This document shows, in pieces, positions 1 to 64,000 of a stretch of 64,000 bases of DNA (positions are counted from its first letter, which is position 1; the number at the start of each line of letters is the position of its first letter). The stretch is from assembly GCF_050920415.1 (NCBI RefSeq), contig NZ_CP169309.1, one strand, 5' to 3'. A model generated the notes under the pieces. It was not told where the DNA came from. It ran no database searches and saw only the letters and a list, made by a program, of their open reading frames with translations. The DNA is from Escherichia coli. GTDB taxonomy: Bacteria > Pseudomonadota > Gammaproteobacteria > Enterobacterales > Enterobacteriaceae. Both the position numbers and the translations under genes were made by a program.

Positions 1-478
1 GCTGGTGCTGTTGCTGATTGAAAAGATGCGCGAAAGCGGCGACATCCTCAGTCATCACGGTTGGCTGCATCTGCCGGATCATAAAGCGGGATTCAGCGAA
101 GAGCAGCAGGCTATCTGGCAAAAAGCGGAGCCGCTGTTTGGTGACGAGCCGTGGTGGGTGCGTGACCTGGCAAAAGAGACGGGAACCGACGAGCAGGCAA
201 TGCGTTTGACGCTACGCCAGGCGGCCCAACAGGGGATAATCACTGCGATCGTCAAAGATCGTTATTACCGTAACGATCGGATTGTCGAATTTGCCAATAT
301 GATCCGCGATCTCGATCAGGAATGTGGTTCAACCTGCGCGGCGGATTTCCGCGATCGCTTAGGTGTAGGCCGAAAGCTGGCAATTCAAATTCTGGAATAT
401 TTTGACCGTATTGGCTTTACGCGTCGCCGTGGAAATGATCATTTATTGCGCGACGCATTATTATTTCCCGAAAAATAA
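1..478 (+). CDS. selB: Selenocysteine-specific elongation factor SelB, C-terminal part (5' end outside window)
   Basis: ORF open from window start; translation matches SelB C-terminal winged-helix region as I recall it; conserved position upstream of yiaY. Confidence 0.85.
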   Translation, partial: LVLLLIEKMRESGDILSHHGWLHLPDHKAGFSEEQQAIWQKAEPLFGDEPWWVRDLAKETGTDEQAMRLTLRQAAQQGIITAIVKDRYYRNDRIVEFANMIRDLDQECGSTCAADFRDRLGVGRKLAIQILEYFDRIGFTRRRGNDHLLRDALLFPEK

Positions 479-667
479 GGGAATGATTAATTCATAATAA
501 ATATGAATTAATACAAAGTTCTTATTAATGTTAAGGAAGCACGTTATTTGATGAATGTAACGTGCTTTTTATTAAAAATATTTTAATAAACGGTAATGTT
601 GATCATATTTTCAAATGAAAATCCTCAGTAAGCTGCCCGCCCTTTTTTACACTTTCAGGAGTGTGTT

Positions 668-1819
668 ATGGCAGCTTCAACCTTTTTTATTCCTTCCGTG
701 AATGTTATCGGCGCTGATTCATTGAATGATGCAATGAATATGATGGCAGATTATGGATTTACCCGTACCTTAATTGTCACTGACAATATGTTAACGAAAT
801 TGGGTATGGCGGGCGATGTGCAAAAAGCACTGGAAGAGCGCAATATTTTTAGCGTTATTTATGATGGCACCCAGCCTAACCCAACCACGGAAAACGTCGC
901 CGCAGGTTTGAAATTACTTAAAGAAAATAATTGCGATAGCGTAATATCCCTGGGCGGTGGTTCTCCGCACGACTGTGCAAAAGGTATTGCGCTGGTTGCA
1001 GCCAACGGCGGTGACATCCGCGATTATGAAGGCGTTGACCGCTCTGCAAAACCGCAGTTGCCGATGATCGCCATCAACACCACTGCGGGTACTGCATCAG
1101 AAATGACTCGTTTCTGCATCATCACCGACGAAGCTCGTCACATCAAAATGGCGATTGTTGATAAGCACGTGACTCCGCTGCTTTCTGTCAATGACTCCTC
1201 GCTGATGATCGGTATGCCGAAGTCACTGACCGCTGCAACGGGTATGGATGCCTTAACGCACGCTATCGAAGCGTATGTGTCTATTGCCGCCACGCCGATC
1301 ACCGACGCTTGCGCACTGAAAGCGGTGACCATGATTGCCGAAAACCTGCCGTTAGCCGTTGAAGATGGCAGCAATGCTAAAGCGCGTGAAGCAATGGCTT
1401 ACGCTCAGTTCCTCGCGGGTATGGCGTTCAACAACGCATCTCTGGGTTATGTTCATGCGATGGCGCACCAGCTGGGCGGTTTCTACAACCTGCCGCACGG
1501 TGTATGTAACGCCGTTCTGCTGCCGCATGTTCAGGTATTCAACAGCAAAGTCGCTGCTGCGCGTCTGCGTGACTGCGCTGCTGCGATGGGTGTTAACGTG
1601 ACAGGTAAAAATGACGCAGAAGGTGCAGAAGCCTGCATCAATGCCATCCGTGAACTGGCGAAGAAAGTGAATATCCCGGCAGGCTTGCGTGACCTGAACG
1701 TGAAAGAAGAAGATTTCGCGGTACTGGCGACCAATGCCCTGAAAGATGCCTGCGGCTTTACTAACCCGATTCAGGCAACTCACGAAGAAATTGTGGCGAT
1801 TTATCGCGCGGCGATGTAA
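668..1819 (+). CDS. yiaY: Iron-containing (group III) alcohol dehydrogenase
   Basis: 383-aa ORF with Fe-ADH-type glycine-rich and His-rich motifs ([16 protein letters not shown]); RBS AGGAG upstream; synteny selB-yiaY-aldB. Confidence 0.9.
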
Positions 1820-1832
1820 TCATCATTCCCAC

Positions 1833-1862
1833 AATGGCTGGCTAATTGTCAGCCATTTTTTC
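1833..1862 (+). terminator. Rho-independent terminator of yiaY (hairpin aatggctg..cagccatt followed by T-run)
   Basis: Inverted repeat plus T tract directly after the yiaY stop codon. Confidence 0.5.
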
Positions 1863-2019
1863 AACTCTCTCAAAATTTGCGATTTTTGAGAGAGTTTTAG
1901 TTATCTCTGTAATCCTTGCCCGTAAATTCGTGATAGCCGTCGTAAAGCTATCACCAGCTGGCGAAGATTTCGCCAGTCACGTCTACCCTTGTTATACCTC
2001 ACACCGCAAGGAGACGATC

Positions 2020-3558
2020 ATGACCAATAATCCCCCTTCAGCACAGATTAAGCCCGGCGAGTATGGTTTCCCCCTCAAGTTAAAAGCCCGCTACGACAAC
2101 TTTATTGGCGGCGAATGGGTAGCCCCTGCCGACGGCGAGTATTACCAGAACCTGACGCCGGTGACCGGGCAGCTACTGTGCGAAGTGGCGTCTTCGGGCA
2201 AACGAGACATCGATCTGGCGCTGGATGCTGCGCATAAAGTGAAAGATAAATGGGCGCATACTTCGGTGCAGGATCGCGCGGCGATTCTGTTTAAGATTGC
2301 CGATCGAATGGAGCAGAACCTCGAACTTTTAGCGACGGCTGAAACCTGGGATAACGGCAAACCCATTCGCGAAACCAGTGCTGCTGATGTACCGCTGGCG
2401 ATTGACCACTTCCGCTATTTCGCCTCGTGTATTCGGGCGCAGGAAGGCGGTATTAGCGAAGTGGATAGCGAAACCGTGGCTTATCACTTCCACGAACCGT
2501 TAGGCGTGGTGGGGCAGATTATCCCGTGGAACTTCCCGCTGTTGATGGCGAGCTGGAAAATGGCTCCCGCGCTGGCGGCGGGCAACTGTGTGGTGCTGAA
2601 ACCCGCACGTCTTACCCCGCTTTCTGTACTGCTGCTAATGGAAATCGTTGGTGATTTACTGCCGCCGGGCGTGGTGAACGTGGTTAACGGCGCTGGTGGG
2701 GAAATTGGCGAATATCTGGCGACCTCGAAACGCATCGCCAAAGTGGCGTTTACCGGCTCAACGGAAGTGGGCCAACAAATTATGCAGTACGCCACGCAAA
2801 ATATTATTCCGGTAACCCTGGAACTGGGCGGCAAGTCGCCAAATATCTTCTTTGCTGATGTGATGGATGAAGAAGATGCCTTTTTCGATAAAGCGCTGGA
2901 AGGCTTTGCACTGTTTGCTTTTAACCAGGGCGAAGTTTGCACCTGTCCAAGTCGTGCCTTAGTGCAGGAGTCAATCTACGAACGCTTTATGGAGCGCGCC
3001 ATCCGCCGTGTCGAAAGCATTCGCAGCGGTAACCCGCTCGATAGCGTGACGCAAATGGGGGCGCAGGTTTCTCACGGGCAACTGGAAACCATCCTCAATT
3101 ACATTGATATCGGTAAAAAAGAGGGTGCTGACGTGCTCACCGGTGGGCGGCGCAAGCTGCTGGAAGGCGAACTGAAAGACGGCTACTACCTCGAACCGAC
3201 GATTCTGTTTGGTCAGAATAATATGCGCGTGTTCCAGGAAGAAATTTTTGGTCCGGTGCTGGCGGTAACCACCTTCAAAACGATGGATGAGGCGCTGGAG
3301 CTGGCGAACGACACGCAATATGGCCTGGGGGCTGGTGTCTGGAGCCGCAACGGTAATCTGGCCTATAAGATGGGGCGCGGTATTCAGGCAGGGCGCGTGT
3401 GGACCAACTGTTATCACGCTTACCCGGCACATGCGGCGTTTGGCGGCTACAAACAATCAGGTATCGGCCGTGAAACCCACAAGATGATGCTGGAGCATTA
3501 CCAGCAAACCAAGTGCCTGCTGGTGAGCTACTCAGATAAACCGTTGGGGCTGTTCTGA
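2020..3558 (+). CDS. aldB: Aldehyde dehydrogenase B
   Basis: 512-aa product starting MTNNPPSAQ with RBS AGGAGA upstream; aldehyde dehydrogenase motifs; tool ORF 1846..3558 carries an upstream in-frame extension. Confidence 0.9.
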
Positions 3559-3570
3559 TGTAAGAAGCTG

Positions 3571-3601
3571 GTCGCATCGGGTATTCATTGCCTGATGCGA
3601 C
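3571..3601 (+). terminator. Hairpin after aldB (gtcgcatc...gatgcgac), putative terminator or REP-like element
   Basis: 8-bp inverted repeat immediately after the aldB stop. Confidence 0.4.
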
Positions 3602-3835
3602 GCTTTCGCGTTTTACCAATTCAAATGTCTACGTCTTGAATGACTGAATATTGATTGAACTTAATTACGAGTCTCCTCGCATCTTTTCAACAAGTTACTG
3701 CACACCGTTATTCTTCTTCCGAACGGCATTCCTGAGTCAACTTTATCTCCCTGACGGCCCATATAAATCGCGCTATCGTGATTGTTATTGCTAAGTGTGT
3801 GTGTATCGTGTGTATAATCATGGAAGGGCAGGGAT

Positions 3836-4021
3836 GTGAAAAGTGCAGACGTGATCGCCATCCTGAAGCAGCATGGCTGGGAACATATTCGAACCCGTGG
3901 TAGTCATCATCAGTTCCGCCACCCTGTCCATCCGGGTCTGGTGACGGTTCCGCACCCTAAAAAAGATATTAAGCCCGGTACGCTGGCGCAAATTGGGCGT
4001 CAGGCTGGTTTAACATTTTAA
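3836..4021 (+). CDS. HicA-family (YcfA-like) toxin-like small protein, type II toxin-antitoxin
   Basis: 61-aa ORF, GTG start, with GW..R.RGSHH.F.HP...TVPHP.KD...GTL..I..QAGL pattern typical of HicA; TATAAT at 3813-3818 upstream; immediately followed by a HicB-like ORF. Confidence 0.7.
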   Translation: MKSADVIAILKQHGWEHIRTRGSHHQFRHPVHPGLVTVPHPKKDIKPGTLAQIGRQAGLTF

Positions 4022-4037
4022 AATTTCAGGAGGCAAT

Positions 4038-4448
4038 ATGTTTTATCCCGCCTATATCCACAGTGATCCTGACGGCAGCGCCAGCGGTTTTTTCCCTGAT
4101 GTTCCAGGCTGTTATTTTGCTGGTGATACGCTGGACAACGCTTTCCAGGATGCGCGAAGTGCACTGGTCGCGCACTTCGAAACCTTATGCGAGATGAATG
4201 AAGAGTTGCCGCTTCCAGGCTCTGTGGAAACACATCTGGTCCAGCGTGCGCAGGACTTTATTGGCGGGCAATGGTTGCTGGTGGATATCAATATGAATCA
4301 GTTCGAAGGTCGGGCTGAACGTATCAATATTACGATGCCGAAAAGATTACTGAACAAGATTGATACCTACGTGCGCAATAACCCAGACTACGCCAACAGA
4401 AGTGCGTTTCTGGCGGAAGCTGCCCGGCGTGTATTGCCGGGCGTTTAA
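4038..4448 (+). CDS. HicB-family antitoxin-like protein with C-terminal ribbon-helix-helix DNA-binding region
   Basis: 136-aa ORF 16 nt after the HicA-like gene, RBS AGGAGG; C-terminal segment ITMPKRLLNKID...RSAFLAEAARRVL resembles an RHH motif. Confidence 0.7.
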   Translation: MFYPAYIHSDPDGSASGFFPDVPGCYFAGDTLDNAFQDARSALVAHFETLCEMNEELPLPGSVETHLVQRAQDFIGGQWLLVDINMNQFEGRAERINITMPKRLLNKIDTYVRNNPDYANRSAFLAEAARRVLPGV

Positions 4449-4780
4449 TCTCGCGTTTCGATGGTGAGCGGGCGGACCAGGCTGTACAGCCACAGACCAA
4501 AACAAGCGATGGTGCCAATCACCACGGTGAGGAACACACTGACTGACAGGCCTGCAAGCAATCCCGCAGGCAGGGCCAGCAGGCCGTGGATCACGGTGTC
4601 GTTCCATCTCACCTGATCGTAGCCAAACATGCCTAAAACGCCGCAAACCAGACCGTAAATCACCATTGGTGTTCCGAGGCCAATCAGCAATAAACGGTAG
4701 ATAATTGAAGGTTTAATACGCTTTATCTGTACTGTGGATGTTTTACTGGGGTTATTCATTAGTTTGGTCAATAGTTCCAT
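4445..4780 (-). CDS. Hypothetical small inner-membrane protein (about 111 aa, 2-3 predicted TM segments)
   Basis: ORF with long hydrophobic stretches; start uncertain (ATG at 4780 or 4828); no clear RBS. Confidence 0.35.
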   Translation of the reverse strand: MELLTKLMNNPSKTSTVQIKRIKPSIIYRLLLIGLGTPMVIYGLVCGVLGMFGYDQVRWNDTVIHGLLALPAGLLAGLSVSVFLTVVIGTIACFGLWLYSLVRPLTIETRD

Positions 4781-4941
4781 TATTTCAATATGATAAACCT
4801 CGACCTGTTGAAAAGCCAGGTAGCACACTTCAGAAAGTATATAAAAAACAATATGTCGTTATATAAATAAGGAAATTGCACTGCATCATGGCATTTCATA
4901 ATATGCGTTAATTGTTCTTTTTTATATTCTCTGAGGGAAAT

Positions 4942-5265
4942 ATGTTCCTGGACTATTTTGCACTGGGAGTGCTTATTTTTGTATTTCTGGTGATATTCTA
5001 TGGGATTATTATTTTACATGATATTCCCTACCTGATTGCTAAAAAACGTAATCATCCTCATGCCGACGCCATTCATGTTGCTGGTTGGGTGAGTCTTTTT
5101 ACGCTGCATGTTATCTGGCCATTTTTGTGGATTTGGGCCACGCTTTACCACCCGGAGCGGGGATGGGGAATGCAAAACCATGACTCCTCCGTTGTGCAAC
5201 TACAACAGCGTATTGCCGGGCTGGAGAAACAGCTCGCCGACATCAAATCCTCTTCTGCCGAGTAA
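4942..5265 (+). CDS. yiaW: DUF3302-family inner membrane protein
   Basis: 107-aa hydrophobic protein immediately upstream of the HlyD-family yiaV, arrangement as in K-12 yiaWV. Confidence 0.8.
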
Positions 5266-5270
5266 TACTT

Positions 5271-6407
5271 ATGGATTTACTGATTATTTTGACCTATGTG
5301 GCTTTCGCATGGGCAATGTTTAAGATCTTCAAAATTCCTGTAAATAAATGGACCATTCCCACCGCGGCCCTGGGTGGCATATTTATTGTCAGCGGTCTAA
5401 TTCTGTTAATGAACTATAACCATCCGTATACCTTTAAAGCGCAAAAAGCGGTTATTTCTATTCCTGTTGTCCCGCAGGTGACAGGCGTGGTGATCGAAGT
5501 GACGGACAAGAAAAATACGCTGATTAAAAAAGGTGAGGTGCTATTTCGACTGGACCCGACGCGTTATCAGGCGCGGGTGGATCGGCTGATGGCGGATATC
5601 GTTACCGCAGAACATAAACAGCGGGCGTTGGGCGCAGAGTTAGATGAGATGGCGGCGAATACTCAGCAGGCAAAGGCCACGCGGGATAAATTCGCTAAAG
5701 AGTACCAGCGTTACGCACGCGGCAGCCAGGCGAAAGTAAACCCGTTTTCAGAACGCGATATTGATGTGGCGCGGCAAAATTATCTGGCGCAGGAAGCCTC
5801 CGTAAAGTCATCGGCGGCGGAACAAAAACAGATCCAGAGCCAGCTGGATAGCCTGGTGTTGGGTGAACATTCTCAAATCGCCAGCCTGAAAGCGCAGCTC
5901 GCGGAAGCAAAATATAACCTTGAGCAGACGATAGTGCGTGCGCCGAGCGATGGTTATGTGACCCAAGTGCTGATTCGTCCGGGTACCTATGCCGCATCGC
6001 TGCCGCTACGTCCTGTGATGGTGTTTATACCCGATCAGAAACGACAAATTGTGGCGCAGTTCCGTCAGAACTCCTTGCTGCGACTGGCTCCCGGCGATGA
6101 TGCGGAAGTGGTGTTTAATGCTCTGCCAGGTAAGGTATTCAGCGGTAAGCTGGCATCCATTAGTCCAGCTGTTCCCGGCGGAGCTTATCAGTCGACCGGC
6201 ACCTTACAGACGTTAAACACAGCACCGGGTTCAGATGGCGTTATCGCGACCATTGAACTGGATGAGCACACTGAGTTGAGCGCTTTACCAGACGGTATTT
6301 ACGCCCAGGTGGCGGTTTACTCTGATCATTTCAGCCATGTCTCGGTGATGCGCAAAGTGCTGTTACGCATGACCAGTTGGGTGCATTACCTTTATCTCGA
6401 TCATTAA
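5271..6407 (+). CDS. yiaV: HlyD-family membrane fusion protein
   Basis: 378-aa ORF with N-terminal TM segment, coiled-coil region and beta-barrel C-terminus; synteny. Confidence 0.85.
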
Positions 6408-7378
6408 TCTTCGCTTTCCGCCGCTTGTTCAGGCCGCAGTTGCTGCGACTGAGCAAGCTGGTGGCGAATTTCACGCAGCATTTCATCCAGCACATACTGG
6501 ACCCGCCAGGGCTGGTATTCCCGTTTACGGAAGATAGCCACCAGATCCAGCCACCATTCATACGGTTGCTGAAAGCAGGGCACCAGCGTGCCGTCTTGCA
6601 GGTCGCTCTGCACACTTTTGTCTGGCGCAAACACAATCCCCAGGTGATTTCGTGCCAGCTCCAGCGCCGATTGCGTGTTGTCGCAAACGTAATTTCCCTT
6701 CACGCGATAATCCCGCACCTCTTTACTCCCGGCGACGTTGAAGCGCCAGATATTCGCGTCGTCGATCATCATCGAGTCGATCAAAATACAGGAGTGATGT
6801 TCGAGTTCGTCAGGACGGCTAATGGGATGTTTCTCAAGATAGCGCTGACTGGCATAAGCGGTTACGGCATATTGCGTAATAAAACTGGCAACCAGCGATT
6901 CATCTTTTGGTGGAGCATAGCTGATTAAAACATCACAATCATCGGGAAATTCGACACCTTCATAAAAGGCATTACGCTCAAGATTGCAGGTTTTTAGCGA
7001 TAAGGTGATATCACCGATATCTTTAATTTTATCGATAACATGTTTGGATAAATAGGTAATTATGCCGGTTGGGGCGTAGATGGTGACCCGACCACGTTTC
7101 TCATGCTTATAATCTGCAATAAAATTATTAAGTTGCTCGTTTCTGTCCAGCATGTCGTTGATGTACGGTAACAGCGCGGTACCAAAAGGTGTGAGCATCA
7201 GCTGCCGGGTGGTTCGGTCAAAGACTTTTAAACCTACTTTTGATTCAAAATCAGCAAGATATTTGCTGACGTTGGCCTGTGCGAATCCAAGTACAGTCGC
7301 GGCATGGCTGATATTTTCACTGGCAGCGATTACCGAGATAATTTTTAACTCCCGGTACTTAAGTTGTAATTTTGTCAT
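6404..7378 (-). CDS. yiaU: LysR-family transcriptional regulator
   Basis: 324-aa ORF with N-terminal HTH ([19 protein letters not shown]) and LysR substrate-binding domain; divergent from yiaT. Confidence 0.85.
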
Positions 7379-7501
7379 CGCAACAGCCCAATTATATATA
7401 ATTTTATATATTACTATATAAATATGAATCTTGCACCGGAGAAATTGTAAGCATTATTATGCCGACTCTTTTTTATCTTATTTTAAAATGGAATACCGGA
7501 C

Positions 7502-8242
7502 ATGTTAATTAACCGCAATATTGTGGCGTTATTTACGTTGCCTTTTATGGCAAGCGCTACTGCTTCTGAATTATCCATTGGTGCTGGTGCAGCTTATAAT
7601 GAATCGCCTTATCGTGGTTATAATGAAAATACAAAGGCAATTCCGCTGATTAGTTATGAAGGTGATTCTTTTTATGTTCGTCAGACCACGTTAGGTTTTA
7701 TTCTGTCGCAAAGTGAAAAAAATGAACTTAGCCTGACCGCATCCTGGATGCCGCTGGAATTTGACCCTGCAGATAATGACGATCATGCCATGCAACAGCT
7801 TGATAAGCGTGATAGTACGGCTATGGCGGGGGTTGCCTGGTATCACCACGAGCGTTGGGGAACCGTGAAAGCCTCTGCGGCTGCGGACGTTCTGGATAAC
7901 AGCAACGGCTGGGTGGGGGAGCTATCGGTATTTCACAAAATGCAGATAGGTCGCCTGTCGCTGACACCTGCACTGGGCGTTCTCTATTATGACGAGAATT
8001 TCAGTGACTATTACTATGGCATTTCAGAGAGTGAGTCCCGTCGTAGCGGTCTGGCAAGTTATTCCGCGCAGGATGCCTGGGTGCCCTATGTCAGCCTGAC
8101 GGCAAAATACCCGATAGGAGAGCACATCGTATTGATGGCGAGTGCCGGATACAGCGAGCTGCCGGAAGAGATTACCGACAGCCCGATGATTGATCGTAAT
8201 GAGAGTTTTACCTTTGTCACCGGCGTGAGCTGGCGTTTTTAA
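7502..8242 (+). CDS. yiaT: MipA/OmpV-family outer membrane protein
   Basis: 246-aa ORF with signal peptide and C-terminal aromatic residue (..VSWRF) typical of beta-barrel OMPs; synteny. Confidence 0.85.
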   Translation: MLINRNIVALFTLPFMASATASELSIGAGAAYNESPYRGYNENTKAIPLISYEGDSFYVRQTTLGFILSQSEKNELSLTASWMPLEFDPADNDDHAMQQLDKRDSTAMAGVAWYHHERWGTVKASAAADVLDNSNGWVGELSVFHKMQIGRLSLTPALGVLYYDENFSDYYYGISESESRRSGLASYSAQDAWVPYVSLTAKYPIGEHIVLMASAGYSELPEEITDSPMIDRNESFTFVTGVSWRF

Positions 8243-8294
8243 TTTACCGGTGGATGTCGGTGCGGCTGGCCTACGCTCTCGCACTGACCTTCAG

Positions 8295-8374
8295 GCTTGA
8301 TAAGACGCGTTAAGCGTCGCATCAGGCAATGTGCACCCTACGTTGGATGCGGCGCGAGCGCCTTATCCAACCTA
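8295..8374. repeat. REP/BIME-type palindromic units (two inverted REP-like copies)
   Basis: gcttgataagacgcg...gcgtcgcatcaggca and gttggatgcggcg...gccttatccaacctac palindromes. Confidence 0.5.
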
Positions 8375-10342
8375 CGGATGGCAATGCTTTTCCTCATTCA
8401 CCCAGATCCGCATTTCGCCTTCACCCCGGTTAGCCCAGCTAAACCACGGGATAAATGTCAGAGTTTGCGGCTGGCGTTTGGCTGGCGCGCTGTCGTAATG
8501 CCACAGCGGTTGCTGCTCTGGATTGCTCTGTTCATACCGGTAACCCGGTGCCTGGATTAAGATCTTATGGCGGAACAATCCATTACCTTCAAATGTCGTA
8601 AATGGCGCATCGGCGGGCAGCCACAGGTTATGCAGTGACTCGCCGTTGTCGGCCTGTTCCAGGCAATACACCAGCGGGCCGCGCTGAATCGCCACTTTTC
8701 CGGCGACGTGACGCACCAGCGGGTTACCGTAAACGCGACGTACCGGCATTGGCAAAGTCAGATTCAGCGTGTCGCCCTCCTGCCATTCGCGGGTAATGTG
8801 CAAATACCCTTTACGAATATCCTGCTCGACCTCTTCCCCATTCAATGTAATCTGCGGCTGTGTGCACCAGTCCGGCAGACGTAAAGCCAGCGTATGACGC
8901 ACCGGCTGGGGCGATTCAACCGCAATTGTCACCTGTTCCTGCCACGGATAGTTTCCGCTAACCCGCAGACGCAGCGTGCCATTTTCTACCGGCACTTCCA
9001 TGCTGTTTCCTGCGTAGATGTTGATATACAACGCATCTTCACGCGGCGTGTAGAGATAATGACCAATCGAGGTTAGCACGCGGGCGATATTTGGCGGACA
9101 ACAAGCGCAACCAAACCAACGCTGGCGGATCGGCTTAACGTGATCGTAGATATGGTTGAATTTCAGCGATTTTGGATGTACTTCCAGCGGATTCACATAG
9201 AAGAAATGTTTGCCATCCAGCGCCATGCCGCCGAGCACGGTGTTGTACAGTGCGCGCTCCATCACATCGGCATATTGACTGTCGCCTTCCATTTCCAGCA
9301 TTCGCCGGGCGAACATCATCAGGCCGATGGAAGCACAGCTTTCGGCGTATACCGTGTCATTCGGCAGATCGTAATCGCTGCTGAACGCTTCGCCGCTGCT
9401 TTGTGAGCCAATGCCGCCGGTAATATATAACTGACGCTGGGCCATATTGTTCCACAGCCGCAGGCAGTCCTGACGCTTGCTTTCATCGTGACTTAAACGC
9501 GCGAGATGCGCGACGCCGGTCATCAGGTAGACAAAACGTACCGCGTGACCAATGGCAGTTTGCTGCTGTGCGATGGGCAAATGTGCCTGGCTGTAGGCTT
9601 TGTCTTTCACCATCCACGCCGGGCCGTAGGTGTGCCAGTGCGAGGTCTGCCCGCGCTTTTCATATTCCTGGTCGTAATAGTGCGGTTGCGCACCACGCTG
9701 TTCGACAAAATAGTTCGTCAGCGCCAGGTAGCGCGGCTCTTCGGTCACTTCATATAGGCGCATTAGTGCCAGTTCAATTTCCGGGTGACCAGGATAACCG
9801 TGTAACTTACTTTCACCTGGACCAAATACGCTGTCGATATGATCGGCCAGACGGCAAACCACTTCCAGCAAGCGCCGCTTGCCCGTGGCCTGGAAGAAGG
9901 CGACTCCGGCTTCAATCAGATGACCGGCGCAGTAAAGTTCATGACACTCCGCCAGATTGCTCCAGCGTTCTTCGGGCGTTTTTACCGTAAAGTAAGTATT
10001 GAGATAGCCATCTTCGCACTGGGCGGAAGCGACCAGTTCGATTACCTCGTCAGCAGTTTTTTCCAGTTCGGCATCCGGCTTCTGGCACAGCGACCAGGCT
10101 ACCGCTTCCAGCCATTTGGCGACGTCGCTGTCCTGAAACACCATCCCGTAAAATTCACCGTCTTGCAGTCCTGCGGCAATGCGAAAGTTTTCAATCGCAT
10201 GGCTGGGTTCCGCTTCTGGGATACGATCGTTCAAGGCATCCCACTGATAAGGAATCACCACGTCGCGGACCAGTTGTTGGTACTGACCGAGGAACGGATC
10301 GCTGACCGTCAGTTTATGCAGATCGACTTCCGAAATGTTCAT
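8372..10342 (-). CDS. Glycoside hydrolase family 127-like protein (DUF1680; beta-L-arabinofuranosidase HypBA1-like)
   Basis: 656-aa product from ATG at 10342 with AAGGAG RBS; contains E-x-C (E334, C336) and C-x-C-C (C412, C414, C415) motifs spaced like the zinc/nucleophile site of GH127; not in the K-12 sgbE-yiaT interval as I recall. Confidence 0.75.
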   Translation of the reverse strand: MNISEVDLHKLTVSDPFLGQYQQLVRDVVIPYQWDALNDRIPEAEPSHAIENFRIAAGLQDGEFYGMVFQDSDVAKWLEAVAWSLCQKPDAELEKTADEVIELVASAQCEDGYLNTYFTVKTPEERWSNLAECHELYCAGHLIEAGVAFFQATGKRRLLEVVCRLADHIDSVFGPGESKLHGYPGHPEIELALMRLYEVTEEPRYLALTNYFVEQRGAQPHYYDQEYEKRGQTSHWHTYGPAWMVKDKAYSQAHLPIAQQQTAIGHAVRFVYLMTGVAHLARLSHDESKRQDCLRLWNNMAQRQLYITGGIGSQSSGEAFSSDYDLPNDTVYAESCASIGLMMFARRMLEMEGDSQYADVMERALYNTVLGGMALDGKHFFYVNPLEVHPKSLKFNHIYDHVKPIRQRWFGCACCPPNIARVLTSIGHYLYTPREDALYINIYAGNSMEVPVENGTLRLRVSGNYPWQEQVTIAVESPQPVRHTLALRLPDWCTQPQITLNGEEVEQDIRKGYLHITREWQEGDTLNLTLPMPVRRVYGNPLVRHVAGKVAIQRGPLVYCLEQADNGESLHNLWLPADAPFTTFEGNGLFRHKILIQAPGYRYEQSNPEQQPLWHYDSAPAKRQPQTLTFIPWFSWANRGEGEMRIWVNEEKHCHP

Positions 10343-10352
10343 CTTGTGCTCC

Positions 10353-11753
10353 TTAAGGCTGTACATGACGCTGACGCAGGTCGCTAGCAATGCGTGACAT
10401 CATAGGGTTATTGAGTTTGCAAAAGCGGATCGCCATCGCCAGCAGCAGGTGGAACAGCGCAGGCAGCAATGTTTCCATCGCTGCGATCCCGCCAAGCGAA
10501 CTGGCGGTCTGGTTTTCCACGCCTGGCTGGTAGGCGACAAAAATAAACAGCAGGCTGATGATCCCGGCGCTGGAGGCCCAGGCCAGCTTGATGAAAAACA
10601 GATTGAAGGCGAAGTTCATGCCGGAAGAACGTACGCGGGTTTTCCACTCGCCGTAGTCATCGGCAAAGGCCATCAATGAGAAGTGCAATGGCAATGTGAA
10701 GCCAAGAATCACGCCATTACCAAGGATCACCGCCAGCCACAGCGTTTGATAAGCCGGGCCAGAAGGCAGGAACCACATCAACACCGCCAGCGCGGCGAGG
10801 AGCAGGTTGGTGTAGTAGTAAATTTTGACGGTATCGAAACGTCGCGTTAACGGGCTGACAATCACCGAGCCGATAATGGAGGCGAAGGTGACCATAGTGA
10901 AGAACAGCGACGTGTAGCCCGTACTGCCTTGTAAGACGTAGGTAATGAAGTACATATACCCACCGCCGCGAATATTAAAGACGTTAATCAGCAGGAAAGA
11001 CATGACCAGCATCAGCAGCAGTTGGTCGTTGTTTCGCAGCCCGGCAAGATGTTCGCGCAGGGTAAATTTCCCCATTGTGGAGAGTGGCACCCGTTCACGA
11101 ACCCAGAAGAAACAGCACAGGAACATCACCACAGCGATGGCGCACAGCACGCCGACGCCCAGTTGATAGCCGCGCGCGGCATTACCCTGACCGAAGAGAT
11201 CCACCATCCACGGCAGGCCAACCGAAACCAGAAATCCCGCTACGCCGCAGAGAACGAATCGCCAGGACTGGCAGGAGATCACTTCATTGTGGCGGGTGGT
11301 CATGGTGTTGATCAGCGCGCAGTACGGCACGTTGATGGCGGTATAACCGACTGAAAGGAGCAGGTAAGTGCCGAACGCCCAGGCGATTTTTACTCCCATG
11401 CTGGCATCTGGCACGGTGAACGTCAGGATGCCGATAATGCCGATGGGAATGGCAATCCACAACTGCCACGGACGAAAGCGCCCCCAGCGACTTTGCGTCC
11501 GGTCGGCAATGACGCCCATCACCGGGTCGGAGATGGCATCAAACACGCGCAGTGCAATAAACAGCGTGCCGACCAGCGCCGGAGTTAAGCCAAAAACGTC
11601 GGTGTAGAAAAAGGTGAGAAAGTTCATGATCAGGCAAGTTATGACGGTGCCGCCAGCGTCACCCAGGCCGTAGCCTATTTTTTCCCGTACAGATAACGCG
11701 TCGTCAATTTTACCTTTAGCGATATCAGCGGTGGTAATCGGTGTAGAGGTCAT
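10353..11753 (-). CDS. Glycoside-pentoside-hexuronide (GPH) family cation symporter, MelB-like
   Basis: 466-aa polytopic membrane protein (about 12 TM) with GPH-type N-terminal motif (GYGLGD); RBS GAGGAA before ATG at 11753; stop lies 10 nt upstream of the GH127 start, so the two are co-oriented and probably co-transcribed. Confidence 0.8.
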
Positions 11754-11915
11754 AGATATTCCTCGCAAATAGAGAGCATTTTTTTGTTTTATTGCAATGA
11801 CCTGATTAATTTCGCCGTTATCTGGAATATCAACAAGGCGAGAAAAGAGTAAAAAAAGGTGACGATTCCGACCTGAATTTAAAAGTGTGAATTGGATCAG
11901 GTGAAATTAATGTTT

Positions 11916-11930
11916 TTGATTAATAATCAA
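11916..11930. promoter_or_regulatory. Perfect 15-bp palindrome TTGATTAATAATCAA in the divergent promoter region between the GPH transporter and the AraC-type regulator; candidate operator
   Basis: Exact inverted repeat seen in sequence; related half-sites (gattaat, ttaatcattaat) nearby. Confidence 0.3.
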
Positions 11931-11978
11931 AAGGTAATGTGTTTAATCATTAATGAATAAGCGGGAAATTACATATCA

Positions 11979-12794
11979 ATGCTCGAATTATCCATGACGT
12001 TACCGATTAAAGTGCAAAATGGTGGATTATTTATTTCCCGTGGCGTAGGGAGGCATCCGGCAAGGCGGCTGGAGTCATGGGAAATTATCTTTGTCGAAAA
12101 AGGTCGATTAGCGATTCAGGAAGAAGAGCGGATATTTCTGGTCGATGCGGGAGAGAGTTTATTACTCTGGCCGAACCGACAGCATGTTGGGGTAGAGGAT
12201 TTTCCCGCCGATCTCAAATTTTACTGGCTGCATTTTGAGGTTAAAGCGCCGGATAGCGACCCGCGCTGGCTCACTCATCTTAGTGTGCCGCAACAAACGA
12301 AGGTTGCCGATCCGCAGGCGCTGGTGGCCCTGTTTCGCCAGTTCTTAAGCGAACAGGAAAAGCATCAACGCACTCCGGCGCTGGAGTTTATTGTGCTGCT
12401 GATTTTGCAGCAACTCACCCGTGACGCGCGTCTTGATGAACAGGCCGATGCCGCAGGTACCACGCTTGCCTGGAAAGCGCAGAAACTGATCCGCACGCAA
12501 TATCATCGCCCGCTTTCCACTGCGCTTTTAGCCCGCGAGCTGTACTGCAATGCCGATTATCTTGGGCGCGTCTATCGGCGGGTGTTTCATCTGACGTTAA
12601 CAGAAGCAATCCACCGCCAGCGGGTGCGCGAAGCCGAAAAGCTGTTAATTAGCGAAGCGCGATCGCTCACGGAAGTGGCGGCGTTGTGCGGGTTTAATGA
12701 CGTTGGCTATTTCCGGCAGATTTTTCGCAAACACACCGGTTTAACGCCAGCTGCGTGGAAGCGACGTTACAGCAAGGAACATATCAATTCGTAG
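11979..12794 (+). CDS. AraC/XylS-family transcriptional regulator (N-terminal cupin-like sensing domain, C-terminal double HTH)
   Basis: 271-aa ORF; C-terminal region ...ELYCNADYLGRVYRRVFHLTLTEAIHRQRVREAEKLLISEARSLTEVAALCGFNDVGYFRQIFRKHTGLTPAAWKR is a typical AraC HTH; divergent from the transporter-GH127 pair. Confidence 0.8.
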   Translation: MLELSMTLPIKVQNGGLFISRGVGRHPARRLESWEIIFVEKGRLAIQEEERIFLVDAGESLLLWPNRQHVGVEDFPADLKFYWLHFEVKAPDSDPRWLTHLSVPQQTKVADPQALVALFRQFLSEQEKHQRTPALEFIVLLILQQLTRDARLDEQADAAGTTLAWKAQKLIRTQYHRPLSTALLARELYCNADYLGRVYRRVFHLTLTEAIHRQRVREAEKLLISEARSLTEVAALCGFNDVGYFRQIFRKHTGLTPAAWKRRYSKEHINS

Positions 12795-12825
12795 TGCCGG
12801 GGCAATGAAGCCCCGGCGTGAGAGA

Positions 12826-13521
12826 TTACTGCCCGTAATAGGCATTGGCCCCATGTTTACGCAGGTAGTGCTTATCCAGCAGTTCGTTTTGCATCGCAGG
12901 GAGCTGCGGCGCAAGCTGGCGCGAGAACAGGCCCATATAGGCGCACTCTTCCAGCACTACGGCATTATGCACCGCATCGGCGGCGTTTTTTCCCCAGGCG
13001 AACGGGCCGTGAGAATGCACCAGTACCGCCGGGATTTGTGCCGGACTCCTGCCGCGTTCTTCGAAAGTTTCAATGATCACTTCGCCGGTCTGATATTCAT
13101 ATTCGCCGTTAATCTCCTCTACGGTCATCTGTCGCGTGCAGGGGATGGCACCATAGAAATAATCGGCGTGCGTGGTGCCCCAGGCGGGGAGATCCAGCCC
13201 GGCCTGTGACCAGATGGTGGCGTGGCGCGAGTGGGTATGCACAATGCCACCGATTTCGGCATAGCGACGGTAAAGCGCCAGATGCGTTGGCGTATCGGAC
13301 GAGGGCTTTTTGCTACCTTCCACCACCTTGCCGCTGGCTATCTCAACCACCACCATATCGTCGGCGGTCATCACGTCGTACTCGACGCCGGAAGGCTTAA
13401 TTACCATCCATTGCCGCGTCTCGTCTACCGCACTGACATTGCCCCAGGTAAACGTCACCAGATGGTGAGCGGGAAGCGCCAGATTTGCCGCCAGTACGTC
13501 GGCTTTCAGTTGTTCTAACAT
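12826..13521 (-). CDS. sgbE: L-ribulose-5-phosphate 4-epimerase
   Basis: 231-aa class II aldolase/epimerase fold; last gene of the yiaK-S operon. Confidence 0.9.
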
Positions 13522-14375
13522 ATAAATCCAGCCTCCTGCATACGCGCTTCAATCCAGCGCCGTGCCTGAATAATCTCCAGCACCGGCTCTTTGGCTTTTT
13601 CGGTCCACATCTCAATCAGAAATGATCCGCGATAGTTCAGTTCATGCAGCGTTTTGAAGATACCAACGAAATCGACGCAGCCTTCGCCAAACGGCACGTC
13701 GCGGAACTGTCCGGGGCTATGCTCGGTCACTGGCTGGGTATCTTTCAGGTGGATGGCGGCGATACGGTCAATGCCCAGTTTCAGTTCAGCGGGAACATCA
13801 TTGCCCCAGGCGCTAAGGTTGCCGACGTCCGGGTAGACGGTGAACCACGGCGAGGCGAGCATCTCGTCCCACTTTTTCCATTTGCTGATGGAGTTCATAA
13901 ACGAGGTATCCATAATCTCCACCGCCAGCATTACTTGTGATGCCGCCGCCTGTTCGACAGCCCACGTCAGCCCTTCAGCAAAACGTTGCCGGGTACCTTC
14001 GTCATGGTCTTCGTAATAGACGTCGTAGCCCGCCAGTTGAATGGTGCGAATACCGAGATCGCGCGCCAGGCGAATCGCTTTGCTCATGATCTCCCGCGCC
14101 CGTTCGCGCACCGCCTCGTCCCGGCTGCCAAAAGGAAAACGGCGATGGGCAGACAGACACATTGACGGAATGGTAACACCCGTTTCGATCATCGCGGTGA
14201 CCAGCGAGGCACGTTGCGCGGCGCTCCAGTCAAGGCGTGACAGCCGTTCATCGGTTTCATCCACCGACATTTCGACAAAATCAAAGCCACAGCTTTTCGC
14301 CAGCACCAGCCGCTCGGGCCAGGAGAGATCTTTCGCCAGTGCTTTTTCATAAATCCCTAACGGATGATTACGCAC
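13515..14375 (-). CDS. sgbU: L-xylulose-5-phosphate 3-epimerase
   Basis: 286-aa product if the GTG at 14375 is the start (tool ORF extends to 14408); TIM-barrel sugar-phosphate epimerase; synteny. Confidence 0.85.
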
Positions 14376-15030
14376 GCGCGCCTCCCCAGATAGCGTCGAT
14401 TTGCGCATGGAAGTCGGCAGCTACCTGTGCCGGATTTGCTGCGCCTGCCAGCGCCCGCCCGGCAATAAACGCTTTCACGCGGATATCTTTAAACAGCGGC
14501 AGGTCAGCAGGCGTAATCCCGCCGGTAATGGAAAGCTCAAGGCCGATATCGGAAAGCGCCTTCATGCGTGCCAGATCGGCTTCGCCCCACTGTTGCCCGC
14601 TGGCTTGCGCGTCACGGCCACGATGATAAATGGCCTGCCGCACGCCAATACGATGCCAGTCGCGGGCGTCGTCCAGCGTCCAGTTACCAAAAAGCTCTAT
14701 CTGGATTTCACCACCGCAGCGTTGCGCCATTGCGTGGCCTTTTTCTACCGTCGCGAGCGGTGCAGCGCAGATGATGGTCATCCAGTTAGCGCCTGCGCCA
14801 AACGCCTGTTGCGCGAGCGTTTCACCAGCATCGGCGACCTTCCAGTCAGCAACGATGATTTTGTCCGGGCACTGTTCGCGCAAGGCTTTCACCGCGCCAA
14901 GCCCTTCGTTTAAACAGAGAATGGTGCCCGCTTCGACGATATCGACGCTGTCTTTTAACAGCGCAACGTCGCGCTGTGCGGCTTCAAGTGATGAGTGGTC
15001 GAGGGCCAGTTGCAGAAGTGGTCTGCTCAT
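14368..15030 (-). CDS. sgbH: 3-keto-L-gulonate-6-phosphate decarboxylase
   Basis: 220-aa OMP-decarboxylase-like protein; synteny. Confidence 0.9.
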
Positions 15031-16523
15031 AATGTGTTCTCCTTAACGCGGGCATGAAAGCCCTGTAGTGCGGCAATGAGGTGCTGATAGCGTTGGTATT
15101 TTTGTTGGTAAAGCTGATGGGCGGTCATATCCGGTAACAGGGTGCGCACCGGGTGCTGTTGATCGCGCTGGGCTTCGCTGAAATCGCGATAAACACCGGT
15201 GCCGACGCGGGCTGCAAGCGCCGCGCCAAAACAGCCCGTTTCTTGCACCTGCGGCAGTTCGATACGCAGTCCGCTAACGTCCGCCAGCATTTGCATCCAG
15301 ACATCGGAGTGCGCCGGGCCGCCAGTGACGCGCAGGGTGTGCACATCAGTAAAACGTTCGCGCATCCGGTTGAGGTGGGTCATATGGCTGAACACCACGC
15401 CTTCATAAATGGCCTGCAACAGGTGTGCGCGGGTGTGAATGGCCTGCATCCCGTAGAAACCGCTGGTCATCTCGAGTCCGGCGTTGCTGCCGTACAGGAA
15501 CGGCAGGAAAAAGAGATCGCCACCGGCTTTCGGTAAGCTGGCAACAGCCTGGTTGATCTCTGCAAACGAGATTTCTCCCCACTGCGCGGTAAACCATTCG
15601 AGATTGCCGGAAGAGGTAGGGCTGGCTTCGTGAACGATAAATTCACCGTCGTTAACGTAGCGGCCATAGACATACGGATGCGCTTCACCGCCACCTAAAC
15701 CGCTGGTTATGCCGCTGGTCACCGCCCAGGTCCCCATCACCGCATTGAGGGTAAATTCGTCTTCGATTCCGGCGCAGAGTGCGGTAGAAACCACATCAAA
15801 CAGGCCGCCGACAACGGGCGTACCCGCTTTCAGACCGGTCAGTGCGGCTGTCTGAGCGGTGATTTCCCCGCAGATTTCGGCAGATCCAACAACAGGCGGC
15901 AGGGCGTGATTGATTTCACTGATCCCCAGCCAGTTGGTGAGGCACGGGTCATATTCCCCGCGACTCATGTTGTAGAGATTGGATTCGGAAATATTGCTCT
16001 CTTCGCAGCCTTTGACACCGGTTAAACACCAGCGCAGGTAGTCGTGCGTCATCATCACGCAGCCAATTTGCGCGTAGCGTTCTGGTTCGTGTTCTTTCAG
16101 CCAGCGTAACAGCGACACCGGATGCCCGGTCCACAAGGTTTGTCGGGTCAGCGGGTAGAGTTTTTCCGGGATGTTATCTTCCTGCCAGCGACGAACGATT
16201 TCCATCGCCCGGCGATCCGAGGACAAAATGGCGTTACCGAGCGGCTTGTCGTTTTTATCCAGCAAAAACAAGCCCTTTCCCTGTGCGGAGATACCGATGC
16301 CGACAATTTGCTCTCCGCTAACGCTGGAATGGGTAAGCAGGGCGCGAATGACAGCCATGCAGCATTGCCACAGTTCTTCTATATCGCGCTCTGCCCAGCC
16401 TGGCTGCGGGCTTAATGCGCACAGCGGCAGGCGCTGCACGCCTGCCTCCCAGCCTTCGCGGTCATACAGTCCGGCTTTTAGCCAGCTTCCGCCACAATCT
16501 AACCCCAGCCAGTATTGCGTCAT
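15027..16523 (-). CDS. lyxK: L-xylulose/3-keto-L-gulonate kinase
   Basis: 498-aa FGGY-family carbohydrate kinase; synteny. Confidence 0.9.
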   Translation of the reverse strand: MTQYWLGLDCGGSWLKAGLYDREGWEAGVQRLPLCALSPQPGWAERDIEELWQCCMAVIRALLTHSSVSGEQIVGIGISAQGKGLFLLDKNDKPLGNAILSSDRRAMEIVRRWQEDNIPEKLYPLTRQTLWTGHPVSLLRWLKEHEPERYAQIGCVMMTHDYLRWCLTGVKGCEESNISESNLYNMSRGEYDPCLTNWLGISEINHALPPVVGSAEICGEITAQTAALTGLKAGTPVVGGLFDVVSTALCAGIEDEFTLNAVMGTWAVTSGITSGLGGGEAHPYVYGRYVNDGEFIVHEASPTSSGNLEWFTAQWGEISFAEINQAVASLPKAGGDLFFLPFLYGSNAGLEMTSGFYGMQAIHTRAHLLQAIYEGVVFSHMTHLNRMRERFTDVHTLRVTGGPAHSDVWMQMLADVSGLRIELPQVQETGCFGAALAARVGTGVYRDFSEAQRDQQHPVRTLLPDMTAHQLYQQKYQRYQHLIAALQGFHARVKENTL

Positions 16524-16526
16524 GGC

Positions 16527-17513
16527 TTATTGCACCTCATCCACGGCTTTCAGCAGTTCATCGCCCTGCGGAACATCTTTTACAAACATGTCGCGGACCT
16601 GAGTACCCAGTACGTCGCTAAAGGCTTTGCGATCAAGTTCGGTGATGACTTCCACGCCAGCGTCTTTCATGCCGTCGATGATTTTTTGCTGATTTTCGGC
16701 GACCAATTTGCGCTGGTAATTACCCGCTTCTTGCGCAGATGAAATTAGCGCTTGCTGGAACTCCGGGCTTAAGCCATCAAACTTCGCTTTGTTGATCACC
16801 ACCAGAAGTGGGGAATAGGCATGGTGCGTCAGAGAAAGGTACTTCTGCACTTCATAAAATTTGGCTGACCAGACGACGTTGATCGGGTGTTCCTAAGCGT
16901 CGATAGTGCGCGTTTCCAGCCCGGTATAGACTTCGGCAAATGGCATCGGAATCGGGTTAGCGCCAAAGACTTTGAATGCGGCGATATTCATCGGGCTATT
17001 GTTGGTGCGTATTTTCAGCCCTTTCAGGTCGGCAGGTGTTTTAACTGGCTGGCGTGAGTTGGTGACATCGCGCCAGCCGTTTTCCCAGTAGGCCAGTACT
17101 TTCAGTCCCTTACCTTCAAGGGAGGCCTTCAGTTCATCGCCGACTTTGCCGTCGAGTGTTTTATGCGCGTGGGCGGTATCGCGGAACAGGAAAGGAACAT
17201 CAAGCAGGTTCATCACAGGTGATAATCCGGCAAAGTTATTCGAGCCAGACATCTCCATATCAATAGTGCCGCCACGCACGCCGCTGATCATCGCTTGTGC
17301 GTTGCCGAGAGTACTGTCCGGGAACAGTTTTAATTTCAGCTCGCCTTTGGTTCTCTCCTGTAATAATTCATTAAATTTTTTCGCTGCAATATGTTGTGAG
17401 TCGGTTTGTGAGGTTTCATAACCGAAACGTAATGATTGTGCCGCCAGCGAAGACGTACTGAATGCAGCGAGGCCAGCAATGAATAATGCGTAGGTTACAG
17501 AGCGTAATTTCAT
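16527..17513 (-). pseudogene. yiaO: TRAP transporter periplasmic solute-binding protein with an in-frame amber (TAG) stop at 16893-16895
   Basis: Two ORFs (206 aa and 107 aa) lie in the same frame, separated only by a TAG; translation across it reads ..RTIDA*EHPINVVWSAKFYEVQKY.., so a single nonsense substitution rather than a frameshift. Confidence 0.75.
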
Positions 17514-17525
17514 TATATTTTCCTT

Positions 17526-18803
17526 TTAATTAATCCATTTCAACGGGAGGATGATGAGATCGGGAATAAAAACAAATAAGGCTAATAAGGAATATAAAAC
17601 CAGGACGTAAGGGAAAACGCCTCTGACTGCATCATCGAATTTGAGTTTAGCCACCCCTGAAATAACGTTAAGCACATTACCGATAGGCGGTGTAATTAAG
17701 CCGATTGAGCAGTTGATGATAAACATGACTCCGAAGTAAATCGGATCGATTCCTGCCTCTTTAACTAAAGGCATTAATACCGGGGTAAGAATTAACACCG
17801 TCGGCGTTAAATCCATTACCATACCGACTATCAAAATCGCCACCATAATGACGATAAACAGCAGACGCGGTGAATCGACCAACGGTTGCAGTAAATCAGA
17901 AACCATCATCGGCAATTCAGCAATGGTAATCAGCCAGGCAGAAACTTGTGCCGAGGCCACCAGAAACATCACCACTGAGGTGGTTTTCGCCGCGCCAATG
18001 AGTACATGCCAAAGTGTAGCGAAGGTCATTTCACGGTAAATAACTGTGGCGACAAACAACGCATAGAAAGCAGCAACGGCCCCGGCTTCGGTAGGGGTAA
18101 ACAGACCGGAGCGAAAGCCGCCAATAATAATGACCGGAAGAAATAGCGCCCAGATACCGGAAACAAAAGATTGCCAGATTTCTCGTTTCGTTGCTTTTTG
18201 CTGACGGGGTAAATTAAGACGACTGGCCTGCCACCACCAGGTGAGCATCAGCGTTGCGCCCATCATAATGCCTGGGGCAATACCCGCCATAAACAACTTA
18301 CTGATGGATAATCCGCTGGAAACACCGAAGATAATAAACGGAATGGAAGGGGGAATAATTGGCGCGATAATGCCGCCAGAGGCAATCAGCCCCGCAGCCC
18401 GGTTGACCGGGTAGTTAGCGCTGCGCATCATCGGCACTAATAGCGCGGCAACGGCGGCGGTATCCGCAACAGCAGAACCGGAAAGGCTCGCCATAATCAT
18501 TGCCGCCAGCACGCCGACGTAGCCCAGCCCGCCTGGTTTATGCCCCACCAGTTTCATCGGCAGGTCAACAATGCGTTTTGATAAGCCGCCCGCATTCATG
18601 ATTTCACCCGCCAGTACAAAGAACGGAATCGCCAGCAGGGAGAAGCTGTCAGCACCGTTTACCAGCGTTTGCGCCATGATCTGGACATCAAACATATCCA
18701 GCCAGAACATAAGCGCCGCCCCGCACAACAGTAGCGACCAGGCAATAGGCAAACCGATGGCAATGCCACCCAACAGGCAGCCCAGAAAAATCAGCACAGC
18801 CAT
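17526..18803 (-). CDS. yiaN: TRAP transporter large permease subunit
   Basis: 425-aa polytopic membrane protein (DctM family); synteny. Confidence 0.9.
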   Translation of the reverse strand: MAVLIFLGCLLGGIAIGLPIAWSLLLCGAALMFWLDMFDVQIMAQTLVNGADSFSLLAIPFFVLAGEIMNAGGLSKRIVDLPMKLVGHKPGGLGYVGVLAAMIMASLSGSAVADTAAVAALLVPMMRSANYPVNRAAGLIASGGIIAPIIPPSIPFIIFGVSSGLSISKLFMAGIAPGIMMGATLMLTWWWQASRLNLPRQQKATKREIWQSFVSGIWALFLPVIIIGGFRSGLFTPTEAGAVAAFYALFVATVIYREMTFATLWHVLIGAAKTTSVVMFLVASAQVSAWLITIAELPMMVSDLLQPLVDSPRLLFIVIMVAILIVGMVMDLTPTVLILTPVLMPLVKEAGIDPIYFGVMFIINCSIGLITPPIGNVLNVISGVAKLKFDDAVRGVFPYVLVLYSLLALFVFIPDLIILPLKWIN

Positions 18804-18805
18804 GA

Positions 18806-19279
18806 TTAAGCTCCTTGCGGTGGCGGCGTTAGAGAATTGCTACGCGTGATGAGTTGATATAAAAGGCGCAGCTCAAAGAATGCGATAACGAGGCTGGTGG
18901 GCAGACAAGCGGCATACATCAGGCCGATGGGCAAGCCGAGGATCGGTGAATAATCGCTCCAGTCCTGAATTGTTTTTAGCGTTGCGCCCCAGGCCAGTGC
19001 GCCACAAATAAATAAGATTAAGGAGTGGGTAACCAGAGCGACTCGTCGCTGCCACGCGGGGGAGAGTTTCTCCACCAGAAAGGTAACCTGAACGTGGGCG
19101 TTATCCATAAAAGCCACAATCGCGCCAATAAAGGTTAACCAGACAAATAAATAGCGCGACAATTCATCTACAGATAAAATACTTGTCTGAAAACCATATC
19201 TTAAAATAATGTTTATAAACACAATACAGGAAAGTACGGCGAGATTAATCGCCAGTATTGCTTCAAGTATTTTTTTCAT
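18806..19279 (-). CDS. yiaM: TRAP transporter small permease subunit
   Basis: 157-aa, 4-TM DctQ-like protein; synteny. Confidence 0.85.
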
Positions 19280-19386
19280 AGCTATTCCTTGAGGCTATGT
19301 TTGTCATAATTCAAGTTGCATGTGCAGCAACCTGAATTATTAATATAGTTAGAGCAATAACATTACCCAGGCGTTCTGGTGTTCGA

Positions 19387-19857
<471 letters not shown>

Positions 19858-19865
19858 TTATCTCC

Positions 19866-20864
19866 TTATAACGCCTGGATTTTTGCCCATACGCTGTCAT
19901 CAACGGTAATACCGTTACGGCGGTTTTCTGCCAGCAGGGTGGTAAATTCGTGGCCGGGTAAGCGAATGGCCTGGTTTTCATCGGCGCGTTCAGCGGTAGT
20001 AACATAATCCATGATGCGTTGCAGCTTGGCATCGCGGGTGGGGCCGTCGATCAATTTATCCACTTCGATGGCGATAAAGATTTGCGAAACACCGTATTCG
20101 TCGCTGTTATCCTGGGTGACTTCAGCAACTGACGCGCCGTCAGAAAGAAGAGTAGCGATCATATCCAATACGATCGACATACCGGAACCTTTCCAGTAAC
20201 CCATTGGCAAAATACGGCGATTTTTCTCGATTACACCAGGTTCTTTGGTGAGGTTGCCTTCATCGTCAAAGCCGCCATCGACCGGTAACTGACGGCCCGC
20301 CAGGCGGTTAACTTCTAACATGCCATAAGAGAACATCGACATCGACATATCGACCATAGTGATCGGCGTGGAAGGAATTGCGACGATCAGCGGGTTAGTG
20401 CCGATGCGACACTCTTTTGCGCCCCACGGCGGCATTACGGCGATGGAGTTGGTCCAGCAAATGCCAATATAGCCTTTTTCCGCCGCCTGCCAGCCGTAGC
20501 TGCCGCCGCGCATCCAGTGGTTGGCATTACGCAACGCCACCAGACCAATACCGTGATCGGCAGCCAGTTCAATGGCGCGATCCATCATCTTTTTCGCCGT
20601 CAGATTGCCGATTGAACGCTGGGCGTCCCACTGTTCAATTGCGCCGAGGCTGGTTATACGTTTGGGTTGGGCATCAGGAATGATATCGCCGTTTTCCAGT
20701 TGTTGAATGAAACGAGGGAAACGGTTGACGCCGTGAGAATAAACGCCGGATTCGGTGGTGCGGGCGAACATTTCGGCACAGGCATCAGCCGTTTCGCTGT
20801 CAACGCCGCGTGAAATTAAGACTCGATTAAAGGCTGCTTTTAACTGCTCAAATGTCACTTTCAA
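19866..20864 (-). CDS. yiaK: 2,3-diketo-L-gulonate reductase
   Basis: 332-aa Ldh_2-family oxidoreductase; first gene of the operon. Confidence 0.9.
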
Positions 20865-21064
20865 CCCTGGCTTCCTTGTTTTTTTGATCGCTTTTTTGGT
20901 TTAAAATTTCAATATGCGAAATCTGATTTCAAATATATCGATCGCTTTTTAACAAAGCAATCTGATTGATGAATTTCAAAAAACTTAAAAATCAATCGGT
21001 TATAAATTATCTGTCGAGATCGTGAACTACGACACACTTTGCGCTACCATCAGGACGCGACAAA
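20865..21064. promoter_or_regulatory. Divergent yiaK / yiaJ promoter-operator region
   Basis: AT-rich intergenic region between divergent genes; by established knowledge the yiaK-S operon is repressed by YiaJ and activated by CRP; individual sites not mapped here. Confidence 0.4.
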
Positions 21065-21913
21065 ATGGGGAAAGAAGTGATGGGAAAAAAAGAGAACGAG
21101 ATGGCGCAGGAAAAAGAGCGTCCAGCCGGAAGCCAGAGTCTGTTTCGCGGGTTGATGCTGATTGAGATTTTGAGCAACTATCCAAATGGTTGCCCGCTGG
21201 CGCATCTCTCGGAGCTGGCAGGTTTAAATAAGAGTACCGTCCATCGCTTATTGCAGGGATTACAGTCCTGCGGCTATGTGACCACCGCGCCCGCCGCAGG
21301 GAGTTACCGCCTGACTACCAAATTTATTGCCGTCGGGCAGAAGGCGCTGTCTTCGCTGAATATCATTCATATCGCCGCTCCGCATCTTGAGGCACTGAAC
21401 ATCGCCACTGGTGAAACCATTAACTTCTCCAGCCGCGAAGACGATCACGCTATTTTGATTTATAAGCTGGAACCCACGACCGGGATGCTGCGAACCCGAG
21501 CTTATATAGGCCAGCATATGCCGCTCTACTGTTCCGCAATGGGCAAGATCTATATGGCGTTTGGTCACCCGGACTACGTGAAGTCATACTGGGAAAGCCA
21601 TCAGCATGAGATCCAGCCGTTAACCCGCAATACCATTACCGAGCTGCCCGCGATGTTCGACGAACTGGCGCACATTCGTGAAAGCGGAGCGGCGATGGAC
21701 AGAGAAGAAAACGAACTCGGCGTCTCCTGTATTGCTGTTCCGGTGTTTGATATTCATGGGCGGGTGCCGTACGCCGTGTCGATTTCTCTTTCGACATCAC
21801 GTCTGAAACAGGTGGGGGAGAAAAATCTCCTGAAACCACTGCGTGAAACCGCGCAGGCTATTTCTAATGAACTGGGATTTACTGTCAGGGACGACCAGGG
21901 CGCGATCACATAA
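21065..21913 (+). CDS. yiaJ: IclR-family transcriptional repressor of the yiaK-S operon
   Basis: 282-aa ORF with N-terminal HTH (LSELAGLNKSTVHRLL) and IclR effector domain; divergent from yiaK. Confidence 0.85.
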   Translation: MGKEVMGKKENEMAQEKERPAGSQSLFRGLMLIEILSNYPNGCPLAHLSELAGLNKSTVHRLLQGLQSCGYVTTAPAAGSYRLTTKFIAVGQKALSSLNIIHIAAPHLEALNIATGETINFSSREDDHAILIYKLEPTTGMLRTRAYIGQHMPLYCSAMGKIYMAFGHPDYVKSYWESHQHEIQPLTRNTITELPAMFDELAHIRESGAAMDREENELGVSCIAVPVFDIHGRVPYAVSISLSTSRLKQVGEKNLLKPLRETAQAISNELGFTVRDDQGAIT

Positions 21914-22014
21914 CGCTCTGGACAAGTGCCAAAACTTTAACATTTCCTTCGTTGGATCAAAGCAGTAGAGACGCGCTCTCTGGCACTCTGCTGTTTTAGT
22001 GCAAAGGAGTGATC

Positions 22015-22488
22015 ATGAACCGGTTTATTATTGTGGATGCGACGAAATGTATCGGTTGCCGTACCTGTGAAGTGGCTTGCGCAGTGTCGCATCAGGAGAA
22101 TCAGGATTGCGCTGCGTTGTCACCCGGTGAGTTTATTTCGCGTATTCGTGTCATTAAAGATCATACTTACACCACGGCAGTAGCCTGTCATCAGTGTGAA
22201 GATGCACCGTGCGCAAATGTGTGCCCTGTTGACGCGATAAGTCGCGAACATGGGCATATTTTCGTTGAACAATCACGTTGTATTGGCTGTAAAAGCTGTA
22301 TGCTGGCTTGCCCGTTTGGTGCGATGGAGGTCGTTTCTTCACGCACAAAGGCGAGGGCGATTAAGTGCGATCTGTGCTGGCATCGGGCGACGGGACCGGC
22401 CTGTGTTGAAGCTTGCCCAACACAAGCGTTGCAATGCATGGATGTCGAGAAAGTGCAGCGGCATCGGCTACGGCAGCAGTCTGTTTGA
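22015..22488 (+). CDS. ysaA: 4Fe-4S ferredoxin-like protein
   Basis: Multiple CxxCxxCxxxCP cluster motifs (CIGCRTCEVAC, CHQCEDAPC, CIGCKSCMLACP); synteny. Confidence 0.85.
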   Translation: MNRFIIVDATKCIGCRTCEVACAVSHQENQDCAALSPGEFISRIRVIKDHTYTTAVACHQCEDAPCANVCPVDAISREHGHIFVEQSRCIGCKSCMLACPFGAMEVVSSRTKARAIKCDLCWHRATGPACVEACPTQALQCMDVEKVQRHRLRQQSV

Positions 22489-22536
22489 AACGTTTTTCCG
22501 GCGTTTTTTAACGCAGGAATAGTGCGCTTTGTTTAT

Positions 22537-22570
22537 GCCGGATGCGGCTTAAACGCCTTATCCGGCCTAC
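22537..22570. repeat. REP element (gccggatgcggc...gccttatccggcctac)
   Basis: Canonical REP palindrome; its 3' end atccggcctac is a 10/11 match to the IS621 target motif. Confidence 0.6.
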
Positions 22571-22604
22571 AAATTATTCCAAATTCAATATATTGCAGAA
22601 ATGA

Positions 22605-23912
<1,308 letters not shown>

Positions 23913-23917
23913 AATTT

Positions 23918-25171
23918 TTAATGACTTTCAGCCCAGGCGCGTTCAATCTCTTCCGCCAGAATCTTCACCCCCGCTTCAATTTTATCCGGCTCCGGCACGT
24001 AGTTCATACGCATACATTGATGTGTATGTGGCCACGGTTTATCCAGCCCTGGGAAGAAGTTGTGCCCCGGCACCATCAGCACGCCCCGTGCTTTCAGGCG
24101 CTGGTAGAGCTGCTCGGTCGTAATTGGCAAATCCTTAAACCATAGCCAGAGGAAAATGGCTCCTTCCGGTTTATGAATCAGGCAGCGATCTTCCGGTAAA
24201 TAGCGGCGAATGATAGCGATAGTTTCCTGAACACGTTGGTAGTAAAACGGTTTGATGACTGTTTCAGACAGGCGCAGCAGATCGTTACGCTTAATCATTT
24301 CACACATCATCGCTGGACCAATACCGCCAGGTGCCAGGCTGATAATGCCGTTCATATTGGTGATGGCGGTGATGATTTTTTCATTGGCGATGATAATGCC
24401 GCAGCGGGAGCCTGGTAGACCCAGCTTGGAAAGACTCATGCACAGTACGATATTCGGATTCCACAGCGGGCGCGCTTCGCTGAAGATGATCCCCGGGAAC
24501 GGGACGCCATAAGCGTTATCAATCACCAGCGGAATGCCGTGCTGATTCGCCAGTGCGTCCAGTTTCAATAATTCTTCGTCAGTAATCACATTGCCTGTTG
24601 GATTCGTCGGTCGGGAGACGCAAATCATCCCGGTTTCTTCGCCAATATGCAGATGCTCAAAATCGACGTGGTATTTAAACTGGCCTTCCGGCAGCAGTTC
24701 AATATTCGGACGCGCAGAGACAAACAGATCTTCTTCCAGTCCGGCGTCAGCGTAGCCAATGTATTCCGGTGCCAGCGGGAACAGCACTTTTTTGACCCGA
24801 CCATCGGCACGGCGTCCGGCGAACAGATTAAATAAGTAGAAAAACGCGCTCTGGCTGCCGTTTGTTAGTGCAATATTCTGTGGTTCGATATCCCAACCCA
24901 ACTTCTCGCGTAGCATTCCGGCAAGCAGTGTGAGTAGCTCCGTTTTCCCCTGTGGACCGTCGTAATTGCACAGTGCATCAGTCGCTTTGCCACTTTCCAG
25001 CATGTCGGTCAGTAGCGTCTGGAAGTAGTCCTGCATTTCCGGGATCTGCGCTGGATTACCGCCGCCGAGCATAATCGCGCCAGGCGTGCGTAAACCGTCG
25101 TTCAGATCTTCCATCAGCAGCGTAATGCCGGAGTGGCGGGTAAATTTGTCACCAAAAAGGGAGAATGTCAT
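23918..25171 (-). CDS. avtA: Valine-pyruvate aminotransferase (transaminase C)
   Basis: 417-aa PLP aminotransferase starting MTFSLFGDKF; tool ORF has an upstream in-frame extension. Confidence 0.9.
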   Translation of the reverse strand: MTFSLFGDKFTRHSGITLLMEDLNDGLRTPGAIMLGGGNPAQIPEMQDYFQTLLTDMLESGKATDALCNYDGPQGKTELLTLLAGMLREKLGWDIEPQNIALTNGSQSAFFYLFNLFAGRRADGRVKKVLFPLAPEYIGYADAGLEEDLFVSARPNIELLPEGQFKYHVDFEHLHIGEETGMICVSRPTNPTGNVITDEELLKLDALANQHGIPLVIDNAYGVPFPGIIFSEARPLWNPNIVLCMSLSKLGLPGSRCGIIIANEKIITAITNMNGIISLAPGGIGPAMMCEMIKRNDLLRLSETVIKPFYYQRVQETIAIIRRYLPEDRCLIHKPEGAIFLWLWFKDLPITTEQLYQRLKARGVLMVPGHNFFPGLDKPWPHTHQCMRMNYVPEPDKIEAGVKILAEEIERAWAESH

Positions 25172-25348
25172 AGCGGGATATCTGTCGAACTCTGTAGCAA
25201 GGAAGGTAACAATAACGCTACATTTGCTGGGGTGCAAATCGGTCTGTTGAAGTGGGAGCGGTGCTTTATCCTGCAACGCTGATTAGGGCTGACATTTTAT
25301 CCTGGTTGGCGGCTTCCCGATGTACTCACGAACGGGAAGCCGGAAACG

Positions 25349-27379
25349 TTACTGTTGCCCCGCCCAGACGACCAGCACTTTATCGTCGTCATGCTCACGA
25401 ACAAAGCCGTAGCCCTGCTTCAGCGAAAGTGTCGTTTGTTTGCCCGCGCCAATTGCGGGATGGCGGGCGCGGAACTGGCTGATTTTCTGCCAGTGCGCGA
25501 CGCTAGCGGCAGATTTACCGCTAACATCCTGCCAGTTCATATCCGAACGCGTGCCTTGCAGCGGATCAGAACCGGTAGGACCGAACGGACGAGAGGATTC
25601 ATCACCATAAAAGATTTGTACTGCACCTGGCGCTAATAACAATAACTCTGCTGCTTTGTCGCCCCCTTCACGAAACAAACGAGTATCATGCGACGAAAGA
25701 TAGCTCAACACGTTGAAATCCTGCAATTTCTCTGCCATTTGCTGCCAGGTCGTATCCATCTGCGCCAGACAATCGACTGCTTTAGCCGCCTGCTCCTGAT
25801 AATCGAAATTGATCATCGCATCGAAGCCGTGGCGATAGTAGTCACTTTGCATCACGCCGTGGCCCCAGGCTTCACCGGTCATCCAGAACGGTTTGTCATC
25901 TAACGCTTTATCGGGATTCGCTTTTTTCCATTCGACAAGCGCGGCGCTGGCTTCGGTTTTCAGTTGCTGCCAGGCGGGCAACTCAACATGCTTGGCGGTA
26001 TCGACCCGAAAACCATCAATTCCGTAGTCACGGACCCACTGGCTTAACCAATGGGTTAAGTAATCTCGAGGGGTAAAGCCGTCAATGGCTTTAGCGTGGG
26101 TATCCGTTTTGTTGTTATAGAACACTGGCAGGCCAGAAGCGGTAGTTGATTCGGTTTTGATATCCGGTAAAAAGGCCAGCGACATGGTGAGATCGTCAAA
26201 TCCAGGATTGTCGTAGTCGCCGATATCCGTTCTGATCCAGTTTTTTCCCCACCATTTATCCCAGCCTGTTTTGTCGCTGAAATTAATGTAATCGTTAAAG
26301 CTATGCCAGGTTTGTCCGGCGGCGGGCTTCCAGTCGCTCCAACGGTCACCTAACGTTTTTTTCACTTCGTCACCAGAAAGATATAACGCGCCAAACTGAT
26401 ACTCCTGCATATCCGCCAGTGTGGCATAGCCGGTGTGGTTCATCACGACATCAAAGAGAATACGAATACCGCGCTGATGCGCGCTATCAACCAGCGTCCG
26501 TAGATCGGCTTCGCTGCCCATATTGGCATCAAGATTCGTCCAGTCCTGGGTGTAATAACCGTGGTAGGCATAATGCGGGAAATCGCCTTTTGTACCGCCA
26601 CCGACCCAGCCGTGAATTTGCTCAAATGGGGCACTTATCCATAAAGCATTGACGCCCAGCTGCTGGAGGTAATCCAGTTTGTTGGTCAGGCCGCGTAAAT
26701 CGCCGCCGTGAAAAGTGCCAATTTCTGCCATACCGTCTTTATGACGTCCGTAACTCTGGTCATTACTGGGATCGCCGTTTTCGAAACGATCTGTCAGCAC
26801 GAAGTAAACCGTGGCGTTATGCCAGTCGAAAGGGGCGGATGTGTCAGTTTCTGCCCGTTCCAGCAGGAGTAAACCGTTGCTGGTGGCAGCGGGTTGTAAC
26901 GTTATTTGACCGTTCTTCACTATCGCAATTTGCTGGCTGTAATAATCCCGGACTGCGGCTCCCTCCGGAAAAGTGGCGCTGACATCCAGTGTGAGCGGTA
27001 ATCCATCCCATTTCGGGCATTCACGGACCAGGCTTGCTACCGGTTCGACGGTGTTCTGGATGGAAATCATCAATGTTGGTGTACCGGAGCGGGTGTCTAG
27101 TTGCAGCGTATATTCGCCGTCCCTGAACAATCGCCATTGAGGTGGCGTGTTGCTACAAGGTTGCAGGGAAAGCATCTGATTGAGTTTTATCGCATCCGCA
27201 GGCTGCCAGCACTGTTGGTCAAAATTTAGCGTTAGTGGACGCGTACCTTTGGGCAACTGCGCGTGGCTGACAAATGTTCCCGTTCCCTGTTCGCTAAAGG
27301 CAGGGAACCCCGGAGAAGTCCAGCTGGCGGCAACGGCGAAGCCAGGAAGGAGTGTCAGAAAACAGGCGGCGAGTTTCAT
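25349..27379 (-). CDS. malS: Periplasmic alpha-amylase
   Basis: 676-aa GH13 enzyme with signal peptide; synteny. Confidence 0.9.
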   Translation of the reverse strand: MKLAACFLTLLPGFAVAASWTSPGFPAFSEQGTGTFVSHAQLPKGTRPLTLNFDQQCWQPADAIKLNQMLSLQPCSNTPPQWRLFRDGEYTLQLDTRSGTPTLMISIQNTVEPVASLVRECPKWDGLPLTLDVSATFPEGAAVRDYYSQQIAIVKNGQITLQPAATSNGLLLLERAETDTSAPFDWHNATVYFVLTDRFENGDPSNDQSYGRHKDGMAEIGTFHGGDLRGLTNKLDYLQQLGVNALWISAPFEQIHGWVGGGTKGDFPHYAYHGYYTQDWTNLDANMGSEADLRTLVDSAHQRGIRILFDVVMNHTGYATLADMQEYQFGALYLSGDEVKKTLGDRWSDWKPAAGQTWHSFNDYINFSDKTGWDKWWGKNWIRTDIGDYDNPGFDDLTMSLAFLPDIKTESTTASGLPVFYNNKTDTHAKAIDGFTPRDYLTHWLSQWVRDYGIDGFRVDTAKHVELPAWQQLKTEASAALVEWKKANPDKALDDKPFWMTGEAWGHGVMQSDYYRHGFDAMINFDYQEQAAKAVDCLAQMDTTWQQMAEKLQDFNVLSYLSSHDTRLFREGGDKAAELLLLAPGAVQIFYGDESSRPFGPTGSDPLQGTRSDMNWQDVSGKSAASVAHWQKISQFRARHPAIGAGKQTTLSLKQGYGFVREHDDDKVLVVWAGQQ

Positions 27380-27766
27380 GGCGGATGAGTCCTTATTGCT
27401 GCGATTTCAGACAGTTTGCCAGCGATAAGCCAGACAAAACTCATCCCTGAGCGGTAAGTCCACAGGATGAGAAGCAAGGGTGAGCGATCGCGCGCAAAAA
27501 ACGGCCGAATTTTGCGATAAACCCCACATTTTCTGCGATTTAGCGCCAATCTGAATCGTTAACACGTGACATAGTTTCAGATTTGGACTATTCCTTGGGG
27601 TGCTCTTGACGGCTATTTTTGATATGATTTGAGATTCAACTCTCAAATTTGTGAAAAATATAAGGTGTTGGAATGTAGACTGGCCCCCTGAATCTCCAGA
27701 CAACCAGTATCACTTAAATAAGTGATAGTCTTAATACTAGTTTTTAGACTAGTCATTGGAGAACAG

Positions 27767-28132
27767 ATGATTGATGTCTTAGGGCCGGAGAAACGCAGAC
27801 GGCGTACCACACAGGAAAAGATCGCAATTGTTCAGCAGAGCTTTGAACCGGGGATGACGGTCTCCCTCGTTGCCCGGCAACATGGTGTAGCAGCCAGCCA
27901 GTTATTTCTCTGGCGTAAGCAATACCAGGAAGGAAGTCTTACTGCTGTCGCCGCCGGAGAACAGGTTGTTCCTGCCTCTGAACTTGCTGCCGCCATGAAG
28001 CAGATTAAAGAACTCCAGCGCCTGCTCGGCAAGAAAACGATGGAAAATGAACTCCTCAAAGAAGCCGTTGAATATGGACGGGCAAAAAAGTGGATAGCGC
28101 ACGCGCCCTTATTGCCCGGGGATGGGGAGTAA
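27767..28132 (+). CDS. insC: IS2 OrfA (InsC), HTH DNA-binding protein
   Basis: 121-aa product starting [18 protein letters not shown]; leucine-zipper/HTH IS3-family OrfA. Confidence 0.85.
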
Positions 28133-28995
28133 GCTTAGTCAGCCGTTGTCTCCGGGTGTCGCGTGCGCAGTTGCACGTCATTCTCAGACGAACCGATGAC
28201 TGGATGGATGGCCGCCGCAGTCGTCACACTGATGATACGGATGTGCTTCTCCGTATACACCATGTTATCGGAGAGCTGCCCACGTATGGTTATCGTCGGG
28301 TATGGGCGCTGCTTCGCAGACAGGCAGAACTTGATGGTATGCCTGCGATCAATGCCAAACGTGTTTACCGGATCATGCGCCAGAATGCGCTGTTGCTTGA
28401 GCGAAAACCTGCTGTACCGCCATCGAAACGGGCACATACAGGCAGAGTGGCCGTGAAAGAAAGCAATCAGCGATGGTGCTCTGACGGGTTCGAGTTCTGC
28501 TGTGATAACGGAGAGAGACTGCGTGTCACGTTCGCGCTGGACTGCTGTGATCGTGAGGCACTGCACTGGGCGGTGACTACTGGCGGCTTCAACAGTGAAA
28601 CAGTACAGGACGTCATGCTGGGAGCGGTGGAACGCCGCTTCGGCAACGATCTTCCGTCGTCTCCAGTGGAGTGGCTGACGGATAATGGTTCATGCTACCG
28701 GGCTAATGAAACACGCCAGTTCGCCCGGATGTTGGGACTTGAACCGAAGAACACGGCGGTGCGGAGTCCGGAGAGTAACGGAATAGCAGAGAGCTTCGTG
28801 AAAACGATAAAGCGTGACTACATCAGTATCATGCCCAAACCAGACGGGTTAACGGCAGCAAAGAACCTTGCAGAGGCGTTCGAGCATTATAACGAATGGC
28901 ATCCGCATAGTGCGCTGGGTTATCGCTCGCCACGGGAATATCTGCGGCAGCGGGCTTGTAATGGGTTAAGTGATAACAGATGTCTGGAAATATAG
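28090..28995 (+). CDS. insD: IS2 OrfB (InsD), DDE transposase catalytic domain
   Basis: 301-aa ORF overlapping OrfA in the -1 frame; rve integrase-type catalytic core. Confidence 0.85.
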
Positions 28996-29034
28996 GGGCA
29001 AATCCAGAATGATTAAATCCGACCAGGAGACCTG

Positions 29035-29859
29035 ATGATTTTGACTCCCATACGACGATATGGGGCGATGATTCTTATGTTACTCACTCTGGTGTTTTCG
29101 AGTGAGGTGTTAGCGAAGACGCACACAACAACAGCGAGTCAAAAGTCCCACTTAACTAAAGCTAGTAATAAACAGGTAAGCAGTAAACAAGAGTATTCTC
29201 GCAATAGTGCAAAGAGTAGTTCACTTCCTGATTTGCGAAAATACCCTTCCGGAACACCAAGGAAAAAAGCGTTTCTCCGGACCGTAATGCCTTACATTAC
29301 CAGCCAAAATGCGGCCATTACTGCGGAACGTAACTGGCTCATTTCAAAACAGTATCAGGGCCAATGGTCACCTGCTGAGCGTGCGCGTCTGAAAGACATC
29401 GCCAAACGCTACAAGGTGAAGTGGTCCGGTAATACGCGAAAAATCCCGTGGAATACCTTGCTTGAACGCGTAGACATTATTCCTACCAGTATGGTGGCGA
29501 CGATGGCTGCAGCAGAAAGCGGTTGGGGAACGTCGAAGCTGGCGCGTAGCAACAACAACCTATTCGGCATGAAGTGCATGAAAGGACGTTGTACCAATGC
29601 GCCGGGTAAAGTGAAGGGGTACTCACAGTTCAGTTCTGTCAAAGAATCGGTGAGCGCCTATGTCACTAACCTGAATACTCACCCGGCTTACTCTTCGTTC
29701 CGTAAATCGCGTGCACAGCTGCGTAAAGCGGATCAGGAAGTGACTGCCACAGCGATGATTCACAAGCTGAAGGGCTACTCGACCAAAGGGAAGAGTTATA
29801 ACAACTACCTGTTCGCAATGTACCAGGATAACCAACGGTTAATCGCGGCGCATATGTAA
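29035..29859 (+). CDS. bax: Bax protein (putative glucosaminidase/FlgJ-like domain)
   Basis: 274-aa ORF with signal peptide; synteny between malS and xylR; the IS2 copy ends 28 bp upstream of its ATG. Confidence 0.85.
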   Translation: MILTPIRRYGAMILMLLTLVFSSEVLAKTHTTTASQKSHLTKASNKQVSSKQEYSRNSAKSSSLPDLRKYPSGTPRKKAFLRTVMPYITSQNAAITAERNWLISKQYQGQWSPAERARLKDIAKRYKVKWSGNTRKIPWNTLLERVDIIPTSMVATMAAAESGWGTSKLARSNNNLFGMKCMKGRCTNAPGKVKGYSQFSSVKESVSAYVTNLNTHPAYSSFRKSRAQLRKADQEVTATAMIHKLKGYSTKGKSYNNYLFAMYQDNQRLIAAHM

Positions 29860-29966
29860 TTGCATTTCCTCGAGCCTTATCCGACTTGTCAGTCGGATAA
29901 GGCTTTTGCTCGCATCAGGTGGTTGTGCTGAGTTACCTGATGCGACGCCGACAATTCTCATCATCG

Positions 29967-31145
29967 CTACAACATGACCTCGCTATTTACATCGCGATAC
30001 TCTTTTGGTGTCGTGTCATATGCTTTTTTAAAAACAGAGTAGAAATATTGCAGCGATGGATAACCGCACATTTGCGATATCTCATTGATCGACAAGGTGG
30101 TTGAAATCAGCAGACTGCGCGCTTTCTCCAACTTCTCGGCATGAATCATGGCATGGATGGTTTCACCCACCTCTTCTTTAAAACGCTTCTCAAGATTGGA
30201 GCGCGAGATCCCGACCGCATCGAGTACCTGATCCACTTTAATCTCTTTACAGGCGTGATTACGAATGTAATGCATGGCCTGAATAACGGCGGGATCGGTC
30301 AGCGAGCGGTAATCTGTTGAGCGCCGTTCAATGACGCGAACTGGTGGGACCAAAATCCGCTGTAGCGGCATTTCTTCTTTATCTAATAATCGATGCAACA
30401 GTTTTGCCGCCTGATATCCCATTTGCCGTGCGCCCTGAGCGACCGAAGAAAGGGCGACACGCGATAGATAGCGGGTCAGTTCTTCGTTATCGATGCCAAT
30501 CACACATAATTTTTCCGGCACAGGAATATGCAGATGTTCGCATACTTGCAAAATGTGCCGCGCCCGGGCGTCGGTAACGGCAATGATCCCGGTTTGCGGC
30601 GGCAGCGTTTGTAGCCAGTCTGCCAGCCGATTTTGTGCGTGTTGCCAGTTCTCTGGCGCTGTTTCTAACCCCTGATAAACCACTCCGCGATACTTTTCTT
30701 CGGCGACAAGCTGACGGAAAGCATATTCGCGTTCAGTGGCCCAACGTTTGCCGCTTGATTCCGGAAGACCATAAAAAGCAAAGCGGTTAACGCCTTTCTC
30801 TTTTAAATGCAAAAATGCGCTTTCAACCAGCGCATAGTTATCGGTGGCAATGTAATGAACGGGTGGGTAACTTTCGGCAAGGTGATACGAGCCACCAACC
30901 CCAACAATGGGGACGTCGACGTTAGCCAGCGCTTGCTCGATTTGTTTGTCGTCGAAGTCGGCAATGACGCCATCTCCTAACCAGTCCTTGATTTTATCAA
31001 TGCGGGCGCGGAAATCTTCTTCAATGAAAATATCCCATTCCGATTGTGACGCCTGTAAATATTCCCCTACGCCTTCTACTACCTGCCGGTCATAGGCTTT
31101 ATTGGCATTGAACAGTAATGTGATGCGGTGACGTTTAGTAAACAT
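29967..31145 (-). CDS. xylR: Xylose operon transcriptional activator (AraC family with periplasmic-binding-protein-like domain)
   Basis: 392-aa ORF; C-terminal AraC HTH; synteny. Confidence 0.9.
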   Translation of the reverse strand: MFTKRHRITLLFNANKAYDRQVVEGVGEYLQASQSEWDIFIEEDFRARIDKIKDWLGDGVIADFDDKQIEQALANVDVPIVGVGGSYHLAESYPPVHYIATDNYALVESAFLHLKEKGVNRFAFYGLPESSGKRWATEREYAFRQLVAEEKYRGVVYQGLETAPENWQHAQNRLADWLQTLPPQTGIIAVTDARARHILQVCEHLHIPVPEKLCVIGIDNEELTRYLSRVALSSVAQGARQMGYQAAKLLHRLLDKEEMPLQRILVPPVRVIERRSTDYRSLTDPAVIQAMHYIRNHACKEIKVDQVLDAVGISRSNLEKRFKEEVGETIHAMIHAEKLEKARSLLISTTLSINEISQMCGYPSLQYFYSVFKKAYDTTPKEYRDVNSEVML

Positions 31146-31222
31146 GGTTCTTTTCCTGCTGAATCATGCAAAAACTCAAAACCGGTAATACGTTACCGGC
31201 TTTGAGAAAATTTTTATCAAAA

Positions 31223-32404
31223 TCAAGAACGGCGTTTGGTTGCGGAGTCCATCCATACTGCCAGCAACAGAATCGCACCTTTAACGATATACTGCCAGAA
31301 GGTCGGTACATCCATCATACTCATGCCGTTATCCAGTGAAGCCATGATGAATGCCCCCATTACTGCTCCGGCCACGCTCCCGACTCCGCCTGCCAGGCTG
31401 GTTCCGCCAATCACGCAGGCGGCAATTGCGTCCAGCTCAGCGATATTCCCCGCAGAAGGTGAACCTGCGCCAAGGCGTGAACTAAGGATTAACCCAGCGA
31501 TAGCGACCATTAATCCGTTAATAGCGAATACGGCAAGTTTGGTGCGTTCAACGTTAATCCCGGAGAGACGTGCCGCTTCCAGATTGCCGCCGATGGCATA
31601 AATGCGTCTTCCAAATGCCGTCCGCGTTGCCATAAACATTCCGCCGAGTAACAGCAACGTCAGCAGCAGTACAGGAGTGGGAACGCCACGGTAATCATTC
31701 AAAAGCCAGATTGCGCCTAAGACGATAATCGCCGTTAATGCCTGGCGGCCGACAACTGCGGTAGAGGCCGGAGACTGCAAACCCAAAGCCTGACGGCGCA
31801 TTCTTCCGCGCCATTGCCAGCCAACAAAAGCCATTAAGCCAAGCGCGCCAATGATGAAGCCGGTGCTGGCAGGTAGATAGCTTTGCCCAATTTGTGACAT
31901 CGCGGCACTGGTGGGGGAAACCGTCGTGCCGTTGGTGATGCCAATGAGTATGCCGCGAAATGCCAACATGCCCGCAAGGGTGACAATAAATGAAGGGACT
32001 TTGCGGTATGCAACCCACCATCCGTTCCAGGCTCCGAGAAGCAGTCCCAGAACCAACGTCACAATGATGGTGAGCGGCAAAGGCCAACCTAACCAGACGT
32101 CACAAATAGCCGCGACGCCACCTAATAGCCCCATCATTGAGCCGACGGAAAGGTCGATTTCAGCAGAAATTATGACGAACACCATTCCTACCGCGAGGAT
32201 GCCGGTAATCGCGGTCTGGCGTAACAGGTTGGAGACGTTACGGGCGCTTAAGTAGGCACCATCGGTGGTCCAGGTAAAGAACAGCATGATTGCGATGATA
32301 GCTGCAATCATCACGAAGACCTGCAAATTCAGTGACTTCAGCCCGGAAAAGCCACCGGATGTCGGTACGGCCAATTTCACTTCAGACGGATTGCTTTTCG
32401 ACAT
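31223..32404 (-). CDS. xylH: D-xylose ABC transporter permease
   Basis: 393-aa polytopic membrane protein; synteny. Confidence 0.9.
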
Positions 32405-33923
32405 GATGTTCGCTCCTCAATGCGGCTTCCATCACCTGCTCCTGAGTCAGGTTATGATTTATCAGGTTGGCTTTTAGTTTCCCTTCATGCATCACCAGTA
32501 CACGATCGCTAAGGCCGAGCACTTCAGGTAATTCGGAAGAGATGACAATAACGGCAATACCCTGCTGGACGAGTTGGTTAATTAATTTGTAGATCTCGTA
32601 TTTCGCGCCAATATCGATACCCCTGGTAGGTTCATCAAGAATGAGAATGCGCGGGTTGAGTAACAGACAGCGAGCGAGGATCGCTTTTTGCTGATTGCCG
32701 CCGCTCAAACGTCCAATAGCAAGGTCGGGGGACGACGTTTTAACTTTGAGTTGCTGGATTGATTCCAGAATACATTTTTGCTCTGCCGCGTCATCAAGCT
32801 GGCTAATACCGCCGGTAAATTTATTGAGTGCGGCGAGGGTAATATTTTTACCAACCGCCATTACCGGAACGATGCCGTCGCGCTTTCTGTCTTCGGGTAC
32901 CATCGCAATCCCCTGGGCGATGGCTTGCTGACAGTTACGAATATCTACCTGTTTGCCATCAATATAAATTTTTCCTTCCCATTGTCCGGGCCACACGCCA
33001 AACAGGCACTGAATGGTCTCGGTACGTCCGGCACCAACGAGTCCGGCAATACCCAGTATTTCGCCACGTTTCAGGGAAAACGAGACATCATTAACTCGTT
33101 TAATATGACGATTAACCGGATGCCATGCCGTCAGATGTTCAATACGTAATATTTCATCTCCGGTGGTATGTGGTTCATTAGGGTAAAGCGCGGTTAACTC
33201 TCGCCCGACCATCATGGTGATAATATCGTCTTCACTCATTCCGGCAGCATCACGCGTACCAATGTGCTGACCGTCGCGAATAACGCAAATCGTATCGGAA
33301 ATCGCTTTGACTTCGTTGAGTTTGTGCGAAATATAAATACAGGCGATACCGTGCTGTTGTAGATCGCGAATAATATCCAGTAAAACCGACGTTTCCTGCT
33401 CAGTTAATGAGGCTGTCGGTTCATCGAGAATTAACAAGCGCACCTGTTTATTAAGTGCCTTAGCAATTTCAACCAGTTGTTGTTGCCCTAGCCCTAAATC
33501 GCCAACGCGGGTATCTGGTGAAATAAGTAAACTGACCTGTGCGAGCAGCTTCTGACAGCGTAGCGTCATCAGATCATAATCCATAATGCCATTATGGGTT
33601 ATTTCGTTACCCAGGAAGATATTTTCCAGCACGGTTAATTCTTTCACCAGCGCCAATTCCTGGTGAATGATGGCGATACCTTTGCGTTCGGTATCGCGGA
33701 TGTGACTCGCCTGAATCTCTTCTCCCGCAAAAATAATGTCGCCTTCGTAGGAGCCATGGGGATAAATACCACACAGCACTTTCATCAGCGTTGATTTACC
33801 AGACCCATTTTCCCCGCAGAGTGAGACGATTTCGCCAGCATTCAACCGCAAGCTAACGTTATCAATTGCCTTCACACTGCCGAAGGTTTTGGTAATGTTT
33901 TTCATTTCAAGTAGATAAGGCAT
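32382..33923 (-). CDS. xylG: D-xylose ABC transporter ATP-binding protein (duplicated ABC domains)
   Basis: 513-aa product from [10 protein letters not shown]; two Walker A motifs ([16 protein letters not shown]). Confidence 0.9.
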
Positions 33924-34000
33924 AACGACTCCACCTAAGCCAATTAATTTACACGGCATGGAGAGAAATCACGCCCCCGCTCCTCGCCGGGGCGTAACGC

Positions 34001-34993
34001 TTACAGCTCGCTCTCTTTGTGGAATCCGTCTTTAACTACCGTATCTTTGATGTTGTTTTTATTCACATCGATCGGTGTCAGCAGGCGGGAGGGAACATCT
34101 TTCAGACCATTATTCAGTGTGGTATCTGCTTTTGGTTCCTGACCATTGCCCAACTCAACGGCAATTTCTGCGGCAGTATTTGCCAACAATGTAATAGGTT
34201 TATACACCGTCATAGTTTGCGTACCGGCAGCAATACGTTTAATACCTGCGAGATCGGCATCCTGGCCGGAAATTGCTACTTTCCCTGATAAACCTTGCGC
34301 GCTTAATGCCTGAATTGCCCCGCCGGCGGTGGCATCGTTTGAGGCAACCACGGCATCAATTTTGTTATTATTGGCGGTCAGCGCGTTTTCCATAATTTTC
34401 AGTGCGTTTTCCGGTAACCAGCCATCAACCCATTGGTCACCAACGACTTTAATTTTTCCGGAATCAACGTAAGGTTTTAACACTTTCATTTGTCCGGCGC
34501 GGAACAGCTTAGCGTTGTTATCTACCGGCGAACCGCCCATCAGGAAGTAATTACCTTGCGGAACAATATCGACCAGGGCTTTTGCCTGCAGTTCACCGAC
34601 TTTTTCATTATCAAAAGAAATATAAAAATCGATATCTGCATCGTTAATCATACGGTCATAAGCTAATACTTTAATACCTTCTTGTTTGGCTTCTTTTACA
34701 ACGTTACTTAATACCTGACCGTTATACGGAATAATGACAAGAACATCGACACCCCGGTTAATCATGTTTTCAATCTGCGACATTTGTGTTTCTTCATTGC
34801 CATTTGCAGACTGTACAAATACTTTCGCGCCGAGAGACTCTGCTTTTTTCACAAAAATATCTCGATCTTTTTGCCAGCGTTCAAGACGGAGATCATCAAT
34901 CGCCATACCTATTTTGACTTCTTTGGCGTGCGCCGCAACGTTGGTAAGCAGAAGTGAGGTGCAAAGGGTGAGTAGAATGTTCTTTATTTTCAT
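34001..34993 (-). CDS. xylF: D-xylose-binding periplasmic protein
   Basis: 330-aa product from MKIKNILLTL with signal peptide; synteny. Confidence 0.9.
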   Translation of the reverse strand: MKIKNILLTLCTSLLLTNVAAHAKEVKIGMAIDDLRLERWQKDRDIFVKKAESLGAKVFVQSANGNEETQMSQIENMINRGVDVLVIIPYNGQVLSNVVKEAKQEGIKVLAYDRMINDADIDFYISFDNEKVGELQAKALVDIVPQGNYFLMGGSPVDNNAKLFRAGQMKVLKPYVDSGKIKVVGDQWVDGWLPENALKIMENALTANNNKIDAVVASNDATAGGAIQALSAQGLSGKVAISGQDADLAGIKRIAAGTQTMTVYKPITLLANTAAEIAVELGNGQEPKADTTLNNGLKDVPSRLLTPIDVNKNNIKDTVVKDGFHKESEL

Positions 34994-35071
34994 GTTGTAG
35001 GGCCTTCTGTAGTTAGAGGACAGCTTTAATAAGTAACAATCACCGCGATAAACGTAACCAATTTTTAGCAA

Positions 35072-35346
35072 CTAAACAGGGGAAAACAATTACAGATTTT
35101 TATCTTTCGATTACGATTTTTGGTTTATTTCTTGATTTATGACAGAGATCTTACTTTTGTTGCGCAATTGTACTTATTGCATTTTTCTCTTCGAGGAATT
35201 ACCCAGTTTCATCATTCCATTTTATTTTGCGAGCGAGCGCACACTTGTGAATTATCTCAATAGCAGTGTGAAATAACATAATTGAGCAACTGAAAGGGAG
35301 TGCCCAATATTACGACATCATCCATCACCCGCGGCATTACCTGATT
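35072..35346. promoter_or_regulatory. Divergent xylF / xylA promoter region (XylR- and CRP-dependent by established knowledge)
   Basis: Intergenic region between divergent xylFGH and xylAB; individual sites not mapped here. Confidence 0.45.
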
Positions 35347-35358
35347 ATGGAGTTCAAT

Positions 35359-36681
35359 ATGCAAGCCTATTTTGACCAGCTCGATCGCGTTCGTTATGAA
35401 GGCTCAAAATCCTCTAACCCGTTAGCATTCCATCACTATAATCCCGACGAACTGGTGTTGGGCAAGCGTATGGAAGAGCACTTGCGTTTTGCCGCCTGCT
35501 ACTGGCACACCTTCTGCTGGAACGGGGCGGACATGTTTGGTGTGGGGGCGTTTAATCGTCCGTGGCAGCAGCCTGGTGAGGCACTGGCGTTGGCGAAGCG
35601 TAAAGCAGATGTCGCATTTGAGTTTTTCCACAAGTTACATGTGCCATTTTATTGCTTCCACGACGTGGATGTTTCCCCTGAGGGCGCGTCGTTAAAAGAG
35701 TACATCAATAATTTTGCGCAAATGGTTGATGTCCTGGCAGGCAAGCAAGAAGAGAGCGGCGTGAAGCTGCTGTGGGGAACCGCTAACTGCTTTACAAACC
35801 CTCGCTACGGTGCGGGTGCGGCGACGAACCCAGATCCAGAAGTCTTTAGTTGGGCGGCGACGCAAGTTGTTACAGCGATGGAAGCAACCCATAAATTGGG
35901 CGGTGAAAACTATGTTCTGTGGGGCGGTCGTGAAGGTTACGAAACGCTGTTAAATACCGACTTGCGTCAGGAGCGTGAACAACTGGGCCGCTTTATGCAG
36001 ATGGTGGTTGAGCATAAACATAAAATCGGTTTCCAGGGTACGTTGCTTATCGAACCGAAACCGCAAGAACCGACTAAACATCAATATGATTACGATGCCG
36101 CGACGGTGTATGGCTTCCTGAAACAGTTTGGTCTGGAAAAAGAGATTAAACTGAACATTGAAGCTAACCACGCGACGCTGGCAGGTCACTCTTTCCATCA
36201 TGAAATAGCCACCGCCATTGCGCTTGGCCTGTTCGGTTCTGTCGACGCCAACCGTGGCGATGCACAACTGGGCTGGGACACCGACCAGTTCCCGAACAGT
36301 GTGGAAGAGAATGCGCTGGTGATGTATGAAATTCTCAAAGCAGGCGGTTTCACCACCGGCGGTCTGAACTTCGATGCCAAAGTCCGTCGTCAAAGTACTG
36401 ATAAATATGATCTGTTTTACGGTCATATCGGCGCGATGGATACGATGGCGTTGGCGCTGAAAATTGCAGCACGCATGATTGAAGATGGCGAGCTGGATAA
36501 ACGCATCGCGCAGCGTTATTCCGGCTGGAATAGCGAATTAGGCCAGCAAATCCTGAAAGGCCAAATGTCACTGGCAGATTTAGCCAAATATGCTCAGGAA
36601 CATAATTTGTCTCCGGTGCATCAGAGTGGTCGCCAGGAGCAACTGGAAAATCTGGTAAACCATTATCTGTTCGACAAATAA
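35359..36681 (+). CDS. xylA: Xylose isomerase
   Basis: 440-aa product from [15 protein letters not shown]; synteny. Confidence 0.9.
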
Positions 36682-36752
36682 CGGCTAACTGTGCAGTCCG
36701 TTGGCCCGGTTATCGGTAGCGATACCGGGCATTTTTTTAAGGAACGATCGAT

Positions 36753-38207
36753 ATGTATATCGGGATAGATCTTGGCACCTCGGGCGTAAAAGTTATTTTG
36801 CTCAACGAGCAGGGTGAGGTGGTTGCTTCGCAAACGGAAAAGCTGACCGTTTCGCGCCCGCATCCACTCTGGTCGGAACAAGACCCGGAACAGTGGTGGC
36901 AGGCAACTGATCGCGCAATGAAAGCTCTGGGCGATCAGCATTCTCTGCAGGACGTTAAAGCATTGGGTATTGCCGGCCAGATGCACGGTGCAACCTTACT
37001 GGATGCCCAGCAACGGGTATTACGCCCTGCCATTTTGTGGAACGACGGGCGCTGTGCGCAAGAGTGCACTTTGCTGGAAGCGCGAGTTCCGCAATCACGG
37101 GTGATTACCGGTAACCTGATGATGCCCGGATTTACTGCGCCTAAATTGCTATGGGTTCAGCGGCATGAGCCGGAGATATTCCGTCAAATCGACAAAGTAT
37201 TATTACCGAAAGATTACTTGCGTCTGCGTATGACGGGGGAGTTTGCCAGCGATATGTCTGACGCAGCTGGCACCATGTGGCTGGATGTCGCAAAGCGTGA
37301 CTGGAGTGACGTCATGCTGCAGGCTTGCCACTTATCTCGTGACCAGATGCCCGCATTATACGAAGGCAGCGAAATTACTGGTGCTTTGCTACCTGAAGTT
37401 GCGAAAGCGTGGGGTATGGCGGCAGTGCCAGTTGTCGCAGGCGGTGGTGATAATGCAGCTGGTGCGGTTGGTGTAGGAATGGTTGATGCTAATCAGGCAA
37501 TGTTATCGCTGGGGACGTCGGGGGTCTATTTTGCTGTCAGCGAAGGGTTCTTAAGCAAGCCAGAAAGCGCCGTACACAGCTTTTGCCATGCGCTACCGCA
37601 GCGTTGGCATTTAATGTCTGTGATGCTGAGTGCAGCGTCGTGTCTGGATTGGGCCGCGAAATTAACGGGCCTGAACAATGTCCCAGCTTTAATCGCGGCT
37701 GCTCAACAGGCTGATGAAAGTGCCGAGCCAGTTTGGTTTCTGCCTTATCTTTCCGGTGAACGTACGCCACACAACAATCCCCAGGCGAAGGGGGTTTTCT
37801 TTGGTTTGACCCATCAACATGGTGCTAATGAACTGGCGCGAGCAGTGCTGGAAGGCGTGGGTTATGCGCTGGCAGATGGCATGGATGTCGTGCATGCCTG
37901 CGGCATTAAACCGCAAAGTGTTACGTTGATTGGTGGCGGGGCGCGTAGTGAGTACTGGCGTCAGATGCTGGCGGATATCAGCGGTCAGCAACTCGATTAC
38001 CGCACGGGGGGGGATGTGGGGCCAGCACTGGGCGCAGCAAGGCTGGCGCAGATTGCGGCGAATCCAGAGAAATCGCTCATTGAGTTGTTGCCACAACTGC
38101 CGTTAGAACAGTCGCATTTACCAGATGCGCAGCGTTATGCCACTTATCAGCCACGACGTGAAACGTTCCGTCGCCTCTATCAGCAACTTCTGCCATTAAT
38201 GGCGTAA
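36753..38207 (+). CDS. xylB: Xylulokinase
   Basis: 484-aa FGGY-family kinase; synteny. Confidence 0.9.
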   Translation: MYIGIDLGTSGVKVILLNEQGEVVASQTEKLTVSRPHPLWSEQDPEQWWQATDRAMKALGDQHSLQDVKALGIAGQMHGATLLDAQQRVLRPAILWNDGRCAQECTLLEARVPQSRVITGNLMMPGFTAPKLLWVQRHEPEIFRQIDKVLLPKDYLRLRMTGEFASDMSDAAGTMWLDVAKRDWSDVMLQACHLSRDQMPALYEGSEITGALLPEVAKAWGMAAVPVVAGGGDNAAGAVGVGMVDANQAMLSLGTSGVYFAVSEGFLSKPESAVHSFCHALPQRWHLMSVMLSAASCLDWAAKLTGLNNVPALIAAAQQADESAEPVWFLPYLSGERTPHNNPQAKGVFFGLTHQHGANELARAVLEGVGYALADGMDVVHACGIKPQSVTLIGGGARSEYWRQMLADISGQQLDYRTGGDVGPALGAARLAQIAANPEKSLIELLPQLPLEQSHLPDAQRYATYQPRRETFRRLYQQLLPLMA

Positions 38208-38374
38208 ACGTTATCCCCTGCCTGACCGGGTGGGGGATAATCCACATCTATATATATCAGTAATTAATTAATATTTAGTATGAATTTATTCTGAAATCAT
38301 TTGTTAATGGCATTTTTCAGTTTTGTCTTTCGTTGGTTACTCGTAATGTATCGCTGGTAGATATGGAGATCATT

Positions 38375-38716
38375 ATGAAAACCTCAAAGACTGTGGCAAA
38401 ACTATTATTTGTTGTCGGGGCGCTGGTTTATCTGCTTGGGCTATGGATCTCATGCCCATTGTTAAGTGGAAAAGGCTATTTTCTTGGCGTGTTAATGACG
38501 GCAACTTTTGGCAACTATGCATATCTTCGTGCTGAAAGACTCGGGCAACTGGATGATTTTTTTATCCGTGTCTGCCAGTTGGTAGCGTTAATCACAATCG
38601 GTCTCTTGTTTATCGGTGTTTTAAATGCGCCTATCAATGCTTATGAAATGGTGATTTATGCCATCGCCTTTTTTGTTTGCTTGTTTGGTCAAATGCGTTT
38701 GTTTCGCTCGGCATGA
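38375..38716 (+). CDS. yiaB: YiaA/YiaB-family inner membrane protein (113 aa)
   Basis: Hydrophobic 113-aa product from MKTSKT; position next to xylB as for K-12 yiaB as I recall. Confidence 0.65.
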   Translation: MKTSKTVAKLLFVVGALVYLLGLWISCPLLSGKGYFLGVLMTATFGNYAYLRAERLGQLDDFFIRVCQLVALITIGLLFIGVLNAPINAYEMVIYAIAFFVCLFGQMRLFRSA

Positions 38717-38761
38717 GCAACATAAAGCTCTTACACATTCAGGAATGAAAGGAATACTGTG

Positions 38762-39199
38762 ATGGACAACAAAATATCAACCTATTCTCCGGCATTTAGT
38801 ATTGTGTCATGGATAGCTCTTGTTGGTGGTATCGTTACCTATCTATTAGGGCTATGGAATGCAGAGATGCAGTTAAATGAAAAAGGATATTATTTTGCCG
38901 TGCTGGTGCTAGGACTGTTTTCTGCGGCATCTTATCAAAAGACCGTTCGTGACAAGTATGAAGGCATACCGACCACCTCCATTTATTATATGACCTGCCT
39001 GACTGTCTTTATTATCTCTGTTGCGTTATTGATGGTAGGTCTGTGGAATGCGACGTTATTACTCAGCGAAAAAGGTTTTTATGGGCTGGCTTTCTTCTTA
39101 AGCTTGTTTGGTGCAGTAGCGGTGCAGAAGAATATTCGTGATGCCGGAATAAACCCACCAAAAGAAACACAGGTTACCCAGGAAGAATACAGCGAATAA
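38762..39199 (+). CDS. yiaA: YiaA/YiaB-family inner membrane protein (145 aa, two-repeat)
   Basis: Internal duplication of the YiaAB motif (LLGLWNAE... / LMVGLWNAT...); synteny. Confidence 0.65.
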
Positions 39200-39240
39200 T
39201 TCACGTAAGCCCGGTCAGTCCAATGTAACCGGGCTTTTAC

Positions 39241-40236
39241 TTAACTCACTAGTCTGTTTCTGTCGATTCGTTGAAGCAGCACAGAAAGTAACAAACTCGC
39301 TGCCAACGTCGCGCAAAAGATCCAAATAATATCCAGTATTGGCCAGTTTTTAAGCTCAATCCCCTGGGTACGCAGCGCATGGATAATCAATGCGTGGAAC
39401 CCGTATATACCTAAAGAATGGCGTGATATCAGCCCAAGCCCGGGAACAGTATGTGTATCCAGCGTGTTTTTAACCAGAGTCAATAGTGCGATTGCGCAGA
39501 TAAAAACCATCGGCCCACAGTAAAGATACCAGGTATCGGCAAAATTTCCGCGCCACTGCAATTCATATAATGTCCCGCGAGAGATAATAAATACCCCCGC
39601 AACAAACAGTGTGGCGCTCACCCACGACAGTGCCTTATGCTGTGTGTCCATCATGCCAATGGCGCGCCCCAACATGCCATACAGGATGTAGTAAAAAGTA
39701 TCGCCATTGATATATAAGTTAATTGGCAGCCATTCAAAACTGTCGATTTTCTGCGGCACAGTATTTGGATTAGCGATGATGCCAATCACCACCATTAGCA
39801 CCAGCAACATTTTACCGCCGACGTTCTTCACCTGAATCAGCGGTGAAACCAGATAAATCACCGCAATCGCGAAGAAAAACCATAAGTGGTAAAAAACAGG
39901 CTTTTGCAGCAGGTTTTTTAGCGCCATCTCTACATTGATGGAGGTAAATAGCGCAATGTAGAGCAGCGCAACAGTGCTATAAAACAGCAGGCATAAGCCG
40001 ATGCGTAAGAAATGGCGCGGCTGGGCGCTGCGTTCGCCAAAAAAGAGATAGCCGGAAATCATGAAAAATAGCGGCACGCTGACACGAGAGGCAGAATTCA
40101 GAACATTGGCGATATCCCAGGTAGCGGGGCTAACACTATGAGCATTGGTCACATACCAGGTTGTGGTGTGAATCATTACCACCATTAAGCAAGCTATCCC
40201 TCGCAGGTTATCAATCCAGTAAATTTTGGGCTGCAT
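39241..40236 (-). CDS. wecH: O-acetyltransferase (acyltransferase 3 family)
   Basis: 331-aa polytopic membrane acyltransferase; synteny. Confidence 0.85.
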
Positions 40237-40410
40237 CTGTGTCTCTGTATCTGGTTAAAAAAAGTCTGACCGATAAATCATTCGGTTGGCACACTGGAAT
40301 AATCTGAGTTTTATCACTACAGCTTATAGAGGCTTGAGGAAATTCGTAAGATATCAGCCACTATACCGATATAAATAATAAGACTCACCTGCAAACCAGA
40401 CGGTAATTTA

Positions 40411-40710
40411 ATGATGATGAACTCTTTCTTTCCGGCAATGGCGCTTGTAGTGTTAGTGGGATGCTCGACACCGCCACCCGTGCAGAAAGCACAACGGGTA
40501 AAAGTTGATCCGCTGCGTTCGTTGAATATGGAAGCGTTATGCAAGGATCAGGCGGCAAAACGTTATAACACCGGCGAGCAAAAAATCGACGTCACCGCCT
40601 TCGAACAGTTCCAGGGAAGCTACGAAATGCGTGGTTATACCTTCCGGAAAGAGCAGTTTGTCTGTTCTTTTGACGCGGATGGCCATTTTTTGCATCTTTC
40701 CATGCGTTAA
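40411..40710 (+). CDS. ysaB: Small lipoprotein
   Basis: 99-aa ORF with lipobox-like LVGC signal; synteny upstream of glyQ. Confidence 0.7.
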   Translation: MMMNSFFPAMALVVLVGCSTPPPVQKAQRVKVDPLRSLNMEALCKDQAAKRYNTGEQKIDVTAFEQFQGSYEMRGYTFRKEQFVCSFDADGHFLHLSMR

Positions 40711-40804
40711 GCCCTGCTTTTTCCCGTTTCGTACTGTATATCTTCCATCCAGCGGGTATACTGATCCCTTCCTTTAAATCCACACGTATCCAGCACGAAA
40801 TAAT

Positions 40805-41716
40805 ATGCAAAAGTTTGATACCAGGACCTTCCAGGGCTTGATCCTGACCTTACAGGATTACTGGGCTCGCCAGGGCTGCACCATTGTTCAACCATTGGAC
40901 ATGGAAGTCGGCGCGGGAACCTCTCACCCAATGACCTGTCTGCGCGCGCTGGGGCCAGAACCGATGGCGGCTGCTTATGTTCAGCCTTCTCGTCGCCCGA
41001 CCGATGGTCGCTACGGCGAAAACCCCAACCGCTTACAGCACTACTATCAGTTCCAGGTGGTCATTAAGCCATCGCCGGACAATATTCAGGAGCTGTACCT
41101 CGGTTCCCTGAAAGAGCTGGGCATGGATCCGACTATCCACGATATCCGTTTCGTGGAAGATAACTGGGAAAACCCGACTTTGGGTGCCTGGGGGCTGGGC
41201 TGGGAAGTGTGGCTGAACGGCATGGAAGTGACGCAGTTCACTTACTTCCAGCAGGTTGGTGGTCTGGAGTGTAAACCGGTTACCGGCGAGATCACCTACG
41301 GTCTGGAACGTCTGGCCATGTACATTCAGGGCGTAGACAGCGTTTACGACCTGGTCTGGAGCGACGGTCCGCTGGGTAAAACCACCTACGGCGACGTGTT
41401 CCATCAGAACGAAGTGGAGCAGTCCACTTACAACTTCGAATACGCGGATGTGGACTTCCTGTTCACCTGCTTCGAGCAATACGAGAAAGAAGCGCAGCAG
41501 CTGCTGGCGCTGGAAAATCCGCTGCCGTTGCCAGCCTACGAGCGTATTCTGAAAGCCGCCCACAGCTTCAACCTGCTGGATGCGCGTAAAGCCATCTCCG
41601 TCACTGAGCGTCAGCGCTATATTCTGCGCATTCGCACCCTGACCAAAGCAGTGGCAGAAGCATACTACGCTTCCCGTGAAGCCCTCGGCTTCCCGATGTG
41701 CAACAAAGATAAGTAA
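40805..41716 (+). CDS. glyQ: Glycine--tRNA ligase alpha subunit
   Basis: 303 aa, highly conserved. Confidence 0.95.
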
Positions 41717-41725
41717 GAGGCGGCT

Positions 41726-43795
41726 ATGTCTGAGAAAACTTTTCTGGTGGAAATCGGCACTGAAGAGCTGCCACCAAAAGCACTGCGCAGCCTGGCTGAG
41801 TCCTTTGCTGCGAACTTTACTGCGGAGCTGGATAACGCTGGCCTCGCACACGGCACCGTTCAATGGTTTGCTGCTCCGCGTCGTCTGGCGCTGAAAGTAG
41901 CTAACCTGGCGGAAGCGCAACCGGATCGTGAAATCGAAAAACGCGGCCCGGCAATTGCTCAGGCGTTCGACGCTGAAGGCAAACCGAGCAAAGCGGCAGA
42001 AGGCTGGGCGCGTGGTTGCGGTATTACCGTTGACCAGGCTGAGCGTCTGACTACCGATAAAGGCGAATGGCTGCTGTATCGCGCCCACGTGAAGGGCGAA
42101 AGCACTGAAGCACTGTTGCCGAATATGGTTGCGACTTCGCTGGCGAAACTGCCGATCCCGAAACTGATGCGTTGGGGTGCAAGCGACGTGCACTTCGTGC
42201 GTCCGGTGCACACCGTGACCCTGCTGCTGGGCGACAAAGTTATTCCGGCTACCATTCTGGGCATTCAGTCCGATCGCGTGATTCGCGGCCACCGCTTTAT
42301 GGGCGAGCCGGAATTCACTATCGACAATGCTGATCAGTATCCGGAAATTCTGCGTGAGCGCGGGAAAGTCATCGCCGATTACGAAGAACGTAAGGCGAAG
42401 ATTAAAGCCGATGCCGAAGAAGCGGCGCGTAAGATTGGCGGTAACGCTGACTTAAGCGAAAGCCTGTTGGAAGAAGTCGCTTCGCTGGTGGAATGGCCGG
42501 TTGTGCTGACCGCAAAATTCGAAGAGAAATTCCTCGCGGTGCCGTCTGAAGCACTGGTTTACACCATGAAAGGTGACCAGAAATACTTCCCGGTGTATGC
42601 GAACGACGGCAAACTGCTGCCGAACTTTATCTTCGTTGCCAATATCGAATCGCAAGATCCGCAGCAAATTATCTCTGGTAACGAGAAAGTCGTTCGTCCA
42701 CGTCTGGCGGATGCCGAGTTCTTCTTCAACACCGACCGTAAAAAACGTCTGGAAGATAACCTGCCGCGCCTGCAAACCGTGTTGTTCCAGCAACAGCTGG
42801 GTACACTGCGCGACAAAACTGACCGCATCCAGGCGCTGGCTGGCTGGATTGCTGAACAGATTGGCGCTGACGTTAACCACGCAACCCGTGCGGGCCTGCT
42901 GTCCAAGTGCGACCTGATGACCAACATGGTCTTCGAGTTCACCGACACCCAGGGCGTTATGGGGATGCACTACGCGCGTCACGATGGTGAAGCGGAAGAT
43001 GTCGCAGTGGCGCTGAACGAGCAGTATCAGCCGCGTTTTGCTGGTGATGACCTGCCGTCTAACCCAGTGGCTTGTGCGCTGGCTATTGCTGACAAGATGG
43101 ATACCCTGGCGGGTATCTTCGGTATCGGCCAGCATCCGAAAGGCGACAAAGACCCGTTTGCGTTGCGTCGTGCCGCGCTGGGCGTGCTGCGCATTATCGT
43201 TGAGAAGAACCTCAACCTCGATCTGCAAACACTGACTGAAGAAGCGGCGCGTCTGTACGGTGATAAGCTGACTAACGCCAACGTGGTTGATGACGTTATC
43301 GACTTTATGCTCGGTCGCTTCCGCGCCTGGTATCAGGACGAAGGTTACACCGTTGACACCATCCAGGCGGTACTGGCGCGTCGTCCGACTCGTCCGGCTG
43401 ATTTCGATGCCCGAATGAAAGCGGTATCGCACTTCCGAACCCTGGATGCGGCGGCAGCACTGGCGGCGGCGAATAAGCGTGTATCTAACATTCTGGCGAA
43501 ATCTGACGAAGTGCTGAGCGACCGCGTGAATGCCTCTACTCTGAAAGAGCCGGAAGAAATTAAACTGGCGATGCAGGTTGTGGTGCTACGTGACAAGCTA
43601 GAGCCGTACTTTGCTGAAGGTCGTTACCAGGATGCGCTGGTCGAACTGGCTGAGCTGCGTGAACCGGTTGATGCCTTCTTCGATAAAGTGATGGTCATGG
43701 TTGATGACAAAGAATTGCGAATCAACCGTCTTACCATGCTGGAGAAACTGCGCGAATTATTCCTGCGAGTTGCGGATATTTCGCTGTTGCAGTAA
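41726..43795 (+). CDS. glyS: Glycine--tRNA ligase beta subunit
   Basis: 689 aa, highly conserved; begins 10 nt after glyQ. Confidence 0.95.
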
Positions 43796-43808
43796 TAACG
43801 TCGTTATT

Positions 43809-43837
43809 AAAAAGCCTGCCATCTGGCAGGCTTTTTT
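43809..43837 (+). terminator. Rho-independent terminator of glyQS (aaaagcctgcc-atct-ggcaggctttttt)
   Basis: Perfect GC-rich hairpin followed by T-run. Confidence 0.65.
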
Positions 43838-44115
43838 ATCGCTAAATAATAGAGCAACCTTTAATAATCTTCTGCTGAATAAAGATTGTCTCATATATTA
43901 ATTTTATGAGATTTTTTAGGATTATATCAAAGAGAAGAAAAGAACTTATTAAGCTAGAATAGCCACAGGTGCTTGAGACTGTTTGTCTCAGGTATTCACC
44001 GAAAGGCAGACAGAGAAAAGCCCCACCTGACTATAAATCAAAGTGAGGCCCCTCTATGCATAGACACCATAAGGTTAGCCTCTTACTCGTTGGAAATCAA
44101 CACAGGAGGCTGGGA

Positions 44116-44268
44116 ATGCCGCAGAAATATAGATTACTTTCTTTAATAGTGATTTGTTTCACGCTTTTATTTTTCACCTGGATGATAAGAGATTCACTGT
44201 GTGAATTGCATATTAAACAGGAGAATTATGAGCTGGCGGCGTTTTTAGCCTGCAAATTGAAAGAGTAA
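44116..44268 (+). CDS. hokA: Hok-family small toxic membrane peptide (type I toxin); the locus appears uninterrupted
   Basis: 50-aa peptide MPQKYRLLSLIVICFTLLFFTWMIRDSLCELHIKQENYELAAFLACKLKE with AGGAGG RBS; terminal hairpin at about 44270-44300. Confidence 0.8.
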   Translation: MPQKYRLLSLIVICFTLLFFTWMIRDSLCELHIKQENYELAAFLACKLKE

Positions 44269-44456
44269 GAGTCTTCGGCGGGAAGTTATTCCCGCCTTTC
44301 TTACGGCGTTGCGCATTCTCATTGCACCCAAATTTATTCTTCACAAAAATAATAATAGATTTTATTACGCGAACGATTATTTATTTCCTGAATAAACAAA
44401 TAAAAAAATCCCCGCCATTTGGCAGGGATCTTAGATTCTGTGCTTTTAAGCAGAGA

Positions 44457-44669
44457 TTACAGGCTGGTTACGTTACCAGCTGCCGGGCCTTTAGCGCCGC
44501 TTTCGATGGTGAAGGACACTTTCTGACCTTCGTCCAGAGATTTGTAACCATCGTTCTGGATAGCAGAGAAGTGTACGAACACGTCTTTAGAACCATCGTC
44601 AGGAGTGATGAAGCCGAAGCCTTTGTCAGCGTTGAACCATTTTACGATACCAGTCATTTTACCGGACAT
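44457..44669 (-). CDS. cspA: Major cold shock protein CspA
   Basis: 70 aa, [21 protein letters not shown]...; long 5' UTR upstream. Confidence 0.95.
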
Positions 44670-44950
44670 AGTGTATTACCTTTAATAATTAATTGTGCCT
44701 TTCGGCGATATGGCGTGCTTTACAGATTTTGAAGCGTTAAAGGAAATGCACACTACGAGGGGTATCAACGATAACTCTTGAAGGGACTTGCCTTACTACA
44801 CTGCTTTAATGGTCTGTACGTCAAACCGTTGAAGTGCATTAAGCCACGCATTGGTGGGTGATGCAACAATTATTTTTCATATTTATGATTAATCGGTTGG
44901 AAAACGGTCCTGTCATCAGGACCGTAAACAGCAATAAAGTGGATAAAAGT

Positions 44951-45241
44951 CTATTCCATCAACTGCTTACTTAACGCTGGGTTAGCTTGAATCAGACGCA
45001 TCAATTTTAGTTCGGCACTTGAAGGCTTAACGCGTCGGGATTCCCATTCCTTTACCATGGCGACGGTAACGCCCAAAACCCGAGCGAAATCATCGATTTT
45101 TAACCCCGTACCTTTACGTAACTGCTCAATCTCGGTACAGGACGTTGTTCTATGCGTCAGAGTAATCTTCTGCGTTTCATCTTTAAAAACAATCTGTTCC
45201 AGGCTGCTCAACAGCTCATGCATGGGATCTTTATATTCCAT
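44951..45241 (-). CDS. yiaG: XRE-family HTH transcriptional regulator
   Basis: 96-aa ORF with HTH (LKIDDFARVLGVTVAMVKEWE); synteny. Confidence 0.8.
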   Translation of the reverse strand: MEYKDPMHELLSSLEQIVFKDETQKITLTHRTTSCTEIEQLRKGTGLKIDDFARVLGVTVAMVKEWESRRVKPSSAELKLMRLIQANPALSKQLME

Positions 45242-45674
45242 TGAAAACTCCTCAAATCACACTGCGGGATCGTGAATTGCATCGAAGCTCATTAAGAATA
45301 GTCGGGAAAAGCAGACACAGCGGGAGTAAGGCAGGGCATGCTCTGCCTGTGATTCGATTCAGCCTTATACTTAGCGTGACTTATAGCGACCTAACGATCT
45401 GATAAATGCCGATATATCTTTTACCACTCCGGGATTGTAAAGATTTCGAAAATATGGCGTTCTGTAAAGACGTAAATCTCTGGCTAGAAAAAAGGCAACT
45501 GCAATGTCATTTTTTAACAATGAAACAACAAATTAACCTTGTTTCGTTTTCTCCATTATTTTACCAGGAAGATTACGTAGAAAGGGTATCCTGCAAGCCT
45601 GTCCTGGACTATCCTTGTCACGTCAGACACGCGTGTGTCGTTGTGCGCTTTTTTTGGGTGAAAGGAGTAAGAAA

Positions 45675-46385
45675 ATGGCGACAGGAAAGTCCTGCTCTCG
45701 CTGGTTTGCGCCTCTTGCGGCGTTATTAATGGTAGTTAGCCTGAGTGGGTGTTTTGATAAAGAAGGCGATCAGCGTAAAGCGTTTATCGACTTCCTGCAG
45801 AATACAGTGATGCGTAGCGGTGAACGTCTACCAACCCTGACTGCCGATCAGAAAAAACAGTTTGGTCCTTTTGTCTCTGATTACGCGATTCTGTATGGTT
45901 ATTCACAGCAGGTGAATCAGGCGATGGATTCCGGTCTGCGCCCGGTTGTAGACAGCGTTAACGCAATTCGCGTACCGCAGGATTACGTTACGCAAAGCGG
46001 CCCACTGCGTGAAATGAACGGTTCTCTGGGTGTGCTGGCGCAACAGCTGCAAAATGCGAAGTTGCAGGCCGATGCTGCGCACTCTGCGCTAAAACAGAGC
46101 GATGACCTGAAACCGGTCTTTGATCAGGCATTCACCAAAGTGGTAACGACGCCAGCTGATGCTTTGCAACCGTTGATTCCGGCGGCACAAACTTTCACGC
46201 AACAACTGGTGATGGTTGGAGACTACATTGCTCAGCAAGGTACTCAGGTGAGTTTTGTCGCAAATGGCATCCAGTTCCCGACTTCGCAGCAGGCAAGTGA
46301 ATATAACAAACTGATTGCGCCATTACCGGCACAGCATCAGGCGTTTAATCAGGCCTGGACTACAGCAGTCACTGCAACCCAATAA
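45675..46385 (+). CDS. yiaF: DUF3053-family lipoprotein
   Basis: 236-aa product from MATGKS with lipobox LSGC; synteny. Confidence 0.8.
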   Translation: MATGKSCSRWFAPLAALLMVVSLSGCFDKEGDQRKAFIDFLQNTVMRSGERLPTLTADQKKQFGPFVSDYAILYGYSQQVNQAMDSGLRPVVDSVNAIRVPQDYVTQSGPLREMNGSLGVLAQQLQNAKLQADAAHSALKQSDDLKPVFDQAFTKVVTTPADALQPLIPAAQTFTQQLVMVGDYIAQQGTQVSFVANGIQFPTSQQASEYNKLIAPLPAQHQAFNQAWTTAVTATQ

Positions 46386-46433
46386 AGAGTAAAAGCCCGA
46401 GCGATTATCGGGCTTTACTTCCCGCAGTCGCGG

Positions 46434-47408
46434 TTAGTCCGCGACGTGCGGATTCACACAGTTCTTCTCAACCTTTCCTTGTAACGCATCAATCAAGTTA
46501 TCCACGGCACAGGCAGCCATGTCATAACGCGTCTCATGAGTGGCTGAACCAATATGCGGTACCGCGACGACATTTGCCATTGAGAGCAACGGCGAATCTA
46601 CAGACAGTGGCTCTTGTTCGAAGACATCCAGCCCGGCGGCGTGAATTTCCCCTTTCTGCAATGCAGCAATCAGTGCATTTTCATCTACCACCGGGCCACG
46701 TCCGGCATTAATGAAAATGGCGGAGGATTTCATTTTGGCGAAATGTTCTGCGCCAAACAGATGATGCGTTTCATCAGTTAACGGCAGGATCAGGCAAACG
46801 AAATCTGACTCTTGTAACAGTGTATCCAAATCGCAGTAGCGGGCGTTGAAGCGTTCTTCTGCTTCTTTATGGTGGCGGCGCGCGTTATAGAGGATGGGCA
46901 TATTGAAGCCAAAGTGCGCACGTTGTGCCAGCGCCATGCCGATCCGTCCCATCCCGACAATGCCCAGTGTTTTATGGTGAACGTCAGTGCCGTACCAGTC
47001 CGGGCCTATGCTCGCGGTCCATTCGCCTGCTTTTACCCGTTCTGCTACCTCCACAACCCGACGAGCGGTAGACAACACCAGCGCCATCAGCGTATCGGCG
47101 ACGGTTTCTGTTAATACGGTTGGCGTGTGCATCAGCAGAATTTTTCGGGCGGTAAGCGCATCGACATCAAAATTGTCATAGCCTACGGAGATCGTTGAAG
47201 TGGCCCGCAGTTTTGGCATTTTTTCCAGTAATGCGGCGTCAACGTTTTCATTTGAACCCAGCAAGCCTTCGGCGTCGGCAAAAATTGCTGCATTTTGTTC
47301 GACGGTTTGTGGGCTGAGGTTTGCCACCTGATGAACGGTGAAATGCTCTTGCAGGCGTTGCAGTAAATCATCAGGTAAGGCTTTGTAGAGGATAACGGAC
47401 GGCTTCAT
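46434..47408 (-). CDS. ghrB: Glyoxylate/hydroxypyruvate reductase B (2-ketoaldonate reductase)
   Basis: 324-aa D-isomer 2-hydroxyacid dehydrogenase with NAD-binding GIVGMGRIG motif. Confidence 0.9.
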
Positions 47409-47511
47409 TCTTCTCTCCATTCACTGATAAGGCGATCACCTTAGCCTGAAATATGATGAAGGAAAACTGAAGAATGCCAGGTGATTTTTGCATCACCTGG
47501 CATGAAAGGGA

Positions 47512-48171
47512 TTACAGCGGGCTTAAGGTAATTTCTACACGGCGGTTTTGCGCCTTACCTTCTGCGGTGCTGTTGCTGGCGATTGGGTTAGCCGGGCCAA
47601 GGCCCTGAGTACGGATGCGGCTGGCGTCCACGCCCTGGGTGATCAACGCGCTGGCAACAGAATCCGCACGCTGCTGGGAGAGACGCATGTTCAGGTCGTG
47701 ACCACCCGTGCTGTCGGTATAACCAATCACGTTAACCGCCGTTTTCGGATACTCTTTCAGCACCATTGCCACGCCGGTTAGGGTGTTAGCGCCTGCCGGT
47801 TTCAGGGTCGCGCTGCTGCTGTCGAAGGTTACATTGTTCGGCATATTGAGGATAATGTTATCCCCGCTGCGGGTTACGCTAACACCAGTGCCGCGCATTT
47901 TGTCACGTAGCTTCGCTTCCTGCACATCCATGTAATAACCAACGCCGCCGCCCAGAGCTGCACCCGCTGCTGCGCCAATCAGCGCGCCTTTACCGCGATC
48001 TTTCTTCGAAGAAGAGAGCGCACCAATACCCGCGCCAACGAGAGAGCCCAGACCTGCACCGATAGCAGATTTACCTGCTTCGCGTTCACCTGTGTAAGGG
48101 TTAGTGGTGCAGCCAGATACCGCCAGAGCGCCACTCACTACGGCGGCAATAAGATAAACACGTTTCTTCAT
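47512..48171 (-). CDS. yiaD: OmpA-family peptidoglycan-binding lipoprotein
   Basis: 219-aa ORF with lipobox (VSGC), Gly-rich linker and OmpA C-terminal domain. Confidence 0.85.
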   Translation of the reverse strand: MKKRVYLIAAVVSGALAVSGCTTNPYTGEREAGKSAIGAGLGSLVGAGIGALSSSKKDRGKGALIGAAAGAALGGGVGYYMDVQEAKLRDKMRGTGVSVTRSGDNIILNMPNNVTFDSSSATLKPAGANTLTGVAMVLKEYPKTAVNVIGYTDSTGGHDLNMRLSQQRADSVASALITQGVDASRIRTQGLGPANPIASNSTAEGKAQNRRVEITLSPL

Positions 48172-48323
48172 TGTTAATCCTTAATAACCTTTTTATTCTT
48201 TGCCACGGGTTCCGTGGCGGGAGATTATGCCGCGTGAACATGAAGATTATTCCTGGGAATACTCGGAAATTTGTAAGTAATATTTAACTGCTCAATACAT
48301 CTAATCTTTCAGGAGCCTTCGGT

Positions 48324-50657
48324 TTGGCCAACTCATCCTCACGTTATTCTGTTCTTACTGCCGCTCACTGGGGGCCCATGCTGGTTGAAACCGACGGCGA
48401 AACCGTGTTTAGCTCGCGTGGCGCGTTAGTCACAGAAATGAAAAACTCCTTGCAGAGTGCGGTTCGCGACCAGGTTCACAGCAAAACACGGGTACGATTT
48501 CCAATGGTGCGCAAGGGCTTTCTCGCGTCACCGGAAAACCCGCAAGGCATTCGTGGGCAGGATGAATTTGTTCGCGTGAGTTGGGATGAGGCGCTGGATC
48601 TCATCCATCATCAACATAAACGCATTCGTGAGGCTTATGGTCCGGCATCGATTTTTGCTGGTTCCTACGGCTGGCGTTCAAACGGCGTGCTGCATAAGGC
48701 CTCGACATTATTACAACGCTATATGGCGCTGGCAGGCGGTTATACCGGGCATCTGGGGGATTATTCGACCGGTGCAGCACAGGCGATCATGCCGTATGTC
48801 GTGGGGGGCAGCGAAGTTTATCAACAGCAAACCAGTTGGCCGTTGGTATTGGAACATAGCGATGTCGTGGTGCTATGGAGTGCTAACCCACTCAATACGC
48901 TGAAAATTGCGTGGAATGCATCCGATGAGCAGGGGCTTTCTTACTTTTCCGCACTGCGTGACAGCGGGAAAAAGCTGATCTGCATTGATCCAATGCGATC
49001 GGAAACCGTCGATTTCTTTGGCGATAAAATGGAGTGGGTGGCACCGCACATGGGCACCGATGTTGCGCTGATGCTGGGGATCGCCCATACGCTGGTGGAA
49101 AATGGCTGGCACGACGAAGCGTTTCTGGCGCGTTGCACCACAGGTTATGACGTCTTCGCCTCTTATTTGCTGGGCGAGAGTGACGGAATAGCGAAAAATG
49201 CCGAATGGGCGGCAGAGATTTGTGGGATTAACGCAGAGAAAATCCGCGAACTGGCGGCTATTTTTCATCAAAATACCACCATGCTGATGGCTGGCTGGGG
49301 AATGCAGCGCCAGCAGTTTGGTGAGCAAAAACACTGGATGATCGTCACCCTGGCAGCAATGTTAGGGCAAATCGGCACGCCTGGCGGGGGCTTTGGTCTT
49401 TCTTACCATTTTGCCAATGGTGGTAACCCTACGCGCCGCGCTGCGGTGCTTTCATCTATGCATGGCAGCTTGCCAGGTGGCACCGATGCGGTAGATAAAA
49501 TCCCTGTAGCCCGTATTGTTGAAGCTCTGGAAAACCCTGGCGGTGCATACCAACACAATGGCATGAACCGTCACTTCCCGGATATTCGTTTTATCTGGTG
49601 GGCGGGCGGCGCCAACTTTACTCATCATCAGGATACCAATCGTCTGATTCGTGCCTGGCAAAAACCGGAGCTGGTGGTGATCTCCGAATGCTTCTGGACG
49701 GCAGCGGCGAAACACGCCGATATCGTCCTCCCTGCAACCACCTCGTTTGAGCGTAATGACCTCACCATGACCGGCGATTACAGTAATCAGCATCTGGTGC
49801 CGATGAAGCAAGTGGTGCCTCCACGTTATGAAGCGCGTAATGATTTTGATGTCTTTGCCGAGTTGAGTGAACGTTGGGAGAAGGGCGGCTGTGCGCGGTT
49901 TACGGAAGGAAAAAGTGAGCTGCAATGGCTGGAAACGTTTTATAACGTTGCACGGCAGCGCGGGGCAAGCCAGCAGGTTGAATTGCCGCCATTTGCTGAG
50001 TTCTGGGAAGCCAACCAGTTAATTGAGATGCCGGAAAACCCGGACAGCGAGCGGTTTATTCGCTTCGCCGATTTTCGCCGCGATCCGCAGGCGCATCCAT
50101 TAAAAACCGCCAGCGGCAAGATTGAAATCTTCTCGCAGCGTATTGCCGATTACGCTTATCCGGATTGCCCTGGGCATCCAATGTGGCTGGAGCCGGACGA
50201 ATGGCAGGGCAATGCCGAACCGGAACAGTTGCAGGTACTTTCTGCTCATCCGGCACATCGTCTGCACAGCCAGCTGAATTACAGTTCTCTGCGCGAATTG
50301 TACGCGGTGGCAAATCGTGAGCCTGTCACCATTCATCCTGACGATGCCCAGGCGCGCGGCATACAAGATGGCGATATTGTTCGGTTGTGGAACGCACGCG
50401 GGCAAATTCTTGCCGGAGCGGTCATTAGTGAGGGAATTAAACCTGGCGTGATTTGCATTCATGAAGGGGCATGGCCGGATCTGGATTTAACCGCTGACGG
50501 TATTTGTAAAAACGGCGCGGTGAACGTTCTGACCAAAGATCTCCCCAGCTCGCGGCTGGGGAATGGCTGTGCGGGTAATACGGCGCTGGCATGGCTGGAA
50601 AAATACAACGGTCCGGAACTGACACTTACAGCGTTTGAACCACCGGCCAGCTCATAA
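48324..50657 (+). CDS. bisC: Biotin sulfoxide reductase (molybdopterin oxidoreductase)
   Basis: 777-aa DMSO-reductase-family enzyme; synteny. Confidence 0.9.
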
Positions 50658-51066
50658 TCCAGGTGGGTAGTTGGGTTTCATCCTGCCATGCGCAGTCGAC
50701 AATGTGAAAACCCTGCGCATGGTAAAAATCTATCGCCGGTTGATTTTTTTGATAAACCTCCAGCATCAGATGGGGATGGCGCTGCTGCACATACTGCATT
50801 AGCGCCTTACCAATACCGCGTCTGACGGCCTTCGGTGCGACAAACATTGCAGCCAGAAATCGGCCTTCCATAATGCTGACAAAACCGAGAAGCTTACCGT
50901 CTTCTTCCCAGACCCAGTTTTGCGCGTTGGCAAGATAGGCATCCCGCACCAGCGGAATGCAATCACGCCAGTAATTCGCTTTTATAAAGGGATGCCCCCA
51001 GGTTGTACTTTCCAGCCACAATTCGAGGATCGCGGGGAGTTCTGAACGTTGCGCTTCCCGAATCAT
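50626..51066 (-). CDS. yiaC: GNAT-family N-acetyltransferase
   Basis: 146-aa GNAT fold; overlaps tag stop by 4 nt. Confidence 0.8.
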
Positions 51067-51626
51067 GGTTTATTTCCCGGATAGCAACAGCAGCCAACCA
51101 CATGATCATTCACCAGCCCACATGCCTGCATAAAGGAGTAACAGATTGTGGTACCAACAAACTTAAAACCACGCTTTTTCAGGGCTTTAGATAGAGCGTC
51201 GGAGGCGGGCGTAGATGTAGGGATTTCGCTCAACGTTGTGGCTTGTGTCACCTGTGGTTGATGATTGACAAACGACCAAACAAAGTCGGCAAACGGTTCG
51301 CCGTTCTGTTCCATTTGCAGGTACGCCCGCGCATTACCAATAATTGCCTGAATTTTCCCGCGATGGCGGATAATCCCGGCGTCCTGTACCAGTCTTTCGA
51401 CGTCCTCTTCCTGCATTGCTGCGACTTTCATCGGATCGAACTGATGAAAGCAGGCGCGATAGTTTTCGCGTTTTTTGAGGACGGTGATCCACGATAACCC
51501 TGCTTGTTGCCCTTCAAGGCAGATCATTTCGAACAGTTTTTTACTGTCAGTTTCAGGCACGCCCCACTCATTATCATGGTAGGCAATATAAAGCGGGTCC
51601 TGACTCACCCAGCCGCAACGTTCCAT
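51063..51626 (-). CDS. tag: DNA-3-methyladenine glycosylase I
   Basis: 187-aa product from MERCGWVSQDPLYIAYHDNEWG; tool ORF has a long upstream in-frame extension. Confidence 0.9.
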   Translation of the reverse strand: MERCGWVSQDPLYIAYHDNEWGVPETDSKKLFEMICLEGQQAGLSWITVLKKRENYRACFHQFDPMKVAAMQEEDVERLVQDAGIIRHRGKIQAIIGNARAYLQMEQNGEPFADFVWSFVNHQPQVTQATTLSEIPTSTPASDALSKALKKRGFKFVGTTICYSFMQACGLVNDHVVGCCCYPGNKP

Positions 51627-51777
51627 ACTTTCCCTCGCTATGTACCCGATCGTAAAAATTTCAGCCGCTTTTCTTGACGCATCGGTGAAAAAGTCAATAT
51701 TTAATACAGGGCTACTATGCCCGATATCCTTCATACAATGACAATAATATTGCCGAATTCGGCTCTTCCCTGGAGTC

Positions 51778-52482
51778 GTGTTAATGATCATAAAAAAAAG
51801 CGGTGGTCGCTGGCAGTTAAGCCTGCTGGCGAGCGTGGTAATCAGTGCCTTTTTTCTCAACACAGCTTACGCCTGGCAACAAGAATATATCGTTGATACG
51901 CAACCCGGACATTCCACAGAGCGCTACACCTGGGATAGCGATCATCAACCTGATTACAACGATATTCTGTCGCAACGTATTCAAAGTAGCCAAAGGGCGC
52001 AGGGACTGGAAGTCAATCTGGCGGAAGAAACCCCTGTGGATGTGACCAGCAGTATGAGTATGGGCTGGAATTTTCCTTTATATGAACAGGTTACAACCGG
52101 CCCGGTCGCGGCATTACATTACGATGGTACAACCACCTCGATGTATAACGAGTTTGGCGACAGTACTACTACACTGACTGATCCGTTATGGCATGCCAGC
52201 GTGAGTACCTTAGGCTGGCGTGTTGACTCCCGGCTTGGCGATCTCCGACCCTGGGCGCAAATCAGCTATAACCAGCAATTTGGCGAGAATATCTGGAAGG
52301 CGCAATCAGGCTTAAGCCGGATGACGGCGACAAACCAGAACGGCAACTGGCTGGATGTCACGGTAGGTGCTGATATGTTGCTCAATCAAAATATTGCCGC
52401 CTACGCTGCGTTATCTCAGGCAGAAAATACCACGAACAATAATGACTATCTGTATACGATGGGGGTTAGTGCCAGATTTTAA
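51778..52482 (+). CDS. yhjY: Autotransporter beta-domain-like outer membrane protein
   Basis: About 232-234-aa ORF with signal peptide and C-terminal beta-barrel ending in F; synteny. Confidence 0.75.
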   Translation: MLMIIKKSGGRWQLSLLASVVISAFFLNTAYAWQQEYIVDTQPGHSTERYTWDSDHQPDYNDILSQRIQSSQRAQGLEVNLAEETPVDVTSSMSMGWNFPLYEQVTTGPVAALHYDGTTTSMYNEFGDSTTTLTDPLWHASVSTLGWRVDSRLGDLRPWAQISYNQQFGENIWKAQSGLSRMTATNQNGNWLDVTVGADMLLNQNIAAYAALSQAENTTNNNDYLYTMGVSARF

Positions 52483-52710
52483 CGTTATAGATACAATTGA
52501 AACCCATAAATAACAACTAATGTGGCGATAGTGGGGACTAACTTACTAAATAATAAATTTGGTGAATAATTGTCGAGTCATTCATTCCTGAACTAATGCA
52601 TTTCATTCCGTTCTGATGGCATTTCATGCCGTTTTTCCCCAGGCATAAAGTGCACTTCGTTATGGTTGTCGGCAGAGATTTTTCCTTTTTATTACTGCAG
52701 GAATACTGCC

Positions 52711-53919
52711 ATGACACCTTCAAATTATCAGCGTACTCGCTGGCTGACACTCATCGGTACTATCATTACCCAGTTTGCCCTGGGGTCGGTTTATACCTGG
52801 AGTCTGTTTAACGGCGCGCTTTCTGCCAAGCTGGGGGCTCCGGTAAGCCAGGTTGCTTTCTCTTTCGGCTTGTTAAGTCTGGGGCTGGCAATTTCGTCTT
52901 CTGTTGCGGGCAAATTGCAAGAACGTTTTGGTGTTAAACGCGTCACTATGGCTTCCGGCATTTTGCTGGGATTAGGTTTCTTCCTGACAGCACATTCCAA
53001 CAACCTGATGATGCTGTGGTTAAGCGCCGGTGTGTTGGTTGGTCTGGCGGATGGTGCGGGCTACCTGCTGACGCTCTCAAACTGCGTGAAGTGGTTCCCG
53101 GAGCGTAAGGGACTCATCTCTGCTTTCGCTATTGGTTCTTATGGACTTGGTAGTCTGGGTTTCAAATTTATCGATACGCAACTGTTGGAAACGGTCGGTC
53201 TGGAAAAAACCTTTGTTATTTGGGGCGCGATTGTACTGGTGATGATTGTCTTTGGCGCAACATTAATGAAAGATGCGCCGAAGCAGGAAGTGAAAACCAG
53301 CAATGGTGTGGTGGAGAAGGATTACACGCTGGCAGAGTCGATGCGTAAACCGCAGTACTGGATGTTAGCAGTTATGTTCCTGACCGCCTGCATGAGTGGC
53401 CTGTATGTGATTGGCGTGGCGAAAGATATCGCTCAAAGTCTGGCGCATCTTGATGCAATTTCCGCAGCCAATGCTGTGACGGTTATTTCCATCGCCAACC
53501 TTTCTGGTCGTCTGGTGCTGGGCATTCTGTCTGACAAAATCGCCCGTATCCGTGTTATCACCATTGGTCAGGTCATTTCGCTGGTGGGCATGGCGGCCCT
53601 GCTGTTTGCACCATTGAATGCAGTGACGTTCTTTGCAGCGATTGCCTGCGTGGCATTTAACTTCGGCGGCACTATCACGGTGTTCCCGTCACTGGTCAGT
53701 GAGTTCTTCGGCCTAAATAATCTGGCAAAAAACTACGGTGTGATTTACCTCGGTTTCGGTATCGGCAGCATTTGTGGTTCGATTATCGCTTCACTGTTTG
53801 GCGGATTCTATGTGACTTTCTACGTGATTTTCGCCCTGCTGATTCTGTCACTGGCGCTTTCTACGACGATTCGCCAGCCAGAGCAGAAAATGTTGCGTGA
53901 GGCGCATGGCTCCCTTTAA
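52711..53919 (+). CDS. yhjX: MFS transporter (oxalate/formate antiporter-like)
   Basis: 402-aa product from MTPSNYQRTRW; 12-TM MFS fold. Confidence 0.85.
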   Translation: MTPSNYQRTRWLTLIGTIITQFALGSVYTWSLFNGALSAKLGAPVSQVAFSFGLLSLGLAISSSVAGKLQERFGVKRVTMASGILLGLGFFLTAHSNNLMMLWLSAGVLVGLADGAGYLLTLSNCVKWFPERKGLISAFAIGSYGLGSLGFKFIDTQLLETVGLEKTFVIWGAIVLVMIVFGATLMKDAPKQEVKTSNGVVEKDYTLAESMRKPQYWMLAVMFLTACMSGLYVIGVAKDIAQSLAHLDAISAANAVTVISIANLSGRLVLGILSDKIARIRVITIGQVISLVGMAALLFAPLNAVTFFAAIACVAFNFGGTITVFPSLVSEFFGLNNLAKNYGVIYLGFGIGSICGSIIASLFGGFYVTFYVIFALLILSLALSTTIRQPEQKMLREAHGSL

Positions 53920-54242
53920 TGACCTGCCGCGAGCTACTGGGCTTTAGCCTTAGTGTGAATCAAACGCTTCAACGCAATGTATAAACAATGACGCGTAAAA
54001 TTTGGGCCAGTGAACTGGCCCTTTTTACTGCTTTTTGTAACGCTAAAGTCTCTTTTCAAACTTGCATTTTTGTAAATTTGTGCTTCATGCACACTCTTTC
54101 CCCACACTTTTTCCCTTTGCTGTGGTCTACTTATTCGCGCGTGTAGATTTTACTTATCTGACTACCTCCGCACTTTTCCCCTGCCGGGCCTGAAAAGCCA
54201 CTAAGCAGGGTGTTATCACCTGTTTGTCCAGGGTTTGTTTGC

Positions 54243-55934
54243 ATGAGATACATCAAATCGATTACACAGCAGAAGCTGAGCTTTTTGCTTGCAATCTATA
54301 TTGGCCTTTTTATGAATGGCGCGGTTTTTTACCGCCGCTTCGGCAGCTATGCGCACGATTTTACCGTCTGGAAAGGCGTTTCTGCTGTTGTTGAACTGGT
54401 CGCTACCGTACTGGTGACCTTCTTTTTACTGCGTCTGCTTTCGCTGTTTGGCCGCCGCAGCTGGCGAATTCTGGCATCGCTGGTGGTGCTCTTTTCTGCA
54501 GGTGCCAGCTATTACATGACTTTCCTTAATGTGGTCATTGGTTATGGCATCATCGCATCCGTCATGACCACCGATATCGATCTGTCAAAAGAAGTTGTTG
54601 GTCTGAACTTTATTCTCTGGTTAATCGCCGTAAGCGCATTACCTCTTATCCTTATCTGGAATAACCGCTGTCGCTACACCTTGCTCCGACAACTGCGAAC
54701 CCCAGGGCAACGTATTCGGAGTCTGGCGGTCGTCGTACTGGCAGGTATTATGGTTTGGGCACCGATTCGTTTGCTGGATATCCAGCAGAAGAAAGTGGAG
54801 AGGGCGACAGGTGTTGATTTGCCGAGTTATGGTGGCGTTGTCGCGAACTCTTATCTGCCATCAAACTGGCTTTCGGCGTTAGGTCTTTATGCCTGGGCGC
54901 GGGTCGATGAATCTTCCGATAACAATTCTCTCCTTAACCCTGCGAAGAAGTTTACGTACCAGGCTCCACAAAACGTTGATGATACATATGTCGTTTTCAT
55001 TATTGGTGAAACCACGCGCTGGGATCATATGGGCATTTTCGGCTATGAACGCAATACCACACCGAAACTGGCTCAGGAGAAAAATCTGGCGGCGTTTCGT
55101 GGCTATTCTTGTGACACGGCGACCAAACTTTCTCTGCGTTGCATGTTTGTGCGTCAGGGTGGAGCAGAAGATAATCCGCAGCGCACATTAAAAGAACAGA
55201 ACATTTTCGCGGTATTGAAGCAGTTAGGATTCAGTTCTGATCTCTACGCTATGCAAAGCGAAATGTGGTTCTACAGCAACACGATGGCAGACAACATTGC
55301 TTATCGTGAGCAGATTGGTGCGGAGCCACGTAACCGTGGCAAGCCGGTAGATGATATGTTGCTGGTAGACGAAATGCAGCAATCGCTGGGGCGCAACCCG
55401 GATGGCAAGCATCTGATCATTTTGCATACCAAAGGTTCGCACTTTAACTACACCCAGCGTTACCCGCGCAGCTTTGCGCAGTGGAAGCCGGAATGTATTG
55501 GTGTTGATAGCGGCTGTACCAAAGCGCAGATGATCAACTCCTATGACAACTCGGTGACCTATGTGGATCACTTTATCTCCAGCGTGATTGATCAGGTTCG
55601 CGATAAGAAAGCGATTGTGTTCTACGCAGCTGACCACGGTGAGTCAATTAACGAACGCGAGCACCTGCACGGCACACCGCGTGAACTGGCACCGCCGGAG
55701 CAGTTCCGCGTACCGATGATGGTCTGGATGTCGGATAAATATCTGGAAAATCCAGCCAACGCGCAGGCATTTGCGCAGTTGAAAAAAGAAGCTGATATGA
55801 AAGTGCCACGCCGTCACGTAGAGCTGTACGACACCATCATGGGTTGTCTTGGCTATACTTCACCGGACGGTGGTATTAACGAAAACAACAACTGGTGTCA
55901 CATCCCGCAGGCGAAAGAGGTCGTGGCTAACTAA
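54243..55934 (+). CDS. eptB: Kdo2-lipid A phosphoethanolamine transferase
   Basis: 563-aa product from MRYIKS; N-terminal TM region plus sulfatase-like domain. Confidence 0.85.
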
Positions 55935-56025
55935 GAGGCCTGCTGACTTTCTCGCCGATCAAAAGGCATTTTGCTATTAAGGGATTGACGAGGGCGTATC
56001 TGCGCAGTAAGATGCGCCCCGCATT

Positions 56026-56102
<77 letters not shown>

Positions 56103-56109
56103 AATTCGA

Positions 56110-56139
56110 AAAGCCTGCTCAGCGAGCAGGCTTTTTTGC
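56110..56139 (+). terminator. Rho-independent terminator after proK (aaaagcctgctc-agc-gagcaggctttttt)
   Basis: Perfect hairpin plus T-run. Confidence 0.65.
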
Positions 56140-56152
56140 ATTTGAAGCCCAT

Positions 56153-56270
56153 GAGGATGAGAACCTCCGGGGGCGGGGAGGTTCGACTCGAGCGAAGCGA
56201 GAGAACGTTGCGCCAGCAACGGCCCGCAGGGCGAGCCACGAAGTGGCGAGTAATCCTCTATCACCGACCA
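56153..56270 (+). repeat. tRNA-Pro 3'-end-containing repeat unit 1 (118 nt), ending in aatcctctatcaccgacca
   Basis: Contains a T-arm-like ggaggttcgactc, an insertion of about 60 nt, and then an exact copy of the last 19 nt of proK; followed by hairpin aaaaaccagcctacgggctggtttttt. Confidence 0.5.
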
Positions 56271-56320
56271 ATTTAGAAAAACCAGCCTACGGGCTGGTTT
56301 TTTGCTTTCTGCGGCCTGAA

Positions 56321-56424
56321 GAGGATGAGAACTTCCGGGGGCAGGGAGGTTCGACTCCAGCAAAGCGAGAGAACGTTGTGGCAGCAACGGCCCGCAGTGG
56401 CGAGTAATCCTCTGGCACCGACCA
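56321..56424 (+). repeat. tRNA-Pro 3'-end-containing repeat unit 2 (104 nt), ending in aatcctctggcaccgacca
   Basis: About 90% identical to unit 1 with a 14-nt internal deletion; ends in a 2-mismatch copy of the proK 3' end. Confidence 0.5.
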
Positions 56425-56433
56425 AATCTGAAC

Positions 56434-56515
56434 GTAGGCCTGATAAGACGCGTCAGCGCCGCATCAGGCAACGGCACCGCACTTATTGTCGGATGCGGCG
56501 TGAACGCCTTATCTG
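56434..56515. repeat. BIME (two REP units) downstream of the proK repeats
   Basis: gtaggcctgataagacgcgtcagcgccgcatcaggca ... cggatgcggcgtgaacgccttatc palindromes. Confidence 0.5.
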
Positions 56516-57055
56516 ACCGACACACCACATATTTCCCTGCCAAATTTGCGCCCCACATCTCACTATCCATTAACGGATTTGTGACAGAATCCATTGTCTT
56601 TTTTTATATTTGCTTAAATCTTTTTTTGCGTTACTTATGGCTGGCGCTGGTATTTTCCGCTGTGCGTTTTAGCGTTCATGGTATTAATCGCTCAGATATC
56701 CATCTTTTCCTCAGATTTTTTTCATTAAATGCATAAAACTTAATCACCAAATGTTGCTAAATATTAAGCTGATTGTTCTGGTTATGTTGGCGTAGCACAA
56801 ATTTCTCTGCTGCAAATAGCTGTTTGAAGTTTTTTTAATCTTTGTTTGTGGATTCTCACCGTTGGTGTAAATCCCGGTTGGCTGTATTGACGTTTTCACA
56901 TTCTGTTGACAGATTGTAGGTCACGAGGGGCATTTTATGGAGGATCCGCACTGTTACACTGATGTTAATTAGTACGGCATCCCCACCTCATAACGTTGAC
57001 CCGACCGGGTAAAAAACAAAAAAGGTCAGGCAGCGACAACCCACTGCAAAGGGTT

Positions 57056-57080
57056 AAAACAACAAACATCACAATTGGAG
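57056..57080 (+). promoter_or_regulatory. CA-rich element in the dppA 5' UTR just upstream of the RBS; matches the kind of site bound by GcvB sRNA
   Basis: aaaacaacaaacatcacaattggag immediately before the dppA ATG; by established knowledge GcvB pairs with CA-rich sites in dppA mRNA. Confidence 0.45.
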
Positions 57081-57087
57081 CAGAATA

Positions 57088-58695
57088 ATGCGTATTTCCT
57101 TGAAAAAGTCAGGGATGCTGAAGCTTGGTCTCAGCCTGGTGGCTATGACCGTCGCAGCAAGTGTTCAGGCTAAAACTCTGGTTTATTGCTCAGAAGGATC
57201 TCCTGAAGGGTTTAACCCGCAGCTGTTTACCTCCGGCACCACCTATGACGCCTCTTCCGTACCGCTTTATAACCGCCTGGTTGAATTTAAAATCGGCACC
57301 ACTGAAGTGATTCCGGGCCTCGCTGAAAAGTGGGAAGTCAGCGAAGACGGTAAAACCTATACCTTCCATCTGCGTAAAGGTGTGAAGTGGCATAACAACA
57401 AAGAATTCAAACCGACGCGCGAACTGAATGCCGATGACGTGGTGTTCTCGTTCGATCGTCAGAAAAACGCACAAAACCCGTACCATAAAGTTTCTGGCGG
57501 TAGCTACGAATACTTCGAAGGTATGGGCTTGCCGGAGCTGATCAGCGAAGTGAAAAAGGTGGACGACAACACCGTTCAGTTCGTGCTGACTCGCCCGGAA
57601 GCGCCGTTCCTTGCTGACCTGGCAATGGACTTCGCCTCTATTCTGTCAAAAGAATATGCTGACGCGATGATGAAAGCCGGTACGCCGGAAAAACTGGACC
57701 TTAACCCAATCGGCACCGGCCCGTTCCAGTTACAGCAGTATCAAAAAGATTCCCGTATCCGCTACAAAGCGTTTGATGGCTACTGGGGCACCAAACCACA
57801 GATCGATACGCTGGTCTTCTCTATTACCCCTGACGCTTCCGTGCGTTACGCTAAATTGCAGAAAAATGAATGCCAGGTGATGCCGTACCCGAACCCGGCA
57901 GACATCGCCCGCATGAAGCAGGATAAATCCATCAACCTGATGGAAATGCCGGGGCTGAACGTCGGCTATCTCTCGTATAACGTGCAGAAAAAACCACTGG
58001 ATGACGTGAAAGTTCGCCAGGCACTGACCTATGCGGTGAACAAAGACGCGATTATCAAAGCAGTGTATCAGGGCGCGGGCGTATCAGCGAAAAACCTGAT
58101 CCCGCCAACCATGTGGGGCTATAACGATGATGTTCAGGACTACACCTACGATCCTGAAAAAGCGAAAGCCTTGCTGAAAGAAGCGGGTCTGGAAAAAGGC
58201 TTCTCTATCGACCTGTGGGCAATGCCGGTACAACGTCCGTATAACCCGAACGCTCGTCGCATGGCAGAGATGATTCAGGCAGACTGGGCGAAAGTCGGCG
58301 TACAAGCGAAAATCGTTACCTACGAATGGGGTGAGTACCTCAAGCGTGCAAAAGATGGCGAGCACCAGACGGTAATGATGGGCTGGACTGGCGACAACGG
58401 GGATCCGGATAACTTCTTCGCTACCCTGTTCAGCTGCGCTGCCTCTGAACAAGGCTCCAACTACTCAAAATGGTGCTACAAACCGTTTGAAGATCTGATT
58501 CAACCGGCGCGTGCTACCGACGACCACAACAAGCGTGTTGAACTGTACAAACAAGCACAGGTCGTGATGCACGATCAGGCTCCGGCACTGATCATCGCTC
58601 ACTCCACCGTGTTTGAACCGGTACGCAAAGAAGTTAAAGGCTATGTGGTTGATCCATTAGGCAAACATCACTTCGAAAACGTCTCTATCGAATAA
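57088..58695 (+). CDS. dppA: Dipeptide ABC transporter periplasmic binding protein
   Basis: 535 aa with signal peptide; highly conserved. Confidence 0.95.
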   Translation: MRISLKKSGMLKLGLSLVAMTVAASVQAKTLVYCSEGSPEGFNPQLFTSGTTYDASSVPLYNRLVEFKIGTTEVIPGLAEKWEVSEDGKTYTFHLRKGVKWHNNKEFKPTRELNADDVVFSFDRQKNAQNPYHKVSGGSYEYFEGMGLPELISEVKKVDDNTVQFVLTRPEAPFLADLAMDFASILSKEYADAMMKAGTPEKLDLNPIGTGPFQLQQYQKDSRIRYKAFDGYWGTKPQIDTLVFSITPDASVRYAKLQKNECQVMPYPNPADIARMKQDKSINLMEMPGLNVGYLSYNVQKKPLDDVKVRQALTYAVNKDAIIKAVYQGAGVSAKNLIPPTMWGYNDDVQDYTYDPEKAKALLKEAGLEKGFSIDLWAMPVQRPYNPNARRMAEMIQADWAKVGVQAKIVTYEWGEYLKRAKDGEHQTVMMGWTGDNGDPDNFFATLFSCAASEQGSNYSKWCYKPFEDLIQPARATDDHNKRVELYKQAQVVMHDQAPALIIAHSTVFEPVRKEVKGYVVDPLGKHHFENVSIE

Positions 58696-58732
58696 TTAAA
58701 AGCCATACAAGGTTGATGGCAAACGCAAAACT

Positions 58733-58830
<98 letters not shown>

Positions 58831-59002
58831 ATGACCAAAGCGTACTTTGTCAACAATCTGCATACCCGGTGGTGCTGTGCCTTTAAGTGCAGCGCCATCC
58901 GGCAGCAATACTTAATTCCTTGTCCTATAAGGGCGGGAATTGATTTGTGAGCAATACAGACTCGCAGTTCCAGGCTGCGGGTCACTACAGAGAATCCGGG
59001 TT

Positions 59003-60022
59003 ATGTTGCAGTTTATTCTCCGACGTTTGGGACTCGTCATCCCCACGTTTATCGGTATTACCCTTCTCACATTTGCCTTTGTCCACATGATCCCGGGCGA
59101 TCCGGTGATGATCATGGCGGGCGAACGTGGGATCTCTCCAGAGCGTCACGCGCAATTGCTGGCAGAACTCGGCTTGGATAAACCGATGTGGCAGCAGTAT
59201 CTCCATTACATTTGGGGCGTAATGCACGGTGATTTAGGCATTTCGATGAAAAGCCGAATTCCGGTATGGGAAGAGTTCGTGCCGCGCTTCCAGGCCACGC
59301 TGGAACTTGGCGTCTGCGCGATGATTTTTGCGACCGCGGTCGGTATTCCGGTTGGTGTGCTGGCTGCGGTTAAACGCGGTTCTATTTTCGATCACACGGC
59401 GGTTGGTCTGGCGCTGACCGGCTACTCCATGCCGATCTTCTGGTGGGGCATGATGTTGATCATGCTGGTTTCAGTGCACTGGAACCTGACGCCCGTCTCT
59501 GGTCGCGTGAGCGACATGGTGTTCCTCGATGACTCCAATCCGTTAACCGGTTTTATGCTGATCGACACCGCCATCTGGGGTGAAGACGGCAACTTTATTG
59601 ATGCTGTCGCCCATATGATTTTGCCCGCCATTGTGCTGGGTACTATCCCGCTGGCGGTCATTGTACGTATGACGCGCTCCTCGATGCTGGAAGTGCTGGG
59701 CGAGGATTACATCCGCACCGCGCGTGCCAAAGGGCTGACCCGCCTTAGGGTGATTATCGTCCATGCGCTGCGTAATGCCATGCTGCCGGTGGTGACCGTT
59801 ATCGGCCTGCAGGTGGGAACATTGCTGGCAGGCGCGATTCTGACCGAAACCATCTTCTCGTGGCCCGGTTTGGGGCGCTGGTTGATTGACGCGCTGCAAC
59901 GCCGCGATTATCCGGTAGTGCAGGGAGGCGTATTACTGGTGGCGACGATGATTATCCTCGTCAACCTGCTGGTCGATCTGCTGTACGGCGTGGTGAACCC
60001 GCGTATTCGTCATAAGAAGTAA
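59003..60022 (+). CDS. dppB: Dipeptide ABC transporter permease
   Basis: 339-aa product from MLQFILRRLGL; tool ORF has an upstream extension. Confidence 0.9.
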   Translation: MLQFILRRLGLVIPTFIGITLLTFAFVHMIPGDPVMIMAGERGISPERHAQLLAELGLDKPMWQQYLHYIWGVMHGDLGISMKSRIPVWEEFVPRFQATLELGVCAMIFATAVGIPVGVLAAVKRGSIFDHTAVGLALTGYSMPIFWWGMMLIMLVSVHWNLTPVSGRVSDMVFLDDSNPLTGFMLIDTAIWGEDGNFIDAVAHMILPAIVLGTIPLAVIVRMTRSSMLEVLGEDYIRTARAKGLTRLRVIIVHALRNAMLPVVTVIGLQVGTLLAGAILTETIFSWPGLGRWLIDALQRRDYPVVQGGVLLVATMIILVNLLVDLLYGVVNPRIRHKK

Positions 60023-60031
60023 GGGGACATC

Positions 60032-60934
60032 ATGTCACAGGTTACTGAAAATAAAGTGATTAGCGCACCGGTGCCGATGACCCCGTTACAGGAGTTCTGG
60101 CACTATTTTAAACGCAATAAAGGCGCGGTCATCGGGCTGGTTTACGTCGTCATCGTGCTGTTTATCGCGATCTTTGCCAACTGGATTGCACCCTATAACC
60201 CAGCGGAACAGTTCCGCGATGCACTGCTCGCCCCGCCAGCCTGGCAAGAAGGCGGCAGTATGGCGCACTTGCTGGGCACCGATGACGTAGGTCGTGATGT
60301 GCTGTCGCGGCTGATGTACGGCGCGCGCTTGTCGCTGCTGGTTGGCTGTCTGGTAGTGGTGTTATCGCTGATTATGGGCGTTATTCTCGGCCTGATCGCT
60401 GGTTACTTTGGCGGCCTGGTCGATAACATCATCATGCGCGTGGTCGATATCATGCTGGCGCTGCCAAGTCTACTGCTGGCGCTGGTGCTGGTGGCGATTT
60501 TCGGCCCGTCGATTGGTAACGCCGCGCTGGCGCTAACCTTCGTTGCGCTGCCGCACTATGTGCGCTTAACCCGCGCCGCCGTGCTGGTGGAGGTGAATCG
60601 CGATTACGTCACCGCGTCTCGCGTGGCAGGTGCTGGGGCGATGCGTCAGATGTTTATTAACATCTTCCCGAACTGCCTTGCGCCGCTGATTGTTCAGGCG
60701 TCGCTCGGTTTCTCTAACGCCATTCTCGATATGGCTGCTCTTGGTTTCCTTGGCATGGGAGCGCAGCCGCCAACACCGGAGTGGGGCACCATGCTCTCCG
60801 ATGTGTTGCAGTTCGCGCAAAGCGCCTGGTGGGTCGTAACCTTCCCCGGTCTGGCGATCCTGCTGACGGTGCTGGCATTTAACCTGATGGGTGACGGTCT
60901 GCGTGACGCGCTCGATCCCAAACTGAAGCAGTAA
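60032..60934 (+). CDS. dppC: Dipeptide ABC transporter permease
   Basis: 300 aa; synteny. Confidence 0.9.
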
Positions 60935-60944
60935 GAGGTTCGAG

Positions 60945-61928
60945 ATGGCGTTATTAAATGTAGATAAATTATCGGTGCATTTCGGCGACGAAAGCGCACC
61001 GTTCCGCGCCGTAGACCGTATCAGCTACAGCGTGAAACAAGGCGAAGTGGTCGGAATTGTGGGTGAGTCTGGCTCCGGTAAGTCGGTCAGTTCACTGGCG
61101 ATTATGGGGCTGATTGATTATCCGGGCCGCGTGATGGCAGAAAAGCTGGAGTTTAACGGCCAGGATTTGCAGCGTATCTCGGAAAAAGAGCGCCGCAACC
61201 TGGTGGGTGCCGAAGTGGCGATGATCTTTCAGGACCCGATGACCAGCCTCAACCCGTGTTACACCGTAGGTTTCCAGATTATGGAAGCAATTAAGGTGCA
61301 TCAGGGCGGTAATAAGAGCACTCGCCGTCAGCGGGCGATTGATCTGCTGAATCAGGTCGGTATTCCCGATCCGGCATCGCGTCTGGATGTTTACCCACAT
61401 CAGCTTTCTGGCGGCATGAGCCAGCGTGTGATGATCGCCATGGCGATTGCCTGTCGGCCAAAACTGCTGATTGCTGATGAGCCGACCACCGCGCTGGACG
61501 TGACCATTCAGGCACAAATCATCGAACTGCTGCTGGAGCTGCAGCAGAAAGAGAACATGGCGCTGGTATTGATTACCCATGACCTGGCGCTGGTGGCGGA
61601 AGCGGCGCATAAAATCATCGTCATGTATGCCGGTCAGGTGGTGGAAACGGGCGATGCGCACTCTATCTTTCATGCGCCGCGTCATCCGTATACTCAGGCA
61701 TTGCTGCGTGCGCTGCCGGAATTTGCTCAGGACAAAGAACGTCTGGCGTCGTTGCCTGGCGTCGTTCCTGGCAAATACGACCGTCCGAATGGCTGCCTGC
61801 TTAACCCGCGTTGCCCCTATGCCACTGACAGATGCCGCGCTGAAGAACCGGCGCTGAATATGCTCGCTGACGGGCGTCAGTCCAAATGCCATTACCCACT
61901 TGATGATGCCGGGAGGCCGACACTATGA
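60945..61928 (+). CDS. dppD: Dipeptide ABC transporter ATP-binding protein
   Basis: 327 aa; Walker A GESGSGKS. Confidence 0.9.
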
Positions 61929-62929
61929 GTACGCATGAGGCCACCTCGCAACAACCGCTGTTGCAGGCTATCGACCTGAAAAAACATTATCCGGTGAAGA
62001 AAGGCATGTTCGCGCCGGAACGTCTGGTTAAAGCGCTGGACGGCGTTTCGTTCAACCTTGAACGTGGCAAAACGCTGGCGGTAGTAGGTGAATCTGGCTG
62101 CGGTAAATCGACCCTCGGTCGGCTGCTGACGATGATCGAAACACCTACCGGCGGCGAACTGTATTACCAGGGGCAGGATCTGCTCAAGCACGATCCGCAG
62201 GCGCAGAAGTTGCGTCGACAGAAAATCCAGATCGTCTTCCAGAATCCCTATGGCTCGCTGAATCCGCGTAAAAAAGTCGGGCAAATTCTCGAAGAGCCGC
62301 TGCTGATCAACACCGGTTTAAGCAAAGAACAGCGTCGGGAAAAAGCGTTGTCGATGATGGCGAAAGTCGGCCTGAAAACCGAGCATTACGATCGCTATCC
62401 GCACATGTTCTCCGGCGGTCAGCGTCAGCGTATCGCCATCGCCCGTGGTCTGATGCTCGACCCGGATGTGGTGATTGCCGATGAACCGGTTTCCGCGCTG
62501 GACGTTTCAGTGCGTGCGCAGGTGCTGAATCTGATGATGGATTTGCAGCAGGAGTTGGGGCTGTCTTATGTCTTTATCTCGCACGACCTGTCGGTGGTGG
62601 AGCACATTGCTGATGAAGTGATGGTGATGTACCTGGGCCGCTGCGTGGAGAAGGGAACGAAGGAGCAAATCTTCAATAACCCGCGTCATCCGTACACCCA
62701 GGCGCTACTCTCCGCGACGCCGCGCCTGAACCCGGACGATCGCCGCGAGCGCATCAAGCTCACCGGTGAACTGCCAAGCCCGCTCAATCCACCGCCGGGC
62801 TGCGCGTTTAACGCCCGCTGTCGTCGGCGCTTCGGCCCCTGCACCCAGTTGCAGCCGCAGCTAAAAGACTACGGCGGTCAACTGGTAGCTTGTTTTGCTG
62901 TTGATCAGGATGAAAATCCGCAGCGGTAA
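61925..62929 (+). CDS. dppF: Dipeptide ABC transporter ATP-binding protein
   Basis: 334 aa; Walker [10 protein letters not shown]; overlaps dppD stop by 4 nt. Confidence 0.9.
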
Positions 62930-62958
62930 CTCACAAAACCGGGGCCATGCGCTCCGGT

Positions 62959-64000
62959 TTACTCAATCAGCTTCAACAGTGGCGACAAGCATAACAAAAT
63001 GCCGTACAGCAGAATCATCCAGGCTTTAAACCCGCGAAGTTTTTCCAGTTGTGAGACTTTATAGATCAGGAAAAATGGAATGAGGCACGACACAATGCCA
63101 TATAACGGGCTTCCCAACTGAAAGAACACCAGCACCGATACACGAAACGAAACCCAAATCGTCAACGTAATGACGATAAAAGCGCAGATCGCCAGAGTCA
63201 GCATGCGTGAGTTAATTTTCTGGGTATCAATAATTCGGCTTAACAGATTGAGAATAATGCCTTTAATGGCCTCGTGGAAACCGAGATAAATGCCAAAGAA
63301 TGCGGTCAGTACGGCAAAGATATTCAGCACCGTAGAGGTGATATGAATGATATGCCCAGGGATCACCTGCGCGGCCAGTGCCAGTGCCGAGATATTTTGT
63401 TCAAAGGCAGAAACGGCTTCTTCGTGGCTAATTGAGAAGGTAAACGAAAAGGCAAAAAACAGGATCACCGCGATGAGCGTGACATAACTAATTCGGTGGG
63501 TACGCAGCGCGAGCCGGGTTGCCAGTACTTTATCCGCTTCCCGTTTACGATAGGCAATATTCATTGGGTTAAGTACCTGAATAAATACCGCAGAAAAGAA
63601 GCAAAAGGGAATGGTAAGCAGGACATCGCGGAAAAAGACGGAGGCTTGCGGGAAGGCGGTTATATTGGCGAAATTCCAGTGCGGGATCATCGCAAAACCG
63701 AACACGACGATAATCCCTACTTTGACCACCACCATTGGCCCGGAAATCTTAAACAGTAATCGTTCACCACCAGACGCAATTGCCACCAGTACGGCGAAAA
63801 TGGCGACTTTATAAAGTAGAGATTGTGAAAGATCGGCATCGGTTAAACCGAAGGTTTTCAGGTACGAGGCGCTGTCGAAAACCACGGAGAGAGAGTAGAT
63901 AAAAATCCCGTGGATAATCATCAAAAAGTAGATAACCCCGAGGAAAATTCCCCAGTTCTTCCCCAGGTAATGACTGATAATATCGGTGTAGTCATTACAG
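62959..64000 (-). CDS. yhjV: Amino acid permease-like inner membrane transporter, partial (N-terminus outside window)
   Basis: Hydrophobic ORF running out of the window on the minus strand; synteny after dppF. Confidence 0.7.

Follow-up and report, generated by a model that had tools for sequence, protein, structure and literature searches.

Between the terminator of yiaY and the promoter of aldB, the 64,000-nt stretch of Escherichia coli DNA analysed here (hereafter, the window) carries a perfect inverted repeat (IR), and the question is whether this IR serves one of its two neighboring genes or is a trace of something else. The first-pass annotation had described an exact 13-bp repeat with an 8-nt spacer at 1863–1896, lying directly after the yiaY terminator and about 125 bp before the aldB start. 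Indeed, the 13-nt arms are 100% complementary, the IR starts 2 nt past the T-run of the terminator, and 123 nt separate its end from the ATG at 2020 (Table 1). Our results suggest that the IR is O1, the upstream one of two operators, orphaned by the deletion of a fic gene whose −35 it would also hold, and we give this reading a probability of about 0.75.

Table 1. Coordinates of the features of the yiaY–aldB region in the window
Feature	Position	Strand	Sequence or structure	Basis or remark
yiaY (L-threonine dehydrogenase), upstream gene	668–1819	+		ORF list; RefSeq annotation of matching genomes
yiaY intrinsic terminator	1833–1861	+	10-bp stem, 5-nt loop, T6 run	Fold and terminator-like scan match
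IR left arm, left half-site of the putative relic O1	1863–1875		AACTCTCTCAAAA	C1867 is the derived base giving perfect symmetry
IR spacer	1876–1883		TTTGCGAT (8 nt)	Identical to the O1 spacer of the fic-bearing strain EC581
IR right arm, right half-site of the putative relic O1	1884–1896		TTTTGAGAGAGTT	
TTGAGA within the right arm	1886–1891		TTGAGA	Putative former −35 hexamer of the fic promoter
Residual 11 nt between O1 and the deletion junction	1897–1907		TTAGTTATCTC	Can be assigned in more than one way
Last 5 nt of the deleted fic ORF (...CTG TAA)	1908–1912	+	TGTAA	Comparison with fic-bearing alleles
aldB −10 hexamer, RpoS-dependent promoter	1984–1989	+	TACCCT	Hexamer as given in PMC5650638; position read from the window
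aldB (aldehyde dehydrogenase B)	2020–3558	+		ORF list; RefSeq annotation of matching genomes

The inverted repeat and its occurrence in E. coli

The IR is far from chance, since the window contains three perfect IRs with arms of at least 13 nt and a spacer of at most 20 nt, whereas 100 first-order Markov simulations gave 0.03 on average. The corresponding hairpin folds at −17.2 kcal/mol on the + strand and −16.8 on the − strand (z = −5.6 and −6.3, respectively, against shuffled sequences), and 4 of the 13 pairs of its stem are G-C. When the region 1500–2400 was scanned with the Rfam covariance models, only chance-level matches were obtained (E ≥ 1.1, with 14–18 bits versus gathering scores of 48–100). 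Of 5,426 complete E. coli genomes, 72 contain the exact 34-mer, another 509 a version with a single arm mismatch and most no IR, so the perfect form is strain-specific. The IR is absent from ~58% of the E. coli genomes, including K-12. Note that the two other perfect IRs of this size in the window are located at 29873–29904 (AGCCTTATCCGACT-tgtc-AGTCGGATAAGGCT, REP-like) and at 43809–43836 (AAAAAGCCTGCCA-tc-TGGCAGGCTTTTT, bidirectional terminator-like).

Three alleles of the yiaY–aldB spacer

A search of the yiaY–aldB junction against the 5,426 complete E. coli genomes distinguished three alleles of this spacer. In allele C (O157:H7 and others), a 1,296-bp gene annotated as 'Fic family protein' separates yiaY from aldB; fic is found in 1,576 genomes, as a single copy and always on the chromosome. 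The spacer is devoid of fic in 3,701 genomes, which comprise allele A, i.e., the window type, in about 574–581 genomes (no fic, O1 kept, and most of the second palindrome, O2, lost) and allele B in the ~3,100 others. Whole-genome megablast counts located the allele A site at one place per genome in 581 of 581 genomes and never on plasmids. Allele B, the majority form to which K-12 MG1655 belongs, is 36 bp shorter and has no repeat: taking exactly 36 bp, bounded by TATCTC direct repeats, out of the common A allele gives the MG1655 sequence (AAAC[TATCTC...TTAGT]TATCTCTGTAA), and the sole remnant of the IR is the 9-nt AACTATCTC of the left arm. Alleles A and B have the junction TATCTC/TGTAA in common, and the yiaY terminator (stem 1833–1857, T-run 1856–1861) is present in all three alleles. 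The aldB promoter is also the same in all of them, its −10 being located ~105 bp downstream of the IR centre; this hexamer, TACCCT, is quoted from Xu & Johnson 1995 in PMC5650638. In the type strain of E. albertii, fic, preceded by both O1 and O2, lies directly upstream of aldB.

The comparison of these alleles suggests how the window allele was formed. Indeed, colinearity of the window with the fic-bearing alleles stops at 1896, resumes at 1908 with TGTAA (the fic stop) and continues through the downstream DNA, with only 11 nt in between, which makes the window allele a deletion derivative in which O1 was kept whereas the −10, most of O2 and the gene itself were lost. Within these 11 nt, TATCTC at 1902–1907 corresponds in sequence to the left half-site core of O2; it is also the second copy of the direct repeat that bounds the K-12-type 36-bp deletion. 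The reverse event, i.e., a fic insertion into an empty site, is implausible because the site would need to hold by chance 9 nt of an operator arm able to pair with part of the insert. No intact fic ORF is present in the window, where only its last 5 nt are left, and the window site is therefore a relic, non-working member of the Fic-wHTH operators. In addition, fic was absent, at megablast sensitivity, from the genomes carrying the relic. Deletion by microhomology, with TATC in O2 and TTATCCGC near the fic terminus (3′ end) as partners, was considered and rejected, as its predicted product mismatches the window and the junction simply reads TATCTC/TGTAA.

Paired palindromes upstream of fic

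In O157:H7, O1 reads AACTATCTCAAAA-cttgcttt-TTTTGAGATAGTT, and O2 (ACTATCTCAATA-ttgcgctt-TTTTGAGATAAG) is found 50 bp downstream of it, ending 3 nt before the fic ATG. More generally, the fic-bearing strains carry AACTATCTCAAAA-N8-TTTTGAGATAGTT 81 nt and ACTATCTCAATA-N8-TTTTGAGATAAG 31 nt upstream of the fic ATG, both palindromes sharing the core TCTCAA-N12-TTGAGA with centres 50 bp apart, and the same layout is displayed by a second E. coli fic allele and by the E. albertii type strain. The window site can be aligned with the O1 sequences of O157, E. albertii and the fic-bearing strain EC581. It differs by one arm base from the O1 of EC581 (AACTATCTCAAAA-tttgcgat-TTTTGAGAGAGTT), which has the spacer and the right arm of the window together with the left arm of the common one-mismatch form. 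This base is position 1867, which is A in most alleles (left arm AACTATCTCAAAA) versus C in the window. In the homologous alleles (L002, L003, L005 and L088), an IR lies in the promoter region of a gene for a class II Fic with a C-terminal HTH.

To place these palindromes in a wider context, 80 homologous loci were listed from species-representative genomes, mostly distant homologues with three enterobacterial loci among them, and five exact-protein look-ups (Salmonella, Pantoea, Photorhabdus, Klebsiella and Pectobacterium) were added. Allowing at most one mismatch, TCTCAA-N12-TTGAGA occurs 17 times in 20.7 kb of fic-upstream DNA and 4 times in the remaining 606 kb of the same listed loci, i.e., 0.82 versus 0.0066 per kb, a 125-fold enrichment within these loci. 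Its positions are fixed: in nearly all loci O2 lies at −23 to −33, with O1 another 50–51 bp upstream. The pair of Glaciecola (L009) is located at −50/−101, counted from an approximate start, and Alcanivorax has three sites, at −125, −75 and −25. The motif precedes homologues ranging from 95% down to 37% protein identity (Pseudescherichia, another enterobacterium, Glaciecola, Pseudomonas, Alcanivorax and several MAGs), and the arrangement recurs in the five added genera despite unrelated neighbor genes (an autotransporter/AcaB island, HicAB, an integrase island and others). The constant partner of the sites is Fic alone, which itself carries a wHTH. Within the half-sites, the six core bases are nearly invariant, whereas the outer flanks and the 12 bases between the cores vary, a pattern better suited to recognition by a sequence-specific protein than to an RNA stem.

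The same comparison points to the promoter elements of fic. In Klebsiella and Pectobacterium, a consensus TTGACA replaces the upstream palindrome at the same distance from O2, and in the other loci a −10-like hexamer (TATACA, TATAAC or TATACT) stands ~17 nt past the TTGAGA of the O1 right arm, just before O2. The right half of O1 would thus serve as the −35 of the fic promoter, and O1 overlapping the −35 with O2 covering the transcript start would form a classic autorepression layout. It should be noted that O2 (4683–4717 of L002, and its homologues) ends 1–10 nt before the fic start codon, with no clear Shine-Dalgarno evident; if the transcript starts just upstream of O2, the whole 5′ UTR would be the palindrome and could fold as an RNA hairpin occluding the start codon.

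In the full alignment, the TCTCAA core is found with either of two variants of the recognition helix, SDNTARNDL and CSYNTAxxLN, so that protein–DNA covariation is not demonstrable; some Pseudomonas loci with the CSYNTAxxLN variant have a different repeat spacing. In three loci of the Pseudomonas fluorescens group (L012, L016 and L028), the ~100 nt upstream of fic are without the N12 operator and contain GTACTCAA-N19-TTGAGAC enclosing a small hairpin, plus, further upstream, CCTCTGA-tattgag-TCAGAGG, which may represent a variant operator geometry in the same Fic family.

The Fic protein and its known relatives

The Fic protein has 431 aa and contains a Fic domain with the catalytic motif HPFRDGNGRTSR (HPFRDGNGR), an SSQLEG inhibitory-helix motif upstream of it, which assigns the protein to class II, and a C-terminal HTH at approximately residues 361–417. 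The profile of its family aligns through the winged HTH of SoFic and PDB 8CIL, and the PADLOC model for SoFic, a single-gene defence system, matches residues 96–428 (E = 2.4e-43). However, the NCBIfam equivalog for SoFic scored 39.9 bits against a cut-off of 550, which means that this Fic is not a SoFic orthologue. The E. coli protein is a class II Fic AMP-transferase of the SoFic type, and its gene a candidate anti-phage or toxin gene.

The closest experimental parallel is CccR of Yersinia pseudotuberculosis, a class II Fic protein that carries an HTH at its C-terminus and binds DNA as a dimer (PMC9755527; PDB 7XUX). Footprinting, EMSA, ITC and reporters established that CccR occupies AGATAATCAT-N26-ATGATTATCT, which spans the −35/−10 of its gene, and represses its own promoter, with dimerisation needed for binding (PMC9755527). 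The E. coli Fic has the same domain order, and its Fic core matches 7XUX (profile E = 3e-16), but it aligns with CccR over the Fic domain only; moreover, the CccR site is a single pair, whereas two TCTCAA-N12-TTGAGA palindromes precede E. coli fic, 50 bp apart, and the window itself has no fic gene and a single site left. In the CccR dimer, the DNA-binding helices are 70.2 Å apart (PMC9755527), compared to ~71 Å (21 bp) between the arm centres of the window IR, an agreement that is a consistency argument only.

SoFic of Shewanella oneidensis (SO_4266) shares with the E. coli Fic the N-terminal dimerisation/inhibitory helix, the Fic domain and the wHTH. As a dimer, but not as a monomer, SoFic binds specifically to the 100-bp stretch that precedes its start codon (bioRxiv 10.64898/2026.07.09.737422); binding to its own promoter has thus been seen, and a role in transcriptional regulation suggested. 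In contrast to the E. coli sites, its promoter fragment contains ATGTCGAT-type repeats, according to our reading of Table S2 of that study, and TCTCAA-N12-TTGAGA was not found in the experimentally bound fragment. As the half-sites differ from those of both CccR and SoFic, the E. coli Fic family appears to have its own specificity. By analogy with these two proteins, Fic itself would be the ligand of O1 and O2.

The layout also recalls autoregulated promoters of type II toxin–antitoxin systems, in which two phased palindromes cover the −35 and the transcription start, and fic resembles these systems by its patchy presence/absence and island location. However, toxin, inhibitory helix and DNA-binding domain are held by a single Fic polypeptide, without a separate antitoxin gene. 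None of the papers retrieved gives a DNA site for the SoFic-like Fic-wHTH subfamily. Our results define, for this widespread subfamily, a conserved putative tandem operator (two TCTCAA-N12-TTGAGA, 50 bp apart, the upstream one over the −35), and provide a candidate binding site that is now directly testable for the Fic of E. coli O157/E. albertii (WP_000985752.1).

Probable history of the relic

Starting from the observed homology, allele structure, deletion junctions and operator conservation upstream of fic homologues, the simplest order of the alleles would be C, then A, then B, with slippage between the repeats on either side accounting for the loss of the palindrome. Where E. coli and E. 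albertii bear fic, the SoFic-type Fic encoded between yiaY and aldB would have O1 over its −35 and O2 between its −10 and ATG, and the Fic-wHTH dimer would bind both palindromes and repress its own transcription, as for CccR and as suggested for SoFic. In the window lineage, a deletion took out the −10, the greater part of O2 and all but the last 5 nt of the ORF, leaving O1 beside the yiaY terminator, where a site without its cognate protein would most likely be an inert, decaying scar. Later, one substitution conferred perfect symmetry, probably through quasipalindrome template switching that used the opposite arm as template, and the K-12-type majority allele, with its 36-bp palindrome deletion between TATCTC direct repeats, would be the next step.

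The relic is presumably inert in the window strain, since fic is gone, the aldB −10 is ~105 bp off and the same in all alleles, and K-12 does without the IR. This reading withdraws the IR from the candidate regulatory elements of aldB and makes it a scar of gene loss, which also explains the 9-nt AACTATCTC remnant in the yiaY–aldB spacer of K-12. The consequences for the window strain are ordinary, the gain being a tidy evolutionary explanation and, if the order given above is right, a natural example of stepwise decay (gene deletion, palindrome perfection, and palindrome deletion between direct repeats).

How the symmetry became perfect can be followed among the 581 genomes with the site, of which 509 have one arm mismatch (left AACTATCTC..., right ...GAGAGAGTT) and 72, including the window, are perfect. 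The T-to-G change in the right arm already exists in a fic-bearing strain, and the matching A-to-C change in the left arm came later, in a fic-less sublineage; the chance that a random substitution restores pairing is ~1%. In the sublineage with the perfect O1, a second repeat, 35 bp downstream, was also perfected, by two substitutions (GTGATAGC at 1930–1937 and GCTATCAC at 1947–1954, with GCTGTTAC elsewhere). Substitutions through which one arm becomes a copy of its partner are the hallmark of template switching, which makes quasipalindrome-associated switching the likeliest cause and probably the origin of the perfect symmetry. This process is a documented mutational mechanism in E. coli (PMC7202029), and the passage from an imperfect IR (509 genomes) to a perfect one (72 genomes) by a change copying the other arm corresponds to it, with the difference that the window case is deduced from natural variation alone. 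Selection, or import by recombination, may also have produced the perfect symmetry, and a symmetry regained in a fic-less lineage could mean that the site is still under selection.

Along these lines, it is conceivable, though we consider it very improbable, that the orphan site regained perfect symmetry and is kept in ~11% of genomes because it is still used, either by a Fic-wHTH acting in trans or as a hairpin insulator selected after the loss of fic. The trans-acting protein might come from a distant paralogue, an incoming mobile element or neighboring fic+ cells (as is reported for the T6SS-delivered CccR), and, if this were true, the expression of aldB or yiaY would be coupled to the presence of Fic.

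Alternative explanations

The function of the IR had been proposed to be either a second transcriptional stop or the binding site of a dimeric regulator. As a second intrinsic terminator, with UUUUAGUU after the hairpin, the IR would stop yiaY read-through and insulate aldB. A permissive consensus scan does list it (13-bp stem, 8-nt loop and T-rich tail), and its stable hairpin folds independently beside the yiaY terminator, but apart from this the evidence is unfavorable: the stem is A+T-rich, with just 4 G-C pairs out of 13, the T tract is not continuous (tail TTTTAGTT), and ~58% of E. coli, including K-12, lack the IR while keeping the same yiaY terminator and aldB promoter. In addition, the sites stand at a fixed distance upstream of fic in genera without yiaY, with a core that is invariant and not merely complementary. 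This explanation is thus unlikely; any termination at the IR would be incidental, and some added stop after yiaY could result. The proposal of a dimeric regulator site was right as to the kind of site, the IR being homologous to the O1 found before a Fic-wHTH gene, but not as to aldB, since it belongs to a lost fic promoter and K-12 has no IR. We give little credit to an operator at which a host transcription factor would control aldB or yiaY in the window strain. Its palindromic form, the two-turn spacing of its half-sites and its location ~105 bp upstream of the aldB −10 would suit such an operator; however, the IR is absent from K-12, and it is in K-12 that the control of aldB by Crp, Fis and RpoS was described. 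Indeed, the MG1655 aldB promoter, with its Crp, Fis and RpoS sites, is without the IR, whose sequence is already explained by homology to the fic operators, and its occurrence once per genome means that it is not part of a regulon-wide motif.

The yiaY–aldB spacer is a rearrangement hotspot with accessory-gene turnover, which raises the idea of a mobile-element end or a recombination site (a MITE, an IS terminal repeat or the att of a fic cassette). The presence/absence of fic, an IS200C in strain Nord122, an IS1-associated deletion in strain CP131 and the location of fic in islands in other genera would all agree with it. However, multiple dispersed copies, as for a REP, a MITE or an IS inverted repeat, do not exist: the IR is found at one place per genome in the 581 genomes, is absent from plasmids and has no second copy downstream of fic, and its distance to the fic ATG stays fixed whatever the context, as is usual for a promoter element. 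A mobile origin is therefore the least credible of these explanations, and an orphaned fic operator remains the reading that we favor.

Promoters within the relic region were also considered. An aldB-directed promoter created by the deletion (TTGAGA at 1886–1891, 16 nt, and TGTAAT at 1908–1913) is unlikely, as it has a G at −11, the critical position of a −10 hexamer, and the scan did not list it; note that some type-A alleles (e.g., strain EC1) have TGTAAC in place of TGTAAT. On the minus strand, the promoter-like match TTGAGA-17-GACAAT is a by-product of the symmetry of the palindrome.

Other features of the spacer and its flanks

Several strains show further rearrangements at this locus. 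In E. coli Nord122 (L087, 1–150), the end of an IS200C abuts the left arm of the relic operator, and in E. coli CP131_Sichuan (L004, 6040–6880) an IS1A follows yiaY, aldB and the downstream genes are gone, and glyS comes next. In the fic-bearing E. coli 382634_2f (L003, 7690–12145), aldB is followed directly by araD/sgbU/ulaD/lyxK/yiaO, with no yiaW-yiaT block, which represents a further structural variant on the downstream side of aldB.

Within the aldB promoter region of the window, a second IR at 1930–1954 (GTGATAGC-cgtcgtaaa-GCTATCAC) overlaps the Crp-like TTCGTGATAGCCGTCGTAAA. Its arms pair perfectly in the window and in strain MLI114, while K-12 and most strains have GCTGTTAC as right arm, with two mismatches; the bases adjoining it are CCAGCTGG in the window versus CCGACTGG in K-12. 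Between the Crp-like site and the aldB −10, a perfect 8-bp hairpin is found at 1957–1976 (CTGGCGAA-gatt-TTCGCCAG), the arms of which reach 10 bp in K-12 (GACTGGCGAA/TTCGCCAGTC), and it might be one of the reported Fis sites.

On the other side of aldB, a hicA/hicB toxin–antitoxin pair is located at 3836–4448 (HicA_toxin, E = 1.9e-23; HicB_lk_antitox, E = 8e-36), between aldB and yiaW (DUF3302, at 4912–5262). In O157:H7, no gene is annotated at the corresponding place between aldB and yiaW; accessory cassettes thus occupy both flanks of aldB in some strains.

Follow-up and report, generated by a model that had tools for sequence, protein, structure and literature searches.

The interval between aldB and yiaW in the Escherichia coli DNA analysed here (a stretch of 64,000 nucleotides of contig NZ_CP169309.1, referred to as the window) carries two genes that read as a HicAB toxin-antitoxin operon, followed by a convergent gene for a small membrane protein. 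The genes and their closest signals are the following:

3836-4021, plus strand: hicA, with a GTG start, for a 61-aa HicA toxin (by homology, an RNase with a dsRBD-like fold)
4022-4037: spacer of 16 nt between hicA and hicB
4028-4033, plus strand: Shine-Dalgarno sequence of hicB, consensus AGGAGG, 4 nt ahead of the ATG, read from the sequence
4038-4448, plus strand: hicB, with an ATG start, for a 136-aa HicB antitoxin
4421-4443, plus strand: possible hicAB terminator, a terminator-like match made of a GC-rich hairpin in the final hicB codons and a moderately T-rich tract after it
4445-4759, minus strand: convergent membrane-protein gene (104 aa), a neighbour outside the hicAB module

The stop codons of hicB and of the membrane-protein gene overlap by 4 nt (4445-4448). 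The longest convergent open reading frame extends from 4445 to 4828 (127 aa), and the ATG at 4759 is favoured as the start by PGAP and by the orthologues in other genera. An earlier note had read from this DNA a TATAAT element, a 61-aa frame with a GTG start, a 136-aa frame 16 nt later and a convergent frame, and all of them were found where it had placed them. The hairpin at 4421-4443 has a predicted energy of -22.7 kcal/mol and a z of only -1.5 against shuffled sequences, that is, it is not significantly more stable than these, and we regard it as no more than a possible hicAB terminator. An Rfam scan of positions 3500-5000 at E<=1 returned zero RNA families.

It should be noted that the pair is already known: it is a routinely annotated accessory toxin-antitoxin module of E. 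coli and no new kind of system. In E. coli MFDS1022581, a stretch identical to the window has been annotated by RefSeq/PGAP, where the hicA product is named type II toxin-antitoxin system HicA family toxin (WP_000833473.1), the hicB product HicB family antitoxin (WP_000499744.1) and the product of the convergent gene hypothetical protein (WP_001064341.1). Our own NCBIfam search with the three proteins (HicA, HicB and the membrane protein) gave no match, despite the names that PGAP assigns to the pair, and Pfam was therefore used for family assignment. A literature search with the protein accessions and for this E. coli pair found no experimental study.

The proposal that the two frames encode a HicA and a HicB was borne out by the profile searches. 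The first product matched Pfam HicA_toxin (PF07927) with an E of 2.1e-23, residues 4-59 aligning on model positions 2-58 of 58, so that 56 of its 61 residues are spanned; on this match, the 61-aa protein can be assigned to the HicA toxin family. Its best PDB matches were the Burkholderia pseudomallei entries 4c26 and 6g26 (E ~1e-16, 31 identities in 59 aligned residues), and its Gly22-Ser23-His24 aligned with the GSA(H24A)H loop of 4c26. In B. pseudomallei, the HicA variants G22C and H24A are non-toxic, and Gly22 and His24 are needed for toxicity (PMC3969222). The GSH motif was present in 15 of 16 HicA sequences, namely that of the window and 15 orthologues from other genera; the exception is Enterobacter chuandaensis, with a proline in place of His24. 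By homology, then, the protein would be an active RNase.

The second product matched Pfam HicB_lk_antitox (PF15919) with an E of 9.1e-36 over residues 3-129 and all 123 model positions; like that of HicA, this match lies well outside what chance would give. In the PDB, it was closest to B. pseudomallei HicB (6g1n, E 2.8e-25, residues 2-133) and, in second place, to Yersinia pestis HicB3 (4p78, E 1.6e-21, residues 1-132). Both of these antitoxins end in a ribbon-helix-helix (RHH) domain (PMC11594946). An example of the C-terminal alignment with the two RHH HicBs is ERINITMPKRLLNKID against ERINVSIPRFVLHKID. Since these essentially full-length alignments pass through the RHH domain of 6g1n and 4p78, they support the RHH tail that had been proposed for this protein, and HicB would consist of an N-terminal HicA-binding domain of the partial RNase H-like type and a C-terminal RHH DNA-binding domain. 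The hicB gene lies directly 3' of hicA in one operon, and homology suggests that its product neutralises HicA.

The region upstream of hicA was studied by phylogenetic footprinting, in which 175 nt around the hicA start were compared among 15 species. The flanks were unalignable. Three blocks were nevertheless sharply conserved, and a putative ribosome-binding element follows them:

3729-3734, plus strand: block TTCCTG, with columns invariant or nearly so in the 15 species
3769-3782, plus strand: block with the consensus GCGCTAnnGTGAT, a phylogenetic footprint and a candidate binding site for a regulator or for HicB
3799-3818, plus strand: promoter core GTGTGTATnnTGTGTATAAT, nearly invariant in the 15 species, a candidate HicB operator
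3822-3828, plus strand: Shine-Dalgarno-like GGAAGGG, separated by 7 nt from the GTG of hicA, with AAGG kept in most species

The promoter core has the form GTGTGTAT-nn-TGTGTATAAT and contains two direct TGTGTAT repeats (3800-3806 and 3809-3815, 9 nt from start to start), the second of which overlaps the -10 hexamer TATAAT at 3813-3818. A strict sigma-70 scan called no promoter at 3813, with no acceptable -35 at 16-18 nt upstream. The near invariance of TGTGTATAAT across 15 species whose flanks can no longer be aligned nevertheless argues that the TATAAT at 3813 is a real, conserved -10 element. As for the second block, a CRP or CRP-S site at GCGCTAnnGTGAT was considered and dropped, as a second half-site was neither present nor conserved.

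The HicB operators of Y. pestis and B. pseudomallei overlap the -10 element (PMC11594946), and the TGTGTAT repeats over the -10 are our tentative candidate for the HicB operator. We keep this assignment tentative because the conserved repeats are direct and no strong palindrome accompanies them. Searches for a palindromic operator returned nothing beyond the hairpin of the aldB terminator (3571-3601) and, in E. coli, a weak, imperfect palindrome with 7-nt arms at 3766-3783, AATCGCG-CTAT-CGTGATT, which is formed by the second conserved block and is the only inverted repeat within 3700-3840; nothing comparable lies over the -10. HicAB autoregulation as such, like the identity of the operator, is proposed here by homology.

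The -10 element ends only 17 nt from the hicA GTG. A transcript from it would begin at about 3824-3825 (~7 nt downstream), with GGAAGGG, the only Shine-Dalgarno-like element ahead of hicA, at or near its 5' end. The leader and start region of hicA showed no unusual RNA fold (z +0.6 against shuffles). The GTG start was found in 16 of 16 hicA genes. Compared with the AGGAGG and ATG of hicB, the GTG and the weak leader Shine-Dalgarno of hicA probably hold HicA translation low. In the K-12 hicAB operon, the mRNA from the HicB-repressed promoter P2 is cut short at the ribosome-binding site of hicA and yields only HicB (PMC7167474).

Taken together, we interpret the module as a classical type II toxin-antitoxin operon on the chromosome, a member of the HicAB family and of its RHH-antitoxin subclass, with a probability of roughly 0.88. 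According to this model, free HicA, a small RNase that has a dsRBD-like fold and acts independently of the ribosome, would cleave mRNA and cause growth arrest, while the N-terminal domain of HicB would bind HicA and mask its active site. Dimeric HicB would bind the hicAB promoter through its C-terminal RHH domain and repress it, and an excess of HicA would relieve this repression. Expression signals shared by the different genera would keep toxin output below antitoxin output.

The distribution of the pair was evaluated in 5426 complete E. coli genomes with positions 3836-4360 as the query, counting as present only full-length matches of >=95% identity. An intact hicAB was found in 505 genomes (~9%), in 501 of them at >=99% identity, and all 505 copies are chromosomal and single. 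The suspected strain variability of the module was thus confirmed. At least five states of the aldB locus could be distinguished among E. coli:

State A (the window): aldB-hicA-hicB-membrane gene-yiaWVUT-GH127, in 15 genomes
State B: aldB-hicA-hicB-GH127, in most of the other ~490 hicAB carriers, e.g. KTa008
State C: K-12, BL21, ~3770 genomes; a REP junction as in state D and two further deletions
State D: EC26, and inferred for the 12 genomes with a complete membrane gene but no full state-A match
State E: aldB directly adjoining GH127, e.g. DSM 111506

Homology between state B and the window reaches 4473, thereby taking in 29 nt at the 3' end of the membrane gene, and resumes at ~8298; from this break and resumption, state B derives from an A-like ancestor by a deletion of ~3.8 kb. 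In state D, a REP element stands in place of hicA and the first two-thirds of hicB; what remains is ~80 nt at the 3' end of hicB, together with the complete membrane gene and yiaW. In state C, the hicB remnant has additionally lost 12 nt, and the membrane gene has lost 171 nt in frame, with the imperfect direct repeat CCAGnCnGTA on both sides of the missing part, which leaves a 47-codon open reading frame. In agreement with the expectation that K-12 has no intact genes here, MG1655 has zero annotated genes between yiaW and aldB, only remnants.

The earlier note had described the module as inserted between aldB and yiaW. This part of its description did not hold. K-12 and BL21 keep a ~80-nt 3' remnant of hicB beside the REP element, and orthologues occupy the same locus in ~10 other genera; hence hicAB is ancestral at this place and has been lost repeatedly and piecemeal in E. 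coli. The window carries the most complete surviving arrangement of the aldB/GH127 locus. A plasmid origin of hicAB was also rejected: in the plasmid collection, matches at >=99% were limited to mislabelled 4.9-Mb chromosomes, and no close copy was found on a true plasmid of that collection, where the best was 58% identical.

The plasmid search is also relevant to the possibility that hicAB serves primarily in anti-phage abortive infection rather than as a stress or housekeeping toxin-antitoxin system. A recent survey of HicA contexts has proposed that HicA modules serve predominantly in phage defence (PMC10865869), which speaks for such a role. Against it, besides the lack of close plasmid copies, stands the neighbourhood, which is metabolic (aldB, yiaWVUT, GH127/MFS) and neither a defence island nor a prophage. 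The PADLOC-DB 2.0 models matched none of the three proteins; it should be noted that this absence says nothing against the HicAB identity and simply gives no support for a defence role. Overall, we consider a primarily anti-phage function rather unlikely.

Outside E. coli, HicB orthologues of 69-86% identity were found, in a scan of one genome per species, in Pseudocitrobacter, several Enterobacter species, Lelliottia, Phytobacter, Trabulsiella, Yokenella, Pluralibacter, a Citrobacter sp., 'Escherichia sp. ESNIH1' and Serratia silvae, and distant relatives (37-46% identity) in Pasteurellaceae and Oxalobacteraceae. In most of these enterobacterial genera, hicAB is just upstream of the GH127 gene and convergent with it. 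The left neighbour varies (aldB, yiaT or selB). In Enterobacter, Lelliottia and Pseudocitrobacter, yiaU-yiaT (in Pseudocitrobacter also yiaV) lie between aldB and hicA, and in Escherichia the yiaWVUT block is located between the membrane gene and GH127.

Both hicA and hicB were intact at 15 orthologous loci of other genera. The dN values against E. coli were 0.15-0.27 for hicA (0.49 for Serratia silvae) and 0.10-0.25 for hicB, with dS saturated in both cases; the two genes are under strong purifying selection across genera. At four further loci (L005, L014, L015 and L022), hicA is frameshifted, truncated or missing and hicB is intact, and no locus examined had an intact hicA with a broken hicB. 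This order of loss, with hicA going first and never the reverse, is the one expected for an active toxin.

These data also bear on whether the intact genes might form a silent module, that is, a leftover with a poorly expressed or attenuated toxin, heading for deletion and with no present role. Such an idea draws on the absence of hicAB from ~90% of E. coli genomes, which have lost it through three or more distinct deletions, on the broken hicA of several species and the change of His24 to proline in Enterobacter chuandaensis, and on the weak expression signals of hicA (GTG start and short leader). The purifying selection on both genes speaks against it, as do the nearly invariant promoter block, the intact catalytic residues of HicA and the state of the E. 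coli copies, all 505 of which span the full length at >=95% identity. We therefore hold a silent module to be clearly improbable, and retain the functional toxin-antitoxin operon as our interpretation.

The convergent gene is real and conserved: it has orthologues of 103-105 aa in Escherichia clades, in E. whittamii, in Pseudocitrobacter and in Enterobacter-like genomes, with 38 invariant residues and a dN/dS of 0.09-0.32. An AlphaFold2 model from a shallow alignment shows helices at residues 17-47 and 59-95 and short terminal strands (mean pLDDT 72), and hydropathy agrees; the 104-aa product would be an inner-membrane protein, with a two-helix hairpin as its predicted fold. A profile search with this protein gathered 315 cluster representatives at E<=1e-3, mostly of ~100 aa and matched over their full length; no significant Pfam or NCBIfam family was obtained for them. 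The 104-aa protein itself matched nothing in Pfam, NCBIfam or PADLOC. From the E. coli data alone, the gene had seemed to travel with yiaW; this was revised, since other genera place it beside hicB or aldB without yiaW.

A less conventional reading would couple the membrane gene to hicAB, for example through antisense transcription into hicB that shifts the toxin:antitoxin ratio, and, separately, would take the TGTGTAT repeats as a non-palindromic operator and the transcript as starting at the hicA Shine-Dalgarno, with mainly antitoxin being made. We judge it very improbable. The earlier note had gone in a similar direction by suggesting that the membrane protein might be associated with the pair, and this suggestion was not sustained. 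The membrane gene is found without hicAB at L007, at L009, in E. whittamii (L039) and in E. coli EC26, and hicAB is found without the membrane gene in state B (~490 genomes of E. coli) and in most other genera, with no fewer than 11 species outside E. coli; in addition, none of five distant members of the membrane-protein family that were examined has a HicAB neighbour, their neighbours being unrelated. As each gene set occurs without the other, the membrane protein is an independent neighbour and no third component, and the consistent co-occurrence that a three-component toxin-antitoxin system with a membrane partner would display was not observed. For these reasons, and because no known HicA class has a membrane partner (PMC10865869), we give hardly any credence to a three-part unit of hicA, hicB and the membrane gene, with the membrane protein acting as effector or sensor, or its transcript as an antisense regulator of hicB where the 3' ends overlap. 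In favour of such a unit are the stop codons of hicB and the membrane gene, which overlap or almost touch in Escherichia and in Pseudocitrobacter, the short distance between the genes in Enterobacter sp. kpr-6 and in a related MAG, and the internal order of the hicAB-membrane block, which is kept although the yiaWVUT block is found on one or the other side of it depending on the genus.

The classical HicAB operon that we favour is of modest use in three respects. The window serves as a reference for reading the aldB-yiaW intergenic region of K-12, where a hicB remnant and a truncated gene for a small membrane protein can be recognised. The RHH-type HicAB of E. coli, for which the literature search found no experimental study, has a sharply conserved promoter block that would ease operator mapping. 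The neighbouring small membrane protein represents a sizeable family without a Pfam or NCBIfam model.

Among the known systems, the B. pseudomallei HicAB (PDB 4C26, 6G1N and 6G26; Butt 2014, Winter 2018) is the closest. It shares with the window pair the order of hicA and then hicB, the sizes and the domain architecture (a dsRBD-like HicA, and a HicB with toxin-binding and RHH domains); it provides the best PDB match for both E. coli proteins, and the HicA residues Gly22 and His24 are conserved between them. On the other hand, identity is only ~50% for HicA and roughly 40% for HicB, and in B. pseudomallei one palindrome over the -10 serves as the operator (PMC11594946), whereas the window has direct TGTGTAT repeats and no strong palindrome. 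The same difference separates the window pair from characterised HicB systems with a strong palindromic operator. The Y. pestis HicA3-HicB3 system (PDB 4P78, 4P7D) is similar in its RHH HicB, its enterobacterial chromosome and its operator BS2, located over the -10 (PMC11594946). Unlike in the window, however, its hicA3-hicB3 gap is 174 bp (PMC11594946) instead of 16 nt, and HicA3 matches the window HicA only weakly (E 1e-4).

The K-12 HicAB (b4532/b1438; PDB 6HPB) resembles the window pair in family, in its reversed, toxin-first order and in general logic, and the -10 of the window, placed 17 nt from the GTG, could give a truncated transcript analogous to that of the K-12 promoter P2 (PMC7167474). 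The two pairs are nonetheless distinct, as the earlier note had stated. The K-12 HicA has no significant BLASTP similarity to the window HicA; the K-12 HicB carries a C-terminal HTH instead of an RHH domain and could be aligned only over residues 1-66, with 33% identity; and the K-12 hicAB occupies another chromosomal locus, at 1.51 Mb. The window pair does not belong to the K-12 type of HicAB, the HTH subclass or class 3, with an Xre-type HTH in HicB. In the classification of Gerdes (2024), classical hicAB with an RHH antitoxin forms class 4 (PMC10865869), and the domain logic of RHH HicBs has been reviewed (PMC11594946, PMC10865869). Judged by its domains, the pair described here is a class 4 hicAB operon of the RHH subclass.

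The comparison of loci showed that, in the K-12-type genomes, a REP element (GCCGGATAAGGCGT..ACGCCGCATCCGGCA) has taken the place of hicA and the 5' two-thirds of hicB, and therefore the aldB-yiaW intergenic region of K-12 consists of a hicB remnant plus REP. The regions involved in this and in the other comparisons are the following:

BL21 (L003) 2405-2500 and EC26 (L011), against window 3619-4364: replacement of hicA and part of hicB by REP
Window 3834-3839: minimal start-stop ATG-TGA (ATGTGA), overlapping the hicA GTG start
Window 4445-4759, minus strand: gene for a 104-aa two-helix membrane protein (K-12 comparison regions L004 3714-3823 and 3421-3728)
Window 8372-10342, minus strand: GH127 gene (beta-L-arabinofuranosidase-like), intact and lying downstream of yiaT
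L005 5763-6100, L014 169-350, L015 and L022 2903-2977: orphan hicB loci with decayed hicA
L023 2801-2986: Enterobacter chuandaensis HicA orthologue with altered catalytic site

The deletion junction at hicAB is identical in EC26 (state D, with the full membrane-protein gene) and in the genomes with the shortened gene (state C), which implies that one single deletion event gave rise to both. The shortening is an in-frame deletion of 171 nt, bordered by the imperfect direct repeat CCAGnCnGTA and present in about 3770 of the 5426 complete E. coli genomes, K-12 and BL21 among them; the full-length gene is kept in only 27 of the 5426. What remains is an ORF of 47 codons, annotated by PGAP in BL21 (WP_001066080.1) and without annotation in MG1655. 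No model for this membrane-protein family was found in Pfam or NCBIfam, and its size is 315 cluster representatives (E<=1e-3).

At other loci, hicA decayed and hicB stayed intact: hicA is disrupted in L005, where the C-terminal 'RQAGIKK' is its sole trace, frameshifted in Escherichia sp. E1V33, absent in L015 and truncated in L022. The hicB of E. chuandaensis is also intact, and in its HicA the catalytic His24 is changed to Pro (GSPH vs GSHH); it may be a naturally detoxified toxin. Regarding the hicA start, the ATG of the minimal start-stop occurs in 13 of the 15 species, and the full ATGTGA likewise in 13; this could be a translational feature, or plain constraint of Shine-Dalgarno spacing and coding.

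The order aldB-hicA-hicB-GH127 (state B) was also found in a 1.2-kb contig labelled 'MAG: Collinsella sp.' (JAIJJM010000854.1), whose encoded proteins are 97-100% identical to those of E. coli state B; the contig is almost certainly a binning contaminant. At the GH127 position K-12 has only the ysaD pseudogene (L004 1-110), and strain DSM 111506 presents a frameshift in the GH127 gene and a Fic-family gene between yiaY and aldB.

When L015, L021-L023, L026, L027, L030 and L031 were compared with the window, yiaU-yiaT was located between aldB and hicA in Enterobacter and Lelliottia, as was yiaV-yiaU-yiaT in Pseudocitrobacter; in Escherichia, yiaWVUT lies between the membrane-protein gene and GH127. 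These gene orders indicate a relocation within the locus, either of the yia block or of the hicAB-membrane block.

Follow-up and report, generated by a model that had tools for sequence, protein, structure and literature searches.

A nonsense substitution interrupts yiaO

The yiaO gene in the window (the whole stretch of 64,000 nucleotides of E. coli DNA that was analysed) is interrupted by a single in-frame amber codon, and this very probably reflects a recent C>T transition that turned a glutamine codon into TAG within one near-clonal haplotype. Direct reading of the minus strand gives ...CGC ACT ATC GAC GCT TAG GAA CAC CCG ATC AAC..., in which the T, A and G of codon 207 lie at window positions 16895, 16894 and 16893, respectively. 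When 17513..16527 is translated in one frame, 328 codons are obtained (MKLRSV...ETRTIDA-stop-EHPINVVWSAKFYEVQKYLSL...DEVQ-stop) with codon 207 as the sole internal stop and with a normal TAA terminator at 16529..16527. Since both sides of the TAG share one frame, a frameshift is ruled out and the lesion is a substitution. Except at the stop, the translation is that of an intact YiaO database protein of 328 aa (P0016, found by a lookup with Gln at position 207), and the gene aligns end to end without gaps to its K-12 counterpart (987/987 nt), which makes it a nonsense pseudogene. The features of the interrupted gene are as follows.

16527..17513, minus strand: yiaO pseudogene, full 987-nt frame, coding when intact for the periplasmic solute-binding subunit of the TRAP transporter YiaMNO (translation, Pfam DctP, PGAP)
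16893..16895, minus strand: amber TAG, codon 207 of yiaO, from CAG (Gln) by C>T at window position 16895 (codon read directly; CAG in intact alleles)
16893..17513, minus strand: still-translatable ORF of 206 aa comprising the signal peptide and the N-terminal 63% of YiaO, ending at the TAG (ORF list)
16527..16892, minus strand: C-terminal remnant, in frame and now untranslated, 121 codons plus TAA (translation; no further amino acid change relative to the intact allele)

These results agree with the original prediction, made from the DNA letters, in placing a TAG at 16893-16895 on the minus strand with both halves of the gene in frame, in ascribing it to a CAG to TAG nonsense substitution (CAG is present in all intact alleles compared) and in expecting truncation at about residue 207 of 328, the actual product being 206 of 328 aa. 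The span that it assigned to the lesion, 16851-16895, holds for the position of the TAG; its start at 16851 has no special meaning and merely borders the GTG of a 107-aa ORF. That ORF is one of two pieces into which the ORF list splits yiaO, the other being the 206-aa frame at 16893..17513. We considered the GTG-started remnant (16527..16850) as a re-initiation product and rejected it, as it has neither a signal peptide nor an evident upstream Shine-Dalgarno sequence.

The truncated product lacks the C-terminal part of the DctP fold

When codon 207 is read as Gln, the Pfam DctP model (PF03480) covers residues 30-312 (model positions 1-285 of 286, E = 5.5e-108), and 88 solved DctP-family chains are matched at E < 1e-10 with the same residue restored. 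The Pfam match, along with the name yiaO that PGAP gives to the gene in strain MFDS1022581, bears out the identity that had been proposed for this gene. Its counterpart in K-12, YiaO (b3579), is the periplasmic 2,3-diketo-L-gulonate-binding subunit and has the same operon position, the same 328 codons and 92.6% DNA identity with no gaps. Relative to the K-12 protein, the window has the TAG in place of CAG at codon 207 and 13 other amino acid differences that reflect lineage divergence.

The affected residue, Gln207, is the Gln of the D-x-Q-E-x-P motif that is conserved among DctP-family binding proteins, and its counterpart in 4p9k, a solved DctP protein, is the Gln of D-G-Q-E-N-P. From the SiaP literature, we take the Asn located two residues past the motif Gln to be a ligand contact. 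The TAG removes residues 207-328 (122 residues), and with them 106 of the 283 positions that the DctP profile covers, or ~37% of the domain. The gene thus no longer has an uninterrupted ORF for the complete two-lobed fold, and we classify it as a DctP-family pseudogene and not as a functional member. The 206-aa fragment keeps its signal peptide and, judging from its sequence, would probably be exported and then degraded. Basal read-through of the UAG, which is followed by a G, could still give traces of full-length YiaO.

The membrane subunits of TRAP transporters carry only substrate that is handed over by their cognate binding protein, a dependence that is established for the family. It follows that intact YiaM and YiaN subunits would be of no use on their own, and, given that ~37% of the DctP domain is missing, we expect that uptake of 2,3-diketo-L-gulonate by YiaMNO is lost.

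The stop codon is present in independent assemblies

Public NCBI and Logan assemblies contain the exact 206-aa product on 49 contigs (85 index blocks), and one of its sources names E. coli M863. The same allele is represented in GenBank by the truncated proteins EGB61413.1 (E. coli M863), EGE62927.1 and BDI48201.1. At the DNA level, yiaO in the window is 100% identical over 987 nt, TAG included, to gene ACE00D_RS00790 of E. coli MFDS1022581 (NZ_CP169399.1), to which PGAP gives a pseudogene flag and the note 'internal stop'. A further TAG carrier, GCA_019569295.1, is one base apart from the window in 6.6 kb. The internal-stop pseudogene is thus already annotated in public records, and it is an ordinary, lineage-restricted one.

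We rejected the idea that the window is MFDS1022581 itself, as the two differ over 64 kb by 10 substitutions, two one-base indels and an extra IS2; they are two independent, near-identical strains. The IS2 copy (1331 bp, 27676..29006) lies between malS and bax with a 5-bp stretch of the reference duplicated at both junctions, and its absence from MFDS1022581 shows that another strain or assembly is the source of the window.

A sequencing or assembly error that hides a true CAG would be the most trivial explanation of the TAG. It draws some plausibility from two homopolymer-length differences in the IS621 copy of the window, scored against two sister assemblies (MFDS1022581 and GCA_001264195.1), which have the pattern typical of long-read error and which indicate that the base accuracy of the window assembly is not perfect. 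However, the C>T substitution sits outside any homopolymer, the identical product is recovered in independent projects, among them M863 and raw runs re-assembled by Logan, and the TAG is found in both MFDS1022581 and GCA_019569295.1. Resequencing of the site, which the original prediction had proposed, has in effect been done by these dozens of independent assemblies. The TAG itself is therefore independently corroborated, and we regard an assembly artefact as effectively refuted and excluded for practical purposes.

The IS621 copy (IS110 family) occupies ~22700-23700 between ysaA and avtA, where N96 has no insertion. Its transposase is split into ORFs of 215 aa and 76 aa by one-base deletions, CCC>CC and GGGG>GGG, near 22957 and 23092, and this split may reflect genuine decay or an error of long-read assembly. 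Note that it was for IS621 that bridge-RNA-guided recombination was described.

The mutation appears recent and confined to one clone of a divergent lineage

The comparison of codon 207 with other E. coli yiaO alleles, also proposed at the outset, found CAG in every intact allele compared, namely those of N96, 2017-02-2CC, GCA_001264195.1 and K-12, which have 99.4% (N96), 97.9% (2017-02-2CC) and 92.6% (K-12) DNA identity to yiaO in the window. CAG also occupies codon 207 in the backgrounds of two other knock-out alleles that are described below. Relative to N96, the nearest intact allele other than the sibling GCA_001264195.1, there are five synonymous differences, and at the protein level the only change is Q207 to stop. 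The exact intact protein (Q207, otherwise identical) is present in 19 contigs (31 index blocks).

One of these 19 contigs, LFZI01000017.1 of the intact sibling GCA_001264195.1, has the same IS621 insertion next to ysaA. Over 12,987 bases it is separated from the window only by the two homopolymer indels in IS621 and by three substitutions, among them T16895C. This common insertion and the three substitutions in 13 kb, one being the C/T difference at codon 207, indicate that the mutation is probably recent and arose within one clone. The TAG carriers are likewise no more than ~0.03% apart in the 13 kb around yiaO. The lack of further decay downstream of the TAG is explained by the youth of the allele and needs no selection.

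The same sibling can be read in the opposite direction, as a revertant at a site that toggles between TAG and CAG under alternating selection. Such a reading has in its favour that a CAG allele occurs within the same near-identical haplotype with no private change in 13 kb except the codon-207 base. A region of 13 kb with at most five variable sites cannot root a tree, though, and a single forward mutation is more parsimonious and fits the CAG seen in all of the more distant relatives, so reversion is highly improbable. We thus favour a single forward C>T transition from CAG.

The haplotype belongs to a divergent part of the species. Among 4858 complete E. coli genomes, yiaO is at least 95% identical to that of the window in 29, and in 4772 the identity is 90-95%. 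Genes of the window are 92.6-99% identical to those of K-12 (yiaO 92.6%, yhjX 92.7%, wecH 93.0%, cspA 99.1%), with the yiaK-S operon at the divergent end of this range. We considered local introgression as the cause of the low yiaO identity and rejected it, since all window genes fall within 92.6-99% of K-12, which points to an overall divergent lineage. The M863 strain is a member of Escherichia (cryptic) clade I (PMC4182557). Because M863 carries the allele and because the divergence from K-12 is window-wide, the window most likely comes from a strain of cryptic clade I (E. coli sensu lato). The population-genomics paper on clade I (PMC10100065) does not mention yia genes or pseudogenes.

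The course of events that we propose starts with a CAG>TAG change (Gln207 to amber) that would have arisen in one near-clonal sublineage of divergent E. coli, of which at least one carrier, M863, belongs to clade I. Translation would then end after 206 residues, leaving a product in which the two-lobed DctP fold is short of its last 122 residues, and without a binding protein the uptake of 2,3-diketo-L-gulonate through YiaMN would be lost. The lyxK-sgbHUE genes would perhaps also be under-expressed through transcriptional polarity and the loss of translational coupling, as discussed below.

Suppression or recoding of the amber codon is improbable

A quite different possibility is that yiaO still functions, with the amber codon decoded by a suppressor tRNA natural to this lineage or read through efficiently because of its context, so that the TAG is tolerated or even regulatory. 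The 121 codons past the TAG that carry no further amino acid change and the occurrence of the allele in many isolates are both compatible with such decoding. In addition, a supE-type (glnV44) tRNA-Gln with a CUA anticodon reads UAG as Gln and would restore the native residue, and to this extent the original remark that an amber-suppressor background would still make the full-length protein is right in principle. The check for suppressor tRNA alleles that accompanied this remark was run in the sister genome, where we located the metT-leuW-glnU-glnW-metU-glnV-glnX tRNA cluster in NZ_CP169399.1 by synteny and read the anticodons. No CUA anticodon was found among the four tRNA-Gln genes of MFDS1022581 that this check covered, which are all wild type (two UUG and two CUG). 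The window has only one tRNA, a tRNA-Pro(CGG). The supE44 (glnV44) allele of laboratory K-12 strains would restore YiaO of the window and is absent from the tRNA-Gln genes of MFDS1022581. Perfect matches to a supE44-type tRNA-Gln (CUA) occur in 155 complete E. coli genomes, and the carriers among the 60 of these 155 matches that were listed all belong to the K-12 lineage or are laboratory-derived.

Additional evidence also speaks against decoding of this codon. A genome tolerant of amber codons would be expected to show other interrupted genes, yet yiaO is the only CDS flagged as a pseudogene among ~65 in the matching 64 kb of the MFDS1022581 annotation, and internal stops are absent from the remaining CDSs of these 64 kb. 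When the window was searched against Rfam, nothing matched at or near the TAG, and hence no recoding element was seen there. Programmed recoding of UAG, as with pyrrolysine, does not fit either, as only one near-clonal haplotype has the stop, with CAG in the orthologues. The intact reading frame past the TAG is accounted for by youth, the carriers being so closely related. With these results we give the decoding of the amber codon very little credence. We also regard as very unlikely, even when taken jointly, that the allele represents an adaptive loss of high-affinity uptake of oxidised ascorbate products, that a trickle of protein is made by low-level read-through or by a non-Gln suppressor (a Tyr, Ser, Leu, Lys or Trp tRNA), or that the site switches reversibly between TAG and CAG. 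A recent nonsense mutation that inactivates yiaO remains the explanation that we prefer.

Operon context and possible polarity

The gene order in the window, yiaJ(plaR) / yiaK-yiaL-yiaM-yiaN-yiaO-lyxK-sgbH-sgbU-sgbE, is that of K-12, and each gene of the operon aligns ungapped and full length to its K-12 counterpart. The neighbouring YiaM and YiaN carry the Pfam domains DctQ and DctM, respectively, which is the synteny of a YiaO orthologue. YiaMNO has been described as an importer of oxidised ascorbate products encoded in an operon repressed by PlaR/YiaJ (PMC6958661). The genes surrounding yiaO are as follows.

21065..21913, plus strand: yiaJ/plaR, divergent repressor gene, intact
19866..20864, minus strand: yiaK, start of the operon, intact
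19387..19854, minus strand: yiaL, intact
18806..19279, minus strand: yiaM, TRAP membrane subunit, intact
17526..18803, minus strand: yiaN, TRAP membrane subunit, intact
15027..16523, minus strand: lyxK, full length relative to K-12, no pseudogene flag
14368..15030, minus strand: sgbH/ulaD-like, full length relative to K-12, no pseudogene flag
13515..14375, minus strand: sgbU, full length relative to K-12, no pseudogene flag
12826..13521, minus strand: sgbE/araD-like, full length relative to K-12, no pseudogene flag

The claim that lyxK-sgbHUE remain intact thus stands as regards their sequence, as all four catabolic genes are full length and unflagged. Their expression is a separate matter since Rho-dependent polarity is possible. 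Specifically, the TAG would leave 369 nt of ribosome-free mRNA before the lyxK ATG, and the first ~80 nt past the stop are C-rich and G-poor, with a C/G ratio of up to 1.77 in 78-nt windows. The lyxK ATG also lies only 3 nt past the normal yiaO stop, so any translational coupling between the two genes would be lost. The untranslated length, the C>G stretch and the 3-nt spacing together make polarity and loss of coupling plausible. On the other hand, lyxK has its own GAGG ~11 nt upstream, and the C>G bias is modest and merely heuristic. That the four downstream genes are still intact might also seem to argue against silencing, but the allele is too young for this to be informative. Overall, we consider it possible, if somewhat doubtful, that the mutation is polar and silences lyxK-sgbHUE, with functional loss of the entire distal half of the operon, an effect that would extend the nonsense explanation rather than replace it.

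Other inactivated yiaO alleles

Independent inactivation of yiaO is common among E. coli assemblies, and other truncated forms of YiaO fall into the same 90% identity cluster as the truncated product of the window. Two of these were checked at the DNA level.

P0003: codon 225 changed to ochre (TAC>TAA), in 284 index blocks; DNA checked (L016 2101-2206), neighbour genes intact
P0004: T5 run near codon 220 shortened by one base, in 30 index blocks; DNA checked (L018 2101-2205), neighbour genes intact

Similar frameshifted forms (P0005-P0007) include an entry from Shigella sonnei. As in the window, these other E. coli and Shigella knock-outs are hit in the central region of yiaO; unlike the allele of the window, they lie on other haplotypes and are independent events. 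This pattern of sequences suggests that yiaO has been repeatedly inactivated in natural E. coli and may be dispensable. The modest point to be drawn from such recurrent loss is that the YiaMNO transporter would have a weak selective value.

Other features of the window

Several additional features of the window differ from K-12. Between yiaT and sgbE (8372-12794) there is an intact island with a glycoside hydrolase family 127 gene, an MFS transporter gene and a divergent gene for an AraC-family regulator. At this position, K-12 has only the ysaC/ysaD pseudogene remnants, and K-12 thus appears to represent the deleted state for this three-gene island. The interval between aldB and yiaW contains a HicA/HicB toxin-antitoxin pair and a small hypothetical gene (3836-4759) that are unannotated in the corresponding K-12 interval. 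The hokA/sok locus (43967-44270) seems to be uninterrupted, and its Rfam sok match (112.8 bits) is full length; the K-12 locus, by contrast, is disrupted by IS150 and has mokA/sokA pseudogenes.

Two RtT RNA repeats (56137-56270 and 56304-56424) lie directly downstream of the tRNA-Pro(CGG) gene and are here next to proK, not tyrT. Elements of the naRNA4/REP type are found at 56437-56518, after the RtT repeats, and at 8294-8372.

Significance for the biology of the clone

The finding has little importance beyond the annotation of the strain. The TAG provides a handy single-base marker for one clonal group in a divergent E. coli lineage, and studies of transport could use the natural pair of CAG and TAG siblings as an isogenic-like control. 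As regards physiology, 2,3-diketo-L-gulonate, which arises from L-ascorbate by oxidation, is predicted not to enter cells of the clone through YiaMNO (PMC6958661, PMC7660916), and their expression of the L-xylulose/3-keto-L-gulonate branch may be poor as well.

Follow-up and report, generated by a model that had tools for sequence, protein, structure and literature searches.

An IS2 element stands between the divergent genes malS and bax in a stretch of Escherichia coli DNA of 64,000 nucleotides (contig NZ_CP169309.1; hereafter the window, whose coordinates are used throughout). Its position raises the question of how and when it arrived there, and of what has become of the signals that precede bax. 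An earlier note, made from the letters alone, had described a complete IS2 that inserted cleanly and probably recently 28 bp upstream of bax, flanked by a 5-bp GAATG duplication, and had proposed that bax expression is likely altered as a consequence. We examined the structure of the element, its target site in other E. coli genomes, the leader region into which it has inserted and the candidate promoters at its junction with bax.

Structure of the IS2 element

IS2, a member of the IS3 family, uses copy-out/paste-in transposition via a minicircle. The element of the window is 1331 bp long and lies on the plus strand (27676-29006). It starts with TAGACTGGCCCCC... at 27676 and ends with ...GGGGCAAATCCA at 29006, with the left inverted repeat (IRL) on the malS side and the right one (IRR) beside bax. 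It is present as a single copy, and no further IS2 ends were found in the 64-kb window.

The terminal repeats of IS2 are imperfect and have been defined as 42 bp for IRL and 41 bp for IRR (PMC3299598, PMC3219604). The IRL of the window (27676-27717, plus strand, starting with TAGACT), delimited by comparison with the published IRL (PMC3219604) and with K-12, matches the published sequence at 41 of 42 bases. The only mismatch is an A to G change at position 32 (window 27707). The same G is carried by the 100%-identical IS2 copies of strain MFDS1022581, the closest relative, so the variant is evidently compatible with transposition. The IRR (28966-29006, plus strand) is identical to the published one, which contains the outward -35 on which the promoter of the minicircle junction relies (PMC3219604).

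Both reading frames were assigned with IS2-specific NCBIfam models. orfA (27767-28132, plus strand) encodes the 121-aa InsC, the IS2 repressor TnpA, which scored 276 bits with NF006928 (curated cut-off 229) over residues 1-121 of 121. orfB (28090-28995, plus strand), in the -1 frame with respect to orfA, encodes the 301-aa InsD, the catalytic part of the transposase, which scored 728 bits with NF006918 (curated cut-off 597) over residues 1-301 of 301. The A6G motif of the programmed -1 frameshift site (PMC3219604) is located at 28084-28090 (plus strand), and a -1 fusion at this site results in a 409-aa OrfAB with zero internal stops. Length, inverted repeats, family models and fusion protein all agree with the complete IS2, with intact ends and the usual orfA/orfB -1 arrangement, that had been proposed. 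By every defining feature that can be tested on sequence, the element is IS2. Both the element and its mechanism are already known and the event is a textbook transposition; only the insertion site is new.

Target-site duplication and the empty site

The pentamer GAATG is found on the plus strand immediately to the left (27671-27675) and immediately to the right (29007-29011) of the element. Identity between the two flanks ends at exactly 5 bp, the sixth base being different, and two pentamers are expected to match by chance in about 1 case in 1024. We constructed an empty-site query of 600 bp, in which both flanks are joined by a single GAATG, and searched for it in 5426 complete E. coli genomes. 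At least 80% of its length was present in 5420 of these, K-12 among them, where the site reads ...aaggtgttggaatgattaaatcc... with one GAATG. The empty site was 100% identical and ungapped in MFDS1022581 and in N96. Since a single GAATG is present in native genomes, such as those of K-12 and of the closest relative, we regard the pair as a true target-site duplication and not as a chance repeat. The point on which the duplication could have failed, namely that the pentamers might not derive from one native GAATG, was thus checked against other genomes, with a result in favour of the duplication.

Queries of 600 bp across the left junction and across the right junction each matched 0 of the 5426 complete genomes, and the 30-nt right junction GGGGCAAATCCAGAATGATTAAATCCGACC was not found in metagenome contigs or in GTDB representative genomes by exact-match scans. 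The K-12 site is empty, in agreement with the earlier note. An ancestral insertion followed by precise excision elsewhere was ruled out, as 5420 diverse genomes have the empty site.

Age of the insertion and relation to MFDS1022581

The 64-kb window is collinear with MFDS1022581 throughout, with 10 SNPs and 2 one-base gaps (99.98% identity), and IS2 is the sole structural difference between the two. Since this near-clonal relative carries the empty site, the insertion postdates the split from MFDS1022581. Both the chromosome (NZ_CP169399.1) and the 242-kb plasmid (NZ_CP169400.1) of MFDS1022581 contain IS2 copies with 100% identity to the element. In total, 20 IS2 matches lie on this chromosome and 11 on the plasmid, against a median of 4 per genome and a highest value of 41. 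This identity, combined with that of the empty site in the relative, bears out the view of a clean and recent transposition. As to the competence of the element for transposition, the presence of identical copies at many sites of MFDS1022581 and of OrfA and OrfB identical to those of K-12 is indirect evidence. The high number of IS2 matches in MFDS1022581 suggests that IS2 expansion is ongoing in this lineage.

In a genome with about 30 identical IS2 copies, one may ask whether an IS2 repeat has been misplaced at malS-bax by the assembly. Many identical copies do exist in the lineage, and the two one-base gaps that distinguish the IS621 copy of the window from that of the relative may be assembly indels. 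Against this, both flanks come from one locus, and joining them restores the native sequence perfectly. Furthermore, the duplication is exact and has the 5-bp length typical of IS2, and neither a repeat collapse nor a chimeric join would generate a target-site duplication. We therefore consider a misplaced repeat extremely unlikely. As judged by the comparison with the collinear MFDS1022581, from which the window differs structurally by IS2 only, this is a genuine insertion, clean and of recent date. It documents current IS2 activity in an IS2-rich lineage and provides a clean marker to distinguish this strain from the near-identical MFDS1022581.

IS-rich genomes are typical of Shigella. A Shigella origin is unnecessary here, the window being collinear with, and 99.98% identical to, an E. 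coli food isolate (MFDS1022581).

Two further loci of the window were compared with MFDS1022581. The IS621 copy (22715-23695), located between ysaA and avtA, differs from the intact 981-bp transposase gene of this strain at 22860, 22861, 22953 and 23089 (two SNPs and two one-base gaps), and its longest ORF in the window is of only 215 aa (23046-23693, minus strand). It is either a frameshifted dead copy or the product of assembly indel errors. yiaO, a gene for a TRAP transporter substrate-binding protein, carries an internal stop in MFDS1022581, where it has a pseudogene annotation (locus L001, 9150-10136). The window yiaO (~16527-17513) presumably shares this stop, because no differences between the window and MFDS1022581 are listed in that interval.

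The insertion point in the baxL-bax leader

bax (29035-29859, plus strand) is intact and encodes a protein of 274 aa that matches NF007681 over its full length with 564 bits. We take it to be a poorly characterised putative peptidoglycan glucosaminidase. A literature search on bax, malS and xylR returned nothing on bax function, phenotype or promoter. The bax Shine-Dalgarno sequence, AGGAG, is located at 29025-29029, and 28 nt (29007-29034) lie between the end of IS2 and the bax ATG at 29035, the same distance as in the earlier note. Gene coordinates and the position of IRR likewise agree with an insertion between the divergent genes malS and bax whose right end faces bax.

Between IS2 and bax lies baxL (29009-29035, plus strand), assigned from the K-12 gene b4794, the translation and the K-12 sequence. 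This leader ORF of 27 nt (8 codons, MIKSDQET*) is intact, and its TGA stop overlaps the bax ATG (TGATG). BaxL has been detected as a protein in K-12, and a stop codon put into baxL raises bax-lacZ expression (bioRxiv 10.1101/511675). Translation of baxL in K-12 requires a native transcript that begins upstream of the point where IS2 inserted, which would place IS2 inside the transcribed leader of baxL-bax.

The IS2 integration point is 2 bp 5' of the baxL start codon, between this ATG and a Shine-Dalgarno-like AAGGTG. The right-hand GAATG ends with the ATG of baxL, so that the duplicated target includes the baxL start codon, a point that goes beyond the earlier note. The other copy of this ATG remains on the left of IS2 as part of an orphaned baxL start (27662-27678, plus strand): AAGGTG, a 5-nt spacer and ATG are directly followed by TAG, the opening bases of IS2, so that a start and a stop codon are now adjacent. 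The native AAGGTG (27662-27667) is now 1.3 kb from baxL-bax, and IRR precedes intact baxL and bax. IS2 thus separates baxL from the native promoter region and from its Shine-Dalgarno sequence, leaving the leader ORF without its native upstream signals. As placed by these features, the insertion is not simply upstream of bax; it interrupts the baxL-bax leader, dividing the Shine-Dalgarno sequence of baxL from the ATG.

Taken together, these results are best explained by a recent, strain-specific transposition of IS2 into the baxL-bax leader with duplication of GAATG, a reading to which we assign a probability of about 0.9. An active IS2, coming from one of the many identical copies in the lineage, would have entered the baxL-bax transcription unit in its leader, where a staggered 5-bp cut would have duplicated GAATG together with the baxL start codon. 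The result is a natural allele in which baxL is disconnected from its translation signals and bax is intact. With the empty site of MFDS1022581 it forms an allele pair for the study of baxL and of the upstream control of bax. The added value of the locus lies in a leader dissected at its start codon; on IS2 biology and mechanism it brings nothing new.

A candidate hybrid promoter at the IRR/flank junction

The IS2 junction promoter, in which the -35 of IRR is combined with a -10 of IRL, is described as powerful and as strictly needing a 17-nt spacer (PMC3299598, PMC3219604). Using the 17-nt rule quoted in these two studies, we assigned by geometry the hexamers of a possible promoter at the junction between IS2 and bax. 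The candidate, TGGAAA-17-AATGAT (28985-29013, plus strand), matches the consensus at 8 of 12 positions. Its -35, TGGAAA (28985-28990), is located in IRR and faces bax, and AATGAT (29008-29013), with a 4/6 match to the -10 consensus, is located in the flank.

The promoter prediction over the IS2/bax junction that the earlier note had called for gave no support for a strong hybrid promoter. In a consensus scan of 27300-29200, no promoter-like site reached 9/12 on either strand (shuffled sequences give 1.5), and this also applied to the native bax promoter or transcription start. Candidates, including the hybrid site, were obtained in a relaxed hexamer scan, with scores of 7-8/12 only. A terminator scan of the same interval (27300-29200) returned one site, located inside bax on the minus strand, which is no more than in shuffled sequences.

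The uninterrupted site was also inspected, after rebuilding the native arrangement from 27649-27675 and 29012-29013. It contains TTGTGA-17-(TGg)AATGAT, a promoter-like sequence with a -10 that shares bases with the baxL start codon (27649-27677 in the native reconstruction). If functional, this native site would produce a bax transcript without baxL. On the left of IS2 the native hexamer becomes AATGTA, and on the right a promoter-like site is rebuilt with the IS2 -35. The insertion thus exchanges one mediocre -35 for another, and the extended -10 TG is lost.

A working TGGAAA-17-AATGAT promoter would activate bax by initiating transcription near 29020, a position that falls within baxL, past its ATG. 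The resulting mRNA would include the bax Shine-Dalgarno sequence without a translatable baxL, and bax would become constitutive and freed from baxL-mediated repression. In line with this proposal, the candidate shares its -35, the 17-nt spacing and the 8/12 score with TGGAAA-17-TAGACT, the only 17-nt candidate in a modelled minicircle junction. The outward -35 of IRR is documented, as is the power of the 17-nt-dependent junction promoter (PMC3219604, PMC3299598). IS2 fusion promoters have activated ampC, acrEF and neoR (PMC9330008), and a poor -35 at 17 bp led to a 20-fold increase in the case of ampC. The effect of a baxL stop codon on bax-lacZ (bioRxiv 10.1101/511675) points in the same direction, and the existence of the native TTGTGA-17-(TGg)AATGAT indicates that AATGAT may be a real -10. 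Nevertheless, the first base of AATGAT is not the T of the -10 consensus, and the insertion removed the extended -10 TG of the native site. The hybrid site falls short of the 9/12 that the scan required, its hexamers were assigned by geometry only, and the IS2 right end was without detectable promoter activity in a reporter context (PMC12095673). Activation of bax by this hybrid promoter is therefore a tentative proposal which we regard, on balance, as unlikely.

Expected effect on bax and malS

With IS2 transposed into the baxL-bax leader, bax would be freed from its native transcriptional control. Its expression could then come from read-through of the native promoter along the sense strand of the 1.3-kb element, from read-through of a weak IS2 promoter, from a weak IRR/flank hybrid promoter, or from both read-through and the hybrid promoter. 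Read-through from the IS2 promoter would be possible since no terminator-like site was found after orfB. In a reporter study, the 150 bp of the IS2 right end alone showed no detectable outward promoter, and promoters located more than 150 bp inside an IS3 backbone gave no detectable output (PMC12095673), which argues that read-through is weak. We also folded the RNAs of the native leader, of the IS2 read-through and of the putative hybrid-promoter transcript: differences in accessibility of the bax Shine-Dalgarno sequence and AUG were modest and model-dependent. Altered bax expression, as proposed in the earlier note, would be a reasonable claim, and the expected net effect is a reduced or deregulated expression of bax instead of a clean knockout. 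Most likely, the event is neutral or nearly so.

The divergent neighbour malS (25349-27379, minus strand) should be unaffected: 296 bp separate its ATG from IS2 on the upstream side, and the MalT-box cores, at most about 90 bp from this ATG, are at least 190 bp away from IS2.

Other IS insertions near bax and the question of selection

The 600-bp empty-site query was interrupted in only three of the 5426 genomes (Trp01, JW-5 and F8492), and no other interruption was observed in the same genome set between window positions 27591 and 29311. The lab strains Trp01 and JW-5 (NZ_CP178240.1) carry the same element as the window, IS2, at the 5' end of bax no more than about 60 bp from the window site, and likewise with a clean 5-bp duplication. 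In contrast to the window copy, this IS2 is in the opposite orientation and inside the gene, at codon 12-13, where it disrupts the coding sequence; its duplication is ATTCT and it represents an independent event in a laboratory lineage with a genome of K-12 size. The Trp01 copy lies at 3866-5196 of locus L005 (NZ_CP174507.1), and the insertion site is equivalent to ~29067-29071 of the window. In this insertion allele PGAP re-calls bax from a downstream ATG. When written in the orientation of the IS, the two IS2 duplications (GAATG here, AGAAT in Trp01/JW-5) have GAAT in common, which may be a coincidence with n=2. The third genome, O157:H7 strain F8492 (NZ_CP038282.1; locus L006, ~1700-3000), has an IS1203, also of the IS3 family, between malS and bax; it lies ~140 bp from the malS ATG, on its upstream side (equivalent to window ~27516).

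Three independent IS events, the window insertion included, have thus occurred within a stretch of ~420 bp. This could mean that the window insertion was selected and is not neutral, the bax 5' region being a recurrent IS target and the perturbation of bax being advantageous under some conditions. Two other independent insertions of IS3-family elements so close by (the IS2 of Trp01/JW-5 and the IS1203 of F8492) are in line with such a view. However, three lineages per ~5400 genomes represent a very low rate, and the positions, orientations and elements of the three events all differ. Moreover, the 50 bp on the left of the window IS2 are 70% AT, and target preference for an AT-rich flank could account for the pattern without selection. 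We therefore consider selection of this insertion very unlikely. Occasional IS traffic in an AT-rich region is what these data describe; they make neither a convincing hotspot nor evidence of selection. It also seems quite unlikely that a hybrid promoter bypassing baxL has made this a natural gain-of-expression allele of bax, with the IS hits reflecting selection on bax dosage.

Comparison with known systems

IS2A of E. coli K-12 MG1655 (NC_000913.3, 381260-382590) is, like the window IS2, 1331 bp long; the two are 99.7% identical and free of indels relative to each other. The OrfA and OrfB proteins, the A6G site, IRR and the 5-bp length of the target duplication are the same in both. The four substitutions comprise the A to G change at IRL position 32 and three changes in orfB, all at third codon positions and synonymous. 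The location of the window IS2 is unlike any in the 5426 complete genomes.

The arrangement at bax resembles the fusion promoter formed by IS2 at ampC (Jaurin and Normark 1983, cited through PMC9330008). There, IRR likewise faces the downstream gene and the IS2-borne -35 is likewise placed 17 nt from a -10-like hexamer of the flank. The ampC fusion promoter was shown by experiment. At bax, the candidate -10, AATGAT, is weaker than a typical functional -10.

Compared with the baxL-bax unit of K-12 (Weaver et al. 2019, bioRxiv 10.1101/511675), the window shows no change in the baxL coding sequence or in the TGATG by which baxL overlaps bax. In contrast, the baxL promoter and Shine-Dalgarno sequence are replaced by the IRR of IS2, which places UAGGGGCAAAUCCAGA before the AUG.

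What the first reader, a model, noticed from the sequence alone, without database searches (positions are those of the whole stretch)
43838..44456. hokA toxin locus with no IS150 insertion beside it
Between the glyS terminator and cspA there is only a 0.62 kb AT-rich region containing a complete 50-aa Hok-family ORF (RBS AGGAGG, ATG at 44116) followed by a terminal hairpin. In K-12, as I recall, an IS150 copy (insJ/insK) lies between glyS and cspA next to hokA and is thought to inactivate the locus. No such element is present here, so this hok/mok/sok-type type I toxin-antitoxin locus may be functional. That would make the strain a natural isolate rather than a K-12 derivative.
Basis: partly seen in the sequence, partly recalled or inferred. 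Interest (0 to 1): 0.5.

Follow-up and report, generated by a model that had tools for sequence, protein, structure and literature searches.

The report
Intact hokA toxin-antitoxin locus, no IS150
This is the ordinary, uninterrupted form of the E. coli hokA/mokA/sokA small-toxin locus between glyS and cspA. About half of sequenced E. coli carry it this way, and it has been known since 1999 that only K-12 and its relatives have an IS150 element there.

Summary
The 661-bp glyS-cspA spacer (37% GC) holds a complete 50-aa HokA ORF: AGGAGG at 44104-09, ATG at 44116, stop at 44266-68. It also holds the other parts of a hok/mok/sok type I toxin-antitoxin locus:
- an Rfam-recognised hok mRNA leader (43967-44118, 112.8 bits);
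- an in-frame mok ORF with a GAGG ribosome-binding site;
- a Sok-type antisense promoter and hairpin;
- a predicted 5'/3' fold-back (tac/fbi) that switches to tac/ucb pairing when the 3' end is removed.

K-12 MG1655 does carry IS150 here. It sits inside the mok/sok region, 32 bp upstream of the hokA start codon, and 39 bp (window 44045-44083) are missing. That segment includes the mok SD and ATG and the Sok -10 and start site.

The uninterrupted state is common and already described. It occurs in 2830 of 5426 complete E. coli genomes. The K-12-type junction occurs in 1575 genomes, many of them wild isolates. A second IS150-type insertion occurs in 842. Papers citing Pedersen & Gerdes (1999) report that an intact hokA (E. 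coli C) gave no post-segregational killing, so "intact" does not mean "active". The window is 100% identical to food isolate MFDS1022581 and is not K-12. Already known; low interest.

The parts
43955..43960 (+). Putative -10 hexamer (TAGAAT) of the weak hokA promoter. There is no good -35.
   Evidence: It lies 7 nt upstream of the first position of the Rfam leader model and aligns with the R1-type hok promoter region. TAGAAT is the same in 6 of the 7 aligned alleles (C31 has TGGAAT). The consensus scan did not call it, so this is an inference.
43967..44118 (+). hokA mRNA 5' leader: tac, ucb, mok SD, Sok target, hok SD, up to the hok AUG.
   Evidence: Full-length match to Rfam RF01794 'sok', 112.8 bits (gathering score 59), E=1.5e-26. 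The model is in the hok-sense orientation and ends at the hok AUG.
43967..43978 (+). tac element (AGGUGCUUGAGA). The first base is a rare A; nearly all other E. coli have G.
   Evidence: It pairs with fbi in the full-length fold and with ucb in the truncated fold. The A variant costs about 4 kcal/mol in both pairings. The exact 51-mer is found in only 4 of 5426 genomes.
44018..44024 (+). ucb (AAGCCCC). It pairs with the mok SD region in the full-length fold and with tac in the truncated fold.
   Evidence: Minimum-free-energy structures. Duplex energies.
44045..44048 (+). mok Shine-Dalgarno (GAGG), 7 nt upstream of the mok ATG.
   Evidence: Read from the sequence. It aligns with the GAGG of R1 mok. 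It is paired in the full-length fold.
44056..44268 (+). mokA leader ORF, 70 aa, in frame with hokA and sharing its stop codon.
   Evidence: The ATG is the same in all 7 aligned alleles. In K-12, mokA is annotated as a pseudogene truncated by IS150.
44010..44066 (-). SokA antisense RNA (approximate ends): a single-stranded 5' tail, then a long hairpin ending in UUUUCUCU.
   Evidence: Fold of -27.6 kcal/mol, z=-3.6. The 3' portion matches the K-12 sokA pseudogene annotation (3722077-2111, equal to window 44010-44044). The start site is inferred from the promoter position.
44072..44100 (-). Putative Sok promoter: -35 TTGATT (44100-44095), 17-nt spacer, -10 TAACCT (44077-44072).
   Evidence: Minus-strand sequence. 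The region is collinear with the corresponding R1-type hok/sok segment; GTAAGAGGCTA(A/T)CCT is conserved. Locating the R1 Sok promoter in that segment rests on memory, not on a tool result. No variation among 7 alleles. It is below the threshold of the consensus scan.
44104..44109 (+). hokA Shine-Dalgarno (AGGAGG). It is AGGGGG in many other alleles.
44116..44268 (+). hokA toxin ORF, 50 aa: MPQKYRLLSLIVICFTLLFFTWMIRDSLCELHIKQENYELAAFLACKLKE (Cys14, Cys29, Cys46).
   Evidence: NCBIfam HokA equivalog 129.5 bits, cutoff 89. Pfam HOK_GEF 2.4e-21. Annotated as hokA, WP_001135731.1, in the identical genome. It differs from K-12 HokA at one residue, S36N.
44277..44296 (+). GC-rich 3' hairpin followed by TTTCTT. 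It corresponds to the hairpin that ends the processed (truncated) hok mRNA in R1, and may also act as a terminator.
   Evidence: Terminator-like hit. It is formed in all folds. It aligns with R1 GGCGGGCGCAGGCCCGCC. The role of this hairpin in R1 is described in PMC9841398.
44317..44329 (+). fbi fold-back element (UCUCAUUGCACCC), complementary to tac.
   Evidence: Long-range pairing in the minimum-free-energy and centroid structures, z=-7.2 and -7.6. Duplex energy -14.9 kcal/mol. Identical in 6 of 7 alleles.
44245..44316 (-). ysaE-like 23-aa ORF, antisense to the hokA 3' end (MRNAVRKAGITSRRRLLLFQFAG).
   Evidence: It has 2 substitutions compared with K-12 YsaE (b4793), which is annotated at the equivalent place.
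44041..44084 (.). The segment that IS150-type elements hit in other strains; it is intact here. AAG at 44041-44043 is the target duplication of the second allele. In K-12, 44045-44083 is replaced by IS150.

Best explanation
This is the ancestral, uninterrupted allele of the chromosomal hokA/mokA/sokA type I toxin-antitoxin locus, in its fixed position between glyS and cspA.

By homology with R1 hok/sok it should work as follows.
1. A weak promoter (TAGAAT, 43955-60) makes a stable hokA mRNA starting at about 43967.
2. In the full-length RNA the 5' tac element pairs with the 3' fbi element (44317-29). The mok ribosome-binding site (GAGG, 44045-48) is held by ucb, so nothing is translated.
3. 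Slow 3' trimming back to the hairpin at 44277-96 frees tac to pair with ucb (44018-24). This exposes the mok site.
4. Translation of mok (from 44056) is coupled to translation of hokA (from 44116). HokA is a 50-aa inner-membrane toxin.
5. The short antisense SokA RNA (about 44066 to 44010 on the minus strand) normally pairs with this region and triggers RNase III decay.

Shown here: the identity of the toxin, the leader RNA family, the presence and conservation of every cis element, and the predicted structural switch. Inferred: promoter activity, transcript ends, processing and killing. Whether this chromosomal locus ever kills is unproven. A comparable intact allele was reported inactive in plasmid-stabilisation tests.
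For: - Toxin: NCBIfam HokA equivalog 129.5 bits, cutoff 89; Pfam HOK_GEF 2.4e-21.
- Leader: Rfam RF01794 full-length, 112.8 bits against a gathering score of 59.
- mok: an in-frame 70-aa ORF with GAGG 7 nt upstream of the ATG. The ATG is the same in all 7 alleles.
- Fold-back: tac/fbi pairing appears in the minimum-free-energy and centroid structures of the 369-nt and 474-nt RNAs, z=-7.2 and -7.6.
- Switch: pairing changes to tac/ucb when the RNA ends at the 3' hairpin.
- Sok: hairpin fold with z=-3.6. The putative Sok promoter segment is collinear with the corresponding R1-type hok/sok segment and does not vary among alleles.
- Synteny: hokA is annotated at this position in all complete genomes listed, and 5425 of 5426 genomes have a match.
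- K-12: IS150 plus a 39-bp loss at exactly the mok SD/Sok promoter segment, which is intact here.
- Literature: K-12 hokA is inactivated by an insertion element (PMC12214031). Intact hokA loci without IS are reported in natural isolates (PMC7232551). HokA is toxic on over-expression and has both cysteines encoded in the DNA (bioRxiv 10.1101/2025.08.07.668861).
Against: - The intact hokA locus of E. coli C did not mediate post-segregational killing and was not rifampicin-activated (Pedersen & Gerdes 1999, as summarised).
- Neither the hok nor the Sok promoter reaches the threshold of the simple sigma-70 scan.
- No stable terminator hairpin follows fbi. The next one is the cspA terminator at 44405-32, which has a poor U-tract on this strand. 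The hairpin at 44277-96 plus TTTCTT could terminate transcription before fbi.
- This allele has a rare A at the first tac base, which weakens both alternative pairings by about 4 kcal/mol.
- The sequence diversity within E. coli is too low to give compensatory-change support for the helices.
Confidence: 0.9

Rival explanations
1. The locus is structurally complete but physiologically silent. It is a conserved relic whose Hok is never released: the promoter is too weak, 3' processing does not occur, or SokA is too stable. On this view the absence of IS150 has no phenotypic consequence.
For: The intact E. coli C hokA locus gave no post-segregational killing and no rifampicin activation, and the authors proposed that chromosomal hok loci are inactive. 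The promoter hexamers are weak. No clear terminator follows fbi. About 45% of genomes tolerate IS disruption.
Against: Every cis element is retained, and variation across divergent lineages in the leader and Sok promoter is very low. The predicted tac/fbi to tac/ucb switch is intact. HokA protein is toxic. Repeated IS insertion at the same spot could equally reflect selection against an active locus.
Confidence: 0.5
2. This particular allele is crippled by its rare G-to-A change at the first nucleotide of the hok mRNA (43967). The change either shifts the transcription start or destabilises the tac stem needed for translation.
For: The exact 51-mer with A occurs in 4 of 5426 genomes. All 6 other aligned alleles, the K-12 sequence and the Rfam consensus have G. 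A terminal G-C pair is lost in both tac/fbi (-14.9 against -18.9 kcal/mol) and tac/ucb (-7.1 against -10.7). In R1, tac-stem mutations at G4, C5 and T6 abolish toxicity (PMC9841398).
Against: Predicted topologies are unchanged and both states are weakened about equally. The R1 suppressor positions quoted in the passages read were 4-6; position 1 was not among those mentioned. A is a good initiating nucleotide.
Confidence: 0.1
3. The hairpin at 44277-96 is the real terminator. On this view the hokA mRNA lacks fbi and is controlled only by SokA, with no fold-back lock.
For: It scores as an intrinsic-terminator-like site: 8-bp stem, 6 GC pairs, TTTCTT tail. No hairpin follows fbi until the cspA terminator.
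Against: R1 has the same hairpin, with UUUUCAGG, at the same place and reads through it. fbi is exactly complementary to tac and identical in 6 of 7 alleles, while the sequence further downstream varies. The tail has only 5 T in 8.
Confidence: 0.15

Closest known systems
hokA/mokA/sokA of E. coli K-12 MG1655 (b4455, b4647, b4614)
   Same: Same chromosomal position (glyS-cspA). The flanks are 96-98% identical. HokA differs at one residue (S36N). The 3' hairpin, fbi and ysaE are the same.
   Different: K-12 has IS150, antiparallel to hokA, in place of window 44045-44083. This removes the mok SD and ATG and the Sok -10 and start site, and it separates hokA from its promoter. The window is uninterrupted.
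Intact hokA loci of natural isolates (E. coli C in Pedersen & Gerdes 1999; AIEC NRG857c hok-6)
   Same: Uninterrupted hokA without an IS element, as here. This is the state in 2830 of 5426 complete genomes.
   Different: Allelic differences only. The window shares its leader haplotype (GAGGCCCCTCTATGCATAGA) with O157:H7 and has a rare A at mRNA position +1. I could not retrieve the E. coli C sequence for a direct comparison.
hok/mok/sok of plasmid R1 (parB)
   Same: Same order of elements and the same conserved blocks: tac, the GGCAGA...AGCCCC ucb region, the GAGG mok SD, the GTAAGAGGCTA(T/A)CCT block of the Sok promoter region, the Hok ORF and the 3' GC hairpin. The same structural switch is predicted.
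   Different: This locus is chromosomal and is not on a mobile replicon. The mok ORF is in frame with hok. The alignment shows no counterpart of the sequence that follows fbi in the R1-type locus (recalled, not tested, to be a terminal stem-loop). Killing is demonstrated for R1 and is not demonstrated for hokA.
hokB/sokB of E. coli K-12
   Same: A chromosomal hok locus without an IS element, with an in-frame mok (my recollection of the annotation; for the gene set).
   Different: HokB needs A-to-I editing to create Cys29. HokA has Cys29 and Cys46 encoded in the DNA.

Membership tests
Hok/Gef toxin family (Pfam PF01848); HokA equivalog (NCBIfam NF007290) | A protein of about 50 aa that matches the family profile above the curated cutoff. 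| tested here: met
   NF007290 129.5 bits against cutoff 89, residues 1-50 on profile 1-50. PF01848 E=2.4e-21.
Hok/Gef toxin family | The conserved cysteines (14, 29, 46) needed for toxicity. | tested here: met
   C14, C29 and C46 are present in the translated ORF. Their role is described.
hok/mok/sok type I TA locus | An hok mRNA leader with the conserved sequence and structure (Rfam RF01794). | tested here: met
   112.8 bits against gathering score 59, model positions 1-157 of 157.
hok/mok/sok type I TA locus | An overlapping mok reading frame with its own SD upstream of hok. | tested here: met
   70-aa ORF at 44056-44268, with GAGG 7 nt upstream. The ATG is the same in all 7 alleles.
hok/mok/sok type I TA locus | Long-range 5'-3' pairing (tac/fbi) in the full-length mRNA. 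| tested here: met
   In silico only. It is present in the minimum-free-energy and centroid structures, z=-7.2 and -7.6; duplex -14.9 kcal/mol.
hok/mok/sok type I TA locus | Alternative tac/ucb pairing after 3' truncation, freeing the mok SD. | tested here: met
   In silico. tac pairs with 44018-24 in the minimum-free-energy structure of the 334-nt RNA. The centroid structure is less clear.
hok/mok/sok type I TA locus | A cis-antisense Sok RNA with its own promoter and terminator, overlapping the mok start region. | tested here: inconclusive
   TTGATT-17-TAACCT plus a hairpin with a U-rich tail are present. The segment is collinear with the R1-type locus and does not vary among alleles. The promoter is below the consensus-scan threshold and there are no expression data.
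hok/mok/sok type I TA locus | Killing when Sok decays (post-segregational killing, rifampicin activation). | not testable with these tools
   The literature reports a negative result for the intact E. coli C hokA locus.
Chromosomal hokA locus of E. coli | Position between glyS and cspA. | tested here: met
K-12-type disrupted hokA allele | IS150 between sokA and hokA, with loss of 44045-44083. | tested here: not met
   The window is collinear with uninterrupted genomes and contains the 39 bp that K-12 lacks.

The most novel reading that the evidence does not exclude
The uninterrupted hokA allele may be active in vivo and costly. In that case the IS150-family insertions would mark selection to silence it, or a structure-specific insertion hot spot at the mok SD/Sok hairpin. 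These insertions have landed within a few bases of one another just upstream of the mok ribosome-binding site. There are two alleles covering about 45% of complete genomes. IS150 also hit the same relative spot in hokC during laboratory evolution.
Probability: 0.2. Interest if true: 0.35.

Novelty: already known. Interest (0 to 1): 0.1.

Why it matters
It matters little for discovery. It confirms that the window comes from a non-K-12 E. coli carrying the wild-type hokA arrangement. That arrangement is the majority state and has been described since 1999. The practical point is a caution: K-12 is the atypical reference at this locus, so "missing IS150" should not be flagged as unusual. The only mildly useful by-product is the population picture: 52% intact, 29% K-12-type IS150 with a 39-bp loss, and 16% a second IS150-type insertion at an AAG 2 bp upstream of the mok SD. 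That picture could feed a study of IS targeting or silencing of type I toxin loci.

Tried and rejected
- The simple sigma-70 scan did not call the hok or Sok promoters. Their placement rests on collinearity with the R1-type locus and on the start of the Rfam model.
- I looked for compensatory base changes in tac/fbi and the leader helices across 7 alleles. Diversity is too low. The one fbi change (strain C31, G to A) is not compensated, so there is no covariation support.
- I tried to read Pedersen & Gerdes 1999 directly by PubMed id. It is not held, so its content is cited through later papers.
- Literature searches for hokA with IS150, and for hokA/sokA/mokA, returned mostly irrelevant papers. 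PMC7881107 has no mention of hok.
- Chance ORF in an AT-rich spacer: rejected on the profile scores.
- I considered deriving the K-12 allele from the second IS150 allele by recombination. This is unlikely, because the two elements have opposite orientations.
- The sub-threshold Rfam hits around the glyS terminator (STnc370 and leader families) are generic terminator-hairpin matches and were ignored.

Full report
**1. What is in the sequence**

glyS (+ strand, 689 aa) ends at 43795 and is followed by a terminator hairpin. cspA lies on the minus strand at 44457-44669. The 661-bp spacer has 37% GC, against 51% for the whole window.

It contains AGGAGG at 44104-09, an ATG at 44116 and a TAA at 44266-68, giving a 50-aa product. 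That product matches the NCBIfam HokA equivalog at 129.5 bits (cutoff 89) and Pfam HOK_GEF at 2.4e-21. A GC-rich hairpin followed by TTTCTT sits at 44277-96.

**2. Other parts of the locus**

- **Leader.** Rfam's 'sok' family (RF01794), which is modelled in the hok-sense orientation, matches 43967-44118 over its full length at 112.8 bits (gathering score 59). It is the only such hit in the 64-kb window.
- **mok.** A 70-aa ORF starts at 44056. It is in frame with hokA and preceded by GAGG at a 7-nt spacing.
- **Sok.** On the minus strand, TTGATT-17 nt-TAACCT (44100-44072) precedes a region that folds into a long hairpin with a U-rich tail, -27.6 kcal/mol, z=-3.6. Its 3' half coincides with the sokA remnant annotated in K-12.
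- **Comparison with R1.** An alignment with an R1-type plasmid hok/sok locus shows the same conserved blocks in the same order: the 5' GCTTGAG...CTCA, GGCAGA...AGCCCC, GAGGC, GTAAGAGGCTA(A/T)CCT, the ORF and the 3' GC hairpin.

**3. Predicted RNA behaviour**

The RNA from 43967-44335 folds with its 5' end (GGUGC/UGAGA) paired to UCUCA-UU-GCACC at 44317-29. This is the tac/fbi fold-back, at -135.2 kcal/mol and z=-7.2. The mok GAGG is paired to the CCCC of ucb in that structure. The same pairing holds if the RNA runs on to the cspA terminator.

When the RNA is cut back to the 3' hairpin (43967-44300), the minimum-free-energy structure pairs tac with AAGCCCC (44018-24) instead. This is the switch described for R1 hok in PMC9841398. 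These are predictions only. Seven E. coli alleles show too little variation for a covariation test.

**4. Comparison with K-12**

In MG1655, IS150 occupies 3720633-3722075, between hokA and glyS. mokA and sokA are annotated there as pseudogenes. Pairwise BLAST and direct reading give these details:
- The glyS-side flank of K-12 ends at window 44044.
- The hokA-side flank resumes at 44084.
- The 39 bp in between are absent. They carry the mok SD and ATG and the Sok -10 and start site.
- There is no target duplication.
- IS150 is antiparallel to hokA.

The element is inside the regulatory region rather than beside the locus.

**5. How unusual is the uninterrupted state?**

It is not unusual.
- 5425 of 5426 complete E. 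coli genomes have a match to the spacer, and 2830 have it uninterrupted.
- The exact K-12-type junction is in 1575 genomes. These include isolates from dogs, cattle, chickens, sediment, lakes and seawater.
- A second allele is in 842 genomes. An IS150/ISKpn8-like element lies parallel to hokA with an AAG duplication at 44041-43. It occurs on both leader haplotypes.

Absence of IS150 does rule out K-12, but it says no more than that. The window itself is 100% identical over 16 kb to the food isolate MFDS1022581. Only one other genome reaches 99% identity.

**6. What the literature says**

- K-12 hokA, hokC and hokE are regarded as inactivated by insertion elements (PMC12214031; PMC7232551; both cite Pedersen & Gerdes 1999).
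- Intact hokA loci without IS elements have been noted in natural isolates.
- The intact hokA locus of E. coli C neither stabilised plasmids nor responded to rifampicin. This led to the proposal that chromosomal hok loci are inactive. HokA protein is nevertheless toxic when over-expressed, and it has both critical cysteines encoded in the DNA (bioRxiv 10.1101/2025.08.07.668861).

The finding therefore restates known biology. The step from "intact" to "functional" is not supported by what has been published.

**7. Peculiarities of this allele**

- The first base of the leader is A. Nearly all other genomes have G. The exact 51-mer is found in 4 of 5426 genomes. This removes a terminal G-C pair from both tac/fbi and tac/ucb, about 4 kcal/mol each, without changing the predicted topologies.
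- The mok-start hairpin haplotype (GAGGCCCCTCTATGCATAGA) is shared with O157:H7 and others.
- HokA differs from the K-12 protein by S36N.

**8. Verdict**

The feature is a standard, already described hokA/mokA/sokA locus in its ancestral, uninterrupted form. Interest is low.

One side issue may be worth a later look. IS150-type elements have landed within a few bases of the mok ribosome-binding site in hokA. IS150 also inserted 2 nt upstream of the mokC GAGG in REL606 evolution lines (PMC5419217).

Noticed in passing
window 44045-44083 (compare L001 1133/1134 and 2576-2578): K-12 lacks these 39 bp in addition to carrying IS150. The insertion has no target-site duplication and is antiparallel to hokA. 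This suggests an IS-associated deletion rather than a simple insertion. The exact junction is shared by 1575 of 5426 complete genomes, many of them wild isolates.
   Followed up: yes
window 44041-44043; L002 1540-1560 and 2990-3005; L012 275-290 and 1715-1735: There is a second, separate insertion allele. An IS150 (W46) or ISKpn8-like (MS6193) element lies parallel to hokA, with a 3-bp AAG duplication 2 bp upstream of the mok SD. It is present in 842 genomes and on both leader haplotypes. It may be one ancient insertion or repeated hits at a hot spot.
   Followed up: partly
L011 565-595 (REL606 hokC leader; record 16,972 and 16,989): IS150 insertions reported in REL606 laboratory evolution (PMC5419217) fall 2 nt and about 19 nt upstream of the mokC GAGG. 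This is the same relative place as the natural hokA insertions and is consistent with a hot spot in hok leaders.
   Followed up: partly
window 43967: A rare A at the first nucleotide of the hokA mRNA/tac element. The other aligned alleles, K-12 and the Rfam consensus have G. The exact 51-mer around it occurs in 4 of 5426 genomes.
   Followed up: partly
window 44245-44316 (-): A 23-aa ORF equivalent to K-12 ysaE (2 substitutions). It lies antisense to the last 24 nt of hokA and to the 3' hairpin. PGAP annotates it as a hypothetical protein in most genomes.
   Followed up: partly
L009 600-1075 (strain 405): Some strains carry an extra segment of about 400 bp, with a gene annotated as yidD-like, inserted between the hokA 3' region and the cspA terminator.
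   Followed up: no
window 36000-52000: This 16-kb stretch is 100% identical to strain MFDS1022581 (South Korea, animal-source food) and 99.3% identical to one Tibetan pig isolate. All other complete genomes are at or below 98.4%, so the window comes from a sparsely sampled lineage.
   Followed up: partly
window 56026-56518, 8294-8372 and 58754-58796: Rfam gathering-level hits elsewhere in the window: a tRNA followed by two RtT repeats, two naRNA4 (REP-derived) elements and ES036. These look like ordinary E. coli features.
   Followed up: no
window 44403-44432: The loop of the cspA terminator hairpin reads CCATTTGG here and CCAAATGG in the five other aligned alleles that retain this terminator and in K-12. 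This is an inverted loop sequence within an otherwise conserved stem.
   Followed up: no

Follow-up and report, generated by a model that had tools for sequence, protein, structure and literature searches.

The two tandem units that lie 3′ of proK in the 64,000-nucleotide stretch of Escherichia coli DNA analysed here (hereafter the window) belong to the RtT family (Rfam RF00391), as do the 178-bp repeats of the tyrT operon. The full covariance model, whose gathering score is 45 bits, matched unit 1 with 100.4 bits and unit 2 with 63.4 bits, and in an E. coli record that is 100% identical over this region (NZ_CP169399.1) PGAP labels the same positions as two features, each named 'RtT sRNA'. The proK-linked units are real and can be described precisely, but they are already known, both as a curated family and through automatic RefSeq annotation. 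Taken together, the RtT identity of the units, their anatomy, an array that recombines, tRNA-like processing, low expression and the decay of unit 2 make up what we regard, with high confidence, as the best joint explanation of the locus.

The host gene of the array, proK, is the single tRNA gene that ARAGORN detected in the window, and its neighbours are the 3′ end of eptB on one side and dppA on the other. The locus is laid out as follows:

55985-56013, + strand: promoter-like site of proK, TTGACG-17-TAAGAT.
56026-56102, + strand: proK, tRNA-Pro(CGG), host tRNA of the array (ARAGORN; Rfam tRNA model, 60.7 bits).
56108-56136, + strand: intrinsic terminator of proK, a 13-bp hairpin followed by UUUUUU (fold of -19.6 kcal/mol, z -4.0).
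56137-56270, + strand: RtT unit 1, full-length and structurally intact (RF00391 model positions 1-130; MFE fold; PGAP).
56177-56189, + strand: copy of the T-stem 5′ strand and half of the T loop in unit 1 (GGAGGTTCGA|CTC), which pairs with the upstream GAACCTCC as helix P2 (family alignment).
56252-56270, + strand: tail of unit 1, which repeats the final 19 nt of tRNA-Pro, discriminator base and CCA included (0 mismatches to AATCCTCTATCACCGACCA).
56276-56303, + strand: second intrinsic terminator, 3′ of the CCA of unit 1, a hairpin followed by a U-run (fold of -18.5 kcal/mol, z -5.2).
56304-56424, + strand: RtT unit 2, degenerate terminal member of the array (RF00391 model positions 1-130).
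56406-56424, + strand: tail of unit 2, a copy of the tRNA-Pro 3′ end of the CTGGCACC variant (2 mismatches to AATCCTCTATCACCGACCA).
56437-56518, no strand assigned: REP/BIME palindromic pair that bounds the array and lies outside RtT (Rfam naRNA4, 69.6 bits).

Both units lie on the same strand as proK, unit 1 starting 35 nt past the gene and unit 2 starting 34 nt past unit 1. The sequence-only reading of this DNA had described two units of 118 and 104 nt that are about 90% identical, the second lacking 14 nt, and the alignment bore this out: between 56153-56270 (118 nt) and 56321-56424 (104 nt), 96 of the 104 aligned bases are identical (92.3%), with a single gap in which the 14 nt at 56228-56241 of unit 1 are missing from unit 2 between 56395 and 56396. 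The T-arm-like sequence that it had placed in each unit is GGAGGTTCGACTC, located at 56177-56189 and 56345-56357, and the tRNA's own T arm (56075-56087) matches it with one mismatch. The insertion given as about 60 nt, measured as the stretch from GGTTCGA to ATCC, is 66 nt long in unit 1 and 52 nt long in unit 2. Match positions likewise confirmed that the units end in the last 19 nt of tRNA-Pro, exactly in unit 1 and with 2 mismatches in unit 2, and the terminator-like hairpin assigned to unit 1 was recovered at 56276-56303. The 19-mer AATCCTCTATCACCGACCA, which is the 3′ end of tRNA-Pro (56084-56102, within the tRNA itself), occurs in three copies in the window, against a chance expectation of 0.02 matches. 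The CTGGCACC variant of the tail is also carried by the terminal unit of other E. coli alleles (L134 and L135) and is found in Phytobacter.

Tandem Repeats Finder reported a period of 168 nt and 1.9 copies over 56084-56404; the natural repeat at proK therefore runs from tail to tail, terminator included, with its parts ordered as tRNA-like tail, intrinsic terminator, 5′ strand and core. Scans of the units with tRNA and covariance models, which the sequence-only reading had proposed, gave matches to RF00391 and no match to a tRNA, neither with ARAGORN nor in a permissive Rfam scan (E-value up to 1). A search over the units for a coding signal or a Tpr-like peptide returned mechanical ORFs only, none of them supported and none integrase-like.

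The two intrinsic terminators were missed by the consensus terminator scan, probably because their A/U tracts pair into the stem, and were found by direct folding. Where the stem of the unit 1 terminator differs from that of the proK terminator, the differences are compensated. In the Pro-type arrays of many genera a terminator follows the CCA of the tRNA and that of nearly every unit, the exceptions being some terminal units, and the hairpins are kept despite different stem sequences. The stem type found at 56276-56303 also occurs 3′ of proK in Citrobacter werkmanii (L007) and 3′ of a unit in Phytobacter (L042), and there are hints that this terminator may be an old or imported module.

RtT first became known as a repeat of 178 bp in the tyrT operon of E. 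coli (gene rttR; Bosl and Kersten 1991, cited in PMC3318445 and PMC4986893). The tyrT locus holds 3-5 annotated RtT units with a period of 178 nt, and aligning them with the proK units separated a common core from three host-specific parts, namely the 5′ strand, a stretch that resembles the tRNA variable region, and the tail. The tyrT locus itself varies: in E. coli MLI104K1 an RtT unit lies between its two tRNA-Tyr genes (L005, 1360-2272), and in E. coli TOE51 (L006) the tRNA-Tyr genes are adjacent and are followed by five RtT units, a rearrangement that is module shuffling like that at proK. As to annotation, the curated MG1655 record (L132, NC_000913.3, 3708150-3708615) has no feature on the proK-linked RtT, whereas the name 'RtT sRNA' is given to it in PGAP-annotated genomes of identical sequence. 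PGAP also transfers to the proK copies its note 'processed from tyrT transcript', which cannot hold literally for them.

The structure of the family was assessed on an alignment of 31 sequences from five host types with a model of six helices. In this model 90.7% of the cells are paired, compared with 38-46% in controls with the partners displaced by 1-3 columns; compensatory changes occur at 17 pairs, and none of 500 shuffles matched the observed covariation score. RNAalifold recovered the same helices independently, and the six-helix RtT RNA structure is thus supported by covariation. A unit of ~130 nt consists of the core hairpins P2 to P6 with a tandem-GA motif, a closing helix, and a discriminator base with a CCA end. 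The tandem-GA motif that Rivas reported in RtT (PMC7657543) corresponds to the G.A/A.G pairs in helix P3 of our model. In the closing helix, the 5′ strand pairs with the copy of the T-stem and acceptor 3′ strand of the host tRNA, and itself unites that tRNA's acceptor and T-stem 5′ strands in one, as can be read from the Lys type (CGTGCAGG vs CCTGCACG) and the Ser type (GGTGAGGCAGGG vs CCCTCCCTCACC). When duplexes were scored free of register, the 5′ strand preferred the tail of its own host for Tyr (-16.0 kcal/mol), Lys (-13.4 kcal/mol) and Ser (-18.9 kcal/mol). For Pro(CGG) the closing helix is weaker than in any other type of the family, at about -7 kcal/mol, and its own tail was not preferred over the Pro(UGG) tail. 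A strand test on the paired columns counted 23 G.U against 16 A.C, or 9 against 2 when the closing helix was left out, which weakly favours the strand of the tRNA.

The two units of the window differ in how well they keep this fold. The MFE fold of unit 1 reproduces all helices of the family. In unit 2 the 14 missing nucleotides are those of the 3′ strand of P5 and the 5′ strand of P6; the tandem-GA position has a C for G, and the fold is no better than that of shuffled sequence (z -1.0). Unit 2 is most likely a decaying terminal copy.

A first scan with the T-loop/core junction, using one genome per species, returned at least 120 loci, and a census with nhmmer and ARAGORN counted 167 unit matches in 94 loci among those listed. 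The host tRNAs in this census were Tyr(GUA), Pro(CGG), Pro(UGG), Lys(UUU), Ser(GGA) and Arg, and at the census loci RtT lies directly 3′ of the tRNA gene and on the same strand. Most of the taxa are enterobacterial genera, together with a few marine Gammaproteobacteria such as Marinobacterium and Oceanobacter. Units linked to Lys, Ser, Arg and Pro(UGG) tRNAs also clear the Rfam threshold, with 57-97 bits. In 90 of 110 cases the tail was identical over 18 nt to the 3′ end of the nearest upstream tRNA, whereas comparison with the 3′ ends of other host types gave a mean of 6.0 mismatches; the tails follow even host-specific variants of tRNA-Tyr. Tail and 5′ strand both match the host clearly in the Tyr, Lys and Ser types, and weakly in Pro(CGG). 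Only this quantified rule, that the tail of RtT and, in most host types, its 5′ strand track the host tRNA, may be mildly new.

At the orthologous eptB-tRNA-dppA locus of some Enterobacter and Pluralibacter genomes, Pro(UGG) replaces Pro(CGG). In one such case the RtT tail copies the 3′ end of the Pro(UGG) tRNA (L056, 8643-8885), and in another the unit beside the Pro(UGG) tRNA is truncated and has no tail (L019, 6371-6556). The tRNA and the tail of the repeat appear to have been replaced or homogenised together at this locus.

Within E. coli, the alleles of the proK locus differ by whole modules of 168 nt, which gives the following series:

0.5 unit (proK, terminator, 5′ half-unit, REP): O157:H7 and ST131.
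1.0 unit: strain 98210.
1.5 units (one full unit and a truncated half-unit): K-12 MG1655.
2.0 units: the present window; strain A1_136.
2.5 units: O111:H8.

The sequence-only reading had left open whether K-12 has the same structure as the window; MG1655 has a single full unit and a truncated half-unit. Among 60 genomes sampled at even ranking steps from 5,422, 26 had no full unit, 24 had one and 3 had two, while in 7 the flanks were split. About half of the E. coli genomes keep only the half-unit, so full units are dispensable at proK. At least 80% of a 661-nt query that spans the array was covered in 333 genomes (6%), which we take to indicate a two-unit layout like that of the window. The allele of the window (55900-56560) is rare: an identity of at least 99% was found in 1 of 5,426 complete E. 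coli genomes, most showing 93-97%, and the flanks of the array are ~97.5% identical to typical E. coli.

The pattern of copy numbers fits what is expected from unequal homologous recombination in a tandem array. From the allele series and the tracking of tails, we infer that the array would grow and shrink by unequal homologous recombination between the 168-nt modules, and that the same process, or gene conversion, may hold the tails identical to the adjacent tRNA gene. In several alleles the terminal full unit bears the diverged CTGGCACC tail, as is expected of edge copies that escape homogenisation. With 0.5-2.5 units, and with IS insertions in the REP next to it, the array at proK is a small tandem locus of high polymorphism that could serve strain typing.

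Interruptions of the locus were assessed by joining the eptB-proK flank to the dppA-upstream flank and searching for both in all complete E. coli genomes. The flanks lay within about 950 nt of each other, eptB, proK and dppA being contiguous, in 4810 of 5422 genomes, and proK was split from dppA in 612 (about 11%). All five of the split loci that were inspected proved to be IS insertions (IS621 twice, IS1397 twice and ISEc13 once), located in the REP/BIME interval between the proK array and dppA, and none of the five held an integrase island. The interval between array and dppA is a recurrent landing site for IS elements; IS621 and IS1397 have been reported to target REP sequences. In other genera dppA starts 600-900 nt past the array wherever the locus sequence extends that far, with the one exception of an uncultured Pluralibacter contig that has no dppA in the 2.1 kb downstream. 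We found no RtT unit in genuine phage or mobilizable-plasmid records: the matches in the phage collection were Salmonella chromosomal contigs and one unannotated 7-kb record, and the plasmid matches were all to non-mobilizable records, many of them megabase-sized. A constant copy number together with a lack of integrated elements at proK in relatives is what the sequence-only reading had said would speak against it; the comparison of the proK-dppA interval that it had suggested revealed copy-number variation and IS insertions, and no integrated island among the inspected loci.

Integration at a tRNA gene classically leaves direct repeats of the tRNA 3′ end, and the sequence-only reading had offered stacked att-site remnants of lost elements as one account of the units. 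Such attL/attR scars, produced when elements that an integrase had inserted at the 3′ end of proK were lost again, would explain why direct repeats of the tRNA-Pro 3′ end exist and why their number is polymorphic, and the RtT model is among the non-coding RNA models of Phage_Finder v2 (PMC12540744). What lies between the repeats, however, is a structured core of ~100 nt, not cargo debris; RtT units behind Tyr, Lys, Ser and Arg tRNAs of many genera share this core, which carries compensatory changes. The units also have a 5′ strand that complements the tail, as well as a second copy of the T stem, neither of which is expected of att scars. The uninterrupted interval in the large majority of E. 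coli genomes, the IS elements in every sampled exception, the eptB-tRNA-RtT-dppA synteny kept across genera, the lack of an integrase-like ORF over the units and their absence from genuine phage and mobilizable-plasmid records all point the same way. We regard this account as unsupported and extremely improbable, on the grounds that no island was seen at the five inspected split loci and that the covarying core is conserved across tRNA types. The array does resemble the att duplications that flank phages and islands in that the final ~19 nt of a tRNA recur as direct repeats 3′ of the intact gene, but it differs from them in having no integrase and no cargo, in the conserved structured element between the repeats, and in that no occupied allele occurred in the sampled genomes. 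Repeated tRNA 3′ ends are not always scars of integration, and island-finding heuristics should mask look-alike RtT arrays.

A tRNA-like content without integration could also come from tandem duplicates of the tRNA gene that have decayed into pseudogenes, their T loop split by an insertion, and that have no function of their own. The units do hold a host-like variable-region stretch and a T-stem 5′ strand with TTCGA, followed by ATCC and a T-stem/acceptor 3′ strand with CCA, so that excising the core of 52-66 nt gives a perfect T arm; unit 2 is visibly decaying, and half of the E. coli genomes lack a full unit. The 5′ strand, however, is the fusion of acceptor and T-stem strands and does not come from decay of a D or anticodon region, neither ARAGORN nor the Rfam tRNA model recognises a tRNA in the units, and one core with one architecture behind six tRNA types is not expected from independent pseudogenisation. 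The core helices and the 5′ strand moreover covary and keep their pairing, which implies selection on the fold, and we judge a pseudogene origin to be quite unlikely. It is similarly unlikely, if slightly less so, that the units are a stacked terminator or insulator cassette between proK and dppA which acts at the level of DNA or transcription, with the RtT core as a passenger of the duplicated terminator. This would suit the strong, conserved intrinsic terminator with compensated stem changes in nearly every Pro-type module, and the place of the array directly upstream of the dppA regulatory region, beside the REP pair. The tyrT-, Lys- and Ser-type arrays, however, share the core without such terminators, and their units also occur between co-transcribed tRNA genes; at proK, 0.5 to 2.5 copies are tolerated with the first terminator always present. 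Membership in the RtT family, with a fold under covariation and ends that track the host tRNA, is the reading that we retain.

As to expression, proK of K-12 yields a monocistronic transcript of ~113 nt that ends at a Rho-independent terminator, and RNase E cuts directly after its CCA (Mohanty et al., PMC5291269). A promoter scan found no promoter-like site between proK and the units; since the proK transcript ends at the first terminator, the proK-linked units would be made by read-through alone. The alternative account in the sequence-only reading, a family of tRNA-derived small RNAs co-transcribed with proK, therefore fared unevenly: the family is borne out by RF00391 and by the PGAP label, and co-transcription at this locus is doubtful in view of the terminators and of the K-12 transcript data. 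RNAs of the RtT family have been seen on Northern blots in Actinobacillus (PMC4986893) and in RNA-seq of Klebsiella (PMC4147364). The end of the K-12 transcript at the first terminator speaks for little read-through or none, and with a strong terminator ahead of each unit the proK-linked copies are probably weakly expressed. If proK and tyrT are taken as guides, RNA that does read through the terminator would be processed after the CCA of the unit: RNase E would cut where an AU-rich stretch follows the tRNA-like CCA end, as it does at proK, and would free a CCA-to-CCA fragment of about 168 nt, like the rtT RNA from tyrT.

The closest relative of the proK array is thus the RtT of tyrT. Both are tandem, lie directly 3′ of a tRNA on the same strand, end in a copy of the host 3′ end with CCA and vary in copy number, and they share the core (GGATGAGAA ... 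GGTTCGAyTCGAGCG ... AGCGAGAGArCGTTG ... GCAACGrCCCG ... GAGTAATCC) and the multi-helix fold. They differ in that the tail, the 5′ strand and the variable-region-like stretch are of Pro type at proK, after its host tRNA-Pro(CGG), in the period (168 nt vs 178 nt), and in the intrinsic terminator, which the proK modules contain and the tyrT spacers do not. The closing helix is far weaker at proK (about -7 vs -16 kcal/mol), and release of a discrete RNA has been reported for tyrT but not proK. REP/BIME elements, one pair of which adjoins the array, are likewise short structured intergenic repeats of variable copy number, but they are dispersed palindromes unrelated to tRNA, whereas RtT occurs only 3′ of tRNA genes, in their orientation, and copies their ends.

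A further likeness is to tRNA minihelices. RNase P, the CCA-adding enzyme and some synthetases act on minihelices and tRNA-like 3′ ends. The closing helix of RtT similarly joins the acceptor and T-stem 5′ strands and leaves a single-stranded ...NCCA end, but it carries a structured insert of about 100 nt in place of the T loop, and in the proK type the helix is short and bulged. From the host match of tail and 5′ strand in several tRNA types we put forward, as a tentative idea with rather low odds, that RtT units are not passive by-products of tRNA operons and act as tRNA-specific mimics, with a host-matched acceptor/T-arm minihelix and a free NCCA end set on a conserved scaffold. If they are mimics, they may be recognised by RNase P or E, by the CCA-adding enzyme, by the cognate synthetase or by RelA on the ribosome, and may serve as decoy or sensor. 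The rtT RNA is said, in an old report, to modulate the stringent response, and the mimic reading would, if true, give that effect a concrete mechanism. RtT ends that track the host tRNA over several tRNA types are a clean and testable clue to function. For the present window itself, the identity of the units as RtT matters little.

Outside the array, a match to Rfam ES036 (CssrF) was found just 3′ of dppA (58754-58796, - strand, 44.8 bits), and is probably another element of the REP type.
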